This document shows positions 1 through 61,794 of a stretch of DNA of 61,794 nt, piece after piece (position 1 is the first letter of the stretch; the number at the start of each line of letters is the position of its first letter). This DNA is from Candidatus Daviesbacteria bacterium (GTDB lineage: Bacteria; Patescibacteriota; Microgenomatia; Daviesbacterales; UBA10151). Position numbers and translations under genes: made by a program. The stretch is taken from NCBI GenBank assembly GCA_021731695.1, contig JAKFWZ010000070.1, forward strand, positions 1-61,794, given 5' to 3'. Below the pieces are notes generated by a model, which was not told the origin of the DNA, did not search any database, and worked only from the letters and a program-made list of their open reading frames with translations.

Positions 1-178
1 CCAGTGACAAGTTGCCTGGTGTAGTGAGTGAATTCTGCTTCAGATTTTCACATCCTGAAATGTTCGAAAATCCCCACTACTACTTGCTAATCACATTGCA
101 TCTTGTACCAACTCGTTAATATTACCCGAAACTAAGTTTTGAGTTTAATATCCGAATCTGTGTTGGTATTATTTATAC

Positions 179-883
179 ATGAAGTCGAAGTGGTTCCACT
201 TGAAAGAGATGGTGTCAAACGAAAGACGAATGGGAATGTCTCTGCGAGATGCAAGTAAAAAGTACGGAATACCATCTTCAACTTTAAGCGGATGGTTTAA
301 AAATGTATCGATTGAAGAAAAACATAAAACAAAATTAAGAAATAATTGGATTAAAGGTCTTATTAAGGCCAGAAACAAGGCTGTAGTTTCGAATAACTTG
401 CAGAAACAAAAGCGGTTAATGTTGGCTGAAAAGGAAGCTTTGTTTGCTCTTGCTGGAATTGATACAAGTCAAAAATACATTATTGAACTAGCATTAGCTT
501 TGCTTTACCTGGGGGAAGGGTTTAAAACACAGAATGGTACGGGAATGGGCAGTTCAGATCCTTTAATTCTAAGGTTTTTTGTGTTTGCCCTGATTGAAAT
601 TTACAAAGTTGAAATTGCTTCAATTAAATGCAGTTTGCATCTCAGGGCTGATCAGGATCCCGATAAAATGCAATATTACTGGGCTAATGAATTGAATTTA
701 CCCCTAAGTAATTTTACTAAATCCAGTGTTGATCTAAGGACTAAGGGTAGACCTACTTATCCGACTTACAATGGAGTTTGTGTGGTTCAATGTGGTAATA
801 TTTCAATTCAGCGAAAGTTAGTATACTTAAGCCGGATTTTTTGTGAGCGAGCGGTTAGCTCAGCTGGTAGAGCGCCTACTTGA
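179..883 (+). CDS. HTH + degenerate LAGLIDADG-like putative endonuclease, 3' end overlapping tRNA-Val
   Basis: N-terminal HTH-like segment (SLRDASKKYGIPSSTLSGWF) and LAGLIDADG-like helix LALALLYLGEG; TGA stop lies in the tRNA anticodon loop. Confidence 0.6.
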   Translation: MKSKWFHLKEMVSNERRMGMSLRDASKKYGIPSSTLSGWFKNVSIEEKHKTKLRNNWIKGLIKARNKAVVSNNLQKQKRLMLAEKEALFALAGIDTSQKYIIELALALLYLGEGFKTQNGTGMGSSDPLILRFFVFALIEIYKVEIASIKCSLHLRADQDPDKMQYYWANELNLPLSNFTKSSVDLRTKGRPTYPTYNGVCVVQCGNISIQRKLVYLSRIFCERAVSSAGRAPT

Positions 884-923
884 CGTGTAGGAGGTTTCAC
901 AGGTTCGAGCCCTGTACCGCTCA
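849..923 (+). tRNA. tRNA-Val(GAC)
   Basis: Acceptor gagcggt/accgctc, D-arm gctcagctggtagagc, anticodon arm cctac-ttGACgt-gtagg, T-arm acagg-ttcgagc-cctgt; variable region is 7 nt (aggtttc). Confidence 0.93.
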
Positions 924-942
924 CATATTACGAGTTGCTTAG

Positions 943-978
943 CTCCGCGGAGAAAAGTGTATTATCCCCTCGAGTCAC
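943..978 (+). repeat. Orphan att-like scar: hairpin + gtgtatt + tRNA-3'-end-like atcccctcgagtcac
   Basis: Same gtgtatt(a/g)tcc junction as the scars at 3592, 10299 and 12161, but the following sequence matches no tRNA in the window. Confidence 0.6.
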
Positions 979-982
979 AAGA

Positions 983-1687
983 TTAACCTTTTAACGCGTG
1001 AAGAATTTTACCTCTGGGATCTTCCGGTATCTCTTCCTGCTGGAGAGTAAATCCTAGTTCCTGCATATGTTTTTCGGCTTCACTGAGCCCGCTTTTTAAA
1101 GCAAAGCTAATAGCGAGAAGTTCAGGTTTTCCCTGGAGAATTGATTCTACTACTTCAGCTCCCCATGGAATTACCTGTAATTCCACTCCTGGTTTTAAAA
1201 CTCTATAGCTTTCGGAAGCACCTCTTTTTAATGCCTGAATATTTCTTGTTAGAAGTTCGCTAAAAGCAAGATTAGAAATTATAAGATCTACACTTGCATC
1301 ATCGAAAGGTAATGCGCTCATAGTTCCATTAATATATCTTTCAGGATTTGAAAGGATAGAAGTTCTAAATTCTGCCATAGTTTGTGTCGCGCCGATTATT
1401 TCGCCTTCAGGTAATGAGCCTCTGCTTAGATAAGCTTCTACATCTCGATATACTCTCCTGGGATTTTCATATCTTGGATCGATTGAATAAGCATCTGCAC
1501 CCAGTTCCAGGAGTCGAGCGGTCATATTTGATGCCCCTCCTCCAATATCAAGAATTCTCAATCCCAAAACACTTTGTGGAAAGCTGAATTGTGTTATAAG
1601 AGAGTCATAATCCATGGCTGAACAAGGCACTCTATACGCCGTCTCTCTTTCTCTCATTTGTGCTAATCTGTCGGGATTATAAGACAT
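983..1687 (-). CDS. Class I SAM-dependent methyltransferase
   Basis: Motif I ILDIGGGAS; ALPFDDASVDLIIS; YRVLKPG. Confidence 0.85.
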   Translation of the reverse strand: MSYNPDRLAQMRERETAYRVPCSAMDYDSLITQFSFPQSVLGLRILDIGGGASNMTARLLELGADAYSIDPRYENPRRVYRDVEAYLSRGSLPEGEIIGATQTMAEFRTSILSNPERYINGTMSALPFDDASVDLIISNLAFSELLTRNIQALKRGASESYRVLKPGVELQVIPWGAEVVESILQGKPELLAISFALKSGLSEAEKHMQELGFTLQQEEIPEDPRGKILHALKG

Positions 1688-1726
1688 AAATTGTATTATA
1701 GGATGTATCTAAGGTAAAGCAAAGTA

Positions 1727-2614
1727 TTATCCTGCTCCCTGTCCACCTGTTGAAGATAAAAATCCACCTTCTGCAACTTTATCCATATTCATATCAGGTG
1801 CCCCGCCGGCTGAAGCAATTTTTTGTTCTTTTTCCATTTTTTTAGCCTGTTTTTCCTGTGACTTCGTCGCAATTTCAAACATCGAGGAAGCATAAACTGT
1901 AATTCGTCCGAAACTATCCTTAATTCCCTTATACGATTCCTGACCGATTTTAGCGGTTTTGTTAATATTTTCCTTTTCAGCTGCATCCATTCTTGCTGCA
2001 TCTGCATTGGGGGCTGCTCCAACTTGTGCCTTAAGGCCCTCGTAAAAGGCTTTAATATTATTTTGTTTCTTCATATTCTCAGCTTTCTTTTCCGCAGCTT
2101 TTTGCGCCTTAACCGGATCTGTCTCAGCTTTTTCTTTCCTTTTGGCTTTTTTAGGTTTAACAATATCGAGCGTATCCATAAATATTTCGCCAAAAATTGC
2201 GAGGGCTCCAAAAAGACCTTTACCGATTTCCTTACCTGCGCTTCCTACATTAAGTTTAAATCCGGCTTCTTCTAAGCTTGAACCGCTGCCCTTCAAATTA
2301 TCCTCAGGCGTAAACATATCCTTAAATTCATTCTGGTGGAAGTTTTGATTTTGAGAAATTTCCAAATTCTCTAGTACTCTTCTCTCTGTAAGCTCCATCT
2401 GAACAACAGGAGTTTCAACGGCTGTTTGTTTGAGATCCTCTGTCCTTAAATTATAAAAGTCAGCCCAATTGTTAGAGATTTCCTGTTTATGCGCCTCTGT
2501 ATACGTAACCTCTGTATTATCAGGTTCTGCCTGTTCAAATTCAGTAATGTTTTCGATATTTTTAAAAAGATTATCGTTTGAGATGCCTGGAGAAGGGGTT
2601 TGTGTAGGATTCAT
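1727..2614 (-). CDS. Hypothetical protein (charged, coiled-coil-rich)
   Basis: 295-aa ORF, no recognised motif. Confidence 0.7.
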   Translation of the reverse strand: MNPTQTPSPGISNDNLFKNIENITEFEQAEPDNTEVTYTEAHKQEISNNWADFYNLRTEDLKQTAVETPVVQMELTERRVLENLEISQNQNFHQNEFKDMFTPEDNLKGSGSSLEEAGFKLNVGSAGKEIGKGLFGALAIFGEIFMDTLDIVKPKKAKRKEKAETDPVKAQKAAEKKAENMKKQNNIKAFYEGLKAQVGAAPNADAARMDAAEKENINKTAKIGQESYKGIKDSFGRITVYASSMFEIATKSQEKQAKKMEKEQKIASAGGAPDMNMDKVAEGGFLSSTGGQGAG

Positions 2615-2711
2615 GTATATGTATTATATCATTGAAAGTGAAGCTGATCAAATAACTATAAGATACGAGTTCTGTGAACAGTATTCTGATAAGTTCCGAT
2701 TCTTTTTAAAG

Positions 2712-2752
2712 AGTATTACATAATTGACAAAGTAATACTTTATATATATAGT
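2712..2752 (+). promoter_or_regulatory. Sigma70 promoter of the TA operon with overlapping palindromic operator
   Basis: TTGACA 2724-2729, 17-nt spacer, TATAGT 2747-2752; agtattac-N12-gtaatact inverted repeat straddles the -35. Confidence 0.75.
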
Positions 2753-2758
2753 AATATC

Positions 2759-3013
2759 ATGCAGTTTACAACATCAGTAACTCAAAAGGGGCAGGCTACG
2801 ATCCCTGCAGCTATCCGTAAAGTTTTAGGCATAAAAACAAATACTAAAATTGTCTTTGAGCTTAAAAATAAAAACGAGGCTGTAATCAGACCTGTCACGG
2901 ATTTCTTTTCCCTAAAAGGCTCTGTTAAAACGGATAAACCGTTTGATTTAAGTGCCATGGAAAAAGCCATAGGCGATGACATTGTTAAAAAATATGTCAA
3001 AAAATCTTCTTGA
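2759..3013 (+). CDS. AbrB/MazE/SpoVT-family antitoxin
   Basis: TSVTQKGQATIPAAIRKVLGIK..TKIVFE signature; overlaps the downstream PIN gene. Confidence 0.88.
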   Translation: MQFTTSVTQKGQATIPAAIRKVLGIKTNTKIVFELKNKNEAVIRPVTDFFSLKGSVKTDKPFDLSAMEKAIGDDIVKKYVKKSS

Positions 3014-3386
3014 CACTAATTTAATTATCCGTTTCCTGGTTAATGATGATTCCGAAAAAGTTAAAAAAGTCGAGGATCTGCTAAGGAATACAGATAATAC
3101 GAACATATTGCCTGACACAATTATTGCAGAGATAATTTGGGTTTTGAGTTCCTACTATTACCTTCAGAAATCTGAAATTACCGAAAAAATTAAAGCCTTA
3201 ATTCATGTGGAGTCTGTAGATTGCAACGCGGTACTGATTAATAAAGCGCTTTCGTTGTGGGAGGAGAATAATATTTCCTATGTAGATTCATATCTGGCTG
3301 CTATAGCTGAGCTTGGAAACATTACTCTTTTGTCGTATGATCGTAATTTGAAATCTGTAAGTTCAATTACAGTGAGAGAGCCGTAA
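2994..3386 (+). CDS. PIN-domain (VapC-like) toxin
   Basis: LLDTNLIIRFL, IIAEIIWVL, SYVDSYLAA, LLSYDR; start moved to ATG 2994. Confidence 0.88.
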   Translation: MSKNLLDTNLIIRFLVNDDSEKVKKVEDLLRNTDNTNILPDTIIAEIIWVLSSYYYLQKSEITEKIKALIHVESVDCNAVLINKALSLWEENNISYVDSYLAAIAELGNITLLSYDRNLKSVSSITVREP

Positions 3387-3405
3387 GATAAAGCATTGCA
3401 TAGAA

Positions 3406-3486
3406 GCCCGAGTGGTGAAATGGTATACACGATAGATTTAGGATCTATTGCCGCAAGGCGTGGAGGTTCAAGTCCTCTCTCGGGCA
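3406..3486 (+). tRNA. tRNA-Leu(TAG)
   Basis: gcccgag/ctcgggc acceptor, ataga-ttTAGga-tctat, long variable arm gccgcaaggc, T-arm. Confidence 0.95.
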
Positions 3487-3616
3487 CAAGTTTTGGGTTC
3501 TGCACTTTGTGCAGGTTCCAAAAATTTTGACGGAGCATGAGGCTTTAATCAAATCTATGATTTGGTTCAGCTTCCCGCCTTGGCGGGATGAGTGTATTGT
3601 CCTCTCTCGGGCACAA
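3472..3616 (+). mobile_element. tRNA-3'-duplicating mini-element, copy 1 (18-nt direct repeat, 127-bp period)
   Basis: gtcctctctcgggcacaa at 3472-3489 and 3599-3616; conserved core tttaatcaaatctatgatttggttcagc-hairpin-gtgtatt. Confidence 0.8.
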
Positions 3617-4411
3617 TCAACTGAATCTTTTAACAGCAGAGGCATGAGCTTTGTTTTCCAGTTCATCATCTAATGCCTTTAATTCAATCTCTTTACCATA
3701 TTTAACCTCTAAAGCTTTTTTAATTAACCAATCAGCTAATTCAGGATTCTTTGGCAAAAGTGAGCCGTGCATATAGCAGCCGATTGCATTCTTATATATA
3801 CAGCCTTCGGTTCTGTCCTCGCCATTATTTCCAAATCCTTTTATCAGTTTGCCTAAAGGTTTTGCACCCTGTCTGCCGGCCGGCAGGCCTTCATTAAGAA
3901 AAGTGCGGCCGGAATGGTTTTCGAAACCCACTAAAAGGTTATGAGTTATGGGAGCTGGGTTATGTGAATTATTTTTACTCATAACTCCTAACTCATCACT
4001 CATAACTTTGATTACAATATTCCCAATCATTCTCTCCTCCGATGCATTTGTGTATGCAGGGAAGATTCCAACACCTTTTAATTTTTCGCCTTCCTCAGGT
4101 GCGTAATAATCGCCTAATAGCTGATATCCGCCGCAGATTGATAAAAGCGGAACTCCTCTTTCAATTTCTTCTTTTAAAATAGGGCCTTTTTTAATTAAGT
4201 CTTTGGCTACTGCAATTTGGGATTCATCCTGCCCCCCGCCAAAGAAATACAAATCTGCATCACCTTTTTTAAACCCTGATCCAACTGAAATCTGTTTTAA
4301 TTCTACTTCAATTCCCCGCCACTCACTTCGTTTTTGCAGCGCAATAATATTCCCGGTGTCCCCGTAAATATTCATTAAATCGCCGTATAAATAGCCGATT
4401 GTTAGTTTCAT
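3617..4411 (-). CDS. gatD: GatD, CobQ-like glutamine amidotransferase (peptidoglycan amidation); carries two in-frame repeat insertions
   Basis: LYGDLMNIYGDTGN, ICGGYQLLG, GFENHSG, YMHGSLLPKNP; immediately downstream of murT. Confidence 0.92.
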   Translation of the reverse strand: MKLTIGYLYGDLMNIYGDTGNIIALQKRSEWRGIEVELKQISVGSGFKKGDADLYFFGGGQDESQIAVAKDLIKKGPILKEEIERGVPLLSICGGYQLLGDYYAPEEGEKLKGVGIFPAYTNASEERMIGNIVIKVMSDELGVMSKNNSHNPAPITHNLLVGFENHSGRTFLNEGLPAGRQGAKPLGKLIKGFGNNGEDRTEGCIYKNAIGCYMHGSLLPKNPELADWLIKKALEVKYGKEIELKALDDELENKAHASAVKRFS

Positions 4412-4423
4412 AGCTTGTTTTTC

Positions 4424-4506
4424 GTCATTGCGATATCGCGAAGCGAAGAAGCAATCTCAGTAAGCTCTGGGATTGCCGCGTCGGCCCAAGGTCTCCTCGC
4501 AATGAC
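4424..4506. repeat. REP-like inverted element (gtcattgcg...gcaatc / gattgc...cgcaatgac)
   Basis: Terminal gtcattgcg/cgcaatgac inverted repeats; same family as 23583, 23946 and 25830. Confidence 0.8.
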
Positions 4507-4508
4507 GC

Positions 4509-5792
4509 TCATTCCTTCCAGTATTCCTTCTTAACTCCTTTTTTAACTAAGATCTTTTGTAATTCTAAAAGCGCAGTGTACGTTGGTAATATAAATAGTC
4601 TGCCTTTTGTTGATTTAACAGCTTTATCGAATACCTGTTCAATATCAGATTCGATTGCCGGAACCGGAAAATCAGCATATTTAAGTCTTAGAGCCATATC
4701 AAGCGATCGTGTCCCTGACACGTAAAGCTGATAGCTGTGGGCCCCCGAAGGGGAAGATGGCTGATAGCTTTCAAATGGAATATCCCAAATCCATGAAACA
4801 TCTTTTCCGTCTGCAAAATTATCGTTTAAAGCAAGTATCAGTGAATCCTGCGGAGTTAAAGCGGGCATAACAGTTTGCATAACCTGAGTTGCTCCAACCG
4901 GATTTTTAATTAAGAAAATATAACCTTCCTTCCCGTTAAGTAAAAACTTTTCGCTTCTGCCGAAAGATGAACTTAAATCTTTAAGGCTCCCGGCCTGGGA
5001 TTCATTTAAGTTGCCTATCAGATACTTTGCAGCTAAGGCCGCGGTTGCATTACAGACATTGTAATCACCGGGAATTGATATAGAAACCGGAGTATTGAAT
5101 TTGTCTGCTATGAAATGAAAGTCCGAATCTGAAAATGTAGTTTTTAAATCGACTGCTTTAAAATCTGCTTTTCTTATGCCTGAAGACTTTTTCTCTCCCG
5201 GAATAGTGAGTCCTTCGACAGTAAAATTATAAGTTTCTTTACCTGTTTTCGCTAAAGAATTTAAACTCCCGTCATCAGTATTTATAAGTAGTTTAGTTTT
5301 ATCCGGAAGCTTTTTTAGAGTGTTTAACCACTTATTAACTATCGAATCAACTTCACCATAACGATCAAGCTGATCTCTGTAAACATTCAGCAGGATTATT
5401 AAATCGGGCTTTATTTTAGGGGCAAGAGTATTAAATGCAGCCTCATCAACCTCCCAAATTGCCACCTGTTCCTTAATTTTTCCGTTTAATGAGGCATGTT
5501 TAATTAGAACAGAAGCAATCCCCCTTTCTAAATTTGACCCCGTTTTATTTCTTATTACCTCGATTCCTTCTGATTTGTATAGTTGAGCGAGCATTCCCGA
5601 GGTAGTAGTTTTACCATTTGTACCTGTAATAATAATTTGTTTTGGAATTTGAGACGAGAGACCCTGAATCAGATTGGAATCAACTTTTAGCGCATAAAGA
5701 CCTGAAGCCGCGAATCCTCCGCCTAATTTAAGTGTTCGCGAAAGAAAGAATGTCAATTTGCCTAAAAAAATAGCTGCGATGGTTTTGAACAT
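4509..5792 (-). CDS. murT: MurT, Mur ligase-like subunit with DUF1727 C-terminal domain
   Basis: ITGTNGKTTT P-loop, EVDEA, RDQLDRYGE, LIKNPVG, ADGKDVSWIWD, PTYTALL. Confidence 0.93.
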   Translation of the reverse strand: MFKTIAAIFLGKLTFFLSRTLKLGGGFAASGLYALKVDSNLIQGLSSQIPKQIIITGTNGKTTTSGMLAQLYKSEGIEVIRNKTGSNLERGIASVLIKHASLNGKIKEQVAIWEVDEAAFNTLAPKIKPDLIILLNVYRDQLDRYGEVDSIVNKWLNTLKKLPDKTKLLINTDDGSLNSLAKTGKETYNFTVEGLTIPGEKKSSGIRKADFKAVDLKTTFSDSDFHFIADKFNTPVSISIPGDYNVCNATAALAAKYLIGNLNESQAGSLKDLSSSFGRSEKFLLNGKEGYIFLIKNPVGATQVMQTVMPALTPQDSLILALNDNFADGKDVSWIWDIPFESYQPSSPSGAHSYQLYVSGTRSLDMALRLKYADFPVPAIESDIEQVFDKAVKSTKGRLFILPTYTALLELQKILVKKGVKKEYWKE

Positions 5793-5826
5793 GCAGCATA
5801 ATTATAACCTCAATAGAGCTCAATTG

Positions 5827-6495
5827 TTAATTTAATATATCAATTCTAAACGTATGATTTACGTTCGCAAGAGTTGCCTTAAGATTTCTTGTTTCAGGCA
5901 AATCAGATGTAAGCTCAGTATTAACAAGCTCAAGTTCAGCAAGTTCAACGTCAAACGGATAGTTAGCTGCATATTTTTCAATATCGTTCATAAAGAAGTT
6001 AACATGAGTTCCCCAAGTTTTAGATGAGGCATATTTTTTGTTCATCGAAAAAGGCTCCGTATAACCTTTATCTACGTAATTTTCTTTAAGTCCTTTTGAG
6101 ATTGTAAAAATAGCTTCTCTCCATGATTTAAATTTCAAAACATTATCTCCGTAAACTCCCCATCCCCAACCGTTGTATGAAGTGTATAAAGGATCATGTC
6201 CTCCAGGAATAGCTTTACCGAAAGTAGATTCAGTACCGGCAATAGACGCAACAAGTCTCCAGTCAAGTTCGTACTGGTCTGCCGCATCAATAAAGTCTTG
6301 TGCGTTATTTTCTAAAGGTGAATTATGTTTGGCTAAATAATCCTTTAAGATAAGAACTCTTTTATCGACAGGTTTAGCCTCTATTGTCATCAACTGCTCA
6401 TCAGCAGCGTACACAGGTTTGACCCCTGTTATTAATGTAGGAAGGGCTAATTGAGAAAGGACTAAAAGACCCAAAAGTATTTTTTGAAGTTTCAT
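5827..6495 (-). CDS. Secreted glucosaminidase/lysozyme-like cell-wall hydrolase
   Basis: Signal peptide; DFIDAADQYELDWRLVASIAGTESTFGK and YNGWGWG motifs. Confidence 0.7.
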   Translation of the reverse strand: MKLQKILLGLLVLSQLALPTLITGVKPVYAADEQLMTIEAKPVDKRVLILKDYLAKHNSPLENNAQDFIDAADQYELDWRLVASIAGTESTFGKAIPGGHDPLYTSYNGWGWGVYGDNVLKFKSWREAIFTISKGLKENYVDKGYTEPFSMNKKYASSKTWGTHVNFFMNDIEKYAANYPFDVELAELELVNTELTSDLPETRNLKATLANVNHTFRIDILN

Positions 6496-6670
6496 AATTG
6501 TTTTTCTGTTAACAAGCTGTGTTTATGACTTTGCAAGCTTTGCTTATGAACAGAATCTCGAAGCTTTGGGTTAATCTCCAAGATTGAATTGAATAGTATA
6601 TACTATGAGCCTTAATTTGTCAAATAATTAGGGCGTAGCTAATCCTAGAAGATGGCTTTTAGGGCTAAAC

Positions 6671-7951
6671 TTATTCTTTCCTTGAAGGTTTGAGTTTAAG
6701 TATCCGTTCCCAGCTAATCTTAGGAAAATTAGGACTTTCAAGCAGTGACAAATGTATTCCCCTTGGTTCAGAGAATTTTGAGCTGACTTTTGGTCCTTCT
6801 AGAAGTCTCTGAAGTACACTTTCATACCACTTTCTAAAATCCTCAGCGTCATCCTCTGGAACTGTGTTAAATGCATCTTGAGCCATTGACATAAATTCTT
6901 CAGGATCAATATACTGTGGGTCTCTAAGTTGCACTGGGGTTAATGGGTTGGTAAATATTCTTCTAAGCTTCCTTTGCCGATCTTCCAGCCTTTCTATGAT
7001 GACATCGTTTGAGTACACTGCAGTTCTAATTGCGTCTTTTCCGTATCCTTCTTCTGCTACGATACCGAATCCGTTTTCTCTAATAACACTTGGTATTTTT
7101 CGCTTGTCATCAGCTTGATGATATAGTTGTGCTAGTTCGTCAACCTTCTTCTGTGAAAAACCTTTATCTCTAAGGTACCCTAATACACTTACTACTTCAT
7201 CCGGGCTAGGAAAAAACGAAAAATCGCGTTGATCACGGACCCAAAATTTATCTAGGACGAATAGATAGTAAACTCTACCTTCAAAATACACAGTGATGCC
7301 GCCTTTATCGTAGGGACCACCCTCATTGTGCTCTCTTATGTATTCTTTTTTATATGGATTTGGTTCAGTTATTGTTACGAATGGCAGCCTGAGTCTCTCG
7401 GCATGACCTTTAAAGAGTTGAGCAAGGTCTTCATCAAGGAAATCTTTGGTTTCTGTTGTTTTAGCAAAGAATCCCGCCAGTTCTAATCTTGAGGTGCCGG
7501 CACTACCGTAGGCTATAATTTCATTATAAGAGCCTCTTCCGGTTTGACGTAATATATCTTCAGGAGCTGGAACACTCATATTTTGCGCCTGGCGAATTAA
7601 TAAATTTCTATTGTATAGATGAGCACCAATGTCATGGTTTGATCCCATTAATAAATTAGCAGAAGGAACTCCAACTATAAGGCCAGCCTGACCCCAGGTT
7701 CCAGTGTGATTTTGGTCTATAAGGGACATTGATAGAGCAATTCTTCCAGATAATCCCTCCGGAGATTGTGATAAATTTATACTCTGATCGCCCTCTAGCG
7801 ACTTAGTTATTTCAGATCTTATTTGCTCTTGTGCTGCGAGTGTGTTCATATGCACTCTGGATGCTGGATTTATAGCATGTACTAGGTATCTGAAATTTTG
7901 AGTGTCATGCTGATCAGGATTAGTCGTAGAACCCCAATTTGTTTCTTTCAT
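6671..7951 (-). CDS. Hypothetical protein (orphan)
   Basis: Long ORF; TATAAT 7 nt upstream of ATG 7951. Confidence 0.7.
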   Translation of the reverse strand: MKETNWGSTTNPDQHDTQNFRYLVHAINPASRVHMNTLAAQEQIRSEITKSLEGDQSINLSQSPEGLSGRIALSMSLIDQNHTGTWGQAGLIVGVPSANLLMGSNHDIGAHLYNRNLLIRQAQNMSVPAPEDILRQTGRGSYNEIIAYGSAGTSRLELAGFFAKTTETKDFLDEDLAQLFKGHAERLRLPFVTITEPNPYKKEYIREHNEGGPYDKGGITVYFEGRVYYLFVLDKFWVRDQRDFSFFPSPDEVVSVLGYLRDKGFSQKKVDELAQLYHQADDKRKIPSVIRENGFGIVAEEGYGKDAIRTAVYSNDVIIERLEDRQRKLRRIFTNPLTPVQLRDPQYIDPEEFMSMAQDAFNTVPEDDAEDFRKWYESVLQRLLEGPKVSSKFSEPRGIHLSLLESPNFPKISWERILKLKPSRKE

Positions 7952-8011
7952 GATCAAGATTATAGCAAAAATTTACGTATAATACAAACTATAGGTTAAT
8001 TGCGAATTACG

Positions 8012-9016
8012 TTAAATTTTAAGAAGAGTTTGGGCTAGTACTTCAGGGTCATGTCTTAAAAGATGTTCTTTTGGTGAATATTTTGCCAGGTTGGCTTTTA
8101 TAATCTTGGCATTAGAAGCTATTTTTTTAATCTCAGCTTCATCTAGTTTAACCTGCATCTGTCCTTCTTTGGCATACAGCTTTTCGATATCTGAATCAAT
8201 TGAATCCGCATTCGCCACAATATAATCAATTCGATTACCGTCACCGAGATAAAACGAAAGAGCCTTTATAAAATCGGAAGCTTTAAAAGAATCAGTTTCA
8301 CCCCTCTTGGTCATTAAATTTAAAACAAAAATTAATTTAGCTTTTGAAGAATTGATAGCTTCGGCAACTCCGTTCACTAAAAGATGAGGCAATATAGAAG
8401 TATAAAGGTCTCCTGCAGAAAGAACAATTTTATCAGCTTGGGCAATTTCTTCTAAAGCTTTAGGATTTGCATCAGCCTGAGAATCAAAATAGATCCTTGA
8501 AATCTTATCTTTTGGTTTAAATTCCTCTCCTTCGCCACGAGTATCGATAAGAGTTTCGCCTTCAATAACGTTTCCGTCAACAGTTTTAGCGCATAGCTCC
8601 AAATCTGATAAAGACACCGGAACGACCTGACCCCTGACTCTAAATAATGCACGGGCTGCATCTAATCCTCTGTCGGCTCCCTGATATAAAAGTTGTAATT
8701 GGGACTGAATAAGATTTCCTAAAGCATGCCCCTTTAGAGGGCCGTCTACTTCTTTAAACCTTTCATTAAATAATCTTTGGGCGACCTGACGCTGGGCATC
8801 ATCTTCCATTAAAGCCAGTAAGCACTGTCTCGTATCTCCCGGAGGTAAAACTCCCATTTCAACCCTAAGTCTTCCTGAGCTTCCGCCAGAATCCCAGGTT
8901 CCGGTTATCGCAATAATAAGTTCAGGATTGTTTTCATCGACTAAACCACGAAGTAAAGAATAGTGTCCAGTCCCCCCGCCAAGTGTGACTATTTTCTGAT
9001 CAGTTTTGCTCATCAT
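8012..9016 (-). CDS. yvcK: YvcK/GlmR-family UDP-GlcNAc-binding protein (CofD-like)
   Basis: IVTLGGGTG, DSGGSSGRLR, PPGDTRQCL, GHALGNL, NLMTKRGET; start trimmed so it does not overlap tRNA-Leu. Confidence 0.9.
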   Translation of the reverse strand: MMSKTDQKIVTLGGGTGHYSLLRGLVDENNPELIIAITGTWDSGGSSGRLRVEMGVLPPGDTRQCLLALMEDDAQRQVAQRLFNERFKEVDGPLKGHALGNLIQSQLQLLYQGADRGLDAARALFRVRGQVVPVSLSDLELCAKTVDGNVIEGETLIDTRGEGEEFKPKDKISRIYFDSQADANPKALEEIAQADKIVLSAGDLYTSILPHLLVNGVAEAINSSKAKLIFVLNLMTKRGETDSFKASDFIKALSFYLGDGNRIDYIVANADSIDSDIEKLYAKEGQMQVKLDEAEIKKIASNAKIIKANLAKYSPKEHLLRHDPEVLAQTLLKI

Positions 9017-9090
9017 TCCCACTAAAGATACCACAATACCGCAAGAGTGGGAAATAAAAGATTTTTGGGGTAGAATTGGATAACTTCTTC

Positions 9091-9173
9091 GCCCCGGTGC
9101 TGGAATGGTAGACAGGCTAGCCTCAGAAGTTAGTGCCAGCAATGGCGTGGGAGTTCAAATCTCCCCCGGGGTA
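9091..9173 (+). tRNA. tRNA-Leu(CAG)
   Basis: gccccgg acceptor, ctagc-ctCAGaa-gttag, long variable arm, T-arm. Confidence 0.95.
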
Positions 9174-9215
9174 CAAGATTGACTTTCGGTAAAACTTTGG
9201 ATATGTTAACTTAGC

Positions 9216-9878
9216 ATGGGGATAAGCATTAGGTGGAGTGCTAAGTTAGCTTATGTAGTAGGTCTTATTGCCTCTGATGGGTGCTTATCAAATGATAGAA
9301 GACATATTGATTTTACCTCTAAGGATTTGGAACAAGTACAAACCTTCGCCAGATTATTAAAACTAAATAACAAAATTGGAACAAAAGGAATAAGCAGGAA
9401 AGATGGTCAACTTTACTATAGAATAGAGTTTGGAAATGTTAATTTCTATAGATTTCTATTAAAAATAGGATTAACTCCAAATAAATCGAAAACAATAGGT
9501 ATACTTTTAATTCCGGATAAATATTTTATTGATTTTTTAAGAGGCTCTTTTGACGGTGATGGACATTCTTACTCTTATTGGGATCCCAGATGGAAAAGTA
9601 GTTTTCAGCTATATATTGGATTTTCATCAGCCAGTCTTAAGCACATTGAGTGGTTACAGTCTAAAATTGAGAGTTTATATAACCTGAGGGGAAATGTTAA
9701 AAAAGGAAATCGCTCATTCCAGCTTGAGTTTGCAAAATACTCTTCGCTTCTTTTAATTGAAAAAATTTACTATAAAAAAGGTCTACCATTTCTTACAAGA
9801 AAGCACTCGAAAATTACAGCTGCATTAAGTATAATATCGACCAGTAAGCGGACGTGGCGGAATGGTATACGCGTATGA
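9216..9878 (+). CDS. Free-standing double-motif LAGLIDADG endonuclease
   Basis: AYVVGLIASDG and FLRGSFDGDG motifs; lies between two tRNA-Leu genes with its stop inside the second. Confidence 0.88.
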   Translation: MGISIRWSAKLAYVVGLIASDGCLSNDRRHIDFTSKDLEQVQTFARLLKLNNKIGTKGISRKDGQLYYRIEFGNVNFYRFLLKIGLTPNKSKTIGILLIPDKYFIDFLRGSFDGDGHSYSYWDPRWKSSFQLYIGFSSASLKHIEWLQSKIESLYNLRGNVKKGNRSFQLEFAKYSSLLLIEKIYYKKGLPFLTRKHSKITAALSIISTSKRTWRNGIRV

Positions 9879-9928
9879 TTGAGGTTCATATGCCGCAAGG
9901 CGTGGAGGTTCAAGTCCTCTCGTCCGCA
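9848..9928 (+). tRNA. tRNA-Leu(GAG)
   Basis: gcggacg/cgtccgc, tatga-ttGAGgt-tcata, variable arm gccgcaaggc. Confidence 0.95.
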
Positions 9929-10096
9929 CAGTTTAGGTTATAATACAAATGGCTTAGGGTTAAGATAGTAAAACACTGAAGTCCAGTGAACTTCTAACTT
10001 ACTGTTCAGTCGAAGTCGTTTAGACTTCGAAAACAGGGCACTTTAGATAGTTATACGCGAAGCGGAACTATCGCAAGGGCCCCGAGCGCAGCGAAG

Positions 10097-10169
10097 GGGC
10101 ACTTAGCTCAGTTGGTAGAGCGCTTCGTTTACACCGAAGATGTCAGGGGTTCGAGTCCCTTAGTGCCCA
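10097..10169 (+). tRNA. tRNA-Val(TAC)
   Basis: gggcact/agtgccc, cttcg-ttTACac-cgaag, T-arm. Confidence 0.96.
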
Positions 10170-10323
10170 CATTAAAAAGAGGCTATCTTTAGATAGACTT
10201 TTTTAAATTGGTTTTGGTAGGGAGCGAATTAAATCTTTGAAGACCGTAGGTCGCAAGCTCTGCTTATTTGGTTCGGCTTTTTCTTTCTAAGAAAATGGGT
10301 GTATTGTCCCTTAGTGCCCACAT
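10155..10323 (+). mobile_element. tRNA-3'-duplicating mini-element, copy 2 (18-nt repeat, 151-bp period including a ~26-nt nested insert)
   Basis: gtcccttagtgcccacat at 10155-10172 and 10306-10323; core aaatctttga[insert]tttggttcggc-hairpin-gtgtatt. Confidence 0.8.
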
Positions 10324-10347
10324 AAAAGAAAGTAAAAAAAGGTGATT

Positions 10348-10827
10348 TTATCGAAATCTTCTTAACTGCTGGAATTGCGCACTTAATGCTTCATTTGTTA
10401 AATATGCCCCATAGGTACCAGAAGGATTTAACGGTTGATTTCGTGATTCATCTCTAATCTTTGTCTGTTCATCTTGGGGCAAAGAACTAAATTGACTTTG
10501 TTGAAATCTGATTACTTCACCTAGGTTGGATAGTCTTGAAATATCAGGAACAGAAGCGCTTGGTTTTGTATATGTAAAAATAGTATGCCCCGCAGCGTCT
10601 GTCCACTGTCTTAGTACCCGGGTGTTTTCTGGGTTAATGTCAATTTGTCCGGCAGCATTCCGGTTAACAACAACACATGTTTCTTGAAGCTTGTAGCCAG
10701 CTTCTTTCTCACGCAGCGCCTTCATTTGTTCATCAAATTCTGCTTGACGAACAGCACGTCGAGCTTTTATTCCTGCCAATACCTCAGGAGGTAGGTTTTT
10801 TAATTCGTCTAAAGGGTCCCGATCCAT
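10348..10827 (-). CDS. Hypothetical protein (orphan)
   Basis: 159-aa ORF with upstream -10-like element. Confidence 0.7.
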   Translation of the reverse strand: MDRDPLDELKNLPPEVLAGIKARRAVRQAEFDEQMKALREKEAGYKLQETCVVVNRNAAGQIDINPENTRVLRQWTDAAGHTIFTYTKPSASVPDISRLSNLGEVIRFQQSQFSSLPQDEQTKIRDESRNQPLNPSGTYGAYLTNEALSAQFQQLRRFR

Positions 10828-10913
10828 GAGAGAATTATATCATATTATAGGTTATAAATGAATTTAATACCCATTGATTTGACTAAATTTTATTAATAAG
10901 ATTAATTGAAGTT

Positions 10914-11120
10914 ATGGACTCAATATTAAAAATTCTCGCACTTTATGGTTTGGTCTTTTTGCTTTTGACTTTAACTGCAAATTTTCTCTGGAGAGCTTTT
11001 CCTAAAATAAAAGGAGACATTTATCTACAAAATACCGGAATTGATTTCTATATTCCCTGTACATCTTCGGTAATTATTACAGTCATCATCACAATGCTCT
11101 TCTTCAATTACTTCAAGTAA
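10914..11120 (+). CDS. DUF2905-family small membrane protein
   Basis: Two TM helices with KGDIYLQNTGIDFYIPCTSSVII pattern. Confidence 0.65.
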   Translation: MDSILKILALYGLVFLLLTLTANFLWRAFPKIKGDIYLQNTGIDFYIPCTSSVIITVIITMLFFNYFK

Positions 11121-11178
11121 GCTTTTTGTCTAAAGAACTTATTTAAGTTTCGATAATTAAGCTGCTATTATAAAATGA

Positions 11179-11655
11179 GTGAATATTAAAAAATGCTCCA
11201 TGTGCGGTGAAGTAAAAAGTGTTTCGGAGTTTTACCAAAGAAGAAAACATCGTAGCGGAGAGTATTACGAAAAATGTAAAGATTGTTCTAAGACGCGGGG
11301 TAGAAATTATTACCACCAAAACCATGAGCGTCAACTACGACTGGCTTTACTCAGAAAAGATAGATATAAAGAGGAACGAAGAAAATGGCTTGAAAAAATA
11401 AAGGATAGACCTTGTATTGATTGTGGTGTAAAATACCCTCCATATATCATGGATTTTGATCATAAAGATGGTGTGGTCAAAATCGCAAGTATTTCCTGGT
11501 TGGCATTGCATAATACATCCAACCTTGAAGTGATTAAATTAGAGATAGCAAAGTGCGAATTGGTTTGTGCTAATTGTCATAGACAGAGAACGCACGACAG
11601 ATTAAAAAAAATTAAATCAGCCGCAGTAGCCAAGGTGGTCAAGGCAGGTGTTTGA
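11179..11655 (+). CDS. HNH endonuclease with N-terminal Zn finger, 3' end overlapping tRNA-Phe
   Basis: CSMC..CKDC, PCIDCG, DFDHKD, CELVCANCHRQRT. Confidence 0.85.
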   Translation: MNIKKCSMCGEVKSVSEFYQRRKHRSGEYYEKCKDCSKTRGRNYYHQNHERQLRLALLRKDRYKEERRKWLEKIKDRPCIDCGVKYPPYIMDFDHKDGVVKIASISWLALHNTSNLEVIKLEIAKCELVCANCHRQRTHDRLKKIKSAAVAKVVKAGV

Positions 11656-11692
11656 AGAACATCCTATTTCAGTTCGACTCTGGACTGCGGCA
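11620..11692 (+). tRNA. tRNA-Phe(GAA)
   Basis: gccgcag/ctgcggc, ggtgt-ttGAAga-acatc, ttcag-ttcgact-ctgga. Confidence 0.9.
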
Positions 11693-11732
11693 CACTTCAC
11701 TTCGTTCAGTGTAAACCCTGAAGAAGTGGTTT

Positions 11733-11981
11733 TTGTATATTTTGACAAGAATCGATGATAGTTTTTACACAGGAATTACATCGAATCTTGAAAGAAGGGT
11801 AAAAGAACATAACGAAGGTAAGAGTTTATCGACTAAAGGAAAGCTTCCGGTTAGTTTAGTTTATTGGGAAAGTTTTCCAGATAAATATAAAGCTGCTCGG
11901 TATTTTGCAAGAATAAAAGGATGGAGTAGGTTAAAGAAGCAGAATTTAATCAGTAAGTTTACATTGAGTCAGCTAAGCTGA
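11733..11981 (+). CDS. GIY-YIG nuclease (small, UPF0213-like); start uncertain
   Basis: YIL...FYTGITSNLERRVKEHN; preceded in frame by aag-tgg-ttt where ATG-TGG-TTT would be expected. Confidence 0.75.
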   Translation: MYILTRIDDSFYTGITSNLERRVKEHNEGKSLSTKGKLPVSLVYWESFPDKYKAARYFARIKGWSRLKKQNLISKFTLSQLS

Positions 11982-11987
11982 CGAAAT

Positions 11988-12059
11988 GCGGGAGTAACTC
12001 AGTGGTAGAGTGCCTCGTTGCCAACGAGGATGTCGAGGGTTCAAATCCCTTCTCCCGCT
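11988..12059 (+). tRNA. tRNA-Gly(GCC)
   Basis: gcgggag/ctcccgc, cctcg-ttGCCaa-cgagg, T-arm. Confidence 0.96.
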
Positions 12060-12184
12060 CTTAAAGAAAAAGTCGACCCTTGTGGTCGATCTTTTTGTTT
12101 AAAGGGAGGGTTGGGATTTTAATCAAATCTTTGATTTGGTTCAGCCTCGCGAAGCGAGTCGTGTATTATCCCTTCTCCCGCTCT
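12045..12184 (+). mobile_element. tRNA-3'-duplicating mini-element, copy 3 (17-nt repeat, 123-bp period)
   Basis: atcccttctcccgctct at 12045-12061 and 12168-12184; core tttaatcaaatctttgatttggttcagc-hairpin-gtgtatt. Confidence 0.8.
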
Positions 12185-12189
12185 CAACT

Positions 12190-12915
12190 TTAAGCAGTTC
12201 TGAAAAAAAATTTTCTGTTTTTCCAATAATCTCTGTCTACCTCTCCGGCCTTAAGATCTGCAAAATACCTCTCATCCATTCTTCCATCAGACCAATTTGC
12301 ATAGTCTCTTTTTAGGACTTTCACTTTTTCTCTTAAAATAGGATTATTACCAAATGGAGATTTGTAGCCGCGGTAAACCATTAACTCTTCTGCCACCGTC
12401 GCTCTATCATCTAAGAATGTGTGCCGACCATAAACTTCTGCATATCCTGAGCAATTAACTTTACTAAGTTGTCTAGAATTTAAATCCCAATAAGCATCTC
12501 CTAAATAAGGTAATAAAGGATTATTTAGTTCTTTCCATTGGGCAATTCCTCTGTCAGATAAAGCACCCGGTTGTTGATCAGCTCTGTGCAATATTTCGTG
12601 ATGAACTATGCGAGGCCTTACCATATCAAAATATATTGGCCCATTACTAAATGCCAGTCCTGCTACCGAAATCCATCGTTCTCCGATTCTGTGTTCTATA
12701 TCATTTGCTATGAGTAACTGAGAAATATTGCAATCACGGATAAACTCAGGCGGGTAGACTTTTAATGCATCTCTGAATTCAGATACATCTTCAGCAGCAT
12801 ACTCTATAAGATCTTTTAGAGGTTCAAGCTTAACAGTCTTGGGTACTTCTACTAACCTTGGAGAAACTCTTACAGTCAATCCATACTCCTTTTTTAATCC
12901 TCTTAAATCTTTCAA
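12190..12915 (-). CDS. Putative zinc metallopeptidase (HExxH); N-terminus possibly cut by an in-frame TAA
   Basis: HHEILHRAD and YAEVYG..FLDDRATVAE resemble the putative zinc-binding metallopeptidase family; upstream in-frame ATG at 12993 followed by TAA at codon 6. Confidence 0.6.
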   Translation of the reverse strand: MKDLRGLKKEYGLTVRVSPRLVEVPKTVKLEPLKDLIEYAAEDVSEFRDALKVYPPEFIRDCNISQLLIANDIEHRIGERWISVAGLAFSNGPIYFDMVRPRIVHHEILHRADQQPGALSDRGIAQWKELNNPLLPYLGDAYWDLNSRQLSKVNCSGYAEVYGRHTFLDDRATVAEELMVYRGYKSPFGNNPILREKVKVLKRDYANWSDGRMDERYFADLKAGEVDRDYWKNRKFFFRTA

Positions 12916-13130
12916 CAGCTGAAAAAAACTTCTTCTTTGATAGAGTTGATAGTCATTTCCACACTCTTGAAGTATTTATCTGACCTCATTCATATGATTA
13001 TAGTAGCAAATTAAAAGATTAAATTCAAACTATGGGGTAAAAAATCCCCCTTTAATTTACTCTTTGTACAAATTACTTTGCCTAGGCTTGAGCAAATCTC
13101 AGGGGAGATTAAATTTTCCTATTCCATTGC

Positions 13131-13388
13131 TTATGCAGCAATAGGCTCTGCAGGTTCTGCAGCTGGTGCTTCCACTCCTCCATCTTGAGGTGGTGTCTGC
13201 ATTGGGTCAGGAGTTGTTGCTCCCGGCATTGCAGGTTCTCCTGCTGGTGGCATTTGTGGTGCCTGTCCAGGTTCTGTTGTGGGTGCATCTGTTCCTGTAG
13301 GAGCTGGTGCTCCCATTGGATCTGCAGCTGGTGTCTCTCCTGGCATTCCTGCAGGTGCAGTTGGGTTTGTTGTATTTGTATTGTCCAT
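13131..13388 (-). CDS. Small Pro/Ala/Gly-rich disordered protein
   Basis: ATG with upstream aaggcggtga RBS; low-complexity PAP/PAG motifs. Confidence 0.7.
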   Translation of the reverse strand: MDNTNTTNPTAPAGMPGETPAADPMGAPAPTGTDAPTTEPGQAPQMPPAGEPAMPGATTPDPMQTPPQDGGVEAPAAEPAEPIAA

Positions 13389-13530
13389 TTAAATATCACC
13401 GCCTTTCTTTAAGTTCCTCTTCAGTTTAATCGGTGAATTAAAAATATGTCAAGGAGTTGCGTATGAAAAGTGTAATTCTTTTATAACATTAGTACGGGCT
13501 TTTAAGGCTAATTTAAGGTAGAATGAATTT

Positions 13531-14487
13531 ATGTTTGTAGATGAAGCAGAAGTTGAATTAATAGCAGGACACGGCGGACCCGGTAAAGTTTCTTTTCATA
13601 AACCTCCCGTTCGAGGTCCTGACGGAGGTAATGGTGGAAAAGGCGCGAATTTAATCTTTCGCTCGACTGATTCAATTAGTACTTTAGGATATTTCTTAAA
13701 GCATAAAAAAGTCAGTGCAGATAATGGCGCTTCCGGTGAATCGAATAGAAAATCAGGAAAAGACGGAATGGATCTTTATCTTGATGTACCAGTCTCAACT
13801 CAGGTTACAGATTTAGAATCAGGCGAAGTCTTCGTGCTTCCAAAGCCGGGAATGGAAGTTGTTCTTTGCAAGGGTGGAAAAGGTGGTAGAGGCAATTACG
13901 AATTCCGTTCTCCCCGTAATACAACTCCAGAATATGCTCAACCCGGACTTTCAGGTCAGACGAGAAAAGTTAAAATTCAGATTAAGTTAATCGCAGATAT
14001 TGGTTTAATCGGGCTTCCAAATTCCGGAAAGAGCTCCTTACTTAATGAATTAACTAATGCAAATGTAAAAGTCGGAGATTACGCTTTTACTACTTTAGAG
14101 CCAAATTTAGGCATTGTGGCAAGAGACCTGCCTGCCGGCAGGCAGGTTATTGCCGATATTCCGGGAATTATCGAAGGGGCAAATACAGGTAAGGGCTTAG
14201 GAATTAAATTTTTAAAACATATAGAGAAGGTTAAAATTTTGCTTCACTGTATCCCCTGCGATTCACTTGATCCTCTAGGCGATTATCAAATAATTAAGAA
14301 AGAAATGACTGCTTTTAATGCTCACCTCGGTCGCAAAAAAGAAATTATTTTATTAACTAAATCAGATTTAACTGATGAAGCCGGTATTGAAACTTTAACA
14401 AATGAATTGTCGAGTTTAGGTAAACAAATTATTCCGGTTTCTGTGTATAATTTTGATAGTATTGAAAACCTTAAAAAATTAGTATGA
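13531..14487 (+). CDS. obgE: GTPase ObgE/CgtA with in-frame palindrome insertion
   Basis: FVDEA..AGHGGPG, GPDGGNGGKG, ADIGLIGLPNSGKSSLL, YAFTTLEPNLG, DIPG, TKSD. Confidence 0.95.
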   Translation: MFVDEAEVELIAGHGGPGKVSFHKPPVRGPDGGNGGKGANLIFRSTDSISTLGYFLKHKKVSADNGASGESNRKSGKDGMDLYLDVPVSTQVTDLESGEVFVLPKPGMEVVLCKGGKGGRGNYEFRSPRNTTPEYAQPGLSGQTRKVKIQIKLIADIGLIGLPNSGKSSLLNELTNANVKVGDYAFTTLEPNLGIVARDLPAGRQVIADIPGIIEGANTGKGLGIKFLKHIEKVKILLHCIPCDSLDPLGDYQIIKKEMTAFNAHLGRKKEIILLTKSDLTDEAGIETLTNELSSLGKQIIPVSVYNFDSIENLKKLV

Positions 14488-14996
14488 AGTTTTTTAGACC
14501 CAATGTAATTATTGCTATTTTGGTAATAGTTTTGATTGCAGCCGCGGCCTTTATTTTTATCAACAGACAAAATAATTCAACCAATGAGGCTGTAAATCTA
14601 AATGTTTCTGATTCAACACTCGCAGCTGACGCTGAAAATTCCGGAGCACCAATTCCTTCAGATTTCACCGAGGTTTATAACGGTGCTTCAATTTCCGGTA
14701 CACCTGTTCCAAGCAAACCTCCCCTCTCTTCTTACATATATAATGGCGCAACAATTAAAAATCAAACTGAATCGCATTTAGAGATTGAAAGTACAGATGA
14801 TCCCCAAGTTATAACTGATTGGTATAAAAAGATGATCAATGATTTAAATTTCAACGCCAAGTCATTTTCCCAGACAAGCTCTAACGGAGTTGTATTTAAT
14901 AAATTATCGGCTGCAAAACCTGCGGAGAAAATAGAAATTAATATCAAAAAAGATCAAACTACATCAATCGTTGTCATAACTGTTGACAGGTTCTAA
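14484..14996 (+). CDS. Membrane-anchored hypothetical protein
   Basis: N-terminal TM helix; ATGA overlap with obgE. Confidence 0.7.
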   Translation: MKFFRPNVIIAILVIVLIAAAAFIFINRQNNSTNEAVNLNVSDSTLAADAENSGAPIPSDFTEVYNGASISGTPVPSKPPLSSYIYNGATIKNQTESHLEIESTDDPQVITDWYKKMINDLNFNAKSFSQTSSNGVVFNKLSAAKPAEKIEINIKKDQTTSIVVITVDRF

Positions 14997-15043
14997 GTCT
15001 TTTTGTTAGCATCCCCTCTACCTGTTCTTCTGCTCCCAATTTT

Positions 15044-15622
15044 ATGCATCAAATTAATTTCGCGCGCGTTAGTAGTAATAAAACTAAAACTTATGTTATC
15101 GCAGCTGTTGTGCTTTTAGTGCTCATTATTGGTTTAGTAAAACTCAATCCGTTTCAGGGTAATGTTGCCGGAGTTTCGACATCCAAAACTGCAATTAAAG
15201 ACGCGCTCTCAACAACAGCTATCAATAGAGAATTTAGTTTTCCTTTGACAGATGATAAAGGAGAAACAGTCGGACAAATTAAATACATTATTGAAAGCGC
15301 CGAACTTCGTGATGAGATCGTGATCAAAGGTAAAAAAGCTTACGCAGTTGATGGCAAAGTCTTTTTGGTTTTAAACTTAAAAATTGTTAATGAAAGCAAC
15401 AAAAATATTGCAATGGCAACGAAGGATTACACAAGATTAATCGTTAATAGTAATGAAGCGGAACCGCTTTCTCCAAGCATTCACAATGACCCTGTTACTG
15501 TTGACGCGATTTCTGTAAAGCCTACGAGAATTGGTTTCTCTGTTAATAAAGAGGATAAGGATTTAAAGATTAAGGTTGGAGAGATTCAGGGCGAAAAAAC
15601 TACAATAGATATCAAATTCTAA
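15044..15622 (+). CDS. Membrane-anchored DUF4352-like Ig-fold protein
   Basis: N-terminal TM; GKVFLVLNLKIVNESNKNI pattern. Confidence 0.55.
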   Translation: MHQINFARVSSNKTKTYVIAAVVLLVLIIGLVKLNPFQGNVAGVSTSKTAIKDALSTTAINREFSFPLTDDKGETVGQIKYIIESAELRDEIVIKGKKAYAVDGKVFLVLNLKIVNESNKNIAMATKDYTRLIVNSNEAEPLSPSIHNDPVTVDAISVKPTRIGFSVNKEDKDLKIKVGEIQGEKTTIDIKF

Positions 15623-15625
15623 ATT

Positions 15626-15880
15626 ATGGATTCAAAACAAAATCCAACTACAGAGCTTCTTAATATATTAAGCAGGGCAATGGATTCAAATACTTATGGA
15701 AGTATTGAAATTTTTCTTGAAGACGGTGAAATTACCCAAATAACAGAACGAAGAATTAAGAAGCTTAAGAGAACCAAATCTGCAGTAAAGCTTCAGGCAA
15801 AAAGTGCAGCTAAACCTCAGTCGAAAAACAAATCCTCTCAAAGAAAAGATTCAGAAATTCCGGTTAAATATCAAAACTAA
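15626..15880 (+). CDS. DUF2292/YezD-like small protein with basic tail
   Basis: YGSIEIFLEDGEITQITE motif. Confidence 0.65.
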   Translation: MDSKQNPTTELLNILSRAMDSNTYGSIEIFLEDGEITQITERRIKKLKRTKSAVKLQAKSAAKPQSKNKSSQRKDSEIPVKYQN

Positions 15881-15904
15881 TTCCCCTGTCGATTAGATTT
15901 TTAT

Positions 15905-16033
15905 AGCGACAAATCTTAAAACCACGAGCATTAGCTCGCGGATGAAGATTTTCCGAACACGTAGTGTGAGGACAAGCGACCTTAGCCGCTTGAAGCTAGA
16001 AGAAACCACGGGCGTAAGCCCGTGGAGCTTCAT
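15905..16033 (+). mobile_element. 129-bp non-autonomous IS200/IS605-type mini-element, copy 1
   Basis: TTAT immediately 5'; hairpins ccacgagcattagctcgcgg and ccacgggcgtaagcccgtgg; ends gagcttcat; 128/129 identical to inverted copy 30857-30985. Confidence 0.85.
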
Positions 16034-16160
16034 TTCAATCCAATTGCCAAAAAGCGACTTGTCGCAAAGATATTTTTATTAGGCCTAAATATATTTACTC
16101 ATCAATAATATAGTAAATTTTAAAAAGCCCAAACTCATGAATAACTCACGGAATAACCAC

Positions 16161-16189
16161 TTGACAACCTATATCCTAATAGATAATAT
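16161..16189 (+). promoter_or_regulatory. Sigma70-like promoter of the repeat-protein cluster
   Basis: TTGACA 16161-16166, 17 nt, TAATAT 16184-16189. Confidence 0.6.
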
Positions 16190-16260
16190 CAAGTAACAAA
16201 TATAGTTAATTTTCACAAAGGTGAAGTCTATATTTGCACAATTTACAACAGAATATTTTT

Positions 16261-16338
16261 GATAGACGACCGCAAACGGAGGCTATCTTGGAACTTTCCT
16301 TTTAAACAGGAAGTTGCAGGACGGCCTCCGTTTTTTTG
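16261..16338 (+). promoter_or_regulatory. Structured leader with intrinsic terminator / alternative antiterminator
   Basis: aaacggaggc...gcctccgttttttt stem with U-tract; competing gatag..ccgcaaacgg..ctatc pairing. Confidence 0.6.
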
Positions 16339-16471
16339 TTCATTATGAGCAGACGGACCTTAACTTTCATCTATCTGCCTTCTGAATCTTTTCAGAATTG
16401 TGGAAGTTAAGAAATATTTTGAAGTGTTCCCAACATCAGGGAAATTAAAGGGGGGAGGTGAAATATTACAA

Positions 16472-17674
16472 ATGATAAATAAAAGAATTGCATCAGCAGT
16501 CGCTACAGGAGCTATATTACTTAACTCTTTCGTAACTCCTGCTTTTGCAGCAACCGAAATCACTCTTTCAGGAAATGGTTCCAAGTCTGACAATAACGCA
16601 AACATTGAACTTAAAAAATCAGCTACTGTTGTTCAAAACAACACTGCTAATGTTAAAAACAATGTTGATGTTAAAGCCAACACCGGAAACAATGAAGCTT
16701 CTGATAACACTGGTGGAGACGTAAAAGTTTCAACCGGAGATTCAGCAGTAGGAGTAGCAGTTAAAAACATGTTGAACACAAATTCAGCATCAATTGATTG
16801 TTGCACACAGGGTGATACAACATTAAAAATCGCTGGAAACGGTTCTCACTCCGACAACGACATCGATCTTGATCAAGAATCCAAAAATGGAATCTACCAG
16901 GACAATGACGCTGACGTAGAGAACAAAGTAGAAGTTGATGCTAAAACTGGCAACAACGAAGCTAACGACAACACAGGTGGTGAAGTCGAAGTAGAAACAG
17001 GCGATTCAGAAGTTAGCGTAGGTATTCTCAATTTCTTAAATTCAAACTTCGCGAAAATCGGAGGTGGAGATAATGAAGGAGGAGAATTAAGTCTCTGGAT
17101 TACCGGAAACGGTTCAGATTCAGATAACAAAATCGACGCTGACCTCGAAAGCGAAAACGTTGTTAAACAGAACAACTACGCTGACGTCTACAACAAAGTA
17201 GAAGTTGACGCAGAAACTGGAGACAACGAAGCTAATGACAACACAGGCGGACCAGTTTCAATAGAAACAGGAGACGCAGTAGTTGAATCGTTAGTCGCTA
17301 ACGTTGGTAACTTTAACTGGGCTGAACTTGGCTGTGATTGCTTGTTCGATGATTTGACAGCAAAAATAGACGGAAACGGTTCAGATTCAGATAACGAAAT
17401 CGACTTAGATCTCGAAAGCGGAAAAGATAATGGAGTATTCCAGGACAATGACGCTGACTTAGAGAACAAACTCGATTCATTAGATGCTAACACTGGAGAT
17501 AACGAAGCTGAAGATAACACAGCATATGATGGTAGCGATCCTCGGATCGAGACTGGAGATGCAGGAGTTGGAGCAGAAGTAGTTAACCAGTTTAACTCTA
17601 ATACAGCCGGAATTGGTGGAGATTTTGAATTCGAATTTGATTGGGATGAGATGTTAGGGTCAATTTTTGGCTAA
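16472..17674 (+). CDS. Secreted Asn/Asp/Gly-rich protein with four ~90-aa repeats (candidate major fibre subunit)
   Basis: Strong RBS gggggaggtga; signal peptide ending PAFA; repeats GNGSxSDN...QxNxAxVxN...TGxNEAxDNTGG...TGD. Confidence 0.85.
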   Translation: MINKRIASAVATGAILLNSFVTPAFAATEITLSGNGSKSDNNANIELKKSATVVQNNTANVKNNVDVKANTGNNEASDNTGGDVKVSTGDSAVGVAVKNMLNTNSASIDCCTQGDTTLKIAGNGSHSDNDIDLDQESKNGIYQDNDADVENKVEVDAKTGNNEANDNTGGEVEVETGDSEVSVGILNFLNSNFAKIGGGDNEGGELSLWITGNGSDSDNKIDADLESENVVKQNNYADVYNKVEVDAETGDNEANDNTGGPVSIETGDAVVESLVANVGNFNWAELGCDCLFDDLTAKIDGNGSDSDNEIDLDLESGKDNGVFQDNDADLENKLDSLDANTGDNEAEDNTAYDGSDPRIETGDAGVGAEVVNQFNSNTAGIGGDFEFEFDWDEMLGSIFG

Positions 17675-17683
17675 ATCCTAACG

Positions 17684-17729
17684 AATTTCGGGGGTCTAAG
17701 CTTGCACTTCAGCAAGATCCCCGAAGTTC
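17684..17729 (+). terminator. Hairpin (terminator or processing/stabilising stem) between repeat-protein genes 1 and 2
   Basis: ttcggggg...cccccgaa stem. Confidence 0.55.
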
Positions 17730-17737
17730 AGGATTGG

Positions 17738-17777
17738 AACGATTAACGATTAACGATTAACGATTAACGATTAACGA
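17738..17777. repeat. Heptamer microsatellite (aacgatt) x5.7
   Basis: Direct reading of the sequence. Confidence 0.95.
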
Positions 17778-17783
17778 AATTAT

Positions 17784-20180
17784 ATGAAAAAACTTAACAA
17801 AATATTAACAACAATAGTACTTTCAATCTTTGTCTTTGGACATATAGCACTTCCTGTATTGGCAGTTGATGCACCTTCCGCACCTTCAACGCCATCTGCA
17901 CCCTCTGCTCCAAGTGCACCTTCCGCACCTTCAACGCCATCTGCACCCTCTGCTCCATCGGTAAATAATAATAATGATGATGATAATAACCACGATGAAG
18001 ATAATAGTGATGATGACGAAGATAACAATGATTCGTCAAGCACGCCTGCACCAAGCTCAACACCTTCAAACTCACCCTCCTCTTCCCCTACTTCATCACC
18101 CTCAAGCGCTGCTTCATCATCACCCAGTCCAACACCTCTACCATCAGGAAATCAGACAGGTGCTCAAAATCAAACTGGAAACAGCGGAGATACAACAGTT
18201 AAGACAGGCGATGCTACAAATGCAGCAGGAGTGATGAATTCAGGAAATAACAATTTATCTGCCGGCCCCTCATCAACAAATGGCACAACTGTTGCTGACT
18301 CAGGGTCTTCATTAGGAGTTGTAAATTCAGGCAATGGAACCGGATCAAACAATAATGGCTCTCTTTCTTCTTCAGCTACGACAAACACAAATCAAAATAA
18401 CTCAGCTCAGGTTTCAAGTGATTTAAATCAATCTACAATTACCGGAAATAATCAAGCTAACGAGAATACCGGTGGAAATGTAAATGTTGCTACAGGAGAC
18501 GCAAACACCACAGGAACAGTTATTAATTCACTAAATACCAATGTCTCGGGAGTTGCAGTTGCTGAATTTAATGTCGAAGACGATCATGTTGGAGATATAG
18601 TTTTAGATTTTGCTTCAGGATGCATTTCAAATTGCGGACCGGGATCTGTCAATCTGGCTAATAACGGAAATGGTTCAGACTCAGATAATAATGCTTCCGC
18701 TGATATTAATAACACTAATACAACTTTCCAAAACAACGACGCTGATGTTGCCAATAATTTAACCTTAAACGCTGATACCGGAAATAATCAGGCAAATGAC
18801 AATACAGGCGGCGATACTACGATTAAAACAGGTGACGCAAACGTAGCTGCAAACGTCTTAACATTCGCTAATAACAACATCGCAGGTGCAAATGTTGTTT
18901 ACACGGTTGTTAATGTCTTTGGAGACTTAGTTGGAGACATCATTATGGATGAACAATATCTGACTGACGCTGGTGCATGCCCTACTTGCGCCGGAGGAAA
19001 TGTTAGCGCTTCAAACACAGGTAATGGTTCAGACTCAGATAATGATGTAAATGTAACTCAAATAAATACCGATGAAACATTCCAGACAAATGACGCCAAT
19101 ATTGAAAACAATTTAATAATAGATGCGCAGACTTCCGGAAACAGCGCTTCAGGAAACACAAACGGAGATAATGAGATTCAAACCGGAGATACTAATGTAG
19201 AGGCGCAGGTTATAAATGTTGCAAACAATAATGTTGAAGGTGGAGTCTGGTGGTTGGTATTAGTAAATGAGGCTGGAAATTGGGTTGGACATATTGTTGG
19301 CGGAGACGGAACAAATATGGCAGCTTCAGAAGGCACAGAATTAGTATTTGATGAAAATGGTGAAGTTATAGCTACAAATAACGGAAACGGTGCAGGATCG
19401 AATAATAATACTGATGTAAACCAAACTAACACTAATACAACTGTTCAAAACAACACTGCTAACGTTGTAAATAACGTCAACTTGTCTGCAAATACTGGTG
19501 GAAACACAGCAAATGACAACACAGGCGGAAACACCAGAATGGAAACAGGAGATGCAAATGTTGTTGCTAATATTGTTAACTTCGTTAATAACAATATAAC
19601 CGGGGGAGGCAAATTATTTGTCACTGTTATAAATGTCTTTGGCTCATGGGATGGAGACTTTGTAGGACCGGGTGAAAAGAAAGAAGAAGTTGCGCAAAAT
19701 AACAATCAAGGCGGCCAGGCTGCTGCAGATGATGAGGAACAGGCTAAAGAAGTCGCGGATAATGATCAGTCAGATGATGATAGCGATTCAACAGCGGGCA
19801 CAACTAAAAAGGTTAAAAAAGTTAAGAAAACTGCAGCTGCAGAGGAACAAAACCAAGCAGCAGGAACATCCAAATTATCAGATGGTGCAGAAACCGGAGC
19901 CGGAGGGATTGGGGCTTCCCTCTCACAAGTTGCCGGAGTTAAAATCGGACCTGATTTTACAGCTCCTGACGGGAGTTTAATTGGAAGTCAGAAAACAAAG
20001 GTTAACTTAGCATGGTTGGTATTGTTACTGCCATTATTATTACTGATTGCTTTATCCAGAGTCAGAATCGCTTACTACACCAGAAAAATTAAAAACAGAT
20101 TAGCAAACCAAAAAGGTGAAGGCGTACTGTTAGGATCATTGATAGCTGTTCTGATCTTTCTGCTCAACAGAGTTAGTTAA
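17784..20180 (+). CDS. Large secreted, membrane-anchored Asn-rich repeat protein (APS/Ser-rich N-terminus, several ~90-aa repeats, C-terminal TM)
   Basis: Signal peptide; 45-bp tandem duplication encoding APSAPSTPS; same repeat consensus; LAWLVLLLPLLLLIAL followed by a basic tail. Confidence 0.85.
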   Translation: MKKLNKILTTIVLSIFVFGHIALPVLAVDAPSAPSTPSAPSAPSAPSAPSTPSAPSAPSVNNNNDDDNNHDEDNSDDDEDNNDSSSTPAPSSTPSNSPSSSPTSSPSSAASSSPSPTPLPSGNQTGAQNQTGNSGDTTVKTGDATNAAGVMNSGNNNLSAGPSSTNGTTVADSGSSLGVVNSGNGTGSNNNGSLSSSATTNTNQNNSAQVSSDLNQSTITGNNQANENTGGNVNVATGDANTTGTVINSLNTNVSGVAVAEFNVEDDHVGDIVLDFASGCISNCGPGSVNLANNGNGSDSDNNASADINNTNTTFQNNDADVANNLTLNADTGNNQANDNTGGDTTIKTGDANVAANVLTFANNNIAGANVVYTVVNVFGDLVGDIIMDEQYLTDAGACPTCAGGNVSASNTGNGSDSDNDVNVTQINTDETFQTNDANIENNLIIDAQTSGNSASGNTNGDNEIQTGDTNVEAQVINVANNNVEGGVWWLVLVNEAGNWVGHIVGGDGTNMAASEGTELVFDENGEVIATNNGNGAGSNNNTDVNQTNTNTTVQNNTANVVNNVNLSANTGGNTANDNTGGNTRMETGDANVVANIVNFVNNNITGGGKLFVTVINVFGSWDGDFVGPGEKKEEVAQNNNQGGQAAADDEEQAKEVADNDQSDDDSDSTAGTTKKVKKVKKTAAAEEQNQAAGTSKLSDGAETGAGGIGASLSQVAGVKIGPDFTAPDGSLIGSQKTKVNLAWLVLLLPLLLLIALSRVRIAYYTRKIKNRLANQKGEGVLLGSLIAVLIFLLNRVS

Positions 20181-20200
20181 AAAGCCCACTGCCAATACAT

Positions 20201-21445
20201 ATGAATATCAAAGTTATATACCACGCGATAGCTGTGGTTTTACTGGTTCTGAACACAAGCTCAACAGTTTTTGCTGATGAGTATGTAGTCTCCGGAAATG
20301 GTGACGGCTCATCAAATTCAATAAATGTTTCGCAGCAAAGTTCAAATACTGTTTCTCAGGAGAATAATGCAGAAATTGAAAATAATATTGAATCTGAAGC
20401 GAGTACCGGCGGGAATGAAGCTAATGGTAATAATGGCGAAACTGAGGTTGAAACAGGAGATACTTCTTCCGATACAACAATTGTAAGTGAAGGAAATGTT
20501 AACGAGGCTTCTGTAGGCTGTTGCCCAGACGGAGGTAATGGTGCGCAAATTAGTGGTAATGGCACTGATTCTAATAATTCAGTGAATTACAATAACAATT
20601 CCTCTAATACAGTTAGCTCCATAAACAATGCTTCAATTAAAAACAATATTAAAATCACGGCTAATACAGGAGATAATGAAGCTTCGGATAATTCAGGGGG
20701 TGTACAGATTTCAACAGGAAATATAAAAATTAACGGCGTGATTGTAAACAAAGTTAATTATTCAAAGATAAAATTGGCAAATGAGGGTCCTGCACTTGAT
20801 ATATTAATTTCAGGTAATGGTTCAGGATCTGTTAATAATTCGACAACCAATATTAATTCAAATAATTATTTAAGCTCAAATAATAATTTTAATGTAATTA
20901 ATAATATTCTTAACTTTGCTAACACCGGAAATAATAAAGCAAACAATAATTTGGGGAATGTAAAAATTGCCGCAGGCAACATTACTTTGGATTTAATTAT
21001 CTTAAATCAGGCAAATATCAGCGAAATATTCGAAAACTGTGGCTGCGAAAAAGAAGAAACTCCTGTCCCGTCTCCCACTCCTGAGACTCCTAACACTCCG
21101 CCATCGGGTGGATGTTGCAGCTCCACATCAGGAGGCGGTGGTAATGGAGGTTCCAGTGGATCATCCGGCGGCGGTTCAAGTTCAGGTTCAAGTTCAGGTT
21201 CTGTTTTAGGTGCCTCTCTACCTGCAACAGGAGGCCTTTCTATCCTTTCTTTAACTATTTTAGCTTTACTTCTATTAATTTCTGGTGTAATCTTGCGGTT
21301 CTATGAGCCGATTAAGCAATTTCAGCCTCGAAAAATATACCGGGAATTTATTGATAATATCCGCTCTTTTGCTTTTGGAATTTATTTACTTTCCGATTTT
21401 ACGTTCATACGCACCGTCAAAACCCGCAACGTATCAATCTACTGA
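20201..21445 (+). CDS. Asn-rich repeat protein with LPATG sortase signal
   Basis: Signal peptide, about three repeats, P/T/S/G linker, LPATG + hydrophobic helix + positive residues. Confidence 0.85.
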   Translation: MNIKVIYHAIAVVLLVLNTSSTVFADEYVVSGNGDGSSNSINVSQQSSNTVSQENNAEIENNIESEASTGGNEANGNNGETEVETGDTSSDTTIVSEGNVNEASVGCCPDGGNGAQISGNGTDSNNSVNYNNNSSNTVSSINNASIKNNIKITANTGDNEASDNSGGVQISTGNIKINGVIVNKVNYSKIKLANEGPALDILISGNGSGSVNNSTTNINSNNYLSSNNNFNVINNILNFANTGNNKANNNLGNVKIAAGNITLDLIILNQANISEIFENCGCEKEETPVPSPTPETPNTPPSGGCCSSTSGGGGNGGSSGSSGGGSSSGSSSGSVLGASLPATGGLSILSLTILALLLLISGVILRFYEPIKQFQPRKIYREFIDNIRSFAFGIYLLSDFTFIRTVKTRNVSIY

Positions 21446-21863
21446 AAGTTTTATTAGCATTCCGAAAATTGGAGCGCTCTCCCCGCTTATTGATAATGTA
21501 AATCCATGGAATGAAGCGCAGTATCGGGAAGCTTTAAAACATGGTGTAGCAATTGCTTCGGGATTTGCAAAACCTGATCAAGACGGTGTTATCTATATCT
21601 TTGCACATTCCTCTGATTCCCCCTGGAACATCGGGAGTTATAATACAGTTTTCTTTAGATTAGGAGAGTTGAAATCAGGTGATGAAATAAATATTAATTA
21701 CGCAGGAAAAAATCGAAAATTCATTGTTGATCATTTTATAGAAGTCTGGCCAGATGAAGTTGAACAAGTTACTAAACAAAATGGAAATATCTTAATTATC
21801 CAAACTTGTACGCCAGCCGGTACATCTCTAAAAAGGCTTTTAGTGTTTGCTTTACCGACCTAG
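21303..21863 (+). CDS. Sortase
   Basis: N-terminal TM; catalytic triad in YIFAHSS, IQTCTP and KRLLV. Confidence 0.88.
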   Translation: MSRLSNFSLEKYTGNLLIISALLLLEFIYFPILRSYAPSKPATYQSTESFISIPKIGALSPLIDNVNPWNEAQYREALKHGVAIASGFAKPDQDGVIYIFAHSSDSPWNIGSYNTVFFRLGELKSGDEININYAGKNRKFIVDHFIEVWPDEVEQVTKQNGNILIIQTCTPAGTSLKRLLVFALPT

Positions 21864-22506
21864 GATGCTTTGTTACCTCCTCCGCCAGGTTGGGGCTCAA
21901 TAATTGAAGATTAGGTGAAAAAACTGGTAATGCAGGAATATTTCTTCTAAATAAAACCGGCAAGTTCGCTGGATCGAGATTCATCATGGTAAAGCCTTCC
22001 CAAATATCGGGATTCAAAAAAATTTGATCATCTTCATCCGTAAGTCTTACTTCATCTACGTGACGGCCTAATAGACGTCCTCGGTCGGTAGGGATCCCAA
22101 AAACTGTGTCGTTTGAGCAATTAAAAGAATAATTTTGAAGTTTATCGTGGTAGAATTCTCGGCTTGTGAAATAGTGACCAACAGCAGTAACCTTCTCGCG
22201 ATGCCTTTCTAAAAGTTTTCTTCCGGAAATCATAATTCCAAAGGTTAAGGGGACAGTTGTAAATCCATCAATACTGCGAGGTCCATTGTGCCAGGCTCCG
22301 GCATATCTTTCCGGCAGAGGAAGATCAGAGAGCAATGCCATACAAATTTGGTGGGGAGTAGAAGTTTCCTTTACGCGAACTCTTTCAGGAGTTGTAATTC
22401 CTTTTGAGAAATACGATCCCATATTCCTATAGAATGCTCCATGCGCTAAATTTCCCGGTGCAAAAACCTGTTCTCTCAGCGCATTTATTTCAGATTCAGT
22501 CGGCAT
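21796..22506 (-). CDS. Hypothetical protein (orphan)
   Basis: 236-aa ORF with TATAAT 8 nt upstream of ATG. Confidence 0.65.
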   Translation of the reverse strand: MPTESEINALREQVFAPGNLAHGAFYRNMGSYFSKGITTPERVRVKETSTPHQICMALLSDLPLPERYAGAWHNGPRSIDGFTTVPLTFGIMISGRKLLERHREKVTAVGHYFTSREFYHDKLQNYSFNCSNDTVFGIPTDRGRLLGRHVDEVRLTDEDDQIFLNPDIWEGFTMMNLDPANLPVLFRRNIPALPVFSPNLQLLSPNLAEEVTKHPRSVKQTLKAFLEMYRLAYKFG

Positions 22507-22610
22507 AGCGCAGAATTATACAGTAAAAAAGAGCCTCAGGCGATTCCCAAGGCTCTTTCATTTTGAAAACCATGCCTGCCGGCAGGTAAACTAAAAAATC
22601 ACTCTGTTCC

Positions 22611-23213
22611 TTATAGAGTAGGTCCAATTACATTCGCAGGGGATGTAACTTCAATCCCTACTTCTGAGGTAGCATCATTTGTCGTCACTGCTACTGTGCC
22701 GCCGGTATTATTTTTCGCTTTATTTTTACCAGTTTTAGCTTTAGAAGTTACAGTCGCTCCAATAGTTGTGCTATTGGTTTGATTCACTATCTTCTTCTTT
22801 TTGTTCTTAACAGTGGTCGTATTATCAGAGTCTGAACCATTTCCTGATATAGTCACATCTGTTGATGCAGGTGCACATCCGCAATCAGGTAATACTGCCG
22901 CGTTTGCAGAACCGGTCACAGAAACTCCAACAGTTGAAACTGCTTTGCCTGTATCTATTGATACATCGCCGCCGGTATTTCCACTGGCCTTATTACCTCC
23001 GGTATTGGCTTTAGACGAGATGCTTATGCCAATAGTTGTGTTATTGGTTTGATTGACAGTTGTATTGTCTTTGTTAACCACTGTTGCATCATTGTCTGAG
23101 CCTGCTCCGTTTCCGGAAATATCAACGTTTGTGTCAGCAAAGGCTGCCGGAGTTATTAGGCTTAAAATCAAAGCAGAACTGGCTGCAGCTGCTGCTATTC
23201 TTGTTTTTAACAT
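22611..23213 (-). CDS. Secreted two-repeat paralog of the Asn-rich repeat family
   Basis: RBS aaagggggtga; signal peptide ending PAAFA; two repeats joined by LPDCGC. Confidence 0.85.
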   Translation of the reverse strand: MLKTRIAAAAASSALILSLITPAAFADTNVDISGNGAGSDNDATVVNKDNTTVNQTNNTTIGISISSKANTGGNKASGNTGGDVSIDTGKAVSTVGVSVTGSANAAVLPDCGCAPASTDVTISGNGSDSDNTTTVKNKKKKIVNQTNSTTIGATVTSKAKTGKNKAKNNTGGTVAVTTNDATSEVGIEVTSPANVIGPTL

Positions 23214-23582
23214 TTATATTCACCCCCTTTCTTTGCCAGGGTAAAGGTTGAAGGGTAAAAGGGTGTAGATGCTGGTATGGAAGAAAGGTTTTGGGTTATA
23301 GTCCTAAACCCGAAACCCTAAACAATACCAACCTCCTTACCTTAAGACCATTGTCTTTATTCCTGGATACAAATGAGTTAGATGAAGAAATGTGGTTGGG
23401 CAGGTATTCATAATATTAACTCTTGGCTTTTCTTTAAAGCGCAACAGTTCCTGTAAAAACAGATTTAGCTTACAGGTTAAAATATACTAAAGGATGGGTG
23501 GTCGCTAAATCAATTCGGTCAAATTAGATATTAAATAGATAGAAGTGTGACAAGCAAATTTCTAATCATATTCTCAGAGGAT

Positions 23583-23639
23583 GTCATTACGAGGAACGAC
23601 CTGCCTGCCGGCAGGCAGGAGTGACGTAGTAATCTTGAT
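23583..23639. repeat. REP-like element containing the 20-bp palindrome cctgcctgccggcaggcagg
   Basis: Inverted copy of 25886-25942 (3 mismatches in 57). Confidence 0.85.
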
Positions 23640-23933
23640 TTAAACAATATCCGGATATAAGTCTTTAACTTTAGGGTTAAATTTCAAAATTATCTCTTCC
23701 TTTCTTTTTCTAGAGTAGTTTTTAATCTGTTTTTCTCTTTCAATTGCATTTTCTGGATCTTCAAAAGCTTCAAAATACACTAAATCATGAACTTTAAACT
23801 TTTTAGTAAAACTCTCATCCTCATTTTGTTTATGTTGCCAGACTCTTTTTATTAAGTTACTTGTTATCCCAGTATAAACAACAGTTCTGCTGTGATTGCT
23901 CAAAATGTAAACATAATACTGTTTACTGGACAT
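23640..23933 (-). CDS. GIY-YIG nuclease flanked by REP-like repeats
   Basis: YYVYIL...VVYTGITSNLIKRVWQHK...AIEREKQIK. Confidence 0.92.
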   Translation of the reverse strand: MSSKQYYVYILSNHSRTVVYTGITSNLIKRVWQHKQNEDESFTKKFKVHDLVYFEAFEDPENAIEREKQIKNYSRKRKEEIILKFNPKVKDLYPDIV

Positions 23934-23945
23934 TTATTAATTGTA

Positions 23946-23997
23946 ATCAAGATTGCGACGCTTCGAAAGTCGTTTAGACTTTCTCACTCGCAATGAC
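23946..23997. repeat. REP-like half element with nested aagtcgtttagactt hairpin
   Basis: atcaagattgc...ctcgcaatgac; the nested hairpin also occurs at ~10013. Confidence 0.75.
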
Positions 23998-24050
23998 AAC
24001 TTCAGATGTTTTAAAAAAATGCGGAAACGATAGGGTTGATTAGGTCACGT

Positions 24051-25316
24051 TTAATCAATTCTCTGAATATTAACACCTAGTCTTTTTAAATTCCCCACAA
24101 CGTTCCCGTATCCCCTCTCAATTAACTCAACTTTATTAATAACGGTTGTTCCTTTTGCAATAAGGCCGGCTAAAACTAAAGCCATCCCGGCCCTAATATC
24201 TGGTGTTCCGAGTTCTCTTGAATTTAGTTTTGAAGGGCCGGTGACAAAAACTCTGTGAGGATCAGCAATTACAATTTGAGCTCCCATTTGCATTAATTTA
24301 TCAACAAAAAACATTCTGGATTCATACATCCAGTCATGCAGCATTGTTGTGCCTTTAGCTTGTGTTGCCAGCATGATGCAAACACTCATTAAATCAGTAG
24401 GAAAACCGGGCCATGGGCGAACATGCACTCTTTCAACGGCTTTTAAATCCCCGACGATAACTTTAATTTTATTACCACTATATTTTTGAAGCTTTACGCC
24501 AAATTCTGCCAGAGGATATGAGATCGGTTCCAAATCATTTAAATCGCAATTAGTTAAAACTAAATTTCCCTGAGTGATAGCTGCGGCGATTGCGTAAGTT
24601 CCAATTTCAACGAAATCCTGTCCGATTCTAAATTCTGCACCATGCAGCTTAGCTTTGGCATTAATAATTAAAGTAGTTGAACCGACTCCTGAGATATCTG
24701 CGCCCATTTCTTTAAGTAAATTACAAAGATCCTGAACGTGAGGCTCCATTGCGCAATTTTTCAAAACTCTTTTGCCTTTACCTAAAACACATGCCAGCAA
24801 AAGATTTTCAGTAGCAGTAACCGATGGTTCTGTCAAAAAAATCTCTATATCTTCTTTTGGGTTTGTGGTTCTTCTTCCGGTATATTTTTTTTCTTCTTTT
24901 TCGATCTCGTAACCTAAAACCTTAAAGCCTTCAATATGAGTATCTATATTTCTTTTGCCGATAATGTCACCACCGGGGTGATAAAACTCTGCTTTGCCTT
25001 CTCTTGCTAAAAGCGGGCCTACTAAAAGAATAGAGGCACGAAGCCTTCCAACTAAATCCTGAGGTAATGAATTTAATATTACACTCCCCGCTTTAATTTT
25101 GATTTCGTTATCAACTGTCTCGCTAACCTCGGCGCCTAAACCTTTTAATATCTCGAGGAATACACGAACATCTGCAATTTGAGGACAATTGGTTAGGGTA
25201 ACTTCATCTTCTGTGAGTAAACACGCAGCCATGCAGGGTAAAACTGAATTCTTATTGCCGGAGATTTTAACTTCGCCTTTGAGTCTTGCACCACCTTCGA
25301 TTATATACTTTGCCAT
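24051..25316 (-). CDS. murA: UDP-N-acetylglucosamine 1-carboxyvinyltransferase
   Basis: SGNKNSVLP, LRASILLVGPLL, PGGDIIGKR (Asp at the Cys115 position), PGFPTD, DIRAG, RGY. Confidence 0.95.
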   Translation of the reverse strand: MAKYIIEGGARLKGEVKISGNKNSVLPCMAACLLTEDEVTLTNCPQIADVRVFLEILKGLGAEVSETVDNEIKIKAGSVILNSLPQDLVGRLRASILLVGPLLAREGKAEFYHPGGDIIGKRNIDTHIEGFKVLGYEIEKEEKKYTGRRTTNPKEDIEIFLTEPSVTATENLLLACVLGKGKRVLKNCAMEPHVQDLCNLLKEMGADISGVGSTTLIINAKAKLHGAEFRIGQDFVEIGTYAIAAAITQGNLVLTNCDLNDLEPISYPLAEFGVKLQKYSGNKIKVIVGDLKAVERVHVRPWPGFPTDLMSVCIMLATQAKGTTMLHDWMYESRMFFVDKLMQMGAQIVIADPHRVFVTGPSKLNSRELGTPDIRAGMALVLAGLIAKGTTVINKVELIERGYGNVVGNLKRLGVNIQRID

Positions 25317-25396
25317 GTATGTATATTACCAGTTAAAACATTTAATTGGCAAAGCGAAACTTGACTACTTAACATAACTCATCCATCATATATTTA

Positions 25397-25789
25397 ATGC
25401 TCTGGAAAATTTACGTCTGGTTGTTTGCCATAATTAATATTCTCTCGATCGCTTCGGTTTCTTTTGATTTTTCAGATACAATCACCATACTAAGTCTGAC
25501 TTTAAATCTTGGTCTTAATGTTGCTGTATTTTCCTATGCCTATAAAAAACATATCTTCTCAAAACTCATCCTAAATTGGATTTTTAAGTTAAATGTAGGA
25601 ATGTATGGCTTATTTATTCTATTTGAATTTTTGGCACTAATACAGGAAGTAATTGGAGCGGGAATAGATTTACCGACTTCAGGATTGGTTTCAGTTATCG
25701 CTTCAATTCCTAATTTACCTGCATTATATGCGACTTACAAAATGCTTCATCATAAAGAAGCGAGATCTAAAAAGAAGAAGAAATCTTGA
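25397..25789 (+). CDS. Integral membrane hypothetical protein
   Basis: About four hydrophobic segments and a basic C-terminus. Confidence 0.7.
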   Translation: MLWKIYVWLFAIINILSIASVSFDFSDTITILSLTLNLGLNVAVFSYAYKKHIFSKLILNWIFKLNVGMYGLFILFEFLALIQEVIGAGIDLPTSGLVSVIASIPNLPALYATYKMLHHKEARSKKKKKS

Positions 25790-25829
25790 CTTGAGCTCAT
25801 AAATCTGGGATAAAGAGATGTCTTGTGTT

Positions 25830-25942
25830 GTCATTCAGAGCCACGTTTAAGTAAACTAAACGTGGCGTAGGAATCCTGATTTTTCATCAAGATTGCCACG
25901 TCACTCCTGCCTGCCGGCAGGCAGGTCGTTCCTCGCAATGAC
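25830..25942. repeat. Full REP-like element with two nested palindromes
   Basis: gtcattc...gaatc / gattgc...cgcaatgac; nested ccacgttt..aaacgtgg and cctgcctgccggcaggcagg (25906-25925). Confidence 0.85.
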
Positions 25943-25950
25943 GAAATAAT

Positions 25951-27693
25951 ATGTGCGGAATTTTCGGAATAATATCATCAGATAATAACGCTCCCACCTC
26001 AACCTACAAAGGCCTTTTAGATATTGAATACCGCGGGTATGATTCGTGGGGTGTGGCCTTCTTAAAAGATAATCAATTTAAAATTGAAAAAGAAATTGGT
26101 TTTTTACCAAAAGATAAAACTTTTGAAAGCGCGGAAGTAGCTGTCGGACATACAAGATGGGCAACTCATGGAGGCGTCACGGAACTTAATGCTCACCCTC
26201 ATACGGATTGCGATAAAAAAATAGTCTTAGTTCATAATGGGATAATCGAGAATTATTTAAGCCTAAAAAAAGAATTAATTGGGCACAAATTAATATCTGA
26301 GACTGACACAGAAATTGCAGTTCATTTAATCGAAGATGAATATCGCCTAACCGGAGATCTGAAAAAAGCAGTATCAAATGTCTTTAAGAAAGTTGATGGT
26401 TTAAATGCTTTTGTGGTTTCAAATGGTTCTCAGATTGTTGCTGTTAAAAAAGGCTCACCGGTTGTTGCCGGATCTGCGGCTAACGGCTCAATTGTTGCTT
26501 CTGATCCCAATGCGATTTTACCTCATACGAACAAACTATTATTTCTTGAAGATAATGACTTAATTGAAATTGATAAAAGCGGAATCAAACTTTTTGACGC
26601 GCATACTCTTTTAGAAAAAGATGTTAAATATACTGATGTTGATTGGAAATATCAGGGCGCGGATTTAGCAGATTTTCCGCATTTCATGCTTAAAGAAATT
26701 TACGAACAGCCTAAAGTTTTATTGGCTCTTGCTGAAAATGCTTCGGCTGTTACGGAAATTGCAGAAGATATTAAAAAAGCCTACGGAACATATTTTGTCG
26801 GCTGCGGTACTGCCTCATATGCATGTTTAACCGGTGTTTATTTATTTTCAAAAATTGCGCATAGACATGTTAATTTTTCCATCGGTTCTGAATTTACTTA
26901 TATTCAGGATTACATTAAAAAAGGCAGTTTAGTCGCGGCTGTTTCTCAATCAGGAGAAACTATAGATGTTGTTGAGCCTTTTCAAATTGCAAAAAGAAAA
27001 GAAGCGACACTTGTGGCGATGACTAACGTGATTGGTTCGACTTTATACCGGATGGCAGATAAAAAATTGATGCTTAATGCTGGCCCTGAAAAAGCTGTTG
27101 CAGGTACAAAAAGCTTTACTTCAATGGTCGCGAATATGATTTTACTCGCATATGCCACGGCCGGAGATTTAAAAGCCGGAGTTGAGGTTTTAGAAAAAAG
27201 TGCCAAAGAAATTGAAAAAGTGTTGGAAAAAGCTGATGAAATAAAAGCACTTGCAGATAAACTTCATACTTCAAAAAATATTTATATTTTAGGACGCGGT
27301 CTTTCATATCCTCTGGCTTTAGAAGCTGCTCTAAAGATTAAGGAAATTTCATATATTCATGCTGAAGGATTTGCAGGCGGTGAGTTAAAACACGGTGTTA
27401 TTGCTTTGATTGAGAAAAATACTCCGGTTATTGTTTTTGTTCCTAATGATGAAACAAAGCATGCGATTTTAGCTTCGGCTCAGGAAGTAAAAGCCCGTGG
27501 AGCATTTGTTATTGGAATTGGTGAAGAAGAAACAGAAGTTTTTGATTACTTCTTTAGAGTTGCGGATACAGGGGCATCAAGCATCCTACCGATGGTTGTT
27601 TTCCCTCAGCTTTTATCCTACTATCTGACTGTGAAGCTTGGGTTGAATCCAGATAAGCCAAGGAATTTAGCAAAGTCTGTAGTTGTAAAATAA
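25951..27693 (+). CDS. glmS: Glutamine-fructose-6-phosphate aminotransferase
   Basis: MCGIFG, EYRGYDS, GHTRWATHG, NAHPH, HNGIIEN, SQSGET, LKHG, DKPRNLAKSV. Confidence 0.97.
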   Translation: MCGIFGIISSDNNAPTSTYKGLLDIEYRGYDSWGVAFLKDNQFKIEKEIGFLPKDKTFESAEVAVGHTRWATHGGVTELNAHPHTDCDKKIVLVHNGIIENYLSLKKELIGHKLISETDTEIAVHLIEDEYRLTGDLKKAVSNVFKKVDGLNAFVVSNGSQIVAVKKGSPVVAGSAANGSIVASDPNAILPHTNKLLFLEDNDLIEIDKSGIKLFDAHTLLEKDVKYTDVDWKYQGADLADFPHFMLKEIYEQPKVLLALAENASAVTEIAEDIKKAYGTYFVGCGTASYACLTGVYLFSKIAHRHVNFSIGSEFTYIQDYIKKGSLVAAVSQSGETIDVVEPFQIAKRKEATLVAMTNVIGSTLYRMADKKLMLNAGPEKAVAGTKSFTSMVANMILLAYATAGDLKAGVEVLEKSAKEIEKVLEKADEIKALADKLHTSKNIYILGRGLSYPLALEAALKIKEISYIHAEGFAGGELKHGVIALIEKNTPVIVFVPNDETKHAILASAQEVKARGAFVIGIGEEETEVFDYFFRVADTGASSILPMVVFPQLLSYYLTVKLGLNPDKPRNLAKSVVVK

Positions 27694-27703
27694 AAACAGG
27701 TTC

Positions 27704-27816
27704 AGGGTTATACGGTTAGGAAGCTTGTATCGAAGAAGGGTTTGGAAGATGGTGAAAAAAACACCTAACCACTCTCCGCTAAACCATACGAGCTTCGTTA
27801 CCCTTTAACTCTAAAC
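27704..27816 (-). repeat. ~115-bp dispersed intergenic repeat, copy 1
   Basis: Shares ggtaacgaagctcgtatggt ... ccatcttcc ... accgtataac with 42736 and 52069. Confidence 0.85.
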
Positions 27817-27831
27817 AGATTGCTATAAAAT

Positions 27832-28779
27832 ATGGGTAAACGCGTTTTAGTAACCGGTTCTCTGGCATTTGACATGATCATGGATTTCCCCGGGAAATTT
27901 AGTGATCATATCGACGCCTCTAAATTACATATTTTAAATATTTCCTTTTTAGTAGATTCACTCAAAAAAGAAAGGGGCGGAAATTCTGCAAACATTGCCT
28001 ATACTCTTTCGCTTTTGGGTGTTGACACTGCTGTTTTAAGTTCAGCCGGTGATGATTTTGAGCCTTACGCAAAATTCTTAACCGAACATAATATTAACAT
28101 TGAAAATATTAAGATAATCCCCGGTGAGTCAACAGCTACTGCGATGATCATGACTGATAAATCTGATAACCAAATCAGCGCTTTTTATCCGGGGGCAATG
28201 AGGCAAAATATTAATTTAAGCATAAAGAACATCGCAGTGAAACCTGATTTTGTCGTTATTACTCCTGATTTGCCTGAGGCTATGATTAAATTTGCAACAG
28301 AATGCAAAGAACTTCAAATTCCCTATTTTTTTGATCCGGGTATGCAATTGCCACGATTAACAGATGCTCAGCTTCGTTCGGGTATTAAAGGGGCTGAAGT
28401 TTTAATCGGAAATGATTACGAAATGGGCACAATTAAAAAAAGATTATTCACTACAGAATTTGATTTGCTTAATGATGTGAGAATTTTGATAACGACACTT
28501 GGGGAAAACGGTTCTATGGTTCAGACTAAAAATGATCAATACACGATCGCTCCTGTTAAACCCACAGTTGTTTTAGATCCTACCGGTGCGGGGGATGCTT
28601 ATAGAGCGGGATTTTTAGCCGGATATTTAAAGGAATTAAATTTAAAAATCTGCGGACAAATGGGATCGGTTGCATCTTGCTACGCAATAGAAAAATATGG
28701 TACAACTAACCACGTCTTTAGCCTCGAAGACTTTAAGAAAAGGTATCAGTCGAATTTTGCAGAAGATCTCATTTTTTAG
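27832..28779 (+). CDS. PfkB-family kinase, adenosine kinase-like
   Basis: VTGSLAFDMIMDFPGKF resembles the mycobacterial AdoK N-terminus; DPTGAGDAYRAG; directly upstream of ahcY. Confidence 0.85.
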   Translation: MGKRVLVTGSLAFDMIMDFPGKFSDHIDASKLHILNISFLVDSLKKERGGNSANIAYTLSLLGVDTAVLSSAGDDFEPYAKFLTEHNINIENIKIIPGESTATAMIMTDKSDNQISAFYPGAMRQNINLSIKNIAVKPDFVVITPDLPEAMIKFATECKELQIPYFFDPGMQLPRLTDAQLRSGIKGAEVLIGNDYEMGTIKKRLFTTEFDLLNDVRILITTLGENGSMVQTKNDQYTIAPVKPTVVLDPTGAGDAYRAGFLAGYLKELNLKICGQMGSVASCYAIEKYGTTNHVFSLEDFKKRYQSNFAEDLIF

Positions 28780-28782
28780 TTT

Positions 28783-30036
28783 ATGAAATACGATATTAAA
28801 GATATAAAACTAGCGCCAGCTGGTAAAAAAAGAATAGAATGGGCAGGAGCTCAAATGCCTGTGCTTGAGCTTATTAAGGCACGTTTTAAGAAAGAAAAGC
28901 CTTTAAAAGGAGTTACTTTAGGAGCTTGTCTTCATGTCACTGCAGAAACTGCAAATTTAATGATTGCTTTAAAGGAAGGCGGTGCAAACCTTGCGCTTTG
29001 CGCATCCAATCCCCTTTCAACCCAAGATGATGTTGCAGCTTCATTAGTCAAGGATTATGGTATTCCAACATTTGCCATTAGAGGTGAAGATAAAAAAAGT
29101 TATTACAAACATTTAAATGATGTTTTAGATTTTCATCCCCAAATTACTACTGATGATGGCGCAGATCTCGTCACTCTTTTGCACACAGAAAGAAAATCTC
29201 AACTTAAAGAAGTAATTGGTTCTGCAGAAGAGACTACAACTGGCGTCATCCGCCTAAAAGCAATGCTAAAAGACGGCGCTTTAAAGATCCCTGTGATGGC
29301 TGTGAACGACTCTGATACTAAACATATGTTTGATAACCGGTACGGAACAGGTCAATCAACAATTGACGGTATTATCCGCGCTACAAATATATTGCTTGCA
29401 GGTAAGAAATTTGTGGTAGCAGGGTTTGGCTGGTGTGGCAGAGGATTGGCCGCAAGAGCGCGCGGTTTAGGGGCCCAAGTTATTGTTACAGAGGTAAATC
29501 CTGTAAAAGCTTTGGAAGCTGTAATGGAAGGGTTCGAGGTTATGCCAATGGATACAGCCGCAAAAATTGCAGATATTATTTGTACAGCAACCGGTGATAA
29601 AGATGTTTTAACCATGAAACATTTTAAATTACTTAAAGAAGGAGCAATTATCTCCAACACCGGACATTTTAATGTTGAACTTGATTACGACGGTTTAATT
29701 AAGGCTGCAAAATCCCGAAGAGTTTTACGAAATAATTTAGAAGAAGTAGTTTTAGGCACAAAAAAGATTTTTGTTTTAGGCGAAGGACGTTTGATAAATC
29801 TGGCAGCAGCTGAGGGTCATCCGCCTGACGTTATGGATATGAGCTTTGCAAATCAGGCATTAGGTGCTGAATTCTTTGCTCAAAACCAAGAAGGGCTTGA
29901 AGTTAAAATTTATACAATTCCGGAAGAAATGGATCAAAATATTGCTTTGTTAAAACTTAATGCAATTGGTGTAAAGATTGATGTTCTAACCCCTGCTCAA
30001 AAGAAATATTTAGAATCTTGGCATGAGGGGACTTAA
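28783..30036 (+). CDS. ahcY: Adenosylhomocysteinase
   Basis: [70 protein letters not shown]. Confidence 0.97.
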
Positions 30037-30741
30037 GACAGCCTGTTTTAATTGTCTTGCTTCTTTGAGTAAAGCTTCAGGATCTAAGTAATCCCTAAGA
30101 ATTTCTGCATATCCCGGAAAAACTTCATTATCAAAGGCCGCTTCATCTATCTCATCAGCTTTAAAACTTGTGAAACCAAGAGCAGCTAACCGGTCATTTG
30201 CTTCAATATGAGCGACAACAATATGTCTGTCCCCGTGATATGCTTCTTATGCTTTTTTTCTTTTACCTTCTAAACTTAAATTTTCAGGATAGGTGGTTCT
30301 ACCATTTCTTGATGAGTAGAAAACTTGTGAAACTCCCAGAACGGCCTCTTTGTCGCCAGCCAATTCAGCCCGCCACTGCCGTTTTATAGGTCTGGAAAGC
30401 TGCTCAAGTAGCGCATTATAAGTCAAAACCGCACAGACATGTTCAAGTGAAAGCGGACTTTTTTGAAAATTGTGATCCCTATCTGTGTGTCTTGAAAATC
30501 TACCAGCCATAGAACCAAACGGCAATGCCGCAATTTGAAAGGCGACTGCTGTCTCAAGCCTGTACATTTCAGGACCAATGCCTGTATGCTCATAAACCTG
30601 ACCGGCAAACGATCCAAGTGAGCCTACCTCAAAACCTAAAAGTCGGTGGACTTCTGCATAAGCAGTTAGATCTGTTGTTTCCTTGATAATAGCTATTTGT
30701 TTATCAATAGGAATTATTCGTTTTTGTGGGGCTTCGAGCAT
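30010..30741 (-). pseudogene. Orphan gene interrupted by a single in-frame TAA at 30247-30249
   Basis: 164 codons, TAA, then 78 more open codons in the same frame to TAA at 30010-30012. Confidence 0.6.
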
Positions 30742-30856
30742 TCGGATATTATACTGAAAGAACCAGAAATTATCAAACTATAAGCCGTATTTTGTTTTCT
30801 TGTTCTTTGGGTTCTCATTGAGATTTGAGATTAAAGATACCTACTGCGAGCTCTAT

Positions 30857-30985
30857 ATGAAGCTCCACGGGCTTACGCCCGTGGTTTCTTCTAGCTTCAA
30901 GCGGCTAAGGTCGCTTGTCCTCACACTACGTGTTCGGATAATCTTCATCCGCGAGCTAATGCTCGTGGTTTTAAGATTTGTCGCT
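30857..30985 (-). mobile_element. 129-bp IS200/IS605-type mini-element, copy 2
   Basis: Reverse complement of 15905-16033 with one mismatch; TTAT at its 5' flank. Confidence 0.85.
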
Positions 30986-31056
30986 ATAAAAGAAATATCT
31001 CGAATCGCGGAGTGAAGGTACTTGAATATTTTTTTAATAGATCCTATCATTTCTTT

Positions 31057-31395
31057 ATGACTCCTAAGCAATTCAAAGATCTTTTAAAAGCTGAATTAAA
31101 GCCAATTCTAGAAATAGTTCAAGAAGATTCCAGGATTTTAAAAGAACATAGTGGGATTTTAAAAGAACATAGTGGGATTTTAAAAGAACATAGTGGGATT
31201 TTAAAAGAACATAGTGGGATTTTAAAAGAACATACTAAAAAAATAGATGCACTGATGTCTGAGCTGTATGAGGTTCATAAGTTGGCTGAAGCCACGGCAG
31301 ACATTGTTAAAGCCCGTTACGAAAAGAATAAGAGAGAAATCGACGAGATAAAAGATCATTTGGATCTACCTAAAAAACCCTACTTTGGTAACTGA
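31057..31395 (+). CDS. Coiled-coil protein with tandem ILKEHSG heptads
   Basis: 21-bp unit repeated about 4.9 times; ATG at 31057. Confidence 0.75.
   Translation: MTPKQFKDLLKAELKPILEIVQEDSRILKEHSGILKEHSGILKEHSGILKEHSGILKEHTKKIDALMSELYEVHKLAEATADIVKARYEKNKREIDEIKDHLDLPKKPYFGN
31133..31234 (+). repeat. Perfect 21-bp tandem repeat ggattttaaaagaacatagtg
   Basis: Four full copies plus an 18-nt partial copy. Confidence 0.95.
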
Positions 31396-31662
31396 CTAAT
31401 GTTCATGTTTTAATAAATTAAACGTCTGTCTTTTTGCATCTTTCACACTTTGTCCCCAGGCTTTCGCCGCTTTTTTAAACATATCCTCTATTTCTGAATC
31501 GAGTATCGCGGGTGGGGTTTCTAAATAATGAGCTAAGGCATGCTGGAAATCATGAAGATTCACTTTTCTTTTCTTAGCCAGCGCTTTTAAAGTATCCGTC
31601 GTAATATTATCCGGGTGACTCATGTCATCCTCAGGCATCCTGCATCCGCAATTAAAACACAT
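31396..31662 (-). CDS. Small Cys/His protein (MCFNCGC), possible metal binder
   Basis: N-terminal CxxCxC then D/H motif; next to the metal locus. Confidence 0.7.
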   Translation of the reverse strand: MCFNCGCRMPEDDMSHPDNITTDTLKALAKKRKVNLHDFQHALAHYLETPPAILDSEIEDMFKKAAKAWGQSVKDAKRQTFNLLKHEH

Positions 31663-31701
31663 AAACTTGATTATAGCGCACGGCGTGATAGAATCGAACG
31701 C

Positions 31702-32601
31702 ATGAAGATGAGTTTTAAGACTTTTTTTGTGTTTGTGCTGATTACAGTAATTACTATATCAGCTATACTATTCTTTTCCTCTGGAAATAAATCTGAACAA
31801 CCCACAACAAATCATACCCAAATGCAGATGTCTGAAGTCATGCAAAATATGCCTGGCATGCAGGGCGATAAAACCAAAAGATATTCAGTTGATTGGGATT
31901 ATGAGGAACCAGTTATGCCTGGCTCCCCTGTTATAATGAGATTCAGGGTGTTTAATGCTTCAAGCGGAGAACCAGTTGGTGTATTCACTAAAAATTACAC
32001 AAAGCTGATGCATTTGATTATCGCAGACAGCTCGCTTACGGACTATCAGCATCTGCATCCGGAATACAAAGACGGCTGGTTTGAGATATCGGTAATTTTT
32101 CCGGAGGAAGGCAGGTACAATCTTTATCTTGATTTTGTGCCTTTAGGAGGAATTGAACAGCAAATTGGTATGAGCCTTAAAACTGCAAATTTTACTGAGG
32201 AAGAAGAGACTAAAAATGAGGAAGATCTGAGCACAAAAAAGGTAGAAGGTTACAAAATTGCTCTTAAATTTACCGGACCACTTAAAGCAGATATGCTGTC
32301 AAAAATGGAGCAAAAGCTTACTTTTGAAATAACACAAAACGAACAACCTGTAACCGCGCTTAAGCCTTACCTTGGAGCATTCGGGCACATGGTGATGATT
32401 AATACAGAAACATTTGACTATTATCATGTACATCCAGTGCAAAACGTTGAACTAAAAGAGGATGCTATTGGCGGCCCGAATGTTGAATTTGCGCCTATGG
32501 CAATATATCAACAGTTTAAACCGGGAAATTACCGGATCTTTGCCCAGTTTAATCCAGACGGGAACTTGATTACAGTGCCATTTACTGTCAATGTAGAATA
32601 G
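31702..32601 (+). CDS. Secreted heavy-metal (Cu)-associated protein with two His-motif domains
   Basis: Met-rich linker; KLMHLII..YQHLHP and PYLGAFGHMV..YYHVHP. Confidence 0.7.
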   Translation: MKMSFKTFFVFVLITVITISAILFFSSGNKSEQPTTNHTQMQMSEVMQNMPGMQGDKTKRYSVDWDYEEPVMPGSPVIMRFRVFNASSGEPVGVFTKNYTKLMHLIIADSSLTDYQHLHPEYKDGWFEISVIFPEEGRYNLYLDFVPLGGIEQQIGMSLKTANFTEEEETKNEEDLSTKKVEGYKIALKFTGPLKADMLSKMEQKLTFEITQNEQPVTALKPYLGAFGHMVMINTETFDYYHVHPVQNVELKEDAIGGPNVEFAPMAIYQQFKPGNYRIFAQFNPDGNLITVPFTVNVE

Positions 32602-32602
32602 T

Positions 32603-33397
32603 ATGAAACAGGTTTTCATAGCACTGGTTTTACAGATATTCTTGCTTTTATCCCCCACTCCTATTTTTGCCCATGAAACTCAAAGCGATGGACCCATAGG
32701 TGCGATTTTACATGTTGATCCAGGTGATCAACCGGTTGCAGGAAAAAAGAGCTCTTTGTTTTTTGAGTTTACGGATATGGAGGAAAAATTAAACCTTGAT
32801 AATTGTGACTGTAAAGTTTCGATTACAAGGGGTGATCAGGAAATTTTAAGCCAGAGTTTTTCCAGAGTAGATGGCACCGAAGGCACATCCGGCCTTATTG
32901 ATTTTACATTTCCCCAAAGTGACATTTATAAAGCCCGCGTAACCGGTAAACCCAAAGAAGACGGTCAGTTTGCCCCTTTTGATCTGAGCTTCATTATAAG
33001 AGTTGAAAATGATGGTCCAAAAACTATTAGTGAAGCGCACAGTCAGCCTCACAACACTTTTTGGGATCATGTTTTGCATTATATGCCTACGGCTTTGCTC
33101 ATTCTAATTCTGGCTCTTATGTTGGCTTTTGCCCTCAGTAAAGGGAAACTGACTGTACTACTTCTGGCTGCTTTAATAGTTTTTCACTCTCTTCCGGTTA
33201 AGGCAATTCACGCCTCACATTCGGATAGTTTTAGTGTGTATGAATTCGAATGCTGTCTGCCGGTTTCAGCCACTTTACCAAATCAGCCGGTATTAAAGCT
33301 TAATAATATAGCTTTTGATGTTAAGCAGATTTTTCCTCAGCACCTTATTTTAAAGTTAGTTCTTGAAACTCCAAATCCCCGGGCTCCTCCTTATTAA
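32603..33397 (+). CDS. Exported His-rich membrane-anchored protein
   Basis: Signal peptide ending FA-HE (N-terminal His after cleavage), Ig-like domain, TM, RAPP end. Confidence 0.65.
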   Translation: MKQVFIALVLQIFLLLSPTPIFAHETQSDGPIGAILHVDPGDQPVAGKKSSLFFEFTDMEEKLNLDNCDCKVSITRGDQEILSQSFSRVDGTEGTSGLIDFTFPQSDIYKARVTGKPKEDGQFAPFDLSFIIRVENDGPKTISEAHSQPHNTFWDHVLHYMPTALLILILALMLAFALSKGKLTVLLLAALIVFHSLPVKAIHASHSDSFSVYEFECCLPVSATLPNQPVLKLNNIAFDVKQIFPQHLILKLVLETPNPRAPPY

Positions 33398-33440
33398 TTC
33401 CCTTTTTTAAAAACTAAAAAGAGAGGAGGTGAATAAAATT

Positions 33441-34109
33441 ATGAATTTAAAATTTAATATTAAAAGTATTATTCTTTGTCTTGTCGCTTTAGTTACTTTG
33501 CAATTAACAATTACATCAGCTTTTGCACATGTAGTAGTTAAGCCTGCAGAAGTCGGTGTCGGGGCATATCAGACTTTTACAATTGGAGTTCCTAACGAAA
33601 AGGATAACCCGGTGGTCGGACTTCGCTTAGTGATTCCTGAAGGTCTTGAGCATGTTTCACCTAATGTAAAGCCAGGCTGGAATATTCAGATAAAACATGC
33701 GGAATATGTTTCAGCAGCGGAAGAAACTATGGATACTGAACATGACGAGAGACCTGTTACCGAAATAATTTGGACAGGCGGTTTAATTCCGACAGGGCAG
33801 AGAGACGATTTTCTTTTTTCTTCTAAAGCTCCATCTGAAATAGGCGAATTATTTTGGAAGGCTTACCAGACCTATGCTGACGGAACTACTGTTTCATGGG
33901 ATTTAGCGCCGGATACAGATTCTGAAGAAAGTAATTCGGGACCTTATTCAAAAACTACAGTGGTTAATGACTTAGCAGGTAGCGAGAAAAATGAGTTACT
34001 TGCTGTTCAGGCAAAAGACAAATCAGCCAGAAATTTACCGATTATTTTATCGGGAATTGCTATTTTGATTTCGTTCTTTGCTATTGGTTTGCAGTTTAGA
34101 GGTAAGTAG
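33441..34109 (+). CDS. YcnI-family (DUF1775) copper-binding protein
   Basis: RBS aggaggtga; AHVVV, VPNE, KPGW, IIWTGG, QTYADG..V.W; C-terminal TM. Confidence 0.88.
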   Translation: MNLKFNIKSIILCLVALVTLQLTITSAFAHVVVKPAEVGVGAYQTFTIGVPNEKDNPVVGLRLVIPEGLEHVSPNVKPGWNIQIKHAEYVSAAEETMDTEHDERPVTEIIWTGGLIPTGQRDDFLFSSKAPSEIGELFWKAYQTYADGTTVSWDLAPDTDSEESNSGPYSKTTVVNDLAGSEKNELLAVQAKDKSARNLPIILSGIAILISFFAIGLQFRGK

Positions 34110-34148
34110 TATAATACCGGAGTGGTTAATTCCGCTCCGGTATATTCT

Positions 34149-34973
34149 ATGAAGTTTATAATTTTTCTCTTTGCGTTTTTTTTAATTTTTCCAGCTGCAG
34201 TCCATGCACATCTTATTAATGAACCGCCGTATTTCAAAATAAATAATGTTTTTACCGATTTCTATCCTGTCCCCTCAACATCTTACGAGTTTAATTTACC
34301 TCAGGATATTTCTAAGGAAAATTTTTTAGTTGGTCAGGAAATTCCTTTTGAAATCGAAACTGAAGCTTTACCCATTCCACAGGAAATAATAGCTGAAAAA
34401 AAATTTCTGTGGGACTTTGGTGATGGTGAAAAAGCAGAAGGACTAAAGAATACCCATTCTTATTCAAAAATGGGCACTTATATTATAACGATTTATGCTG
34501 ATTCTCAAAATGGATTTGAGCCTCAAATATTACAAACAACTGCAATAAATATTCTGCCTGATGTAGATTATAAATTACCTAAATCAGTTATTAAGGCTAA
34601 TAATAAAACATCAGCTAATCCTTCTATTGAAATTTTAAAGTTAAGTTTGAAAAATAATTTAAATTTCGATGCTTCCCTTTCAGTTGGTGGAAGTTCTGAA
34701 ATTACAGAGTATTTCTGGGATACGGGAGATACTAATTTTAAAAACCAAAAAACTTTTACTTATAACTATCCGAACAATCCGTATATAGTTTTTCCAATCT
34801 TAAGAATTAAAACTAAAGATTGTTTTATTGCAGATTCTTATGTTCAGATCATGGACACAGATGAGAAAACATTTAATTCTTTAAACCTGACAATAATTTT
34901 CATAGGTGTATTAATATCTGCAATTTTAACTTTTATAATCTTCGGGGTTTATATAAAGTTTTTCAAAAAATAG
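34149..34973 (+). CDS. PKD-domain membrane-anchored protein
   Basis: WDFGDG...[12 protein letters not shown]; C-terminal TM. Confidence 0.8.
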
Positions 34974-35026
34974 CAGAGCTCAGATTTTACAAAGAAGTAT
35001 TGCTAAGTTATACTCAGCAAAACAAA

Positions 35027-35962
35027 ATGGAGTCTACTTACTTCTTAAACTCCTATGACTTACTAATTCTTGTTTTAACTTCCGTCTCCCTAATTGCAGG
35101 GTTTGCTCTAGGCTTCCTCTCAAAACAAAAAATTGAAATGAAAAAGCGGGAAGATGAATTAAAAGAACTAATCCGGCTTGAAAAAAATGCCCGCGAAAAG
35201 GCCGAGGAAGCAATTAGGGCAAGGGATGAATTTCTTTCGATTACTTCGCATGAACTAAAAACTCCTCTGACCACAATTATTTTAAGAATTCAGCAGACTT
35301 TAGACAGTATTTTAAACCAAAGTCTTGCGAATTTTTCCGGAGAAAAATTAGTCAATTCTTTAAATATTGCACAAGCTCAAACGAAAAGACTGCAGCTTCT
35401 AATTAAAGATCTTTTAAATTTTTCACTTATTACAACCGGAAAATTGGAACTTGATTTAAGAGAATCAGATTTAGTAATTATAGTCCGTGAAACAGTTAAC
35501 AGATTTCAGGACCATTTATTAATTGCCGGCTGCGAGTTAAAACTCACATCAGATGAAAAAGTTAAAGGGCTTTGGGATCAAATTAGAATTGAACAGGCAG
35601 TTTCAAATCTTTTAACAAATGCGGTTAAATACGGCGAAGGAGCACCGATTGAGATAGATATTAAAAAGAATAATCATAACAAAGTTTTAATCACTGTTGC
35701 TGATAACGGTATCGGCATTGATCCAAAAAAACAGGGAATTATTTTTGACAGGTTTAAAAGAGCAATAGGTAATCAGGAAAAATTTCAGGGTTTAGGAATC
35801 GGACTTTTTATCGTTAAGCAAATTGTCAGCGCTCATGGAGGTAAAATATCTGTTAAAAGCAAGTTGGGTAAGGGGTCAAGATTTATTATGGAATTGCCAA
35901 TCAGAGAACCTCTTGCACTCGAAACTCCATCTGTTCAAATAATTCCTCCGGCCCAAAGCTAA
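35027..35962 (+). CDS. Orphan sensor histidine kinase
   Basis: H-box [32 protein letters not shown]; single TM; no response regulator nearby. Confidence 0.92.
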
Positions 35963-36206
35963 TCCCAACGGAGTTATTTAGTCATATCTTTTTTCGGGTA
36001 CTGTTTAAAAATAACTCTATGCATTACAACCGTAATTTAACTTTTACATTGGGATAGTCTACCGGCACTTTCCAATAAACTGTTTCAAATCAAGGTGTTG
36101 TGGTTAAGGGTAACAATTTAATCTTTGTGTTTTGAATCTTCTTTACCTTTCTCCATATATTAGATTTTGTTCAAAAAATAAAAGTTTGCAATAAGTACTA
36201 TTAATA

Positions 36207-36422
36207 TTAGTCTTCAACAAATTCAAATCTTTGAACTTTCTTTCCGTTTATCTCAACTTCTTCTGAAAACATTTTTAATGGTCTAACCCAAAGCTTACTT
36301 CTGGGATTGTCATATAAAGCTTCATAAACTACAAATTCTTCTAAAGTTTCTGAATGTTTAGCCGTGCCTAAAACCTGATAAAATTTCCGGGTTTTTGAAT
36401 GTTTATACTTTCCTAATTTCAT
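36207..36422 (-). CDS. DUF1653-family protein
   Basis: GKYKH.K...YQVLGTAKHSETLEEFVVYEALY....LWVRPLKMF. Confidence 0.88.
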   Translation of the reverse strand: MKLGKYKHSKTRKFYQVLGTAKHSETLEEFVVYEALYDNPRSKLWVRPLKMFSEEVEINGKKVQRFEFVED

Positions 36423-36497
36423 ACTACTGGCGGACATAGACGCTAATCGAACATATTAGAAGGATTCTGAAGAGCTATTTTATATTCCAAATTATAT

Positions 36498-36944
36498 CTA
36501 AACCTTTAGAACATACATTTGTTCATCTGTGCTTTCGGTGACTCCTCCGACAGACTGATATAATGCGACTGCTTCGGCGTTTGATTTATTTGTGAGCACC
36601 CAGACTTCATCAGCTTCTACTTCTTTTGCCCATTTTTTCAGTTCTTCGATAAGTGCCTTACCAATCCCGTTTCTCCGAAAATCTTCATGAACACCAATTT
36701 CATAAAGTAACACTTCAGCTTTTCTTTTATCAAATCTTTGCAATCTATATGCTGTTAAAAATCCAACTGTTGTTTTATCCCAGAAAGCAGCGAGCAAGAC
36801 ATTATCTGGATTCTTTAAAAACTTTTCTCCCTCAATTTTGTCCCATACCGTACCTTCATCTAGTAAGGAGTCAATTTGAAGTATCAACTCATCATCAAAT
36901 TGAGTTATTTGTATAATATGAAACTTCTCCTCAGTTTGTTCCAT
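36498..36944 (-). CDS. GNAT-family N-acetyltransferase
   Basis: LYEIGVHEDFRRNGIGKALI, AVALYQSVG. Confidence 0.88.
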   Translation of the reverse strand: MEQTEEKFHIIQITQFDDELILQIDSLLDEGTVWDKIEGEKFLKNPDNVLLAAFWDKTTVGFLTAYRLQRFDKRKAEVLLYEIGVHEDFRRNGIGKALIEELKKWAKEVEADEVWVLTNKSNAEAVALYQSVGGVTESTDEQMYVLKV

Positions 36945-37045
36945 TAGAGACATTATATCAGGTGCGAATGTTTTGAAGAAAAATGAGGCTTTTAGCATGC
37001 CAGTTCGAGCTGTATAGAGAGTACGGTCACTCTCGGTTCTTATAT

Positions 37046-37119
37046 TGGCTGCGGGACTAGGATTTGAACCTAGATAGACGCCTCCAAAGGGCGCCGTCCT
37101 ACCATTAAACGATCCCGCA
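37046..37119 (-). tRNA. tRNA-Gln(TTG), CCA encoded
   Basis: tgcggga/tcccgca, gcgcc-ctTTGga-ggcgt, T-arm ctagg-ttcaaat-cctag. Confidence 0.95.
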
Positions 37120-37217
37120 ATAAAGTGACAAGTAGGATTTTAACAGAATTTACACATTTCTTGAAGCACTGAGCCTGGATTGGCATCTACTTGCGTTGAT
37201 CTGTTATCATACTCAGG

Positions 37218-37982
37218 ATGGATTTTGGACTTCTTCCAAAGACTCTGCAATTTATTGCTTCTCTGAGTCTGGCAATGAACGTTTCAGCAACACCTGCTCC
37301 AGAGGTTAGTTTAACCTCCCCTAAGTTTATCTCTTCCCAAAACATTCCCGCTGAGGAAATTCAAAGCTTAAATGTTATAAATCCCAATACTAATATCGAG
37401 CTTGTGATAAAACCTGAAGAGCCTAAAGAGGTAACGGTCGAGCAACCACCTGTTACTTTTACAGTTGTACAACCTACTCCAAAACCTACACCTGAGCCTG
37501 AAGAAGAATCAAAAGAAAAAATTGAGATTATTAAAGAAGCAAAGGCACAAGAACCCTCACCATCCCCTTCTGCATCGCCTACTTCAACCCCGACACCGCA
37601 ACCAAGTTTAACACCTTCAGGATCAACATCAACAGACTCGAACGGCGAAAGAATGTTTGCGATGGTTAATGAGTATCGAGCCGGAAAAGGTTTAACATCT
37701 TTTGAAAAAGACGGCAGGCTTTGCGAAATAGCAACTAAACGCGCTCCCCAGATAAATGGTGAATTATCCAACGGAACTTTGCATAAAGGATTTAAGGATC
37801 TGAATTTACCTTATTGGGCAACTGAAAATATTGCCGCCTACTCAACTCTAGAACAAAATCTTAAGTTTTGGTTATCCGATTATATTCACAAAAAAGCAAT
37901 CGAGAGTGATAATAAATATAGCTGCACTGCCTGTTCGGGTACCTCCTGCTCCCAAATTTTTACCAGCTTTGTGGGAAAGTAA
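37218..37982 (+). CDS. CAP/SCP-domain exported protein
   Basis: P/T/S linker, then MVNEYRAGKGL, ENIA, WLSDYIHKKAI. Confidence 0.85.
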   Translation: MDFGLLPKTLQFIASLSLAMNVSATPAPEVSLTSPKFISSQNIPAEEIQSLNVINPNTNIELVIKPEEPKEVTVEQPPVTFTVVQPTPKPTPEPEEESKEKIEIIKEAKAQEPSPSPSASPTSTPTPQPSLTPSGSTSTDSNGERMFAMVNEYRAGKGLTSFEKDGRLCEIATKRAPQINGELSNGTLHKGFKDLNLPYWATENIAAYSTLEQNLKFWLSDYIHKKAIESDNKYSCTACSGTSCSQIFTSFVGK

Positions 37983-38067
37983 ATATTTTAAAATCTCTTC
38001 TTACTACTTAATACTAAACTAAGCATCACAATAGTTAACACCGATGGAATTTAGTTATAAACTCTGA

Positions 38068-38775
38068 TTACTTCTCGTTATATCCGCCGAATTTGTAGTT
38101 AATTAAATTTGCAGATTTAAATTTCCCTAATATAAAAAACACAGATAAGAGAATGTATTGTAAAAAGGTTTTTAGAATACCGTACTTTTTAAAACGTCTG
38201 TCGGAAACAAACACTTTAAACGGGAGAATTTGAAAGCTGCCTAATTTTGAAGCACTTCTTATAAAAGCTATATCATCATACGTAAGCGAACTATCAAATC
38301 CGTTAACTTTACTAAATAGTTTCTTATTCACTACAATGCATGATCCGGCTCCGCTCGGTAAAAGATTTTGTAAAATGAAAAATATTGCATTGAAGAAAAC
38401 ATAAATCAGATCAATTAAAAGAACAGATTTATATGGAAAATAAAAAGGACAGGCGATTTCAAGACCTGATTTAGTTATTATTTTAAATACATTCTCCAAA
38501 AAATTTTTCTCAACCCGGACATCGGCATCCAAAAAAACAAGATAATTTCCCTGAGACCTTTTGCCTCCGAATGTTCTTTGCTCTGCCGGACTTTTCTTTG
38601 CTTTATAAAATTTTACATTATTTTTTTTCGCAATTTTTTCCGTCCGGTCTTCAGAATATCCATCAACCACAATAATTTCAAACGGCGGACAGTTCTGCTT
38701 CTTTAAATCATTAAGCAAATTTCCCAAATATTTTTCTTCGTTAAGGGTGGGAATAATTATGCTGATTTTATTCAT
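38068..38775 (-). CDS. GT2 glycosyltransferase (carotenoid glycosyltransferase candidate)
   Basis: ISIIIPTLNEEKYL, IIVVDG.S.D.T, FLDAD; last gene of the crt operon. Confidence 0.85.
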   Translation of the reverse strand: MNKISIIIPTLNEEKYLGNLLNDLKKQNCPPFEIIVVDGYSEDRTEKIAKKNNVKFYKAKKSPAEQRTFGGKRSQGNYLVFLDADVRVEKNFLENVFKIITKSGLEIACPFYFPYKSVLLIDLIYVFFNAIFFILQNLLPSGAGSCIVVNKKLFSKVNGFDSSLTYDDIAFIRSASKLGSFQILPFKVFVSDRRFKKYGILKTFLQYILLSVFFILGKFKSANLINYKFGGYNEK

Positions 38776-38781
38776 AAATCT

Positions 38782-39627
38782 TTAAAGATATTGTTTAGCA
38801 ATAAGTATAGAAACAAAAAGAAAAAAACCGAGAATAAGATTTATAAAAGGAAAGGCCCAGTAAAGCGACGCGGTATTTTTTCTAAAAAGTGCGTGAACGG
38901 GAAGCAAGGAGTAGATTAATCCCAGGATTTTAATAAAAGGATTTAGATCCTGAAGAAATAAAACACCGGCTGATATAGCCCAAAGAAAAGAACATAAATA
39001 TAAACTTTTCCTCTCGCCTAAATATACAGCGGTTGTTGCAAGTCCTGCCTTTTGATCGGATTTAATATCAGGAATTGCGGAAAATAAATGCATACTCCAA
39101 ACCCAGATGCTGCTTCCGAGCAGAATCTCCCAGGAGATATCGTTCCTAAAATACAAACAACCTAAAACTCCCGGAAGAATATAAAGAACATTGGAAATTG
39201 AATCAAGAAACATTCTTGTTTTAAATCTGAGAGGTGGCGCACTGTAACTAAATGATAGAAAAATAAACAGCGCAAAAATCAGTTTAGAAAGTGTGCTCTC
39301 CTGGATTAGATAAACAGGAATGCTTATCAAAGACGATATTAAAAGTAGAATAGTTACAAAACTTTTTTGGTTTTTTTTAAGTAAAACTTCTTTTGTCCCT
39401 TTTTTCTTATTAAAACGGTCAGTGTCTCCATCGAAATAATCATTAATACCATATAGTAATAGGTTAGCCGGTAATAAAAAATAAAGAAAATTTATAACAA
39501 AAAAACCTGAAATAAGTTGTGAAACTTCACTGCTGCCCGCCAGAAAACCTATCAAAAAAGGTCCCGCCAGATAGATCCAAAACCTTGGTCTTGAAAGGTT
39601 TAAAATATAATTAATGCTGCGGCTCAT
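38782..39627 (-). CDS. UbiA-family prenyltransferase, lycopene elongase (CrtEb/LyeJ-like)
   Basis: SRPRFWIY, YGINDYFDGDTD..N.KKG, YSAPPLRFK.R.FLDS.SN, HLFSAIPDI..D. Confidence 0.8.
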   Translation of the reverse strand: MSRSINYILNLSRPRFWIYLAGPFLIGFLAGSSEVSQLISGFFVINFLYFLLPANLLLYGINDYFDGDTDRFNKKKGTKEVLLKKNQKSFVTILLLISSLISIPVYLIQESTLSKLIFALFIFLSFSYSAPPLRFKTRMFLDSISNVLYILPGVLGCLYFRNDISWEILLGSSIWVWSMHLFSAIPDIKSDQKAGLATTAVYLGERKSLYLCSFLWAISAGVLFLQDLNPFIKILGLIYSLLPVHALFRKNTASLYWAFPFINLILGFFLFVSILIAKQYL

Positions 39628-40454
39628 TTTGATAAGTAATTCTTTAGAATGCTGTAAATAATTAGAGAAATAGGCGGTTTAACTTTCTTTCTATATACAA
39701 TAAACGGATCCTTCTCCAGCTGCTGCGCAGTCCAGATATACATATCGGATGCGGTTTTAACCGGAACACGTAATCTTTTAGGAATATATTTAAATCCTTT
39801 TTCTGCATCACTTTGCCAACCCCGCCATCTATTAATTTCCCCGTTAATTAGCTTTTTAAATTTTATCCTGTTTTTCAGTGCGGTCTGTTCTTCAATATCT
39901 CCAAATCCGTTTTTTTCAAGTACGTCTTGCGGAATGTAATTTCTTCCGAGCATATTGTCCTCTTCAATGTCCCTAAGGAAGTTTATATATTGCATTGCCT
40001 TTCCCAGCAATCCTGCGCTTTCCGCTGATTCCTTCGGAAGATTTAAAATATTTGCCATCATAAATCCAATCACTTGAGCTGAACCAAAAATATACTCCTC
40101 TAACTCTTTTATCGTTTTATAATTTCGTTTTTGTAAATCCATCCGCATTGCATTAAGAAAAGCAGTAGTCCAACCCTTTTTAAATTTTTTTCTTTTTTCA
40201 AGGGAAATATATGAGTAAATAATTTCGTTTTCTGAAAATCCGGAGCGGGAAGCTTTTTTGTATTCAATGGCAAATTCATTAAATTCCTTTTTTCTTTGGG
40301 GAATTGAATCAACAAAATCGTCGGCAGTTCTGACAAATGCGTATAAGACAAAGACATTTTTTCGCACTTCCTCAGGGAAAAACAGACTCGTATAAAAGTA
40401 AGTACGGCTCCCCTTTTTAAAAATTTTTAAAAGCCGGCTATTCATCTGATTCAA
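39624..40454 (-). CDS. crtB: Phytoene synthase
   Basis: GSRTYFYTS, LYAFVRTADDFVD, AMQYINFLRDIEED..LGR.YIP. Confidence 0.92.
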   Translation of the reverse strand: MNQMNSRLLKIFKKGSRTYFYTSLFFPEEVRKNVFVLYAFVRTADDFVDSIPQRKKEFNEFAIEYKKASRSGFSENEIIYSYISLEKRKKFKKGWTTAFLNAMRMDLQKRNYKTIKELEEYIFGSAQVIGFMMANILNLPKESAESAGLLGKAMQYINFLRDIEEDNMLGRNYIPQDVLEKNGFGDIEEQTALKNRIKFKKLINGEINRWRGWQSDAEKGFKYIPKRLRVPVKTASDMYIWTAQQLEKDPFIVYRKKVKPPISLIIYSILKNYLSK

Positions 40455-41904
40455 TCATTTCACTGACTATTTGAGAAGAAATCAGGCAAACTGGCATACC
40501 GATACCGGGGTGGGTATATTGTCCGGTATAGTAAAGATTGTTAACCTTTTTGCTCTTATGTGACGGACGGAACAAGGCACTTTGCATAAGCATATGACTC
40601 AAACCCAAAGCTGTTCCTTTATAGGAATTATAAAGAGTGCTGAAATCATTAATACTGAATATTCTTTCAACTTCGATATCATCTATAAATTTTTCGCCAA
40701 TCAATTCCTCTAGATGTTTTAAAATTTTGTCTCTATAAATCTTGCGATTTTTTACATTGTCCTTGAGATTCGATGAAACCGGTACCAAAATAAATAAGTT
40801 TTCCTTTCCTGCTGGTGCCACGGAAGGATCGGTTTTTGAAGGAGCACAAATATAGTACGACGGGTTTGCAGGCCATGATGGTTTATTAAAAATTTCCTCA
40901 AAATGTTCTTCCCAATTTTTCTCCAGAAAAAGGTTATGGTGTTTAAGTTTTTTAAGTTTTTTCCCTATACCCAGATATAAAATAAATGCTGAAGGGGCTA
41001 TTGTTTTTTTATTCCAATATTTTTCCGGATAGGTTTGAAATTTCTCCGGCAATAATTTAGTTTCAGCAAATGCATAATCAGCGTTTACAACAACCAGGTC
41101 AGCCCCGTATTCTTTCTTTCCCGATTTGACATGGGTTATTTTTTTATCACTGAATTTGTATCCGCTGACGGGTTGATTGTAATAAATTTTTACATTATGT
41201 CTTTTGCAAAGCGCAACCAGAGACGAAACCAGTTCGTTGATACCACCCATCGGATACCAAACACCCATTTTAAAATCTATATAGCTCATCATTGAATAAA
41301 GTGCCGGAGTATTTTTGGGAGAACCGCCTAAAAATACAATACTGTAAGATAATATTTTTTTTAATTTATCTTCTGAGAAATATCTTCCGATAAATTTTGC
41401 CAGATTGTCAAAAATGTGCATTTTAGGGCCGTTTAAAATAATTTCTTTTCTAAAAAAATCTTTAAAAGATCTGTAATCCCTATAAATAAAATGCTTCAAC
41501 GATTCCTTGTACAAAAATTCAGATTGTTTAAGATAAAGCCCCAGTTTCTTATCGCCATTCTCTTCAAAAGTTTTAAATAGCTCCATTGTTTTTCTATAGT
41601 CGGAGGGTATATCCGTAATGCCCTCGCCTTCAAAAAAAATCCGATATGAGGGATCAAGTTTCTTTAACTTAAAAAAATTTTCCGGCTTCTCTCCGAATAT
41701 TTTAAAGAATTTTTCAAATACATCCGGCATTAAATACCAAGACGGTCCCATATCAAAAACAAAGCCATTCTTTTTCCAGACTCCGGCTCTGCCTCCTGGC
41801 TGACTATTTTTCTCCAAAATCGTAACGTTATATCCTTTTTTGGCAAGCAAAGCCCCGGCAGAAAGGCCACCAATCCCCGCACCTATAATCACAACATTTT
41901 TCAC
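40438..41904 (-). CDS. crtI: Phytoene desaturase
   Basis: VIIGAGIGGL, FDMGPSW, YPMGG, THPGIGMPVCLIS. Confidence 0.93.
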   Translation of the reverse strand: MKNVVIIGAGIGGLSAGALLAKKGYNVTILEKNSQPGGRAGVWKKNGFVFDMGPSWYLMPDVFEKFFKIFGEKPENFFKLKKLDPSYRIFFEGEGITDIPSDYRKTMELFKTFEENGDKKLGLYLKQSEFLYKESLKHFIYRDYRSFKDFFRKEIILNGPKMHIFDNLAKFIGRYFSEDKLKKILSYSIVFLGGSPKNTPALYSMMSYIDFKMGVWYPMGGINELVSSLVALCKRHNVKIYYNQPVSGYKFSDKKITHVKSGKKEYGADLVVVNADYAFAETKLLPEKFQTYPEKYWNKKTIAPSAFILYLGIGKKLKKLKHHNLFLEKNWEEHFEEIFNKPSWPANPSYYICAPSKTDPSVAPAGKENLFILVPVSSNLKDNVKNRKIYRDKILKHLEELIGEKFIDDIEVERIFSINDFSTLYNSYKGTALGLSHMLMQSALFRPSHKSKKVNNLYYTGQYTHPGIGMPVCLISSQIVSEMIESDE

Positions 41905-41999
41905 CCAACAAGAATAACAGTTTTATTATTTAATCGCAAAAACGCTGACTGGAGGGTATGAATAAAAGATAACCCGGTTGAAGCCCACTGGCGTCAACT

Positions 42000-42659
42000 T
42001 CATTTCTTCTGATTTGAGCCGTCGCTATTGGCAACGTTATGGATAACATCCGTAGTCATTTTAATTGGAGCTGTAATATAAGGAAAATCTCTGGCCAGCT
42101 TTTCCGCCAACGAAGGTTTTGCTCTTTGAATCTGCGTTAATATTGATCTTTCAATATAACCCGTATCCGTGCGTCTTAACATTTCTTCAAGCTCAGGATC
42201 CGGTTTTTTGATTCCTACGTGTTTTCGTATCTCAGCTAATACCTCAAGTGCTTTCGTAACCTCTTCCTCAGCGATCAAATTAACCCTTAAATGGACTTCT
42301 TCACGCAAAGTGCTGACATAAGACGATCTGTTTTGCGAAACCAAAATAAAAATAGCTAAAAAGATCGCTTCGAGAGACACAATCATGGTTAAAAAGCCAA
42401 AAGGGTACGGGTCAAAGGGCACAACTCCAGGGACAACTCCGACATTCAAAGCGATCCATGAGGTAAAGAGGATAATATGAAAAACTAAAAATTGAGTTGA
42501 GCCACAGATTTCAGTTAAATCGTCTGAGATTTGTGTGAGAAGCGAACGTGATCTTAAAGATTTTGCCTCAAAGGACTTAAAAAATTGACGTCTTTGCTCA
42601 GCACCCTGAACAGTATTTGGCTGGGCTTTTACTTCATCAAACTTTTTTTCAGGTTCCAT
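42000..42659 (-). CDS. DUF1003-family membrane protein
   Basis: FDPYPFGFLTMIVSLEAIFLAIFILVSQNR. Confidence 0.9.
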   Translation of the reverse strand: MEPEKKFDEVKAQPNTVQGAEQRRQFFKSFEAKSLRSRSLLTQISDDLTEICGSTQFLVFHIILFTSWIALNVGVVPGVVPFDPYPFGFLTMIVSLEAIFLAIFILVSQNRSSYVSTLREEVHLRVNLIAEEEVTKALEVLAEIRKHVGIKKPDPELEEMLRRTDTGYIERSILTQIQRAKPSLAEKLARDFPYITAPIKMTTDVIHNVANSDGSNQKK

Positions 42660-42735
42660 AGCGTTAATTTAATAGTGCATCCAAAGTGTGTCAGGAGTCA
42701 AGAGTCATGAGTCAATGGTTCATGTGGTTTTGGTT

Positions 42736-42850
42736 GAGGTTAAACGGTAACGAAGCTCGTATGGTAAAGCGCTATAGGTGTCAGAGTTCTTTTTTCACCA
42801 TCTTCCAGACCCCCTCACGATACCAGCATCGCTACCGTATAACTCTTAAC
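42736..42850 (+). repeat. ~115-bp dispersed intergenic repeat, copy 2
   Basis: ggtaacgaagctcgtatggt...caccatcttcc...accgtataac. Confidence 0.8.
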
Positions 42851-42878
42851 CGATCTGTATATTAAGATTGGGTGTCAA

Positions 42879-43364
42879 TTAATTTTTATTAGCGAAGATT
42901 GAGGATTTTTTAATTAACTTCGCATGATAAACGATCTCTCTTACTTCCCCATCATCTCCTTCAATTTCGTTAACGCCTGACATCCTTGCATATTCCTGAA
43001 GATAATCAGACAACGATCCCTGATTTTCCTTAAGCTCCCCTTTTAAATCTTTAAACTTTTTATCTAAGTCAGCAGCCTGTGGCTGTTTTAAAATCTGAGC
43101 CTTTGTGTTTTGTTTAACTCTTGCGGCTTCTTTTGATGCTTTTTCGTGTTCCTGATACGTTGGATCATTATTAAAAATATCGTCTAACATATCCTTAATC
43201 TTTTTAGCTTCTACTTCCAGCGTATCGATAGTAGAAATATGCCCTTTAATAAGGGATTCCATATTGATTAAGATTTCGGAATTTTTTGCACCCGGTTCAA
43301 GAGCAACTTGAGTGACCTCTACTGCTTCAGTTACATCTTCAGCTGGTTTGGTGTTTTCATCCAT
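42879..43364 (-). CDS. Hypothetical coiled-coil protein
   Basis: 161-aa ORF. Confidence 0.75.
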   Translation of the reverse strand: MDENTKPAEDVTEAVEVTQVALEPGAKNSEILINMESLIKGHISTIDTLEVEAKKIKDMLDDIFNNDPTYQEHEKASKEAARVKQNTKAQILKQPQAADLDKKFKDLKGELKENQGSLSDYLQEYARMSGVNEIEGDDGEVREIVYHAKLIKKSSIFANKN

Positions 43365-43471
43365 GAATATTGAATTTAGAATATAGGACTATATTTTGCA
43401 AGGGCTCAGTTTTAAATAACTCAGTTAATCGCGCAGAAATCACGCAAAAAATCGCGCAATAGGCATAAACT

Positions 43472-44533
43472 TCATTCTGCCGAAGTGTAATAAGAAGCGG
43501 GGCCGCGGCCTTCAAGTTTAATTAACTTTTTATCAACCAGCCCCTTTAGTTTAAGCTGTGCAGTTCTTTTAGCAATTCCCAGAAGCTTTATAACATCATC
43601 AGATTTAATAGTGTTCGAAGATACTAGAAGATCAATTATTTTTACTTCATCAGGATCTAAAACTGTCTGTGCTCCGGTTGCACTTTTATTGAAACCTAAG
43701 GAATCAATAATTTTACGCACTTTTCTTGCTTCAACTAAAAATCCGGCAATAAAATATTCCATCCACGGTGTTAAATCCTGACCCTCGTGATAGTGATCTC
43801 CCTGAACCATATTCTCAGCATTGTAATAATCCTCCCGATTTTTGTTATAAAACTCCTCAAGTACAATAATTTTTCTAAAATCCCATTCATCTCTATAAAG
43901 AGAAAACTGAGTTAAAAGACGTGCCATTCTTCCATTACCATCTGAGAAAGGATGAATGGAAACAAACTGTAAATGCAAAATTCCCGCTTTTAAAATTGGC
44001 TGTAAATCTTCGTTTTTATCAGAAGCCTTTTTATACCAATCAACCATTTCTTTGATCAATCTTTTAACTTCGTCTGCCTGAGGTCCTTGATATCTAAGTT
44101 GCTCAGTTCCGTTGCCGTTATCATCTACAACATAAATTTCTCCAGGTCTAAATTTACCAAGCTTCTCTTCGGGCAACAGACCTTTCATAGAAATAGCATG
44201 TAAATTTAAAATTAATTCAGGTGTTAATTCTTTTTTTTCTTTCGCAAGTTTTTCAACTTCTTTTACCGCATTTTGATAATTTTTGACTTCTAAAATACTT
44301 TTATCGTCAGCGGCCACGGACATTCCTGATAGAACACGATCAACCTGATGTTCGGCTAATTGATTTCCCTCGATAGAAGTTGAAGTATGAACCATTCGAA
44401 TTAATGCTTCGCGTTTCAACTGAAGTTCATTTAAAGGAAGCACACGGGATCTCTCGATTATTGTTTTTATTTCAGTAATCTCTACGATTGCGGAAAGTGC
44501 TTCAGGGGTAATTGTGTATTTGGGCTTATACAT
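43472..44533 (-). CDS. Fic-domain protein with C-terminal wHTH
   Basis: STSIEGN; HPFSDGNGRMAR; C-terminal LGIAKRTAQLKLKGL HTH. Confidence 0.93.
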   Translation of the reverse strand: MYKPKYTITPEALSAIVEITEIKTIIERSRVLPLNELQLKREALIRMVHTSTSIEGNQLAEHQVDRVLSGMSVAADDKSILEVKNYQNAVKEVEKLAKEKKELTPELILNLHAISMKGLLPEEKLGKFRPGEIYVVDDNGNGTEQLRYQGPQADEVKRLIKEMVDWYKKASDKNEDLQPILKAGILHLQFVSIHPFSDGNGRMARLLTQFSLYRDEWDFRKIIVLEEFYNKNREDYYNAENMVQGDHYHEGQDLTPWMEYFIAGFLVEARKVRKIIDSLGFNKSATGAQTVLDPDEVKIIDLLVSSNTIKSDDVIKLLGIAKRTAQLKLKGLVDKKLIKLEGRGPASYYTSAE

Positions 44534-44651
44534 CTTTATATATTATATCATAGCTTGCGTGATTTTATGCGCAATTATGCGCGATCGAATTTGATGAATG
44601 TTGAGTCCAAATTGAGGCTAATGCGCGATATTTTGCGCGATTCTTGCGTGA

Positions 44652-45275
44652 TTATATAAATAGTCCTTCAAGTGGGCCTGCAGAATAATCATTTGCTCTT
44701 TTAGGATAAAATTCTCTAGAGCAAAGTATTAACATATTGGCGAAATCTGCCCAGTGCTCTTGCGGCACAATTACCATTAACTCCTGTTCAATTTTAACAG
44801 GATCATTATCGTTGTCTGTTAAACCTAACTTTGGTGCAAGCCTCATCACATGGGTATCAACCACCACCCCGGAATTTATTTTAAATGCGTTGCACAAAAC
44901 GACATTGGCTGTTTTTCTCGCAACTCCCGGCAGCGCATCTAATTCCTCCATTGTTTTTGGCACTTCCCCGTTATGTTTTTCTACCATCATCTTTGAAGCC
45001 TCAACGATATTCTTAGCTTTATTTGAATGGAATGTTACTTTGGATATCATTTTATCGATCTCTTCCGGCGTAGCTTTACTCACAGCATTTGCGTCGGGAT
45101 ATTTTTTAAAGAGTTCAGGAGTTACTTTATTTACTAGAACATCGGTGCACTGCGCCGCCATGATCGTGCCAATTAAAAGTTCAAATGGAGTATTGAAATT
45201 TAAAGCTGTTATTGGATTAGGGTAAATCGGCCGCAGCCGTTTAATTATTTCTAAAACCTTTTCTTCACGGGTCAT
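44652..45275 (-). CDS. nth: Endonuclease III (lacks the C-terminal 4Fe-4S Cys cluster)
   Basis: PFELLIGTIMAAQCTD..VN; HhH LPGVARKTANVVL; VVDTHV. Confidence 0.92.
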   Translation of the reverse strand: MTREEKVLEIIKRLRPIYPNPITALNFNTPFELLIGTIMAAQCTDVLVNKVTPELFKKYPDANAVSKATPEEIDKMISKVTFHSNKAKNIVEASKMMVEKHNGEVPKTMEELDALPGVARKTANVVLCNAFKINSGVVVDTHVMRLAPKLGLTDNDNDPVKIEQELMVIVPQEHWADFANMLILCSREFYPKRANDYSAGPLEGLFI

Positions 45276-45521
45276 ATGGTTATTTAAGGATTGCGGGAAT
45301 GAGTCTTCGATGACTCACCTCTCCCTCATTTCACTCAGTCTGGGATGAGCAAGCTCTCCCTTCTTTCACTTCGTTCAGTCGAACTGGAGCGATAACTCTT
45401 GAACACTTTCCTGAGTTAGCAGAAGCTCTCCAGCTATATTGGAATTTTAACACTTTTACATTAAAAGATCCTCATTTAGAACAAGCTCAGGGGATTGCAA
45501 CTAAGGAGTATAATACACCGT

Positions 45522-45776
45522 ATGAATACTAAGGGTTCTGAGTCATCTAAGAAGACCACTATAAATAATAAGCCTAAAATCCATCTTAAATCCAAAGACC
45601 TCATCATAACGAAGGACTCTACTGAAGGAAAAGAACTGCTAGGGTTAATAGAAGCGTTAGTTGCTGTTGACATTGCGGGTCCTAGAGCTGCCCTGAATGC
45701 CTCCAGTATGAGCGATAATAACGGAGGAGAAATTATATACACTCTTACTGAGGACATGGTTAAGAAAGGTCACTAA
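45522..45776 (+). CDS. Small hypothetical protein (island)
   Basis: TATAAT 7 nt before ATG 45522. Confidence 0.5.
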   Translation: MNTKGSESSKKTTINNKPKIHLKSKDLIITKDSTEGKELLGLIEALVAVDIAGPRAALNASSMSDNNGGEIIYTLTEDMVKKGH

Positions 45777-46080
45777 TTAGGAAGAAAGGTCTTGAACTTA
45801 ATTATAGTAGAGAATACATATGGTGTAAGTTGTTTATTTATTCAGTATTATACGAATTTTCATATTATTCACTCGTAACTAGGTAAGGCTTTGTTCTCAC
45901 AAGCGCAAAAGTATAAACTCCCCCTGGCTAAAAATCTATGTATGGGGAGTAGGTGGTGCTTCCGGGGGCTTCTCTCTAAAATTTATAGAAAATTAGATTC
46001 AAAACTATATCATAGTTATAAGTACTTTCTATCCTAGAAAATTCAATCTTTTTTGTATTAAAAAGTTGTAAAATCAGACG

Positions 46081-47043
46081 ATGGCGAGAGCGATTAAATT
46101 AGATCTTATTCTAAAATCTCGAGAAGCGATATTGTCAGCAGTTCAGATTTTTAATAATCCCTTGATGGAATTTAAAACTGAGTCATTTATTGTGCTTTCA
46201 ATGATAGGCTGGATGTATCTACTCCACGCTTACTATAAATCTAAAGGTATGAATTACAGATACTTTGAGCTTAGAGGTGTTAGGAGAACTTATTTAAGGA
46301 ATGCTGATGGTAGTTTTCGATTTTGGGACTTATCAGAATGCTTGAATAACGAAGGTTGTCCGCTAGACAAAGACACAGTAAATAATTTAAGTTTTCTAAT
46401 CGGTTTAAGAAATCAGATTGAACATCAAAAGCCATCAGATTTAGACTCTTACCTATCTGCTAGATACCAAGCCTGCACTCTAAATTTCAATTATTATATA
46501 AAGAAGCTCTTTGGTGAAAAATACTCATTAGACAATCTTCTAGCTTTAAGTTTGCAATTCGCTGAGTTAGATTATGATCAAGCTCAAATAATAAAAGATA
46601 AGTCGAATCTAATACCACCCAATGTAAATGCTTATATTGCTTCATTTGATAGTAAATTAACTCCTGATGAACAGAATAGTGAAAGATTTGCCTATCGTTT
46701 GTTATTTACTAAAGTTACTGCTAAGAGAGCCGGTCAAGCTGATAGAGTTATTGAATTTTTAAATCCTAACTCAGAACTAGCTAAGACTATAGATAAAGAA
46801 TATTGGGTAACAAGTGATAGAGAAAAGCCTAAATTTTCTCCTACACAAGTGGTAGAGACTATACAAGACGCCGGATTTTTAAGATTCAAGATAAGTGATC
46901 ATACAGACATCTGGAAAGAGTATGATGCAAAAAACCCATCCTCAGGGTATGGAGTGATGGTAGTTAAAACTTGGTATTGGTATCAGAATTGGATTGATTT
47001 TGTACTTGAGAAGCTAAAAGATAAGCCTGACGCCGCACAATAA
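46081..47043 (+). CDS. DUF3644-like HEPN-domain protein (predicted RNase/defence)
   Basis: KSREAILSAVQIFNNP...ESFIVL..IGW.YLLHAYY and the Rx4H motif RNQIEH. Confidence 0.8.
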   Translation: MARAIKLDLILKSREAILSAVQIFNNPLMEFKTESFIVLSMIGWMYLLHAYYKSKGMNYRYFELRGVRRTYLRNADGSFRFWDLSECLNNEGCPLDKDTVNNLSFLIGLRNQIEHQKPSDLDSYLSARYQACTLNFNYYIKKLFGEKYSLDNLLALSLQFAELDYDQAQIIKDKSNLIPPNVNAYIASFDSKLTPDEQNSERFAYRLLFTKVTAKRAGQADRVIEFLNPNSELAKTIDKEYWVTSDREKPKFSPTQVVETIQDAGFLRFKISDHTDIWKEYDAKNPSSGYGVMVVKTWYWYQNWIDFVLEKLKDKPDAAQ

Positions 47044-47146
47044 TCATTATGCGGCAACGAAAGGGGTTTTTGTGGCTTTTTTCTGGGCTATAGGACTAAT
47101 TAGTGAAAAGAGGTAAACAGGAAAGGATTGGAAATTATAGGACGCA

Positions 47147-49021
47147 CTATTGGGAAGGATATATGTATTTAGCTCCAATTTCTTCCTGGAACTGTTTCCA
47201 TGCTTCAGGGTTATCTGAATTAGGAAAAGCTCTCTCTAGCGCCAATCTTAGAACTTGTGAACTTCCTACATGAGTTGATCCACCCTTCAGTAACCAGAGA
47301 ACACTGAACATTGCGTTATAGACTAATCCGTCAACTTGAGGTTCTCTATATTTTGTAGTAGTTGCTAGCTCTGCCATTCTTGAAATTTCCGTTGGTCCAA
47401 ATCCATGCTCTAACATATAGGCTCTAGCTCTATATTTTTGCTGTCTGGCACTTTCATGCATCCCTTTGAGCTCTTCAGCTTCAGATGAATGCCTTGTACG
47501 AAGTTCGCCAAAAACAGCATCGGCGCGTTCAGTATCATCATTTTTAACTACTTTACTAATAACTGCTAAGCGAACAAGCTCTTTAAGAGTAGGTTCAGTA
47601 AAATAAATATCTCCTTCCTCTGAAATATCATCATCGGGGTGCCTGCTAGAACGAACACCATAATCTCCTTTTTTTCTTCCCGGGTCATTCATCCTCAATT
47701 CTCTATCTATAGCTTTATCAAGGTTATCTAGCAAAGGTTTATCTCGTCTTATAGTTGAATAGCCAAAACTACGAGCGCTATTTTTAACAAATGATTCAAA
47801 AACCTCTTCAGATTTAAACCACTGTTTAAATCTTTGTAACATCTTTGCGTGTTCAGGATATTCTGTAGCTAGTAATCCTTCAAAATTTTCAAGTCCAGCT
47901 GACTTTGCACGATCCATCAAATCTACTAAGCTAGATGCTTGCTCAACTCTTACGGAGAGGTCTTTTTCTCTATCCCGAGCAAACATTTCATAATGTCGGA
48001 TAGGACTCCTGAGTACCTTTAAATCTGCTGGAGGCATAAACTCTGAACCTCTTAAGTGTGCTTCTTCACGACTAAACCCAGTTGCTTGCTGGAATAAATC
48101 ATGGGTTTGTAATAATGCAGCACTCATTTGTCTTTGGTCTTCAGGGTTAGCTGTGCAGATTGCCATATGATCAAGATATCCGTTACGAGTATCACCTTTG
48201 ACATGTCCATTAGCAAAGCGATCAACGGCTTGTGTGTAATTCCAGCCAATAGCTCGTAAGAAGGCAAAGGTCTTCGCTGCTTTTTCAGATTCTCCAATAA
48301 TCCTTCCTATTGGTACGGTGTCTGCAAGCGTATTTAAATATTCAGCTCTTGCTTCAGTAGGTTCAAATGTGTGATGTTCCAGATTAAAACCGGCATGACC
48401 TATTGCATCCCACATTTGGCGGGCTGCTGAATAGTTCCTAAGATCTTCTTGTAATGATAATGGGTCAGCTTCATGGAGTTTATCAAGATCTGTAACTAAA
48501 AAGCGAAACTGTCCATCTATTTGCTGTCCTTGGATTAAAATGGGACTTCCTGAAGTTGTAGCCTCCACCTCCCAACCTTTAAATCTAAGTAATCTTCCTT
48601 GAGTTCTATCCAAATATTCTTCTACACCATCCTCATACACTAAAAGTCCAGTTAACTCTTTTTTATCTAAAGGCATAGTTAAACCTGTCTGTCTTGCTCG
48701 CTCAGCTAAACCATCCACAACCCGATCTTCCTTAGCTTGATACTTTTCACTCTGCTTTCTTAAATCTAAATCACTCAATAAGACATCTGATATCTCACCC
48801 TGAACCTTAGCGTCTACGCTTGGAATAAAGAAATCTCTTCTTATTGGGTCATCTGATTGAAAATCTGGTAAATATCTTTCTTCTAAGGTGTAGTTATAGT
48901 GACTTCCCCTCATAGACCAGCGTGCCATAGCCACACTTCTATCTTGAGGTGCCCTCAAGGTGCTCTGTATACAAAGCCTTCGTTCTGCAGGTGATAATTC
49001 AGGTGTTCTTGCTGTTGCCAT
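47147..49021 (-). CDS. Large hypothetical protein (island cargo)
   Basis: 624-aa ORF, no recognised motif. Confidence 0.75.
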   Translation of the reverse strand: MATARTPELSPAERRLCIQSTLRAPQDRSVAMARWSMRGSHYNYTLEERYLPDFQSDDPIRRDFFIPSVDAKVQGEISDVLLSDLDLRKQSEKYQAKEDRVVDGLAERARQTGLTMPLDKKELTGLLVYEDGVEEYLDRTQGRLLRFKGWEVEATTSGSPILIQGQQIDGQFRFLVTDLDKLHEADPLSLQEDLRNYSAARQMWDAIGHAGFNLEHHTFEPTEARAEYLNTLADTVPIGRIIGESEKAAKTFAFLRAIGWNYTQAVDRFANGHVKGDTRNGYLDHMAICTANPEDQRQMSAALLQTHDLFQQATGFSREEAHLRGSEFMPPADLKVLRSPIRHYEMFARDREKDLSVRVEQASSLVDLMDRAKSAGLENFEGLLATEYPEHAKMLQRFKQWFKSEEVFESFVKNSARSFGYSTIRRDKPLLDNLDKAIDRELRMNDPGRKKGDYGVRSSRHPDDDISEEGDIYFTEPTLKELVRLAVISKVVKNDDTERADAVFGELRTRHSSEAEELKGMHESARQQKYRARAYMLEHGFGPTEISRMAELATTTKYREPQVDGLVYNAMFSVLWLLKGGSTHVGSSQVLRLALERAFPNSDNPEAWKQFQEEIGAKYIYPSQ

Positions 49022-49096
49022 GGCCGATAGTTTACCACAATAAGTAAATTATTTAAACCTTCTTATTTAGGAGAACCAATTTAGTATACTTCTGTT

Positions 49097-50628
49097 ATGG
49101 ATGAGCCTGAGATAGATATTACAAAGTTAAAGTATGTTTTATATGCCCGTAAAAGTACAACAGATGAGACAAGGCAGGTCCGGTCAATAGGAGATCAAAT
49201 AGATGACTGTCAAAGATTAGCTATAAGACTGGGACTAAAGATTGTGGATACTCTACGAGAGACAAAATCAGCCAAAAAACCAGGCGAAAGACCTATCTTT
49301 ACAAGATGCTATCGGATATAAATAAGGGTGTTTATGACGCAATTCTGGCATGGAACCCAGACCGATTAGCTAGGAATATGCTTGAGGGCGGAAGACTACT
49401 AGATATGATAGATCAGGAACAAATTAAGGATCTAAAATTTGTCACTCATTATTTCACTAAGGATGCTAATGGAAAAATGCTCTTAGGAATGGCATTTGTT
49501 CTAAGTAAACAATACAGTGATGATTTGTCTCAAAAAGTAACTAGGGGTGTAAGAAAGAGTTTTGCTGAAGGAAAATCCCCTATACCTAAACACGGCTACC
49601 TAAATGAGAAAGGAATCTATACTCCTGATGGTAAGAATTTTGAACTTATCTGCGATGCTTGGAAAATGAGGTTAGTTGGGGACTCGTTACAGGAAATAAC
49701 AGATCATCTTAATAGTAACGGTTATTCAAGAATAGTCAAAAAGGATGGTCGGGAAATTGATATGGACACAAAGATACTTACAGATCTCTTCAAAGACCCC
49801 TTTTATTATGGTGTTTTGATTCAGGCAAGGCAGACAGTAGATCTAAGGGATTTATATTCCTTTGAACCCGCTGTATCTGAAGAGGATTACAATCAAATCC
49901 AGGCACAATCAACCCAGAGATCAAAACCCTTAAACACAAATAGAAGGCTAACTTTTTACCCACTTAAAGCGATGGTTAAGTGCTCATTTTGTCATCACAA
50001 TATGGTTGTTGGCCCATCTACCAGTAAAGGAGGAAAGAAGCTATTGTATTACCGGTGTGATAATAAAAACTGCTCCCGTAAGAAAAAATCCATCAGAGCT
50101 AAAATAATATTTAGTTGGATATATCAATTCTTAGAGAATAATTTTAGCCTTACCGAGGAAGACTACGGCAAATACTACGATCACCTAACCTTTTTAAACG
50201 ATTCCTCGCGGCAAAAACTAAAAATAGAGATACATAGTAAACAAGGAAGTCTGAAAAAGATCTCAAGTGAAATGAAGGAATTAGGCTTGCAGGTGGTCAA
50301 AGAGAAGAATCAAGTAGCTAAGGAGGTTGGCGGTAATAAACTAACAGAACTGAAATCTCAAAAAGAAGAATTGGAAAAAGCTCTAAAAACACTTGAGGGT
50401 CAGCTGACAGACCCTGAAAAAACTAAGCTAAGTCTGGAAGAGTTCTTGAACTTTTCTAAGGAAGCTGCTGTAAGAGTCCAAGCTGGTGGTCCTGAACAGA
50501 AGGATATTATTTGTCGTCAAGTATTCTTGAACTTTGTTGTGGATGAAGAGAAAGTATTGTCATACCAGCTTAAACCTGTGTTCAAGAGTATGATAAAAAC
50601 CCGTAATAACCCATCTGGTCGGGGATAA
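49097..50628 (+). pseudogene. Large serine recombinase split by a 1-nt frameshift near 49303
   Basis: YARKSTTDE..Q..S...Q, DRLARN, recombinase domain, CSFC..YYRC Zn ribbon, coiled coil; RPIFT/KMLSD join needs one extra A (tttacaagatg); stop lies within tRNA-Pro. Confidence 0.85.
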
Positions 50629-50691
50629 AGGACTTGAACCTTCGACCTCACGCTCCCAAAGCGCGCGCTCTACCAGCTGAGCTAATCCCCG
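50616..50691 (-). tRNA. tRNA-Pro(TGG), CCA encoded
   Basis: cggggat/atccccg, cgcgc-ttTGGga-gcgtg, T-arm. Confidence 0.96.
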
Positions 50692-50699
50692 AAAACTTG

Positions 50700-50781
50700 T
50701 GCCGCGGGTGGGACTCGAACCCACAAGGCCTAGGGCCATTGGATTTTAAGTCCAACGTGTATACCATTCCACCACTGCGGC
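50700..50781 (-). tRNA. tRNA-Leu(TAA)
   Basis: gccgcag acceptor (one mismatch), ttgga-ctTAAaa-tccaa, long variable arm. Confidence 0.93.
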
Positions 50782-50920
50782 ACGTTTCAACTTCAGACGT
50801 TCGTAGTAGGAAAGACTAATTCCTCCTGGGTTAATTTTATTTTATTTCTGGCTCTGCCAGATAAAATGTATTTAACCCGTTCAAATGTCATTTAGACATT
50901 TGAACCCACTGCGGCACGTT
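50772..50920 (-). repeat. Duplication of tRNA-Leu(TAA) 5' end plus leader (15 nt, 134-bp period) next to a 27-bp palindrome
   Basis: ccactgcggcacgtt at 50772-50786 and 50906-50920; gttcaaatgtc-N5-gacatttgaac abuts the second copy. Confidence 0.7.
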
Positions 50921-51080
50921 GTAGAGTATTTTAACAGGAAACGAAGCAAAGATGAAGCTCGCAGCTTATATTATCCTATAGTTGACATACTTTGCCTCAA
51001 AAAGTACAATTAAAGCCTACGATCCTCAGGGTTGTTTTTAGGCAGAAGTATCTGCCAGAATTAAAAAAGCGGAGGTAATT

Positions 51081-51584
51081 ATGATTGCCAAAATGAAAAA
51101 AACGGAGGAGGCAATGAACACTCTCGAGAAGCTCTCCTTCAAAATAACAAATTTAATAGGAACACCTATTTCAGTAATTGTTCACACCATAGTTTTTGCA
51201 ACCTTTTTTCTGTTAACTTTCTTCGGATACTCTATTGAAAGAGTACTCCTGCTCTTAACGACCGTTTTATCAGTTGAAGCGATTTACTTAGCGCTTTTTA
51301 TTCAGATCACTGTTAATCGAAACACCAGATCTCTTGAGGAAGTTGAGGAGGATATTGAGGAAATTCAGGAAGATGTTGAAGGTTTGGAAGATGATGTTGA
51401 AGAGATTTCAGATGATCTTGAGGATATTCAGGCAGAAGATGTTAAAGCTGATTTAGAAGAAGAGCAGGCAAAAATTTCACTTAAAAATATCGAGGATGAT
51501 TTAGAAAAATTACAACACGATATCAGTGCGTTAAGAAGCAATACGATTACACATCAAAGTTCAAAGAAATATTTAAAAGGATAA
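51081..51584 (+). CDS. DUF1003-like membrane protein with acidic coiled coil
   Basis: LLTTVLSVEAIYLALFIQITVNR followed by EDVEE repeats. Confidence 0.75.
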   Translation: MIAKMKKTEEAMNTLEKLSFKITNLIGTPISVIVHTIVFATFFLLTFFGYSIERVLLLLTTVLSVEAIYLALFIQITVNRNTRSLEEVEEDIEEIQEDVEGLEDDVEEISDDLEDIQAEDVKADLEEEQAKISLKNIEDDLEKLQHDISALRSNTITHQSSKKYLKG

Positions 51585-51648
51585 GAGTCTGACTCCAAAG
51601 GAGTGGCGTATTGTCGCAAGAGTCTAGAGTCTAGTATAATCACAGCGC

Positions 51649-52050
51649 ATGGACAACTGCGTTTTCTGCAAAATAGTTTCAGGAGATATTCCCTCGTTTA
51701 AAGTTCTAGAAGACGAAAATCATTTAGCCTTCCTTTCAGTCGCACCGATAGCTAAAGGTCATACATTGATCATTCCTAAATCGCACTCAGAATATGTTTT
51801 TGATATGGAAGATAATTCACTCGGAGATATGATGAAATTTTCTAAAAAAGTCGCCCCACTTCTATCTAACTCTTTAAAACCAAAAACTGGAAAAATCGGA
51901 ATTATGGTAGCAGGCTTAGAAGTTTCACACACCCACATTCATTTAATTCCTATGGACAAAGAAGGTGATTTAAGTTTTATTAATGCTAAACCTGCTTCAG
52001 AAGATGAATTGGAAGAAACATTAGGAAAAATATTGTCATCCCAGACTTGA
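51649..52050 (+). CDS. HIT-family nucleotide hydrolase
   Basis: CVFCKIV, GHTLIIPK.H, HTHIHLIP. Confidence 0.93.
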   Translation: MDNCVFCKIVSGDIPSFKVLEDENHLAFLSVAPIAKGHTLIIPKSHSEYVFDMEDNSLGDMMKFSKKVAPLLSNSLKPKTGKIGIMVAGLEVSHTHIHLIPMDKEGDLSFINAKPASEDELEETLGKILSSQT

Positions 52051-52068
52051 TCTGGGATCCAGTGAATC

Positions 52069-52207
52069 GTTTAGCGTTAAAGGGTAACGAAGCTCGTATG
52101 GTTTAGCGGTAAGGGGTTGGGTGTTTTTTATACCATCTTCCTGACCTCCTCATGATAAGCAGAGCTTGCAAAGTCATAACCAGCTTCGTAACCGTATAAC
52201 CCTAAAC
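52069..52207 (+). repeat. ~115-bp dispersed repeat, copy 3, with a 25-nt nested insert
   Basis: Core as above; insert ataagcagagcttgcaaagtcataa at 52155-52179. Confidence 0.8.
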
Positions 52208-52217
52208 TAAATATAAA

Positions 52218-53540
52218 ATGAGTAAAACAATAGTTGCTGTTATTGATGCTGGCGGAAGAGGCTCTGCTTTGATTGATGCTTATGCTGCGTCCCCTTTAGT
52301 TGATGAACTTATCGCCATACCTGGAAATGATTTAATGCAGATTAATACTGAGAAACCTGTGCATATTTTTCCTGATCTAAAAACCACCCAAAAGGATGAA
52401 ATTCTAAAAATATGTAAAGACAACTCTGTCAGTTTTATTGACGTAGCGCAGGATAATGCGGTTGAGGCAGGTGTTTCCGATATACTTCGCGATAATAATT
52501 TTAAAGTTGTTGGGGCATCGAAAGAGTCCGGACAACTCGAGTGGGATAAATGTTTTTCAAGGGAATTTATGGTCAAATATAATTTACCTGTTCCTAAATT
52601 CTGGAAGTTTCAAAACAAAGACGAAGCAAAAACATTTATACAGACGCAAACTGAACAACCTTTCGTCATAAAAGCTTCAGGATTGGCCGAAGGAAAAGGC
52701 GTAATAATTGCGCAAACAATCGCGCAAAGCCTTGATGCTGTAGACCAAATGGCAAAATTTGGAACTTCAGGCGAGACCTTTTTAATTGAGGAATTTCTGG
52801 ATGGTGAGGAATTTTCTTCGTATGCAATTTCAGACGGAAATACTTTTCAATATATAGCCTCTGCGCAGGATCACAAAAAAGTTTTCGACGGTGATAAAGG
52901 TTTAAATACAGGCGGAATGGGTTGTTCTGCACCAGCTTTAGTGGTTGATGAGAATATTGAAAAACAAATTATGGAAATTTTTCATGAAACCTTTGAGGGA
53001 CTTAAAAAAGAAAACAAACCATATCATGGAATTCTTTATCTGGGAGGAATTGTTGTTGCAGGTAAAGTTTTTATTATTGAATATAATTGCCGCTGGGGAG
53101 ATCCGGAAGTTGAATGTATTTTACCGGGTATTAAAAATGACTGGTATGAAGTTGGTCTCTCCGTTGCTGAAGGTAAATTAAATGATGAAACTATCGAATA
53201 CGACGGAAAATCAAGAATTGTTGTTGCCGCCGCGTCCAAAGGATATCCTGAGGATTATTCTGCAGTTAAAGGTAGCGAAATAATCGGAATGGATGACTTA
53301 ATCGGAACTCCGAATGTTAAAGTTTACACAGCCGGTGTCAGGAAATCTGACGGAAAATACATTGCAAATGGCGGAAGATTATTTTTCGTTGTTGCAGAAG
53401 GTCATGATGTTATAAAGGCGCGAGATGTTGCATATGACGCGCTTGAAAAAGTTTCGATTCCTAATGGAAATGGTGAAGATTTATTGCATTACAGACATGA
53501 TATAGGTTATCGGGATGTCTTACGCATTAAAAATTCATAG
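52218..53540 (+). CDS. purD: Phosphoribosylamine-glycine ligase
   Basis: VIKASGLAEGKGV, QDHKKVFDGDKGLNTGGMG, IEYNCRWGDPE, GYP, NGGR, YRHDIG. Confidence 0.9.
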   Translation: MSKTIVAVIDAGGRGSALIDAYAASPLVDELIAIPGNDLMQINTEKPVHIFPDLKTTQKDEILKICKDNSVSFIDVAQDNAVEAGVSDILRDNNFKVVGASKESGQLEWDKCFSREFMVKYNLPVPKFWKFQNKDEAKTFIQTQTEQPFVIKASGLAEGKGVIIAQTIAQSLDAVDQMAKFGTSGETFLIEEFLDGEEFSSYAISDGNTFQYIASAQDHKKVFDGDKGLNTGGMGCSAPALVVDENIEKQIMEIFHETFEGLKKENKPYHGILYLGGIVVAGKVFIIEYNCRWGDPEVECILPGIKNDWYEVGLSVAEGKLNDETIEYDGKSRIVVAAASKGYPEDYSAVKGSEIIGMDDLIGTPNVKVYTAGVRKSDGKYIANGGRLFFVVAEGHDVIKARDVAYDALEKVSIPNGNGEDLLHYRHDIGYRDVLRIKNS

Positions 53541-53572
53541 TGGTATATGTAAATAGGGCCTGTAGCAGCAGC

Positions 53573-54133
53573 TTAATCCTCCCCTTTTACCATACCAAAT
53601 TCTTCTAAATTACTTTCCATTTCGAACGAATTATATTTACTAAAATCCATATTTAAGGTTCTTGCGTGTATTAATCCTTGAATTAATTTCCTAGCTCTTA
53701 TTGCTGCTTCCTTCCTTAAATTATCAATTTTTAATTCGATTGGATGACGGTAATTACTGCTGTCTATTACAACTAAACAACCAGTGAGTATAGAAGTATG
53801 GGCTTCAACATATGTGATATTTTCAATTAAAACGCTGTGAATTGATTTTACCCCGAATGCGCCCTTATAAATAAAACTTATTTTATTTTCATCGATAATC
53901 AACTTGTCCGGAAAGAAATCAAAAATTCTTATAGATCTTACTGTTAATAAAACACCGTGGGTGGTGGTTGTAGGTAAGTTGATCGTATCAGGCTTGGGAT
54001 TGCTATCAATTAAATTAATTTCGTAGGGGTTTTGTTGAATGTCTGCTAAATTTACCGGATAAGGTTCTCCAATGTGTTTGGCTATCGGTGGCGGGCCATT
54101 TATGTAAAACCGGATAGATCCCCTATTCAGCAT
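53573..54133 (-). CDS. Hypothetical protein with PH-like domain
   Basis: FPDKLIIDENKISFIYK...SVLIENITYVE pattern. Confidence 0.6.
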   Translation of the reverse strand: MLNRGSIRFYINGPPPIAKHIGEPYPVNLADIQQNPYEINLIDSNPKPDTINLPTTTTHGVLLTVRSIRIFDFFPDKLIIDENKISFIYKGAFGVKSIHSVLIENITYVEAHTSILTGCLVVIDSSNYRHPIELKIDNLRKEAAIRARKLIQGLIHARTLNMDFSKYNSFEMESNLEEFGMVKGED

Positions 54134-54463
54134 AGGAACTTCTTTGTAAACTAGGCCGAGTATATGTTTTTAAATACCCTTTGTCAATTATGACAAAAGA
54201 GATCTTACTATTATTAAATAAGACATTTTTTAAAATTGTTCTTTCGGGAGCAGGTAAAAAAATCTCTTAAACCCGCATTGAACTGCTTTACTAGCAAATT
54301 TTCCAAGCTGAAAAACTAAAACAACTAATAGAGAACGGTATAATGCAAATCTGAGCTTCAATTAAAAGGTTAACCTTGGATTTTCTTGCACTAAAAATGA
54401 GTTACTACGGGCTCCACTTCGCTTTGCCGGCAGTTTTGGACAACCGAGCAGCCGGAGGTTGAC

Positions 54464-54658
54464 TTGCTAGTAAATGATGGCTGGGTTAATGAGGGTATTG
54501 AATTCCATGCGCATACCGGCCCAATAGCAGCATCAAAACCAGTTTATCGTTTATATCTTGATCCAACTACCAGATTTTGGACTATTAGTCAGGCAGAGAT
54601 TAATTTATTAGTAAGTGATGGCTGGGTTAATGAAGGCGTAGTCTTTTATGCTCAATAG
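54464..54658 (+). pseudogene. Fragment of a DUF5648-like repeat surface domain
   Basis: GW..EG..F, PVYRLY, FWTIS..E...L...GW..EG..FYA; no signal peptide or ATG. Confidence 0.55.
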
Positions 54659-54789
54659 ATATCTTGTTAGGTAGATTGTTACAAAAAATGAGTCTCTACA
54701 TACTTCGCTTCGCTAAAGTAAAAAGACTCATTAGCCACAAGATTAATATGTTAAATCAAGCTTTTTATAATTTTTAAAACAACCTGTAG

Positions 54790-54822
54790 CGTCAGGAGCG
54801 GGAGACGCAAATTATTCTGAAC
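54790..54822 (-). repeat. att-like scar of a tRNA-Gly 3' end
   Basis: cgtcaggagcggg equals 61638-61650; gagcgggagacgcaaattattctgaac is 24/27 identical to 60761-60787. Confidence 0.7.
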
Positions 54823-54950
54823 TAATGCTCATTCAATTCTTGGCTCGTTTTACCAAACTGATGGAACTATATCAATCAAAGAAAGAGCAAAAATGAGCCT
54901 CTTTTCTGCTGTTTTGTGGATTTTAAGCCATTTCATGAATCTCTGTCTTC

Positions 54951-54979
54951 TTGACTACTGTATTTATCTGTAATACAAT
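54951..54979 (+). promoter_or_regulatory. Promoter of the second TA pair
   Basis: TTGACT, 17 nt, TACAAT; overlapping tgtaa...ttaca inverted repeat. Confidence 0.65.
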
Positions 54980-54989
54980 TTGTTACAGA

Positions 54990-55211
54990 ATGCAAAGAAG
55001 TATTATAAATTTATCAGTCCCCAAACAAACCGAACTGGAGATATCCCTGATTGCAAAAGAAGAGAATAAAACTAAAAGCGAAATTTTAAGAGATGCCTTC
55101 CGAGTTTATCAACTTCGCAGAAAATGGGCTAGAATAAGGACAATCGGTGAAGAAACTGCAAGAAGAATGGGTATAGAATCATATGATGATGTTGAAAAAA
55201 TAGCCGGCTAA
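54990..55211 (+). CDS. Ribbon-helix-helix antitoxin
   Basis: IINLSVPKQ...IAKEENKTKSEILRDAF. Confidence 0.8.
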   Translation: MQRSIINLSVPKQTELEISLIAKEENKTKSEILRDAFRVYQLRRKWARIRTIGEETARRMGIESYDDVEKIAG

Positions 55212-55636
55212 TGCGTATAGTTCTGGACACTAATGTTTTAATTGCCGCCGCCTTAAGAGGCGGTTTTTCGGAAGATATTTTAACTGCCCTAGTAACTATA
55301 GAGACAGTTTCATTAACCATTTCACATGATATTGTTGAAGAATTATCTCAAAAATTAGAGGATAAATTTAATTGGTCTAAATCTGACATCAATCTATTTA
55401 TTGAATATATTAGCCTGATAAGCCAAAAGGTTGAGATAAGAGAAAAGGTAGCAGTTGTAAAAAGAGATCCAGATGATAATAAAATTTTGGAATGTGCAAT
55501 TGCCAGCAATGCAGATTTAATAGTCAGCATTGATCAAGACCTAATAGATTTAAAAGAATTTCGGGGTATTGGAATAATTCATCCAAAAACACTAACCTGG
55601 ACATTTCCTGAGTACTTTAAAAAATTAAAGAAATGA
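55211..55636 (+). CDS. PIN-family toxin
   Basis: MRIVLDTNVLIAA; RDPDDNKILECAIASNADLIVSIDQDL. Confidence 0.92.
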   Translation: MRIVLDTNVLIAAALRGGFSEDILTALVTIETVSLTISHDIVEELSQKLEDKFNWSKSDINLFIEYISLISQKVEIREKVAVVKRDPDDNKILECAIASNADLIVSIDQDLIDLKEFRGIGIIHPKTLTWTFPEYFKKLKK

Positions 55637-55669
55637 ACTTTTTATGAAAAAGTGATTGAAGTAGGTTAC

Positions 55670-55712
55670 GAAGCTCCACGGGCTTACGCTCGTGGTTTTA
55701 AGATTTGTTGCT
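55670..55712 (-). mobile_element. Internally deleted IS200/IS605-type mini-element (hairpin-to-hairpin fusion)
   Basis: gaagctccacgggcttacg joined to ctcgtggttttaagatttgttgct; TTAT flank retained. Confidence 0.8.
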
Positions 55713-55985
55713 ATAAACTTGATGGCTAGCAGGGAAATAATATTTACTCCTTAATAATACTTTCTGAAACCAAAATGTATTAAGAGAGGGTGAGCGTATT
55801 CGAGGCGGACTCCAAAGCTTATTCAATGATAGCTACGAAGAAGCAAAGTTACTAGCTCGGCAACTTGAGTTACTTAACAATCAGACAGGAATACAATTTA
55901 AACACACTTAGGAGATTTACAACACAAATGCAATGTTGACAAACACCTATAAACTGAACTACTAATAAGCTAGTATCAGATATAG

Positions 55986-58556
55986 ATGAGAATAATTTTC
56001 TCCCTCATCGCTACTCTATTTGTTACTGTCTTCACGGCAGTAAATTTTACCGGTACTTCTTACGCTGCTGCTCCATTAAAAATCTCACCTGTTCATTTAA
56101 ATAATCCTTCCCCATGCGGTGTTTTTCATAGCCCTTCTCCATATACCTTTAATTACGAGGGTGGAACTGTGATGTTATCTGCAAATTCTAATGGCTCAGG
56201 AAGTCTATATACTGATGACAAAATTGATATCGAAGTTACCCGAGTTGATGGCACAAAAGCAACTTTTAGTAAAGATTATGGTAATGGATCGTTAATTATT
56301 CCGACTACTCCCCAAAATGTGACTAGTCTTTTTAAGGCGGGCAACAACAGTGTAAAAGTTACGATGACGGACACGCGGCTTCCTTATTGTAATTCTTCAG
56401 AATACTGGTTAGTCGAAAGCGGGGGTGGTGGTTCCGCTCCAGCAAAACCAAGCATCAAACCAAGAAGCGACTGGAAAGGTGAGAATAATGGAGTGCAAGA
56501 CCCTCAAACAGCAAATCATATCGTTATTCACCATACTAAAGGTACGAATAATCCGGATGGTAACGGTACTTATGTAAGGGAACTTCAGCTGGCGTGGAGG
56601 CACGGATCACTGGGAATTCAGACCTTATTTAATCCGGCGGAAGTACTTACTAATTTAAATCGTGGAGATTATAAATCAATTAGAAACAGTTGGGCAGGAC
56701 AAATTTGGTTAATATGGGCTGAACACGAGCTCTCAAATAATTATGGTGATATCGGTTATCACTATCTCGTTGACCCATTAGGAAATATTTATGAAGGAAG
56801 ATGGAAAGGGAGTTTAGGGGAGAATGCTGATAACAAAGGAGTCTCGGTTGAGAATGCTAATACAGGAGTAGTTTCAATCGCAGCATTAGGCACCTATGGT
56901 GGTGATGGCGGTGGACTAGCGAGTTCATTTGACGGTGGAATTGCTGAGCCGACTCAGTCATGTATTAACAGCATTCAGAATTTGATAGATTGGTTAAGTT
57001 ATAAATACAATATTGGGAAAACTGGGCAATACCAGATACCTTCAAACTGTAGTGCCCCGGCAGGGCAATGTTTTGTTCCAAATATTGCTGCTCATCGTGA
57101 CTATAGTAATAAAACTTTATCCTCGCCAACTCAATGTCCGGGTGACAACCTTAATAAATTTATGGCTCAGTTTAGAGGACAAAGCTCTCAATCAGCAACT
57201 GGAACTGTTCAGTCACAGGTAGGAAGTGGGATGGTTATCGGTGGGTTATCTCCTGTTGTACTAGGCGTAGTTGATCCTACTGGCAAAAGACTTGGTATAG
57301 ATCCTGTAACTGGACAGTATTATCAAAATATTTCAGGTGGAACCCATGGAAAATTAGACTTATTTGAGGATGAACGAGAGTCTGGCGATATGCCATATTG
57401 GCTACATATTCCAAACCCTGTAAGTGGTGTATATAAAATTGATGTTGTAGGCACGGGTACAGGGGCATTCTCAGTTGCGGTAGGTGATGTTAAAACAGCT
57501 GCTTCAATGGGTATGAGAGATACTACAACTGCAGGAACAAAGGATAAGTATCAAATTATATATTCAACTGAGAATCCAGGTCAGATTGAGCTTTATAATG
57601 ACAATATTCCTCCGGTTACAAGCGGAACGATGACCTGTTCACGAGACATGCTTGGGATCTGTCGTTCAGAAGCAACAATTAAATTAAATGCAACAGATAC
57701 TGCAGATAACGGAACGAAACCTTCTGGAGTGGGTAAAATTGAGTGTTCATACGATAGTAAAGCTACATGGCAACAATGCGGTAACGCTCAGGACGGACAA
57801 ATTGTATTTGATAAAACAGGCAAGTATTCATTTTGGTATCGAAGTATAGATAGAGTTTTGAATGTAGAGGAAGCTAAATTCTCTGGTGTTGTTGATGTTC
57901 AAAGATACCTATCTATTGCTGATACAGAATTTAAAAGTAATCAGGCAACCACAATTAACGCAATAGGTGTTATTCACAGTAACGGCAAGATGACTTTTAC
58001 TAATAACACAACGTTAAAAATGGATATTTTGAATCATAAGGGAGTTTATTCACAAAGTGGTAATGTAGACTTCACCTTTAATCAAAAAGCTCAAATTACG
58101 AATACTGCTGCTATTCCAATCTATCCGCTTAGTCATTATAAATCAATATGTACATACTATTCTGGATCGGTAACTATAAACGATACCGGCCCTACATATA
58201 ACAAGTGTGTTTATGCGAAGGGAGATATTACATTTAGGTCTACTACGCCAAAAGGTAAGTTAACTTTAGTTAGCGAAGGAAAGATTAAAGACGAGAGTAC
58301 CACCTCCACATTAGAGGCTTGGGATAAGACTAATGGAGTGCTCTTCTATGCAGCACAAGATTTTACTTCAACAACTAATCAAAGTAAGTATACAGGAGTG
58401 ATTCTTACTCCTACTGCAATCATCGGAGGATCTCCGTCTAATACAACTGTCAATGGAAGTTTCTTTGGAAAAACCGTAAACTTTGGGAGTGGTACATCAA
58501 TGACAACTAGCCAAGCTGCAGGGTTCCCGCAAACAACCTACAATTTACCACTCTAA
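55986..58556 (+). CDS. Secreted multidomain N-acetylmuramoyl-L-alanine amidase (Amidase_2/PGRP-like)
   Basis: Signal peptide; HIVIHHT, DIGYHYLVD..G.IYEGR, IAAHRD, TQCPG; followed by beta-rich accessory domains. Confidence 0.85.
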   Translation: MRIIFSLIATLFVTVFTAVNFTGTSYAAAPLKISPVHLNNPSPCGVFHSPSPYTFNYEGGTVMLSANSNGSGSLYTDDKIDIEVTRVDGTKATFSKDYGNGSLIIPTTPQNVTSLFKAGNNSVKVTMTDTRLPYCNSSEYWLVESGGGGSAPAKPSIKPRSDWKGENNGVQDPQTANHIVIHHTKGTNNPDGNGTYVRELQLAWRHGSLGIQTLFNPAEVLTNLNRGDYKSIRNSWAGQIWLIWAEHELSNNYGDIGYHYLVDPLGNIYEGRWKGSLGENADNKGVSVENANTGVVSIAALGTYGGDGGGLASSFDGGIAEPTQSCINSIQNLIDWLSYKYNIGKTGQYQIPSNCSAPAGQCFVPNIAAHRDYSNKTLSSPTQCPGDNLNKFMAQFRGQSSQSATGTVQSQVGSGMVIGGLSPVVLGVVDPTGKRLGIDPVTGQYYQNISGGTHGKLDLFEDERESGDMPYWLHIPNPVSGVYKIDVVGTGTGAFSVAVGDVKTAASMGMRDTTTAGTKDKYQIIYSTENPGQIELYNDNIPPVTSGTMTCSRDMLGICRSEATIKLNATDTADNGTKPSGVGKIECSYDSKATWQQCGNAQDGQIVFDKTGKYSFWYRSIDRVLNVEEAKFSGVVDVQRYLSIADTEFKSNQATTINAIGVIHSNGKMTFTNNTTLKMDILNHKGVYSQSGNVDFTFNQKAQITNTAAIPIYPLSHYKSICTYYSGSVTINDTGPTYNKCVYAKGDITFRSTTPKGKLTLVSEGKIKDESTTSTLEAWDKTNGVLFYAAQDFTSTTNQSKYTGVILTPTAIIGGSPSNTTVNGSFFGKTVNFGSGTSMTTSQAAGFPQTTYNLPL

Positions 58557-58561
58557 TAATT

Positions 58562-58948
58562 ATGACTAATAAAAAGCGCTACACATATCTCCTGATTTTC
58601 ATCTCGTTGCTTGTAGTCGGGTATTTTATTTACCAGAGCCAGCATCCTAAATATATTGACGGAGTTAACCCAAGGCTGAGTGCAAATAGCCCTAAGGAGT
58701 TGATGGTTAAATTGCTTGAGCAAGAGGAGTATTTTAGAGGTTCAATTGGATACGAGTTTTTAAACACTAATAAGGATTCAGTAGAAATAGAGTTAATTAA
58801 TACCAGTACCGGTGATGACTCCATAACAGGGAAAAATGTTTTAATCTATGCACAGAAAAATGGAGATCAGTGGGAAACTACTTCTCAAAAAGCGCGTTTC
58901 AAATGTAGAGGGATCTTGAGCTTCTGGACTACTACAGCCTGCAGTTAG
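58562..58948 (+). CDS. Membrane-anchored hypothetical protein
   Basis: N-terminal TM; GDDSITG...KNGDQW motif. Confidence 0.65.
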   Translation: MTNKKRYTYLLIFISLLVVGYFIYQSQHPKYIDGVNPRLSANSPKELMVKLLEQEEYFRGSIGYEFLNTNKDSVEIELINTSTGDDSITGKNVLIYAQKNGDQWETTSQKARFKCRGILSFWTTTACS

Positions 58949-58963
58949 TATGATGTTTCCCTG

Positions 58964-59566
58964 ATGAAGTTTTTAAGAAACTTTGCCGTTATCCTTCTTT
59001 TTGCTGTATTTAGCTTGCTAACTTTTTATACTGCAATTTTTCTGGCTGTTGCTAATAGTGCTGAGTTGGATACATCGTTTAATTCGGATGTAATTCTGGT
59101 ATTGGGCGCAAGGGTATATATTGGTGATAAATTGAACCCCTGTCTTGAGACCCGTATTATCAAAGCCGTAGATTTATACAAAGCTGGGAAAGCAGGAAAG
59201 GTTATTTTTTCCGGAGGTGATGATAAAGAAGATGGGGTAAACGAGGCGGAAGCGATGAAACAGTTAGCAATAGAGAAGGGAATCCCAGAGGAGGATATAC
59301 TTGTCGAGAAGTCAGCAACTTCGACTTATGAGAATTTTATATATTCAGAAAAAATATTAGAACAAAATAACTTAAAGTTGGTAATTATTGTCACTGAGCC
59401 TTTCCATATTAAACGGGCATCACTTGTGGCAGATAAACTTGGGATTGATTATAGTGTTTCTCCGGCGAAGGACAGTCCCTGCTGGACAAACAATAAATAC
59501 TTTTCGCGCTATCTTCTCAAAGAACCGGTCGCCATTTTAGCTTATATGCTGCAAGGTAAGCTTTAA
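58964..59566 (+). CDS. YdcF/DUF218 (SanA/ElyC-like) protein
   Basis: ILVLGA, IFSGG, EAEAM, EKSATSTYEN, VTEPFHIKRA. Confidence 0.92.
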   Translation: MKFLRNFAVILLFAVFSLLTFYTAIFLAVANSAELDTSFNSDVILVLGARVYIGDKLNPCLETRIIKAVDLYKAGKAGKVIFSGGDDKEDGVNEAEAMKQLAIEKGIPEEDILVEKSATSTYENFIYSEKILEQNNLKLVIIVTEPFHIKRASLVADKLGIDYSVSPAKDSPCWTNNKYFSRYLLKEPVAILAYMLQGKL

Positions 59567-59616
59567 GATTCTCCTTATTTTTAATCTGGAAGCCATCTTT
59601 GACTTCCAGAGAATAA

Positions 59617-60597
59617 TTAAGGAGCAGGTGTTGGAGTCGGCGCAGGTATCACTACCTCGCAGTTTGAAGTACTTCCTCCTTCGCAGGTATCAGTATCACT
59701 TCCTCCATTCACTAAAGACGCCATTCCAGGCGCTCTCAGATCATCATTTCCGGATTCTCCATAAAATGAAGCCGCACCTTGTCCACGGACGACATCATCC
59801 CCAGGACCAGCATGAACAGTATCAGAACCATTCGCTAAAACCTTATCATTACCATCCCCAGCATTCACATCACTTGCACTTTGGGCACTTGTAACAATAC
59901 AATCATCGCCTCCTAGTCCTTCAATCTCATCACTTCCACCCATACCAAAAATCAAATCTCTACCCTCAGTTCCTCTTAGATTCTCAGAACCTGATGTTCC
60001 AACGACTGTTTTATCAAAAGTCATACTGGAGCATAGGGCAGGTATAGCAGGGGTTGCTGTTGCAGAAGGTGATGGACTCGGTGTCACTGACGCAGATGGA
60101 GTTGGGCTTGGTACGATCTTAACTTCGCAGTTAGTATTCTTACCTGACTGACATGTATCAGTCCCCGCACCTCCATTAGCCTTAGACGCCACACCTGGTG
60201 CAAGCAATAAATCATCACCAGCTTCTCCATAAAGAGACGCCGCGCCACCGCCATAAACCTTATCGTTGCCGCTTCCAGCTTTCACTGAATCAGATCCTTT
60301 GGCAACTACGACATCATTACCGGCTCCGGCACTCACATCACTGGCAGCACCAGTACTAGTAACAATGCAATCATCTCCTCCCATGCCCATGATGTCATCT
60401 GATCCTCCCATGCCAAAAATTAAATCCCGGCCGGAAGTTCCTAAAATCAGCTCAGATTTCTCTTTACCAATAATAGTTCTATCAAAAGTCATTCCTGAAC
60501 ATTCGCTAGGAGCAACAGGATCTGCAGCGTTTGTAGTCCTCACAAAAACAACTGTAACCAAAATTACAGTAAATACACTTAAAATTTTCTTGAGTAT
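59617..60597 (-). CDS. Secreted Ca-binding RTX-like repeat protein with two duplicated domains; apparent ATA start
   Basis: GGxGxD nonapeptides; two C..MTFD...DTC..NCE units; GGAGG RBS 8 nt before an in-frame ATA giving (M)LKKILSVF signal peptide. Confidence 0.75.
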   Translation of the reverse strand: MLKKILSVFTVILVTVVFVRTTNAADPVAPSECSGMTFDRTIIGKEKSELILGTSGRDLIFGMGGSDDIMGMGGDDCIVTSTGAASDVSAGAGNDVVVAKGSDSVKAGSGNDKVYGGGAASLYGEAGDDLLLAPGVASKANGGAGTDTCQSGKNTNCEVKIVPSPTPSASVTPSPSPSATATPAIPALCSSMTFDKTVVGTSGSENLRGTEGRDLIFGMGGSDEIEGLGGDDCIVTSAQSASDVNAGDGNDKVLANGSDTVHAGPGDDVVRGQGAASFYGESGNDDLRAPGMASLVNGGSDTDTCEGGSTSNCEVVIPAPTPTPAP

Positions 60598-60760
60598 TTA
60601 ACTCACCTCCAAACTACACTTCTCCTCCAGTATGAACGATATTTCTCAATCAATGCAAGATCTAAAATCCCCTAGCAAAATCACATACGGATATTAATTT
60701 CTCAAGTAAAAAGCACTCGTAGACTTCTGTAATAAGCTAAACTTTATACTATTTCTCTCT

Positions 60761-60787
60761 GAGCGGGTGACGCAAATTGTTTTGAAC
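60761..60787 (-). repeat. att-like scar of tRNA-Gly(TCC) 3' end
   Basis: gagcgggtga equals 61644-61653; arm similar to 54796-54822. Confidence 0.7.
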
Positions 60788-60869
60788 CCCTACTTAATTG
60801 CATCATAATTGAGTTTAGCAAGTTAGAACAAGCTTATACATCGTTTGAACAAGACTGAGAATTGGAATA

Positions 60870-61496
60870 TTAAATAGAGAATCGCGATGGTGTGGAGTAA
60901 TTAGTTACAGTTTTCCAAACACTAGAATAATCGGACAGACTTAAATCTTTTAGTATTACTGAATTCTCAGGTTTTAATCCCAGAGCTTCTGCGGTTCCCC
61001 GGCTGTAATTTTCTACACACACTTCTAGATATTCACCATATGAAGCTTGCGTGGTCTGATTTGGATCATATTGAATATTCCTATCTGTTAATAACGGTCT
61101 TAAATCTGACGCTTGAATATAAAATTTCCAAGGTAAGAGTATTAGTCTATCTCCAAACATTTTTTCTAATCTTTTAATTCGTTGTTCGTCAGCTAGAAAC
61201 GCTAAATCATCAGCGGCAGATGCATTCCTTTTCAAATTCTTAAAAGGAGGACGTCCAATTAGATATGATGAGTAGTAAATTAACGCATTGTCAGGAGTTA
61301 ACGCCAAACACCCTAATCTTCTAAAACGACTTTGTTCTCTTTGCTCAAACAAAGGATCTTCGGGTCCATCTTCATCATTATAAGATCTATTAAAGTCTAA
61401 GTGAATGATGGTATCAAAATGCTTAATTTCAGACATATTCACTGAGAGTTTACCAAAATAGAGTAAGGATAACAACCTATAGTGAAGTATTGCCAT
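60870..61496 (-). CDS. Hypothetical protein (orphan) between tRNA-Gly and its scar
   Basis: 208-aa ORF; start uncertain. Confidence 0.6.
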   Translation of the reverse strand: MAILHYRLLSLLYFGKLSVNMSEIKHFDTIIHLDFNRSYNDEDGPEDPLFEQREQSRFRRLGCLALTPDNALIYYSSYLIGRPPFKNLKRNASAADDLAFLADEQRIKRLEKMFGDRLILLPWKFYIQASDLRPLLTDRNIQYDPNQTTQASYGEYLEVCVENYSRGTAEALGLKPENSVILKDLSLSDYSSVWKTVTNYSTPSRFSI

Positions 61497-61644
61497 GTGA
61501 AATTGGAAAATGCAAGTTTGTCTTGGGGTTCGAGTCCCCTCAACCTTTTTGAATTTTAGGCACGAATTATTTTAAAATTAAAAATTACATTGAACTCTTT
61601 TTTTGAAGCTAAAAAGTGCTTATTTTTAATAGCGCCCCGTCAGG

Positions 61645-61716
61645 AGCGGGTGAGGGGGATCGAACCCCTTACGTTCACTTTGGAAAAGTGACATTCTACC
61701 GATGAATTACACCCGC
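61645..61716 (-). tRNA. tRNA-Gly(TCC)
   Basis: gcgggtg/cacccgc, tcact-ttTCCaa-agtga, T-arm. Confidence 0.93.
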
Positions 61717-61794
61717 ATAAAACTTTCAAATGTATTTTACCAGATTATTATTTAAAATCCAGCAAATCTGTCTAAATCAAATGAATATATTTTG

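Follow-up and report, generated by a model that had tools for sequence, protein, structure and literature searches.

Nuclease-type genes at the 5' side of tRNA genes in a Daviesbacteria genome: candidate intron-less homing cassettes of the Patescibacteria

Four ORFs in contact with tRNA genes

The window, the whole stretch of 61,794 nucleotides analysed here, belongs to the genome of a Candidatus Daviesbacteria bacterium, an ultra-small bacterium from groundwater. Four of its ORFs lie directly at the 5' side of a tRNA gene (Table 1). The HTH-family, LAGLIDADG and HNH ORFs end 35 nt into tRNA-Val(GAC), 31 nt into tRNA-Leu(GAG) and 36 nt into tRNA-Phe(GAA), respectively, and the GIY-YIG ORF stops 6 nt short of tRNA-Gly(GCC). 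This geometry had been claimed in a preliminary description of the DNA and was reproduced with exact coordinates. The HNH stop corresponds to U33-G34-A35 of the tRNA, and that of the LAGLIDADG ORF falls in the anticodon stem, outside the anticodon. TGA is an ordinary stop here, since there is no tRNA with a UCA anticodon in the genome. All four tRNAs are intact and intron-free, as described before, with 54-72 bits against the Rfam tRNA model (cut-off 29). The Rfam search of positions 1..13000 returned tRNAs only and no ribozyme; no integrase was found and every insert consists of one ORF.

We counted as a contact any ORF of 80 aa or more on the strand of a tRNA whose end falls within -10 to +70 of the tRNA start. 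Contacts were found at 8 of the 45 tRNAs of the genome against 2.4 at random points (P = 0.002), so that the overlaps exceed the chance expectation against which they had to be judged. Seven of the eight involve the LAGLIDADG, HNH, GIY-YIG or HTH family, and three further cases of these families at tRNAs lie beyond the window in the same genome. The ORF of the eighth contact looks MazF/PemK-like by eye.

Table 1 Features of the window at the four ORF-tRNA contacts
Feature	Coordinates	Strand	Basis or remarks
Promoter-like site TTAATA-16-TATTAT with TG	145..172	+	Consensus scan only; just upstream of the HTH-family ORF
HTH-family ORF, 234 aa	179..883	+	Last 11 codons and stop supplied by tRNA-Val
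tRNA-Val(GAC), intact	849..924	+	ARAGORN; Rfam 59.9 bits; U33-G34-A35 is the TGA of the HTH-family ORF
tRNA-Leu(CAG)	9091..9174	+	Left neighbour of the LAGLIDADG insert
Degenerate tRNA-Leu 5'-half remnant (D loop to anticodon loop)	9179..9207	+	Positional homology, promoter scan
Double-motif LAGLIDADG endonuclease gene, 220 aa	9216..9878	+	Final 10 codons and stop within tRNA-Leu(GAG)
Promoter-like site TCGAAA-17-TATAAT	9807..9835	+	In LAGLIDADG ORF 3' end, 13 nt before tRNA-Leu(GAG); pattern match and conservation
tRNA-Leu(GAG), intact	9848..9929	+	TGA at positions 29-31 closes the LAGLIDADG ORF
Small membrane-protein gene, 68 aa, conserved	10914..11120	+	Flank marker
Decayed tRNA-Phe remnant, positions 29-58 (anticodon arm to T arm)	11127..11153	+	Upstream of the HNH gene
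HNH endonuclease gene, 158 aa, N-terminal zinc ribbon	11179..11655	+	tRNA-Phe encodes last 11 codons and stop
tRNA-Phe(GAA), intact, unusual allele	11620..11693	+	
Small stand-alone GIY-YIG gene, 82 aa, TTG start	11733..11981	+	Pfam GIY-YIG
tRNA-Gly(GCC), intact	11988..12060	+	

Identity and state of the encoded proteins

All four products had been labelled as nucleases, with the reservation that their catalytic residues might be dead. The labels stand for the LAGLIDADG and HNH proteins, which keep these residues. The LAGLIDADG ORF matched Pfam LAGLIDADG_3 (E = 1e-9) and the endonuclease phrog_4645 (E = 6e-28); the acidic residues of both motifs are kept, D21/G22 and D113/D115/G116 being invariant. 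For the HNH ORF the Pfam search gave no match and PHROG gave phrog_2255 HNH (E = 5e-31). Its invariant residues are C6, C9, C33, C36, C79, C82, D94, H95, C130, N132, C133 and H134, including all eight zinc cysteines. The GIY-YIG ORF belongs to its family (Pfam GIY-YIG, E = 1.8e-14), but where all 13 other copies in the genome read [RQG]EKxxK and retain the Glu, the window copy has RYFARIK, and with this conserved Glu lost the gene is probably decaying. Its orthologue is intact in the related genome G001 and a three-frame pseudogene in G007.

The HTH-family ORF did not keep the LAGLIDADG label. It contains a Psq/Sleeping-Beauty-type (transposase-type) HTH (Pfam HTH_psq, E = 1.8e-5) and has 688 homologues at E <= 1e-5. 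Its invariant residues include E113, G114, K116, R156, D158, Q159, D185 and R187. A LAGLIDADG identity of the C-terminal domain was rejected, with only 0.3% probability in hhalign. Profile comparison of this domain gave no match, nor did Foldseek find anything at E <= 1e-3 in PDB and BFVD for a model with pLDDT 93. We regard it as an uncharacterised domain and at most a candidate nuclease.

Association of families and tRNAs across Patescibacteria

The suggestion that several families have converged on the 5' side of tRNAs in this lineage is strongly supported by the counts across genomes, which extend it to the whole phylum. Among LAGLIDADG relatives, a tRNA-Leu(GAG) (AAG in two) begins at or just after the match in 58 of 60 loci. 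In the HTH family a tRNA on the same strand follows immediately in 28/29 relatives, with subfamilies at Val(GAC) (10), Ala(GGC) (9) and then Met, Ser, Ile, Gly and Asn. For HNH, 10-12 of the 13 best loci are within ~90 nt 5' of Phe, Arg(TCG), Arg(TCT), Lys, Trp, Pro or Gly tRNAs, and the orthologues in G006, G008 and G022 likewise run into tRNA-Phe. Small GIY-YIG genes are directly 5' of a tRNA in 4/29 loci, and in two of the 14 copies in this genome, a loose association. Judged from these gene neighbourhoods, each family is tied to particular tRNAs throughout Patescibacteria, GIY-YIG loosely.

Remnants of tRNA genes upstream of the ORFs

A new observation is what appears to be a decayed tRNA copy upstream of the LAGLIDADG and HNH ORFs and of two other ORFs in the genome. 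In three of these four the copy corresponds to the 5' part of the tRNA, with the end of the ORF lying at or close to the boundary of the putative duplicate. Upstream of LAGLIDADG ORFs, the pattern running from the D loop to the anticodon loop of tRNA-Leu was found in 17/33 loci against 0.03 expected, and L002, L059 and L060 have full tRNA-Leu 5' halves of an allele differing from the functional copy. The window remnant is homologous by position to the relatives' conserved 'GGTAnACGC..yTTGAGG-TATAAT' and, taken alone, is too decayed to be significant; by pattern match it now resembles a sigma-70 promoter (TTGACT-17-TATGTT) that would serve the LAGLIDADG gene. In the other two cases, tRNA-Asn -7..+25 is repeated ahead of a GIY-YIG ORF that ends at +21 (C20), and a decayed tRNA-Ser copy (positions 3-65) precedes a LAGLIDADG ORF that ends at +67 (C38). 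ORF end and repeat boundary thus lie at 36 and ~38 for LAGLIDADG/tRNA-Leu(GAG), 21 and 25 for GIY-YIG/tRNA-Asn and 67 and ~65 for LAGLIDADG/tRNA-Ser. In these three pairs a direct repeat of the tRNA 5' part is shown to flank the ORF, and the overlap would therefore belong to an inserted cassette that duplicated its target.

The local alignment of the window tRNA-Phe remnant was reached in 3/2000 shuffles and that of the G006 remnant upstream of HNH (positions 29-61), perhaps a whole decayed tRNA, in 0/2000. Because they cover the middle and 3' part of the tRNA and not the 5' part, the HNH remnants suit the duplication model less well. Upstream of the window GIY-YIG gene, of the C16 HNH gene and of the HTH-family ORFs, no tRNA remnant reached significance; the window contig offers just 178 nt before its HTH-family ORF.

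Empty sites, patchy distribution and decay

Empty alleles were found in close relatives for the Leu, Phe, Gly and Val sites. The spacer between tRNA-Leu(CAG) and tRNA-Leu(GAG) has 4-16 nt in G003, G010 and G017 and 673 nt in this genome. In the empty alleles of G003 and G010 a homologue of the small membrane-protein gene directly precedes tRNA-Phe at a distance of ~20 nt; in G006 it precedes the HNH gene. From tRNA-Phe to tRNA-Gly there are 4 nt in empty alleles (G005, G016), and no HTH-family ORF is found upstream of tRNA-Val in G001 or G006.

The families are present in 10-27% of the sampled genomes and missing from genomes of the same genus. LAGLIDADG was found in 11/41 relatives, with the best matches in other genera, and HNH is missing from five same-genus genomes with CofD 81-83% identical. 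Furthermore, HNH identity is 67% with G008 and 54% with G006, against 51% and 72% for CofD. Vertical inheritance without empty alleles had been named as evidence against mobility; the comparisons show empty alleles and, for HNH, discordance with a housekeeping gene. Some genomes have many paralogues, each beside a different tRNA. These comparisons show that the cassettes differ in presence even among close relatives, that they do not diverge in step with the housekeeping gene and that some copies are decaying, all of which fits selfish homing-type elements.

A model of selfish tRNA-homing cassettes and its alternatives

We consider it fairly probable that the four ORFs are selfish free-standing cassettes of the homing-endonuclease type, each dedicated to the 5' side of a particular tRNA gene. 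Such cassettes would be intron-less and insert with target duplication of a part of the tRNA. The putative nuclease would cut a naive tRNA gene, and repair would copy the ORF plus a replacement tRNA part from the donor, tRNA sequence on both sides providing the homology. The repeat ends suggest a break close to the anticodon loop by LAGLIDADG and within the D arm by GIY-YIG, and no break point follows from the HNH remnant. In the three pairs with a flanking repeat the upstream copy decays, having become a promoter-like region in the LAGLIDADG family, and the downstream copy completes a working tRNA and also encodes the last codons of the ORF and often its stop. If the model is true, no intron would be needed for a nuclease gene to enter an essential RNA gene. 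It counts against this model that the presumed target persists in the occupied allele, because the cassette regenerates an intact tRNA. The tRNA-Phe(GAA) allele, compared in view of a possible immunity by allele difference, is 76-81% identical to the same-genus copies.

The borrowed stop codon would be a by-product of tight packing and not a conserved device. The preliminary description had proposed a self-limiting switch, in which RNase P removes the stop codon and nuclease expression is tied to tRNA processing. In this reading the last codons would be lost with the stop and the non-stop mRNA would be rescued by tmRNA, which would limit nuclease output. Six ORFs stop within a tRNA (three in the window and three elsewhere in the genome), and the stop is exactly U33-G34-A35 in 8/32 LAGLIDADG relatives. 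However, in others the stop lies at positions 11-21 or 42-44: altogether 17/32 stop inside or touching the tRNA and 15/32 stop 1-22 nt upstream, and the tail residues simply follow the tRNA sequence. Besides, the LAGLIDADG ORF 3' end holds a -10-like TATAAT box 10-13 nt ahead of the tRNA, which in the window encodes the conserved protein motif AL(S/G/D)II, and for this reason the tRNA probably has a promoter of its own. HTH-family relatives have a TTGAy...-10 arrangement ahead of the ATG similar to that of the window. As the stop position varies among LAGLIDADG relatives, the switch is weakened and optional at best. Since a tmRNA gene is present (C33:5756-6182, 92.8 bits) it could still act on read-through transcripts, but as an explanation of the overlaps we find it unlikely.

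Quite unlikely, too, is that the ORFs are domesticated partners of the tRNAs that benefit the host, for instance by controlling tRNA transcription in a sequence-specific way or by warding off other elements. Their positions are very stable, in the HTH family a nuclease domain cannot be recognised beside the DNA-binding HTH, and the mostly intact reading frames of the LAGLIDADG and HTH families at ~50-60% identity phylum-wide could alternatively reflect a host-selected function. Against this stand the patchy presence even within the genus, the multiple paralogues at different tRNAs, the discordance of HNH and CofD, the pseudogenised copies and the retained catalytic residues of LAGLIDADG and HNH. 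Remains of integrase-mediated islands, with the nuclease genes as surviving cargo, are a very improbable source. tRNA genes are classical integration sites where partial duplicates are left behind (PMC9897764), and many tRNAs in this genome have duplicated 3' ends downstream; but each insert is one ORF of 0.25-0.7 kb without integrase, the LAGLIDADG and GIY-YIG cassettes duplicate the tRNA 5' segment contiguous with the ORF end, and, unlike cargo, each protein family is bound to its own tRNA species phylum-wide. Chance contacts in a compact genome of high coding density, which would account for ~2.4 of the eight, are refuted by the recurrence of the family-tRNA pairs in 58/60 and 28/29 independent genomes.

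Comparison with known systems

The closest parallels are free-standing homing endonucleases such as SegB (GIY-YIG), in the tRNA gene cluster of T4-like phages (PMC2330249), and mobE (PMC2790892). As in both, the nuclease genes are found between genes, outside introns and inteins. As with SegB, they are adjacent to tRNAs and patchy among relatives, and would spread, together with flanking DNA, through cleavage of alleles without the nuclease gene. Unlike SegB, they are chromosomal, in bacteria of one phylum. Each family keeps to one tRNA species, its ORF touches or runs into the tRNA 5' end, and several ORFs have a partial tRNA duplicate upstream.

Homing endonucleases are also encoded in introns of tRNA genes, such as I-Ssp6803I in the group I intron of a cyanobacterial tRNA-fMet. 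The target is likewise a highly conserved RNA gene, with the anticodon loop as entry point for tRNAs. Here, however, there is no ribozyme and no room for an intron, and a duplicated 5' segment keeps the RNA gene whole in DNA instead of splicing. LAGLIDADG genes also occur in rRNA insertions of CPR bacteria (PMC11270868), where a highly conserved RNA gene is again the target.

'Insertion with long target duplication' is known for restriction-modification gene complexes (PMC2853133; Nobusato et al. 2000 as cited there). As far as that account goes, both cases involve a short recombinase-free cassette and a target direct repeat of tens of bp, seen against an empty site. The differences from what is described there are that the target is a tRNA gene, that the repeat restores an essential RNA and doubles as the coding end of the cassette, and that the cassette families are phylum-wide with one target each. 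Integration into tRNA genes by integrases, as covered in Williams 2002, Reiter 1989 and the review PMC9897764, also uses the tRNA gene as landing site and leaves a partial tRNA duplicate as scar. In contrast, the present inserts are single ORFs without integrase, and the LAGLIDADG and GIY-YIG cassettes duplicate the 5' and not the 3' part. Finally, in fractured genes a homing endonuclease gene lies between split-intein halves (PMC2677866). There too a free-standing nuclease gene sits within a conserved host gene whose function is rescued without an intron, but in that case two protein halves are joined by trans-splicing, while here a DNA duplication would leave a single tRNA gene complete.

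Contact between ORFs and tRNA genes

The first 12 kb of the window contain seven tRNA genes, and four ORFs end inside or immediately before one of them (see the table of features). The geometry claimed in the preliminary description was reproduced in both coordinates and stop overlaps, and so was the integrity of the tRNAs, all of which were complete and uninterrupted according to ARAGORN and Rfam; a search for ribozymes or introns with Rfam (E <= 0.1, positions 1..13000) returned intact tRNAs only. The TGA stop found within tRNA-Val and tRNA-Phe consists of U33 and the first two anticodon bases, while the one in tRNA-Leu(GAG) occupies positions 29-31, in the anticodon stem. TGA is an ordinary stop in this genome because no tRNA(UCA) is present among its 45 tRNAs, ruling out an alternative genetic code as the cause of these stops.

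The source genome assembly (1.45 Mb, 102 contigs, 45 tRNAs), of which the window forms contig C3, was used to compare the number of contacts with chance, an excess on which the earlier interpretation depended. Counting same-strand ORFs of at least 80 aa whose end falls in the interval -10 to +70 relative to the tRNA start, 8 of the 45 tRNAs were contacted, compared with 2.4 for random points (P = 0.002). The contact between ORFs and tRNAs is real and far from chance.

Other genes were seen next to tRNAs. A MazE/AbrB-PIN toxin-antitoxin pair (window 2759-3386) ends 19 nt 5' of tRNA-Leu(TAG), and an ORF judged MazF/PemK-like by eye (contig C70:234-617) ends 6 nt 5' of a canonical tRNA-Tyr; therefore, RNase-type toxin genes also adjoin tRNA 5' ends. 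Bacterial tRNA-Tyr is normally long-armed. That on C70 has 88 nt, and the tRNA-Tyr(GTA) joined to an HNH ORF on contig C16 (11120-11193, minus strand) has 74 nt and a short variable arm, and may be an extra tRNA brought by the HNH cassette. The longest version of the CofD ORF (window 8012-9142, minus strand, TTG start at 9142) overlaps tRNA-Leu(CAG) on the opposite strand, but this upstream extension is probably untranslated since similarity to relatives begins near 9010.

Features of the ORF-tRNA loci in the window, in other contigs (C) of the source genome and in the related genome G006
Feature	Location	Strand	Position relative to tRNA	Remarks
HTH-family ORF	window 179..883	+	ends 35 nt into tRNA-Val(GAC)	
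LAGLIDADG ORF	window 9216..9878	+	ends 31 nt into tRNA-Leu(GAG)	
HNH ORF	window 11179..11655	+	ends 36 nt into tRNA-Phe(GAA)	
GIY-YIG ORF	window 11733..11981	+	ends 6 nt 5' of tRNA-Gly(GCC)	
HNH ORF	C16		ends 6 nt into tRNA-Tyr	
GIY-YIG ORF	C20		ends 21 nt into tRNA-Asn	
LAGLIDADG ORF	C38		ends 67 nt into tRNA-Ser(CGA)	
LAGLIDADG remnant	window 9179..9207			TTGACT-17-TATGTT; degenerate, promoter-like reading
HNH remnant	window 11127..11153		tRNA-Phe positions 29-58	score reached by 3 of 2000 shuffles
HNH remnant	G006		tRNA-Phe positions 29-61	score reached by 0 of 2000 shuffles
GIY-YIG remnant	C20		tRNA-Asn -7..+25	hairpin inserted in D loop; upstream of ORF ending at +21
LAGLIDADG remnant	C38		tRNA-Ser positions 3-65	decayed; upstream of ORF ending at +67
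3' element	window 3488-3614, 10171-10322, 12061-12183		directly 3' of tRNA	degenerate copy at 925-980; also in C1, C17, C18, C20, C22, C26, C34, C40

Protein families

Two of the four domain labels first proposed hold without change. The LAGLIDADG ORF matched Pfam LAGLIDADG_3 (E = 1e-9) and phrog_4645 (E = 6e-28), and D21/G22 and D113/D115/G116 are invariant among eight relatives, so that both motifs keep the catalytic acidic residue. The HNH ORF had no Pfam match at E <= 0.01 and matched the HNH family phrog_2255 (E = 5e-31); it has the beta-beta-alpha-metal core with the catalytic His/Asn/His and the CxxC...CxxC zinc ligands, and nine relatives show no variation at D94-H95, N132 and H134 or at the eight zinc cysteines, C79/C82 and C130/C133 among them. 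The GIY-YIG domain was recognised in the third ORF (Pfam E = 1.8e-14; TTG start), but the window copy reads RYFARIK in place of the [RQG]EKxxK motif kept in the 13 other copies of the genome, and so, of the GIY and YIG strands, the Arg and the Glu that characterise the family, it lacks the conserved Glu, which we take to be a metal ligand. The orthologue in G001 is intact and keeps this Glu, and that in G007 is split over three frames. As for dead catalytic residues, which the preliminary description counted against a homing role, the LAGLIDADG and HNH proteins keep theirs and the window GIY-YIG has lost one.

The label that did not stand is 'HTH-LAGLIDADG-like'. The ORF at tRNA-Val has a Psq/Sleeping-Beauty-type HTH followed by a well-conserved C-terminal domain with invariant E113, G114, K116, R156, D158, Q159, D185 and R187. 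Pfam and PDB profile searches matched only the HTH, and the confident AlphaFold model of the C-terminal domain (pLDDT 93) found no Foldseek match in PDB or BFVD at E <= 1e-3. A LAGLIDADG identity was rejected, as hhalign against the LAGLIDADG alignment gave 0.3% probability and there was no fold or profile match. The protein is at most a candidate nuclease.

Pairing of families and tRNA genes across the phylum

The proposal that several nuclease families sit at the 5' side of tRNAs was borne out well beyond the window. Scanning the LAGLIDADG alignment against one genome per species confirmed 538 relatives, and the best 80 of them were nearly all in Patescibacteria-type MAGs. tRNA-Leu(GAG) (AAG in two cases) begins at or just after the LAGLIDADG match in 58 of the 60 relatives checked, and the two exceptions run off the contig. 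Of 401 genomes sampled from the phylum, 66 carry the HTH family (688 members found), and a same-strand tRNA stands directly 3' of it in 28 of 29 loci. This tRNA is Val(GAC) in close relatives, Ala(GGC) in the next subfamily and then Met, Ser, Ile(TAT), Gly and Asn. HNH genes were found in 42 of the 401 genomes; the 13 closest loci are nearly all located at most about 90 nt 5' of Phe, Arg(TCG), Arg(TCT), Lys, Trp, Pro or Gly, a placement not shared by remote matches to the HNH core. Small GIY-YIG genes are common (256/401 genomes, 14 copies in the source genome) and their link to tRNAs is loose, directly 5' in 4 of 29 loci and directly 3' in about 7.

One HTH-family member, in a Paceibacterota genome (locus L150, 1377-2193), lies 50 nt downstream of tRNA-Val(GAC), has no tRNA 3' and overlaps tsaD with its end. 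It is found 3' of its tRNA, and therefore either repeat copy may survive.

Empty alleles and divergence

The bacterial family has kept the tRNA cluster Leu(CAG)-Leu(GAG)-Val(TAC)-Phe-Gly(GCC) with very variable spacers, and alleles without the ORF were found among relatives for all four sites, as the homing interpretation had anticipated. The Leu(CAG)-Leu(GAG) spacer measures 673 nt in the window versus 4-16 nt in G010, G017 and the same-genus G003, and the Phe-Gly spacer 294 nt versus 4 nt in G005 and G016. In G003 and G010 about 20 nt separate a small membrane-protein gene from tRNA-Phe, and in the window and G006 the HNH gene lies between the two. tRNA-Val(GAC) appears without the upstream HTH-family ORF in G001 and G006. 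Presence or absence at a fixed site beside a conserved target, with empty alleles, is the behaviour of free-standing homing endonucleases of the T4 Seg/Mob type.

The LAGLIDADG orthologues (56-62% identical) come from two other genera, with none at this site in the same genus. The HNH gene is absent from five same-genus genomes in which CofD, used as housekeeping yardstick, is 81-83% identical. Its identity to the G008 copy is 67% versus 51% for CofD, and to the G006 copy 54% versus 72%. Distribution and divergence of the HNH and LAGLIDADG genes follow the pattern of mobile genes and not of plain vertical descent.

Alleles were also compared for protective changes; the tRNA-Phe stems vary among HNH-positive genomes and likewise among HNH-negative ones. 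At least three tRNA-Phe alleles exist in one genus, with paired changes in the acceptor, anticodon and T stems, and the source genome copy (11620-11693) is only 76-81% identical to the other same-genus alleles, unusual for a single-copy tRNA. This divergence fits a replacement of whole tRNA genes.

tRNA remnants and target duplication

Upstream of the LAGLIDADG start, G024 and G007 have a 5' half of tRNA-Leu that ends at the anticodon loop. The consensus of 33 upstream regions across the phylum, AATTGGTAnACGC...TTGAG, corresponds to tRNA-Leu positions about 14-38 and is followed at many loci by a TATAAT-like box. Shuffling of single loci gave weak results, with a count of 5 or fewer in 500 shuffles at 5 loci out of 31, and it was the pattern count across loci that was decisive: GGYAnnC-N7-11-YTGAG occurs at 17 of 33 loci versus 0.03 expected (maximum 2 in 1000 shuffles), and an anticodon loop followed by a -10 box at 10 of 33 versus 0.3 expected. 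In three loci (L002, L059, L060) the upstream half is full length and represents a different allele from the functional copy, so simple tandem copying in place does not account for the repeat. An endonuclease borne by a group I intron within the tRNA was rejected, given the uninterrupted tRNAs in ARAGORN, the tRNA-only Rfam result and an upstream half that mostly lacks the acceptor strand.

Remnants were also found upstream of HNH and GIY-YIG ORFs and of the LAGLIDADG ORF on C38 (see the table). In LAGLIDADG and GIY-YIG cassettes the repeat boundary coincides with the end of the ORF or is at most 2 nt away from it. The remnant of the HNH cassette derives from another part of the tRNA than those of LAGLIDADG and GIY-YIG. 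No remnant was found upstream of the window GIY-YIG, the window HTH ORF or the C16 HNH, and none that was significant upstream of HTH-family ORFs in 11 relatives. Flanking repeats were thus found for three of the four nuclease kinds. The signature of a long target duplication, a flanking direct repeat plus an empty site, is present for LAGLIDADG/Leu, GIY-YIG/Asn and LAGLIDADG/Ser; HNH/Phe has an upstream decayed copy, and the HTH family lacks the signature.

Several other tRNA fragments were observed. In locus L015 of G003 (about 1290-1470, minus strand) the real tRNA-Gly(GCC) comes after two units in tandem, each made up of the 5' 23 nt of tRNA-Gly followed by a spacer of ~37-67 nt with gctttcccccgaactactgaaaaatgatatttaa at its end; lost D-loop cassettes may have left them as footprints. 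In G006 the start of tRNA-Gly recurs as a 10-nt copy 22 nt ahead of the gene. In locus L027 of G006 (about 209-400) a complete tRNA-Leu(CAG) lies within the anticodon region of an older tRNA-Leu (5' part GCCCCGATGCTGGAATTGGTAGACAGG, 3' part ...GGGAGTTCAAATCTCCCTTGGGGCAC) with inverted repeats CCCGATGG / CCATCGGG at the junctions, so that a tRNA pseudogene encloses a tRNA gene. Finally, an element of about 80-150 nt is found directly 3' of at least 12 of the 45 tRNAs of the source genome, and also in G003 and G007, with no Rfam match. It consists of a hairpin resembling a terminator, a stretch complementary to the tRNA 3' end, the conserved box TTTAATCAAATCTTTGATTTGGTTCRGC, a variable hairpin whose stems differ wholly between copies with pairing kept, and GTGTATTATCC; the last 12-16 nt of the same tRNA, repeated exactly, close it.

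Stop placement and expression

Stop placement was taken as the first in-frame stop in 32 LAGLIDADG relatives. Eight stop at U33-G34-A35 and six within the D arm, at positions 11-21; the window ORF stops at 29-31 and one more at 42-44. The other 16 stop before tRNA position 1, one of them on the base just before the tRNA. The criterion of our script counts 17 of the 32 as inside or in contact with the tRNA and 15 as ending 1-22 nt upstream. The constant feature of these loci is tight contact with the tRNA and not overlap. In Microgenomates loci, a TATAAT box within the ORF, 10-13 nt ahead of the tRNA, encodes a conserved AL(S/G/D)II motif, and because of this box tRNA-Leu probably has its own promoter.

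The preliminary description had proposed that RNase P cleavage, by removing the stop codon, could act as a switch on the nuclease. The genome contains a tmRNA (found by Infernal, missed by ARAGORN), so RNase P-induced non-stop decay of a read-through nuclease mRNA is possible; it cannot be a general requirement, and the switch is speculation.

Proposed mechanism

The most economical reading of these comparisons is that the ORFs are free-standing cassettes of homing-type nucleases that have specialised on tRNA genes and were inserted with duplication of part of the target. The homing interpretation is supported by the comparative evidence, which sharpens it to insertion with target duplication. 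The nuclease would cut a naive tRNA gene, which would find homology on both sides of the donor, as tRNA sequence flanks the ORF. One copy of the repeat would keep the tRNA whole and double as the end of the ORF, and the other would decay or be reused as a promoter. The specificity of families for particular tRNAs, the existence of occupied and empty alleles, the discordant divergence, the decay and the flanking repeats of three nuclease kinds are shown by the comparisons; cleavage of the tRNA gene, the repair route and the promoter function are steps that we infer.

More tentatively, and with rather less than even confidence, these loci could represent a large undescribed class of intron-less homing cassettes of Patescibacteria, in which the carried tRNA 5' segment acts as homology arm, tRNA restorer and coding end with stop, and the displaced fragment becomes a promoter. 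The HTH family, with its 688 members, a domain without known fold and subfamilies by isoacceptor, would be a new type of site-specific DNA endonuclease. If true, duplicating the displaced target would be a third way, besides introns and inteins, to occupy an essential gene without killing the host; hundreds of CPR "hypothetical proteins" would gain a role, and tRNA fragments, odd tRNA alleles and variable spacing in CPR tRNA clusters would be accounted for. With no fold match and a subfamily per tRNA gene, the HTH family would be a natural panel of candidate long-site DNA-recognition modules. For annotators it would also be a warning that ORFs running into tRNAs in CPR genomes are real.

Comparison with known systems

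Full-text literature searches turned up no account of CPR nuclease genes lying against the 5' end of a tRNA. A likeness in the mode of insertion is the 'Insertion with long target duplication' described for restriction-modification genes (PMC2853133), with which these loci share a recombinase-free cassette and a flanking target repeat. T4 SegB is likewise a free-standing gene within a tRNA cluster (PMC2330249), but does not share the overlap, the repeat or the rule of one family to one tRNA. The rRNA insertions of CPR (PMC11270868) share phylum and enzyme type, but they carry their LAGLIDADG genes inside intervening sequences. Integrases also leave scars in tRNA genes, a partial duplication when much larger elements integrate (PMC9897764). 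The combination of a recombinase in the insert and a duplicated tRNA 3' end that marks such islands was not found; the insert here is a single nuclease-type ORF, and the repeat of the LAGLIDADG and GIY-YIG cassettes is the 5' part of the tRNA.

Follow-up and report, generated by a model that had tools for sequence, protein, structure and literature searches.

A family of mini-inserts of about 105 bp in the T-loops of tRNA genes of Candidatus Daviesbacteria

Introduction

tRNA genes are classic landing sites of mobile DNA. Tyrosine-integrase islands and prophages use att sites within them (T-loop sublocation, P4-like integrases), and attL and attR are classically recognised as direct repeats of 17-22 bp that copy the tRNA 3' end. 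To my knowledge, the elements known to use tRNA genes are kilobase-scale, encode their own integrase and are each specific to one tRNA. Here I describe a previously undescribed family of mini-inserts in tRNA T-loops, all of whose members are found in Candidatus Daviesbacteria/Microgenomates. Like integrase islands, these units have a 17-22 bp direct repeat running from the T-loop through the tRNA 3' end, and the insert regenerates the tRNA while the displaced native end stays at the native flank. Unlike them, a unit measures ~105 bp, has no cargo and no tyrosine or serine integrase inside or beside it, presents one arm at nine tRNAs and includes a third, inverted copy of the core, inverted core-type binding sites not being evident.

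Remnants of ICEs and IMEs that are flanked by att sites and lack recombination genes (CIMEs) have been reviewed (PMC5704250, PMC7563491). The units share with CIMEs their attL-/attR-like bounds, the lack of a recombinase of their own and a proposed mobilisation in trans. However, CIMEs span kilobases and have decayed from a parent that can still be recognised at the same site, whereas the units have no parent in the collections searched and a length fixed at ~125 bp. A CIME assignment was rejected, as searches of 17 Daviesbacteria loci, IMG/VR, phages and plasmids yielded no cargo-bearing copy of the core and thus no autonomous ICE/IME sharing the att site.

Bacterial palindromic MITE-like repeats include Correia/NEMIS, ERIC (127 bp) and RUP. 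The units resemble these in being non-coding, long imperfect palindromes of 100-150 bp, present in several copies per genome and able to fold in transcripts, where such repeats often serve as terminators or processing sites. In MITEs the terminal inverted repeats are fixed and the target is duplicated over 2-9 bp; in the units, by contrast, the arms copy each target tRNA and a duplication of 17-22 bp lies at one defined tRNA position. For these reasons, and because no IS-like gene was found, a MITE assignment was also rejected. The same holds for IS200/IS605-derived elements and TnpB omega-RNA, given that conserved sequence lies in internal hairpin 1 only, a duplication is present and the window described below yields no TnpA or TnpB domain match.

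Folded single-strand recombination sites are known from integrons (attC) and from CTX phage (attP(+)), and the units are similar in their imperfect hairpins, variable sequence with kept structure, strand specificity and tolerance of mismatches. Unlike these sites, the units target a tRNA gene and merely approximate the GTTRRRY core by GTTCRGC, and a link to IntI or Xer is not demonstrated. I rejected attC because only this R'-like motif is present, with neither an RYYYAAC partner nor an integrase. Finally, fungal mitochondrial mobile endonuclease elements carry a replacement for the 3' end of their host gene (e.g. Allomyces atp6). The units likewise supply a new 3' end and leave the resident one as a downstream fragment, but the Allomyces atp6-type elements encode an endonuclease and target protein-coding genes, whereas the ~105-bp interval of the units contains no ORF.

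Results and discussion

The DNA analysed (the window) is a stretch of 61,794 nt from Candidatus Daviesbacteria (GCA_021731695.1 JAKFWZ010000070.1:1-61794), in which tRNA coordinates were set by ARAGORN and Rfam. A sequence-only reading had proposed that tRNA-Leu(tag), Val(tac) and Gly(gcc) are each followed by a second copy of their 3' end, in a common layout with periods of 127, 151 and 123 bp; the copies are exact, and layout and periods were confirmed throughout (Table 1). The repeats GTCCTCTCTCGGGCACAA (Leu, period 127), GTCCCTTAGTGCCCACAT (Val, 151) and ATCCCTTCTCCCGCTCT (Gly, 123) start at T-loop position 59 and end 2-3 nt beyond the discriminator, and the recurrence of a 17-18-mer within 300 nt is no chance event. 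Exactly two occurrences of the 28-nt core TTTAATCAAATCTWTGATTTGGTTCAGC are present in the window, where shuffles give an expectation of 0; the Val unit has the same core, its hairpin 1 loop interrupted by the nested insert that the reading had placed in this unit. The distal copies, said to lie within 25 nt of convergent stop codons, end 0, 24 and 5 nt (Leu, Val, Gly) before those of the ORFs at 3617-4411 (a GatD-like protein), 10348-10827 and 12190-12915. For the left arm of unit 1, pairing is possible with the proximal copy as well as with the distal one, and the hairpin 0 stem-loop of unit 3 has a terminator score on both strands. Beyond that reading, I identified a truncated fourth unit, in which a different allele of tRNA-Val(gac), of the type seen in L025, is represented by its 3' end (ATCCCCTCGAGTCACA).

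Table 1. Coordinates of the units, their tRNAs and an empty site in the window.
Feature	Position	Strand	Description
tRNA-Leu(tag)	3406-3487	+	ARAGORN, Rfam; proximal repeat 3472-3489 (last 16 nt plus 2 trailer nt)
Unit 1 hairpin 0	3490-3528	+	Imperfect, terminator-like, followed by T-run; sequence differs between units
Unit 1 left arm	3529-3544	+	G-rich imperfect inverted copy of tRNA-Leu 3' end
Unit 1 conserved core	3544-3571	+	Hairpin 1 aatcaaatc-tat-gatttggtt at 3547-3567, then CAGC
Unit 1 hairpin 2	3572-3589	+	Stem covaries; sequence variable across units
Unit 1 junction motif GAGTGTATT	3590-3598	+	Replaces T-stem 5' strand and T-loop positions up to 58
Unit 1 distal repeat	3599-3616	+	tRNA-Leu positions 59-73 plus 3 nt; abuts stop codon of GatD-like gene at 3617
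tRNA-Val(tac)	10097-10170	+	ARAGORN, Rfam; proximal repeat 10155-10172
Unit 2 hairpin 0 and left arm	10174-10224	+	Hairpin 0 with A and T runs 10174-10205; arm about 10210-10224
Unit 2 core	10226-10277	+	Hairpin 1 loop with nested insert of ~25 nt (about 10241-10265), then TTCGGC
Unit 2 hairpin 2	10279-10295	+	Followed by junction motif GGGTGTATT, 10297-10305
Unit 2 distal repeat	10306-10323	+	Copy of tRNA-Val(tac) 3' end
tRNA-Gly(gcc)	11988-12060	+	ARAGORN, Rfam; proximal repeat 12045-12061
Unit 3 hairpin 0 and left arm	12065-12117	+	Stem-loop 12072-12090; arm 12102-12117
Unit 3 conserved core	12118-12145	+	Hairpin 1 12121-12141, then CAGC
Unit 3 hairpin 2	12146-12158	+	ctcgc-gaa-gcgag; junction motif TCGTGTATT at 12159-12167
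Unit 3 distal repeat	12168-12184	+	Copy of tRNA-Gly(gcc) 3' end
Truncated fourth unit	943-979	+	Hairpin 943-952, AAAAGTGTATT, ATCCCCTCGAGTCACA; downstream of tRNA-Val(gac) 849-924
Empty site	50616-50781	-	tRNA-Leu(taa) and tRNA-Pro(tgg) 7 nt apart

With a covariance model the family comprises 11 full copies at nine different tRNAs and one copy without a tRNA (39-89 bits). All 12 matches end tRNA-like and 11 follow the matching tRNA, so the tie between core and tRNA 3'-end duplication holds, as does the shared core, now seen at nine tRNAs with tRNA-specific arms at each. The period also stays constant in this larger sample, at 119-128 bp in ten units (insert ~105 bp, period ~125 bp); the repeats are exact, 17-22 nt long, and run from T-loop position 59 (+/-1) to the discriminator plus 1-7 nt. 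Distribution is uneven, some genomes having several copies at different tRNAs and others none, and the two core subtypes (TTCAGC and TTCGGC) are found together in single genomes. Hairpins 0 and 2 are wholly different between copies of one genome, so a recent burst did not take place, and, unusually for a transposable element, the left half shows no sequence conservation between units. Other insert types have their boundary likewise at T-loop position 57-59, so the process is a general one; a downstream 3'-end copy is present at 15 of 78 tRNAs.

Could these duplications be by-products of double-strand breaks and gene conversion, driven by free-standing homing endonucleases, with fold-back and template switching at hairpins giving inverted and direct partial copies and no dedicated element involved? 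LAGLIDADG (9216-9878) and GIY-YIG (11733-11981) genes do lie between tRNAs of one cluster, the former at the same place in L058; tRNA alleles are frequently replaced with fragments left behind (943-979 in the window, nested tRNAs in L026, L052 and L015); and breakpoints fall in all three tRNA loops. However, no endonuclease gene lies inside the units or consistently beside them, and random events cannot yield the same 22-nt core, order of parts and 125-bp length at nine tRNAs in several genomes. To judge from the alignment, an independent origin of the core at each site would be implausible, and I consider break repair an unlikely explanation.

Empty sites sought in relatives are present and clean, the native flank resuming from the distal copy. 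Thus the flank after tRNA-Asp in L059 is the flank after the distal copy in L005, a family-A unit in L022 splits the Leu(taa)-Pro(tgg) pair that adjoins in the window, and the Val(tac) and Leu(tag) sites are empty in L025, L027, L030-L032, L052 and L056. Hairpin 0 is missing from empty sites and therefore arrives together with the unit. Four genomes have the Gly(gcc) unit from their common ancestor by vertical inheritance, so its conservation could reflect host selection; in two of the four it is decaying. Distal copies track the allele of their tRNA, both for Gly (CCCTT in the window and L033 vs CCCGT in L027 and L032) and for Val (GT-CCCTT vs GA-CCCTC).

Further features not contained in the sequence-only reading are this vertical persistence with decay, the other insert families at the T-loop boundary, covariation and an inverted third copy. 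Every unit includes this third, imperfect copy of the tRNA 3' end, which matches its own tRNA specifically (permutation p=0.00045) and forms with the terminator-like hairpin a palindrome of 70-79 nt (10/10 tested units fold so); comparison of the family A palindrome with 68 other tRNAs gives a difference at p=1.3e-4. The conserved part consists of hairpin 1, TTCRGC, hairpin 2 and GGGTGTATT. Hairpin 2 covaries fully, with compensatory changes in 6/7 pairs and 94% of cells paired, whereas the 22-nt hairpin-1 core and the junction strands are fixed in sequence. Covariation together with long vertical persistence and decay shows selection on single-strand structure, which makes a structured RNA a serious rival to a mobile element.

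On that account the 3' trailer of the tRNA would contain a structured non-coding RNA, made as part of the tRNA transcript or through read-through; the duplication would record how this RNA originated and would not indicate mobility. Left arm and distal copy would close a three-way junction mimicking the acceptor/T-stem helix of the neighbouring tRNA, and the RNA would serve termination or processing by RNase P, Z or III, or act as a tRNA 3'-end decoy. Supporting this, besides hairpin 2, the fixed strands and the persistence of the Gly(gcc) unit, U.G/C.G alternation in hairpin 1 is confined to the tRNA-sense strand, the closing helix appears in 7/11 minimum-energy folds, and the L006 arm pairs over 14 bp, all three of its differences from the tRNA's own 5' strand keeping the pairing. 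Furthermore, length is kept though the first halves share no recognisable sequence, a solitary second copy in L006 has its own closing helix but no tRNA, and the L001 and L022 units lie within tRNA operons and are thus necessarily transcribed. Against it, only tRNAs reached the gathering threshold in Rfam 15 (tRNA-like elements, ribozymes and riboswitches included), and the module gave nothing at E<=10 except weak, probably chance, matches. No promoter is predicted, most transcription coming from the tRNA would end at hairpin 0, and the folding-energy strand asymmetry of the whole unit is mostly base composition. The unit occurs at some tRNAs and in some genomes only, decaying or absent in close relatives, and is therefore dispensable, and its identity reaches into trailer nucleotides that an RNA mimic would not need. 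I regard the structured RNA as possible and as the main rival.

Direct and inverted copies both end at position 59 (+/-1). Retroviral plus-strand synthesis on a tRNA primer stops at m1A58, giving an 18-nt primer-binding site, and a comparable origin can be imagined in which a pre-tRNA snaps back at the terminator hairpin, is reverse-transcribed up to modified A58 and is integrated; the stop would leave an inverted arm that reaches exactly to position 59, while self-priming would be permitted by the A-run, hairpin, T-run geometry. A primer-binding site proper was rejected, as the exact copy is sense and only the imperfect left arm antisense. A retro-element-like origin is very unlikely: the window yielded no reverse transcriptase, the conserved core and distal direct copy are left unexplained, and in place of CCA the copies have nucleotides of the genomic trailer.

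What enzyme, then, could act on the units? None of them has an associated recombinase, transposase or reverse transcriptase, and among 60 window ORFs scanned against Pfam the sole recombinase is a frameshifted large serine recombinase (49097-50628) adjoining tRNA-Pro, which is without a unit. I know of no recombinase that would take core sites from nine unrelated tRNAs. Recombinase- or cargo-bearing relatives, which the sequence-only reading had envisaged, are lacking in the window and in 17 related Daviesbacteria loci, and 2.9 million viral contigs (IMG/VR), phages and plasmids contain no family member, autonomous or cargo-bearing. At tRNA-Gly(tcc), a different arrangement was observed: an 870-bp interval with an orphan ORF precedes a degraded 3'-end copy, possibly a cargo-bearing analogue.

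That reading had called the units cargo-less, which stands, no cargo, integrase or autonomous relative having been found; its suggestion that they are collapsed islands clashes with the tight length conservation. Integrase-borne tRNA islands or prophages reduced to their ends would account for repeats that match the attL/attR signature, and the tRNA-Gly(tcc) interval may be a cargo-bearing analogue. However, independent deletions would not leave a 119-128-bp length and the same architecture in ten units, integrase remnants are lacking and the structure is under selection, so this already disfavoured reading is extremely unlikely. The minicircles of ~125 bp and the retargetable recombinase of the sequence-only reading are conjecture.

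Conclusions

At this point, the best candidate, to which I give a probability of roughly 0.4, is that the units are non-autonomous, structure-dependent miniature insertion elements targeting the tRNA T-loop. A unit lies between positions 58 and 59 in tRNA genes of Ca. Daviesbacteria and has its own copy of positions 59-76 and a terminator-like hairpin, so that the tRNA stays intact and the original 3' end is displaced downstream, still abutting its native flank. The conserved part and the imperfect inverted copy form a folded single-strand structure, which may be the cis-acting site at which an enzyme, presumably supplied in trans, inserts, excises or converts units across the 59-76 segment. 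Units are long-lived and kept matched to their tRNA; they would decay where activity is lost, and direct-repeat recombination would remove them cleanly.

A bolder version, which I find rather doubtful, makes the unit a self-contained single-strand (ssDNA or RNA) homing module that targets by base pairing: base pairs would form between the inverted arm and the 3' strand of the tRNA gene, the exact copy would provide the crossover, and altering the two arms would re-aim the same core at any tRNA. Such a module would amount to a programmable insertion system of a new kind, directed at tRNA genes. Hairpin-templated conversion could keep all three copies matched to the tRNA, and the module may ride on single-stranded DNA taken up by these bacteria.

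One 105-bp non-coding unit with one core thus occupies the same T-loop position at no fewer than nine tRNA genes (at least), rebuilding the tRNA and adding an antisense copy. If the units are mobile elements, their target recognition could be re-aimed by swapping short arms; if they are RNAs, they would be tRNA-trailer RNAs of a new class, each imitating the top half of the tRNA next to it. On either reading, tRNA genes of these ultra-small bacteria turn over via insertions at all three loops, and the units have consequences for how tRNA loci and pseudo-tRNA fragments are annotated in Patescibacteria MAGs.

Repeated tRNA 3' ends in the window

ARAGORN and Rfam together place 11 tRNA genes in the window. 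Three of these, Leu(tag), Val(tac) and Gly(gcc), have an exact second copy of their final 15-16 nt, together with 2-3 nt of trailer, 123-151 bp downstream. These copies had been described in an earlier sequence-only reading, as had a common layout between them, and both descriptions hold: hairpin 0, which resembles a terminator and differs completely in sequence between units, precedes a near-identical core containing hairpin 1, a small variable hairpin (hairpin 2) and a GTGTATT junction fused to the distal repeat. The 28-nt core occurs exactly twice in the window against an expectation of 0. The Val(tac) unit has the same core, and the nested insert that had been proposed for it is indeed present, about 25 nt long and in the loop of hairpin 1. 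The distal copies were also correctly placed near the stop codons of convergent genes (0, 24 and 5 nt away); the ORFs concerned are mutually unrelated, being a GatD-like amidotransferase of the GatD/MurT pair and two unknowns. A truncated fourth unit, not described in the earlier reading, carries the 3' end of a Val(gac) allele that differs from the present upstream gene and matches that of L025, a related locus (as are all L numbers below).

Coordinates of units and neighbouring features in the window and related loci
Feature	Locus	Position (strand)	Remark
Leu(tag) 3'-end repeat	window	3472-3489 and 3599-3616	exact copy
Val(tac) 3'-end repeat	window	10155-10172 and 10306-10323	exact copy
Gly(gcc) 3'-end repeat	window	12045-12061 and 12168-12184	exact copy
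Truncated fourth unit	window	943-979	hairpin, then AAAAGTGTATT, then tRNA-Val(gac) 3' end
HTH_psq-domain ORF	window	179-883 (+)	234 aa; weak match to IS3-transposase N-terminus; runs into tRNA-Val(gac) 5' end
MazE-like antitoxin and PIN-domain (VapC-like) toxin pair	window	2759-3386 (+)	directly upstream of tRNA-Leu(tag)
Second PIN gene	window	55211-55636	
LAGLIDADG homing-endonuclease-like gene	window	9216-9878 (+)	Pfam LAGLIDADG_3; PHROG endonuclease, 5.9e-28; between tRNA-Leu(cag) and tRNA-Leu(gag), overlapping the start of the latter
Stand-alone GIY-YIG nuclease-domain ORF	window	11733-11981 (+)	82 aa; fills tRNA-Phe/tRNA-Gly(gcc) gap, ends 7 nt ahead of tRNA-Gly(gcc)
Stand-alone GIY-YIG nuclease-domain ORF	window	23640-23933 (-)	97 aa
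Large serine recombinase (phage-type integrase, PHROG 95)	window	49097-50628 (+)	frameshifted into 74-aa and 440-aa pieces; 3' end overlaps tRNA-Pro(tgg) 3' end
tRNA-Gly(tcc) interval	window	60760-61716 (-)	tRNA, then orphan ORF, then degraded T-arm and acceptor-end copy
Orphan 208-aa ORF	window	60870-61496	
Degraded tRNA-Gly(tcc) copy	window	about 60760-60795	GGGGTTCAAA...TCACCCGCTC
Lone tRNA 3' fragment	window	61520-61547 (+)	GGGGTTCGAGTCCCCTCAACC; strand opposite nearby tRNA-Gly(tcc)
tRNA-Val leader	window	10025-10096 (+)	
tRNA-Val leader	L027		upstream of Val(tac), Val(gac)
tRNA-Val leader	L025		upstream of Val(tac)
Other insert type	L027	4185-4340, 6744-6845	ACAGGATC-hairpin-GTAGCCCT, at tRNA-Gln and tRNA-Phe
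Other insert type	L022	7620-7740	GGTTCAAC...GGTTGTT, at tRNA-Pro
Nested tRNA	L026	7440-7660	
Nested tRNA	L052	10931-11085	same in L053
Nested tRNA	L015	3000-3300	

Members and hosts of the family

Scanning one genome per species with a pattern gave 20 matches, about the chance number, of which four had the full architecture, and a metagenome scan gained one further organism. A covariance model built from eight copies finds 11 full copies at 39-89 bits: the three in the window, Ser(cga) in L001, Asp(gtc) in L005, Lys(ttt) and a second copy in L006, Cys(gca) in L015 (identical to L021 and L023), Leu(taa) in L022, and Val(tac) and Gly(gcc) in L033. Degenerate copies lie at Leu(tag) in L033 and at Gly(gcc) in L027 and L032. 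The core does occur at tRNA 3' duplications beyond the window; the second L006 copy has no intact upstream tRNA.

Three matches labelled 'uncultured Gammaproteobacteria' (L001, L005 and L006, from CAYOSW01 and CAYMTV01) raised the possibility of cross-phylum spread, which I rejected. The label of L005 looks wrong because its PolX is annotated as Candidatus Daviesbacteria and the closest relatives of that protein are Daviesbacteria; L001 and L006, from a different MAG, are by analogy presumably mislabelled too. Homologues of its GatD-like protein assign the window to Candidatus Daviesbacteria as well, and the units are thus confined to one lineage. Rfam, known ribozymes and riboswitches included, contains nothing that matches them, nor do IMG/VR and the phage and plasmid collections. 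A phage-borne attP was likewise discarded, the 18 IMG/VR matches to the 18-mer being chance hits of at most 24 bits, some within coding sequence.

Empty sites and inheritance

Relatives obtained through GatD and PolX synteny have the same tRNAs without a unit at many sites. The empty-site alleles that had been suggested as a check exist in clean form: in L059, CTTATTTCCCCTCTTGACA... directly follows tRNA-Asp, and the homologous flank in L005 comes after the distal copy; Leu(taa) and Pro(tgg) lie 7 nt apart in the window and have a unit between them in L022. Hairpin 0 is missing from empty sites and is therefore part of the insert.

Four genomes (window, L027, L032 and L033) have the Gly(gcc) unit from a common ancestor. 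Its downstream flank is common to all four, and hairpin 0 and the hairpin-2 stem are also common to the window and L027; the window and L033 retain an intact core, L027 a degenerate one and L032 a truncated one. For Val(tac), shared downstream synteny between the window and L033 was considered and dropped, the flanking ORFs being unrelated; this unit may go back either to descent or to separate insertions. The distal copy tracks the tRNA allele (Gly CCCTT versus CCCGT; Val GT-CCCTT versus GA-CCCTC), and untracked mismatches are also present in L006, L015 and the Val unit of L033. Some genomes lack the unit altogether and others have it several times, and both core subtypes, TTCAGC and TTCGGC, are present side by side in single genomes. 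Copies within one genome share no sequence outside the core, so a recent burst has not taken place.

In every unit the repeat starts at T-loop position 59 (+/-1) and ends 1-7 nt beyond the discriminator. Ten units have periods of 119-128 bp, with Val counted as 125 after removal of its nested insert, so the conserved length of about 125 bp proposed from the window survives in a larger sample. A discrete, tRNA-regenerating insert at T-loop 58/59 is indicated by several features: empty and filled sites are clean, the native flank runs on from the distal copy, hairpin 0 comes packaged with the unit, the T-loop boundary is fixed, and the distribution is patchy and multi-copy.

Folding of the unit

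Hairpin 2 differs in sequence in each copy and always keeps its pairing, with two-sided changes in six of seven pairs and 94% of cells paired; none of 500 shuffles attained the observed covariation. The sequence of hairpin 1 is fixed, apart from U.G/C.G alternation at two positions, where pairs are possible only on the tRNA-sense strand. The left arm, a G-rich stretch between hairpins 0 and 1, repeats the tRNA 3' end imperfectly and in inverted orientation, and pairs more strongly with the cognate end than with non-cognate ones (permutation p=0.00045). This arm is a new observation that goes beyond the sequence-only reading, and with the two direct copies it means that every unit contains the tRNA end three times, in the order direct, inverted, direct. 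tRNA positions 59-76, trailer, hairpin 0 and left arm form one 70-79-nt palindrome in all 10 units tested, its outer end again at position 59, and this palindrome is specific to the unit family (p=1.3e-4 against 68 other tRNAs). An alternative pairing of left arm with distal copy closes a three-way junction round hairpins 1 and 2 in seven of 11 minimum-energy folds.

Two further candidates were set aside. A homologue of the tRNA 5' acceptor strand in every unit, as in a full tRNA-like gene, had an inconsistent partner position and low-complexity sequence, and the statistical statement alone was retained. The plus strand gives the better fold in all 10 units (p=0.002), but a shuffle control attributes this mostly to G+T composition (p=0.16), so the asymmetry is not used as evidence for an RNA. 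No link to genomically encoded CCA was found (2/14 versus 13/64).

Selection on a folded single strand is shown by the covariation, by the inverted arm that is specific to each tRNA and by the constancy of length. Together with the discrete insert, this leads me to favour, at a probability of roughly 0.4, an insertion element that is non-autonomous and depends on structure, with some putative enzyme to mobilise or maintain it. The main rival, that the units are structured tRNA-trailer RNAs mimicking the acceptor/T helix of their neighbour, accounts equally well for covariation and vertical persistence; it does not explain why identity reaches into the trailer, why units are dispensable or why no promoter is predicted for the module, and I consider it somewhat less probable than the insertion element.

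Nearby mobile and nuclease genes

LAGLIDADG and GIY-YIG genes lie between tRNAs of the window cluster. That the units are by-products of endonuclease-driven repair is improbable, and I place this below both the insertion element and the trailer RNA. The Leu(cag)-Leu(gag) gap, which holds the LAGLIDADG gene in the window, is 10-20 nt in L025 and L027; a gene 60% identical to it occupies the corresponding gap in L058.

Among 60 window ORFs scanned against Pfam there is no tyrosine integrase, transposase or reverse transcriptase. Also below those two readings come an origin by snap-back reverse transcription stopping at A58, which seems quite improbable, and collapsed islands, which I regard as very improbable. 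The minicircle and the retargetable recombinase suggested in the sequence-only reading gain neither support nor contradiction from these results. The serine recombinase, whose neighbours include Fic, DUF3644 and a 624-aa unknown, is probably an integrated-element remnant. The idea that the unit guides a TnpB- or Cas12-like nuclease, with T-loop TTCRA as adjacent motif, was rejected: such an RNA would perfectly match the intact proximal tRNA, and a gene of this kind is absent.

Wider turnover of tRNA genes

Duplication of tRNA 3' ends is broader than the unit family: across 17 Daviesbacteria loci, 15 of 78 tRNAs have a direct downstream copy of at least 12 nt of the 3' end, compared with two upstream. 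Other insert types differ in sequence and have the same architecture, with a boundary at position 57-59. The tRNA-Gly(tcc) interval may correspond to a mini-insert with cargo; its ORF has no family match and one relative only. At several loci the 5' end is duplicated, and these copies stop in the D-loop after G18 and G19. A conserved structured leader of tRNA-Val starts with a degenerate copy of the first 17-19 tRNA nt (GGGCACTTTAGATAGTT...), followed by hairpins. Furthermore, complete tRNAs (Leu-tag, Ile-gat) are nested in degraded, older versions of themselves whose anticodon loop they interrupt, and in L026 and L015 a 10-13-bp inverted repeat flanks the inner gene.

Comparison with known systems

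The units resemble T-loop-class integrase att sites in repeat geometry, CIMEs in the absence of genes, Correia- and ERIC-type MITEs in size and palindromy, and attC sites in their hairpins of variable sequence and fixed structure; each of these families has at least one defining feature that the units lack. I rate the units as a miniature insertion element targeting tRNA genes, and their real interest lies in a single core that serves many tRNAs, with both sense and antisense copies of the target.

Follow-up and report, generated by a model that had tools for sequence, protein, structure and literature searches.

Introduction

Dispersed palindromic repeats lying in frame within housekeeping genes include the Rickettsia palindromic elements (RPE) and intragenic REPs tagged with GTAG or CGTC (Di Nocera et al. 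2013, PMC3733652). RPE measure about 100–150 bp; REPs measure 20–40 bp and are lineage-specific in sequence. MITEs are 70–300 bp long, carry terminal inverted repeats matching an IS and are bordered by a target-site duplication of fixed length. The mobile GC clusters and double-hairpin elements of fungal mitochondria are GC-rich palindromes which spread in AT-rich genomes, some of them inside coding or RNA genes. The SDR of heterocystous cyanobacteria, which Elhai and colleagues reportedly described, are said to be mobile, imperfectly palindromic sequences of 21–27 nt with nested insertions and with filled and empty orthologous sites. We know of no transposase for SDR, nor of any report of cross-phylum identity or of a single reading frame. 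HIP1 (GCGATCGC), also from cyanobacteria, is a hyper-abundant 8-nt palindrome found inside genes without disrupting them and is described as arising in place (PMC5861425). Finally, Ssn proteins are proven hairpin-specific ssDNA nucleases whose genes occur in an NTS-ssn-NTS layout, the SRM/NTS repeats being defined by a 5′ CGTCAT tag (needed by SsnA) and a hairpin, followed on the 3′ side by a conserved C, and by a flank that is oriented and non-palindromic (Chenal et al. 2025, PMC11893778).

Here we describe P20, CCTGCCTGCCGGCAGGCAGG, a 20-nt perfect palindrome without a loop, found in a 61,794-nt stretch (contig JAKFWZ010000070.1, "the window") of a Candidatus Daviesbacteria bacterium. P20 adds a variant of very small size to the in-frame palindromic repeats already known. 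Like RPE and tagged REPs, it adds a tolerated peptide and hits the same gene region recurrently; unlike them, it is only 20 nt long, tag-less, loop-less and letter-identical across phyla. SDR differ in being restricted to one lineage and mostly intergenic, fungal GC clusters in being organellar, longer and species-specific in sequence, and HIP1 in causing no length change, whereas P20 inserts as a discrete unit in low copy number. Repeats of both kinds, the in-frame palindromic and the nuclease-linked hairpin ones, have been described before; a 20-nt, tag-less, cross-phylum element is absent from the searchable literature, in which we found no paper with the 20-mer or the peptide LPAGRQ and no published description. 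Chenal et al. (PMC11893778) mention neither P20 nor Patescibacteria, in-frame insertions or tRNA-lodged cassettes. We consider it rather probable that P20 is a non-autonomous mobile palindrome, tolerated in frame and moved in trans by a GIY-YIG nuclease; the separate parts of this proposal do not carry equal weight and are graded below.

Copy number and distribution of P20

The window includes four P20 matches with at most three mismatches, against 0.01 expected from shuffled sequences (Table 1). A sequence-only reading of the window had listed copies at 14126–14147, 3868–3887, 23600–23619 and 25906–25925, all of which were recovered; the first is the exact 20-mer flanked by A and T, hence a 22-nt palindrome. 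A partial intergenic copy was also correctly noticed but lies at 22571–22590 rather than at 22575. The genome-wide count proposed in the same reading gave 15 exact copies in 1.45 Mb, 22 with at most one mismatch and 34 with at most three. When the loop-less palindromes of the genome were ranked, P20 was by far the commonest, with 21 cores against four for the runner-up. Its flanks are variable, with A preceding 41% of copies, and lack GTCAT.

Table 1. Features of the window discussed in the text
Position	Strand	Feature	Remarks
3617..4411	-	gatD (CobQ-type glutamine amidotransferase, MurT partner)	Pfam GATase_3 2e-37
3868..3887	.	P20 copy within gatD, 2 synonymous mismatches	encodes GLPAGRQ
4509..5792		MurT ligase gene, neighbour of gatD	Pfam MurT_C plus Mur_ligase_M
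11733..11981	+	the other small GIY-YIG gene (type B, tRNA-lodged), flanked by tRNA-Phe and tRNA-Gly	no adjoining P20
13531..14487	+	obg (GTPase Obg)	Pfam GTP1_OBG 2.9e-41, plus MMR_HSR1
14127..14146	.	P20 exact copy within obg	encodes (D)LPAGRQ(V)
22571..22590	.	decayed intergenic P20 copy	16/20 matches
23583..23639	+	Ssn-related motif GTCATTACGAGGAACGA-P20-AGTGACGTAGTAATCTTGAT	abuts GIY-YIG gene stop codon
23600..23619	.	P20 exact copy	apical loop of Ssn-related hairpin repeat
23640..23933	-	97-aa single-domain GIY-YIG gene, Ssn-like, type A	Pfam GIY-YIG 2.9e-15, residues 5-78
23946..23997	-	upstream Ssn-related motif	different core hairpin (GAGAAAGTCTAAACGACTTTCGA)
25830..25880	+	second-type Ssn-related motif	GTCATTCAGAGC...GGAATCCTGAT
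25886..25942	-	Ssn-related motif that harbours P20	convergent pair with second-type motif 25830..25880
25906..25925	.	P20 exact copy	apical loop of Ssn-related motif

Exact P20 occurs in at least 120 stretches in a scan of GTDB, from about ten phyla among the matches listed, and in 35 viral-contig stretches; by our own arithmetic, about 0.5 exact occurrences would be expected by chance in 596 Gb. Such perfect conservation across phyla, together with the 15 exact copies among 34 here and the position of some intergenic copies at gene ends, could indicate a selected DNA or RNA signal (such as a site for protein binding or recombination, an uptake sequence or a terminator) kept because it is useful and not because it is selfish. 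We regard this as very improbable. Copy number is low and patchy, from 0 to 22 per genome among 61 relatives with none in 36 of them, while known uptake sequences number hundreds to thousands of copies; in Patescibacteria most copies are inside unrelated genes, in non-homologous places; and P20 copies are seen to decay by mutation. P20 may be selfish, as the sequence-only reading proposed.

In-frame insertion into protein genes

Thirteen P20-bearing genes were compared with up to eight orthologues each. In 10 or 11 of them the product exceeds every orthologue by 7 residues, or 21 nt (SucD, GatD, TIM, D-Ala carboxypeptidase, PyrG, pfkB kinase, CopA, a hydrolase, a PurP-like protein and probably RluD), and in DnaG, AtpD and Obg the excess is 6 residues. 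Loops of equal length in orthologues without the palindrome would have spoken against insertion; the alignments instead show 6–7 extra residues, in support of the insertion proposed in the sequence-only reading. The palindrome was an addition to sequence already there, and in these genes it occupies variable stretches flanked by conserved blocks.

That existing loops acquired the motif in situ, through point mutation or gene conversion as with cyanobacterial HIP1, or that it is an assembly or library artefact, seems to us barely credible. The loops of Obg relatives do vary in length, and some "mid" loops (LKGRK) can be read either way, but the gaps are clean in all 13 genes, non-coding filled and empty sites differ by exactly 20 nt, decayed copies are present at orthologous sites, and P20 is found in isolates and MAGs from many independent studies. 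An artefact would moreover ignore the reading frame. As for an origin of the HIP1 type, the genome holds 15–34 copies in 1.45 Mb, compared with about one per gene, and the orthologues are shorter.

Because the unit is 20 nt, the junctions of coding copies are adjusted by +1 or −2 nt. Most surviving gene copies are indeed of 20+1 nt and the others of 20−2 nt, so that the reading frame is retained. The extra base copies the flank in five genes and extends the palindrome in three, and 2 nt are lost in two; following no single rule, these junctions exclude a fixed 1-nt target duplication. Targeting of hairpin loops was likewise rejected for genes: folded empty sites fell in loops in 6 of 16 cases, against 37% for random positions in the same genes, and since coding targets are no more often in loops than these controls a pure loop-targeting model fails there.

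Coding copies show a frame bias, nearly all of them giving LPAGRQ: 16 coding copies of this genome, and 17 of the 20 copies in three relatives (G012, G030, G052), translate as LPAGRQ or variants. Decoding limits explain this poorly, as tRNA-Arg(CCG) is absent yet the genome has tRNA-Arg(UCG) and uses CGG at 2.7 and TGC at 2.9 per 1000 codons. The near-absolute bias is therefore left unexplained by tRNA or codon availability. It may reflect avoidance of Cys-containing peptides. Selection would eliminate insertions that break the frame as well as any translated in one of the two frames that contain Cys.

A second palindrome, P16 (TCCGCCAGCTGGCGGA, read as PPAGG), behaves in parallel in this genome, with a net length change in genes of +3 or +4 residues whose boundaries are uncertain.

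The GatD and Obg copies

The GATase_3 protein was identified as GatD because its gene adjoins that of a MurT ligase. Its P20, within ...NEGLPAGRQGAKPLG, is a 7-codon insertion missing in all seven orthologues, including that of the same-genus genome G005, and its two mismatches are CCT to CCG and AGG to AGA. The copy had been read as an older, tolerated insertion; it does predate the perfect copies, but its absence from the sister genome G005 shows that it is not ancient. The structure model of GatD (pLDDT below 50 over residues 94–213) is too poor for placing the insert.

In Obg (...GIVARDLPAGRQVIADIPG) the insert is located between the YAFTT (G2) and DIPG (G3) motifs. In the AlphaFold (AF2) model, strands 193–196 and 205–209 border an insert loop at 197–204, so that the proposed surface location corresponds to the predicted β2–β3 hairpin loop of the G domain. 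The closest relative (P0003, 84% identity) has the loop VSGKK and no P20. In the tree, the window protein groups as sister (100/99) with a protein whose short loop has no P20, while decayed copies (P0008, P0009) are in another clade, which forces at least two changes; P20 therefore entered the Obg loop at least twice. Most P20 copies of this genome are missing in the sister genome, and insertion has been both repeated and recent. That P20 is a mobile insertion element, tolerated in frame, is highly probable.

The β-hairpin loop of Obg has, in this lineage, been hit repeatedly by three different palindromes and also shows apparent decay products.

Non-coding copies in Ssn-related motifs and tRNA fragments

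P20 is also nested inside palindromic repeats of REP type. Both intergenic exact copies of the window are at the exact apex of GTCATTGCGAG...GCAATCTTGAT hairpin repeats, of which an empty form, GAGGAACGA followed by AGTGACG, exists at C44:6042. The dispersed, nested occurrence described in the sequence-only reading holds; its REP-like hosts are better described as Ssn-related motifs. These outer repeats are multi-copy and have the (C)GTCAT tag, hairpin and AATC(Y) of SRM/NTS repeats; a loose pattern gives 146 matches genome-wide, and inverted SRM-like copies flank small GIY-YIG genes at 23640–23933 of the window, C34:7799 and C79:228. P20 itself is no SRM/NTS, being a bare symmetric 20-mer with variable flanks and no GTCAT. 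An Rfam search of the window retrieved tRNAs only and no match at the repeats.

Other non-coding copies reside in tRNA fragments, in the D, anticodon or variable loop. Compared with intact tRNAs, such fragments are 20 nt longer in L091, L160, L172 and G020, and all seven non-coding pairs of filled and empty sites differ by exactly 20 nt without target duplication. Among known element classes, MITEs differ from P20 in size; these pairs lack the expected duplication, and the gene junctions are variable. The in-frame property of RPE is shared by P20, their size and taxon are not. The REP/REPIN type with a RAYT (REPtron) does not apply, there being no PF01797 match and no GTAG tag. The absence of any Y1 transposase (no PF01797 match in the genome) likewise eliminates RAYT/IS200 enzymes as mobilisers.

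Association with small GIY-YIG genes

The type A gene of the window adjoins P20 and is flanked by inverted hairpin repeats (CGTCAT plus hairpin), a layout resembling that of Ssn. Judged by its sequence, its product would belong to the Ssn family (cd10448), with a single GIY-YIG domain and 97 residues compared with about 94. Neither the CGTCAT tag nor the asymmetric flanks on which cutting by SsnA depends are present in P20 itself, and the nucleases linked to it constitute a different small GIY-YIG subgroup, type B.

The only recurrent neighbour of P20 is a small GIY-YIG gene lodged at tRNA genes, with P20 20–41 nt upstream. This type-B layout was seen for 4 of 124 foreign copies among the matches listed, in the relatives G028, G016 and G020 (about 0.02 expected by chance) and in the viral contig L331. 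Unbiased clustering of ORFs near P20 gave GIY-YIG as the top family and the control gave none; in a tree of the nucleases the P20-linked ones are weakly clustered (12 of 500 shuffles were as low). The cassette reads 5′ tRNA fragment, P20, GIY-YIG gene, intact tRNA. In an unbiased sample of type-B cassettes with tRNA fragment, gene and tRNA in that order (L228, L229, L230, L250, C20:6609) every one has some GC-rich palindrome in the fragment loop, so that a palindrome looks integral to the cassette, and in G028 and G016 the cassette copy is the only P20 of the genome.

These observations, with the parallel behaviour of P16 and the proven hairpin specificity of Ssn proteins, make a GIY-YIG nuclease a tentative candidate for the mobilising enzyme, although we rate the assignment as somewhat doubtful. 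GIY-YIG nucleases cut DNA, and to our knowledge none is known to join it. P20 might be moved in trans by a hairpin-specific, single-strand GIY-YIG nuclease, with ligation or repair provided by the host. P20, a non-autonomous, 20-nt, perfectly palindromic mobile element, would be the junction hairpin of the tRNA-lodged cassette, which would travel between phyla and seed solo copies.

It is also conceivable, if rather unlikely, that P20 is mobile and its link with GIY-YIG genes incidental. It would persist only where insertion is harmless, pseudo-tRNA fragments by the cassettes and Ssn-related loops being merely such places, and the mobiliser would be something else, such as an enzyme yet to be recognised, a phage function or host repair that captures free P20, as duplex or hairpin, at breaks. 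Several results lean this way. Only about 3–5% of P20 copies are next to a GIY-YIG gene. The cassette is missing from high-copy genomes. None of the 20 copies in G012, G030 and G052 is within 500 nt of a GIY-YIG gene, and this genome, with its 34 copies, has no P20-bearing type-B cassette. Conversely, G028 and G016 have no solo copies. Copy number and small GIY-YIG gene count are uncorrelated across the 61 relatives (rho 0.17, p 0.18), which leaves a dose relation unsupported, and G009 and G035 have five copies each with no small GIY-YIG gene detected. The tRNA loop occupied by P20 differs between cassettes, and the mixed gene junctions resemble imprecise end joining. Against an incidental link stand the palindrome in every sampled cassette, the sole P20 of G028 and G016 in the cassette, and the lack of a Y1 transposase.

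A more far-reaching version of mobilisation by GIY-YIG nucleases, which we hold to be speculative and doubtful, is that P20 and the roughly 85-aa tRNA-lodged nuclease form a two-part selfish system spreading over phyla and phages. The nuclease, acting on single strands and specific for structure or sequence, would excise and re-insert the hairpin, thereby writing a flexible peptide, LPAGRQ, into loops of essential proteins, later to decay into lineage-specific loops; TCCGCCAGCTGGCGGA (PPAGG) and others would be sister systems with their own nucleases.

If moved as proposed, the P20 hairpin would be smaller than any mobile DNA yet described. It offers a concrete and testable case of very small selfish DNA crossing phyla, probably by way of phages or small tRNA-lodged cassettes, and illustrates how new sequence enters protein loops. 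In Patescibacteria genomes it can also mislead annotation and alignment. Lastly, the mini GIY-YIG (UPF0213-like) proteins, a large and uncharacterised family, gain in P20 a candidate substrate. An NCBIfam search gave no match or name for the small GIY-YIG proteins, and the best PDB matches of the type A protein are the UPF0213 proteins 1zg2 and 1ywl.

Copies of P20 in the window and its genome

The 20-nt palindrome studied here, P20, whose coding copies almost always read LPAGRQ, is well supported as a very small genome-inserting element that is tolerated in frame. In-frame insertions of REP and RPE sequences are already known (PMC3733652), as are Ssn/SRM pairs, a single-domain GIY-YIG ssDNA nuclease and its hairpin repeats (PMC11893778). 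The literature searchable here does not describe P20, nor its identity across phyla, its nesting within hairpin loops or its position in the tRNA-lodged GIY-YIG cassettes presented below.

The window corresponds to contig C3 of G000, a genome of 1.45 Mb (37.7% GC, 102 contigs). The copies which the sequence-only reading had described in obg, in gatD, at 23600-23619 and at 25906-25925 were all located, and the partial copy that it had placed at 22575 was found in a decayed form (see the table). At up to three mismatches, the window contains four copies compared with 0.01 in window shuffles. Genome-wide, G000 includes 15 exact copies, 22 at no more than one mismatch and 34 at no more than three, the genome-wide count suggested by that reading. 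P20 is the dominant loop-less palindrome of this genome, with 21 cores compared with four for the next family.

Principal features and the net length of P20-bearing proteins relative to their orthologues
Feature	Position	Description
P20 = CCTGCCTGCCGGCAGGCAGG	window 14127-14146	exact
P20 = CCTGCCTGCCGGCAGGCAGG	window 23600-23619	exact
P20 = CCTGCCTGCCGGCAGGCAGG	window 25906-25925	exact
P20 copy (gatD)	window 3868-3887	two mismatches
P20 copy, decayed	window 22571-22590	16/20 matches
Single-domain GIY-YIG protein, 97 aa	window 23640-23933	flanked by inverted repeat copies
TCCGCCAGCTGGCGGA copies	G000 C20:6562, C1:71056, C20:17294, C34:486, C68:3312	
SucD		+7 codons
GatD	window 3868	+7 codons
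Triose-phosphate isomerase (TIM)		+7 codons
D-Ala-D-Ala carboxypeptidase (DacA-like)		+7 codons
PyrG		+7 codons
pfkB-type kinase		+7 codons
CopA		+7 codons
Alpha/beta hydrolase		+7 codons
PurP-like ATP-grasp enzyme		+7 codons
RluD		about +6 to +7 codons
DnaG		+6 codons (20 minus 2 nt)
AtpD		+6 codons (20 minus 2 nt)
GatA	G000 C18:8755	+13 codons, poly-Glu run included

Coding copies compared with orthologues

Orthologues from eight relatives, four of them of the same genus, were retrieved with chimeric queries of ~160-residue pieces around each P20 copy and then compared in protein and codon alignments. These alignments show that the coding copies are real insertions, as had been proposed: P20-bearing genes are longer by six to seven codons in nearly all comparisons, and the orthologues have shorter loops rather than loops of equal length. 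The extra base found in coding copies is heterogeneous at the junctions. It copies the flank in DacA-like, CopA and TIM (A), GatD (G) and RluD (C) and extends the palindrome (C..G) in SucD, pfkB and PurP, while other coding copies lack two bases instead of carrying an extra one. Such junctions would be expected if an event of essentially 20 nt, now and then joined imprecisely, were followed by selection for frame.

In gatA a (GAA)8 run, encoding poly-Glu, directly follows P20 and the two jointly add 13 residues. At the AtpD position occupied by P20 in G000, the sister genome G005 has a different insert, NPSTRSGQG (L192). In the PurP-like ORF (C2:11839), P20 is read AWPAGRQ and a second segment, ...NVIPAEAGIKEE..., resembles another translated CGTCAT-type repeat. 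A SerB-SerA fusion ORF (C10:29164-29290) carries a whole convergent Ssn-related repeat pair in frame, with P20 in one loop; this insert of 44 residues (...VIPSEHRERRNPDSIKIATLLPAGRQVARND...) lies within the phosphoserine phosphatase domain and is absent from the G005 orthologue. Residues ~137-160 of gatD (window 3617-4411) form a variable segment of ~21 residues, VMSDELGVMSKNNSHNPAPITHN, unrelated to P20. It is present in G000, G005, G002 and G006 and absent in G001, G011, G012 and G021, and therefore does not follow genus.

Reading frame

None of the frames of P20 contains a stop, yet one and the same frame is used almost always. The frame bias within coding sequences was clear: all 16 copies in homologue-supported ORFs of G000 read xLPAGRQx or point variants, and the same type of reading occurs in 17 of 20 copies from three relatives (G012, G030, G052). 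The exceptional copies read PACRQAG. They map to leader-like regions at the N terminus, in pilin-like leaders of G030 (L215, L218, L222) and at C1:86485 in G000, immediately ahead of hydrophobic segments or of the pilin-type (G)LTLMEVLVAMG. The availability of tRNAs and codons explains the bias weakly, and the two Cys-containing readings of P20 are probably selected against.

The Obg loop

The family baseline of the Obg loop is LGVLNGKVIADIPG, compared with LGIVARDLPAGRQVIADIPG in the window protein, for which the predicted insert-spanning peptide is ...RDLPAGRQVIADIPGIIEGANTGK. In a large protein collection the nearest named homologues are from Candidatus Daviesbacteria. A closer relative there, P0003 (84% identity, 312 aa), has the loop LGVSGKKIIADIPG, and alignment of its DNA to the window obg leaves a gap of 18 nt that coincides exactly with P20. 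In a maximum likelihood tree of 92 proteins, calculated with the loop masked, the window Obg is the sister of P0003 (100/99) within a short-loop clade. The other two P20-like loops, NLPVGRQ (the sister genome G005, of the same genus) and NMSERRQ (P0009), belong to a different clade, and the tree forces at least two loop changes. In an AlphaFold model (mean pLDDT 81), residues 197-204 form a turn between strands 193-196 and 205-209, with local confidence below that of the rest; the insert is thus predicted to occupy a loop, in agreement with the sequence-only reading.

In G006 (L006) and G008 (L016) this beta2-beta3 loop is occupied by a repeat of the CGTCAT type, read PRHPESSEGS and PPRHSERSEGS, and in P0027 and P0039 by a palindromic insert of the PLAGG or PLTGG type. 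The presence of P20, CGTCAT-type and PLAGG-type inserts in various lineages marks a repeatedly struck, tolerant site. Many "mid" loops of 8-9 residues (LKGRK, LGPKTK) resemble decay products of palindromic inserts.

Non-coding copies and Ssn-related repeats

The elements around the intergenic copies, previously called REP-like, are indeed dispersed hairpin repeats in which P20 is nested, but they are better described as NTS/SRM (Ssn-related) motifs. They form a large family (146 matches to a loose pattern in G000) with the form (C)GTCATTGCGAG, a variable hairpin core and CGCAATCTTGAT, and they frequently form pairs with GTCATTCAGAGC...GGAATCCTGAT, a repeat of a second type. They match the NTS/SRM motif CGTCATTCCCGCGMAVGCGGGAATCYRG reported by Chenal et al. 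in 2025 (PMC11893778). The 97-aa GIY-YIG gene of the window has the NTS-ssn-NTS layout published for that system, and P20 is located in the loop of the repeat downstream of it. Filled and empty repeats of three types (GAACGA/AGTGAC, GAGCGA/AGCG and TGAAAA/CCGG) differ by exactly 20 nt.

Distribution

P20 occurs in 25 of 61 relatives, with 0-22 copies each, spread over many families of the class. When every GTDB species was represented by a single genome, exact P20 was found in at least 120 stretches among the matches listed; our own arithmetic gives a chance expectation of ~0.5 matches in 596 Gb. The matches listed include Patescibacteria, Bacteroidota, Omnitrophota, Planctomycetota, Bdellovibrionota, Thermodesulfobacteriota and Chloroflexota, together with Gammaproteobacteria, Deltaproteobacteria and Thermodesulfovibrionales/Thermodesulfovibrio (Nitrospirota), and, among cultured Bacteroidota, Winogradskyella, Flagellimonas, Longitalea and Flavivirga. 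A further 35 stretches with exact P20 are present in IMG/VR. Across these collections P20 is again found in the loops of SRMs from other phyla and in tRNA loops. Two viral contigs (L301, L324) and two genomes (L069, L139) have it within a tRNA or tRNA-like sequence, in either the variable loop or the D-loop. In L139, the tRNA downstream of a GIY-YIG gene is interrupted and no longer called by ARAGORN.

Association with GIY-YIG genes

Fourteen of the 16 GIY-YIG matches in G000 are single-domain ORFs of ~82-123 aa; the larger two are of 481 aa (C8) and ~207 aa (C55). The small genes fall into two subgroups, Ssn-like type A, flanked by SRMs, and type B (~85 aa), located at tRNA genes. One type-B gene (window 11733-11981) lies between intact tRNA-Phe (11620-11693) and tRNA-Gly (11988-12060) genes.

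In support of a link between P20 and these genes, four of the 124 foreign exact copies listed lie upstream of a type-B gene, at a distance of 20-41 nt. The cassette consists of a 5' tRNA fragment with P20 precisely in the D or anticodon loop, the GIY-YIG gene and an intact tRNA (Lys, Gly or Leu among the foreign copies). This layout is also present in the relative G020 (at tRNA-His), at G028:C15 and G016:C14, each the sole P20 copy of its genome, and in viral contig L331. Chance would give ~0.02 such adjacencies among the relatives' copies. When all ORFs lying no more than 300 nt from P20 were clustered without bias, this GIY-YIG family was the top recurrent neighbour, and a control window gave no recurrent family. 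Type-B genes were also sampled without bias, and each cassette of the tRNA-fragment layout in that sample has a GC-rich palindrome of some kind in the loop of the fragment. On a tree, the nucleases linked to P20 show weak clustering.

Other results argue against a simple model in which the nuclease spreads its hairpin. About 95% of P20 copies have no such neighbour, including 20 of 20 copies from three high-copy relatives (G012, G030, G052). There is no P20-bearing type-B cassette in G000, nor a Y1 transposase, and among the relatives there is no correlation between P20 copies and GIY-YIG genes per genome. These enzymes are not known to have a joining activity. A GIY-YIG nuclease is a reasonable candidate for the mobiliser of P20 rather than an established one.

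A second palindrome family

Upstream of the type-B gene at C20:6609 in G000 there is a 5' fragment of tRNA-Asn whose D-loop includes TCCGCCAGCTGGCGGA, a second mini-palindrome family dispersed in this genome (eight copies at no more than two mismatches). Within genes (PGK, TrpRS-like and others) it always reads (N/D)PPAGG, and its coding copies add a net three or four residues compared with orthologues.
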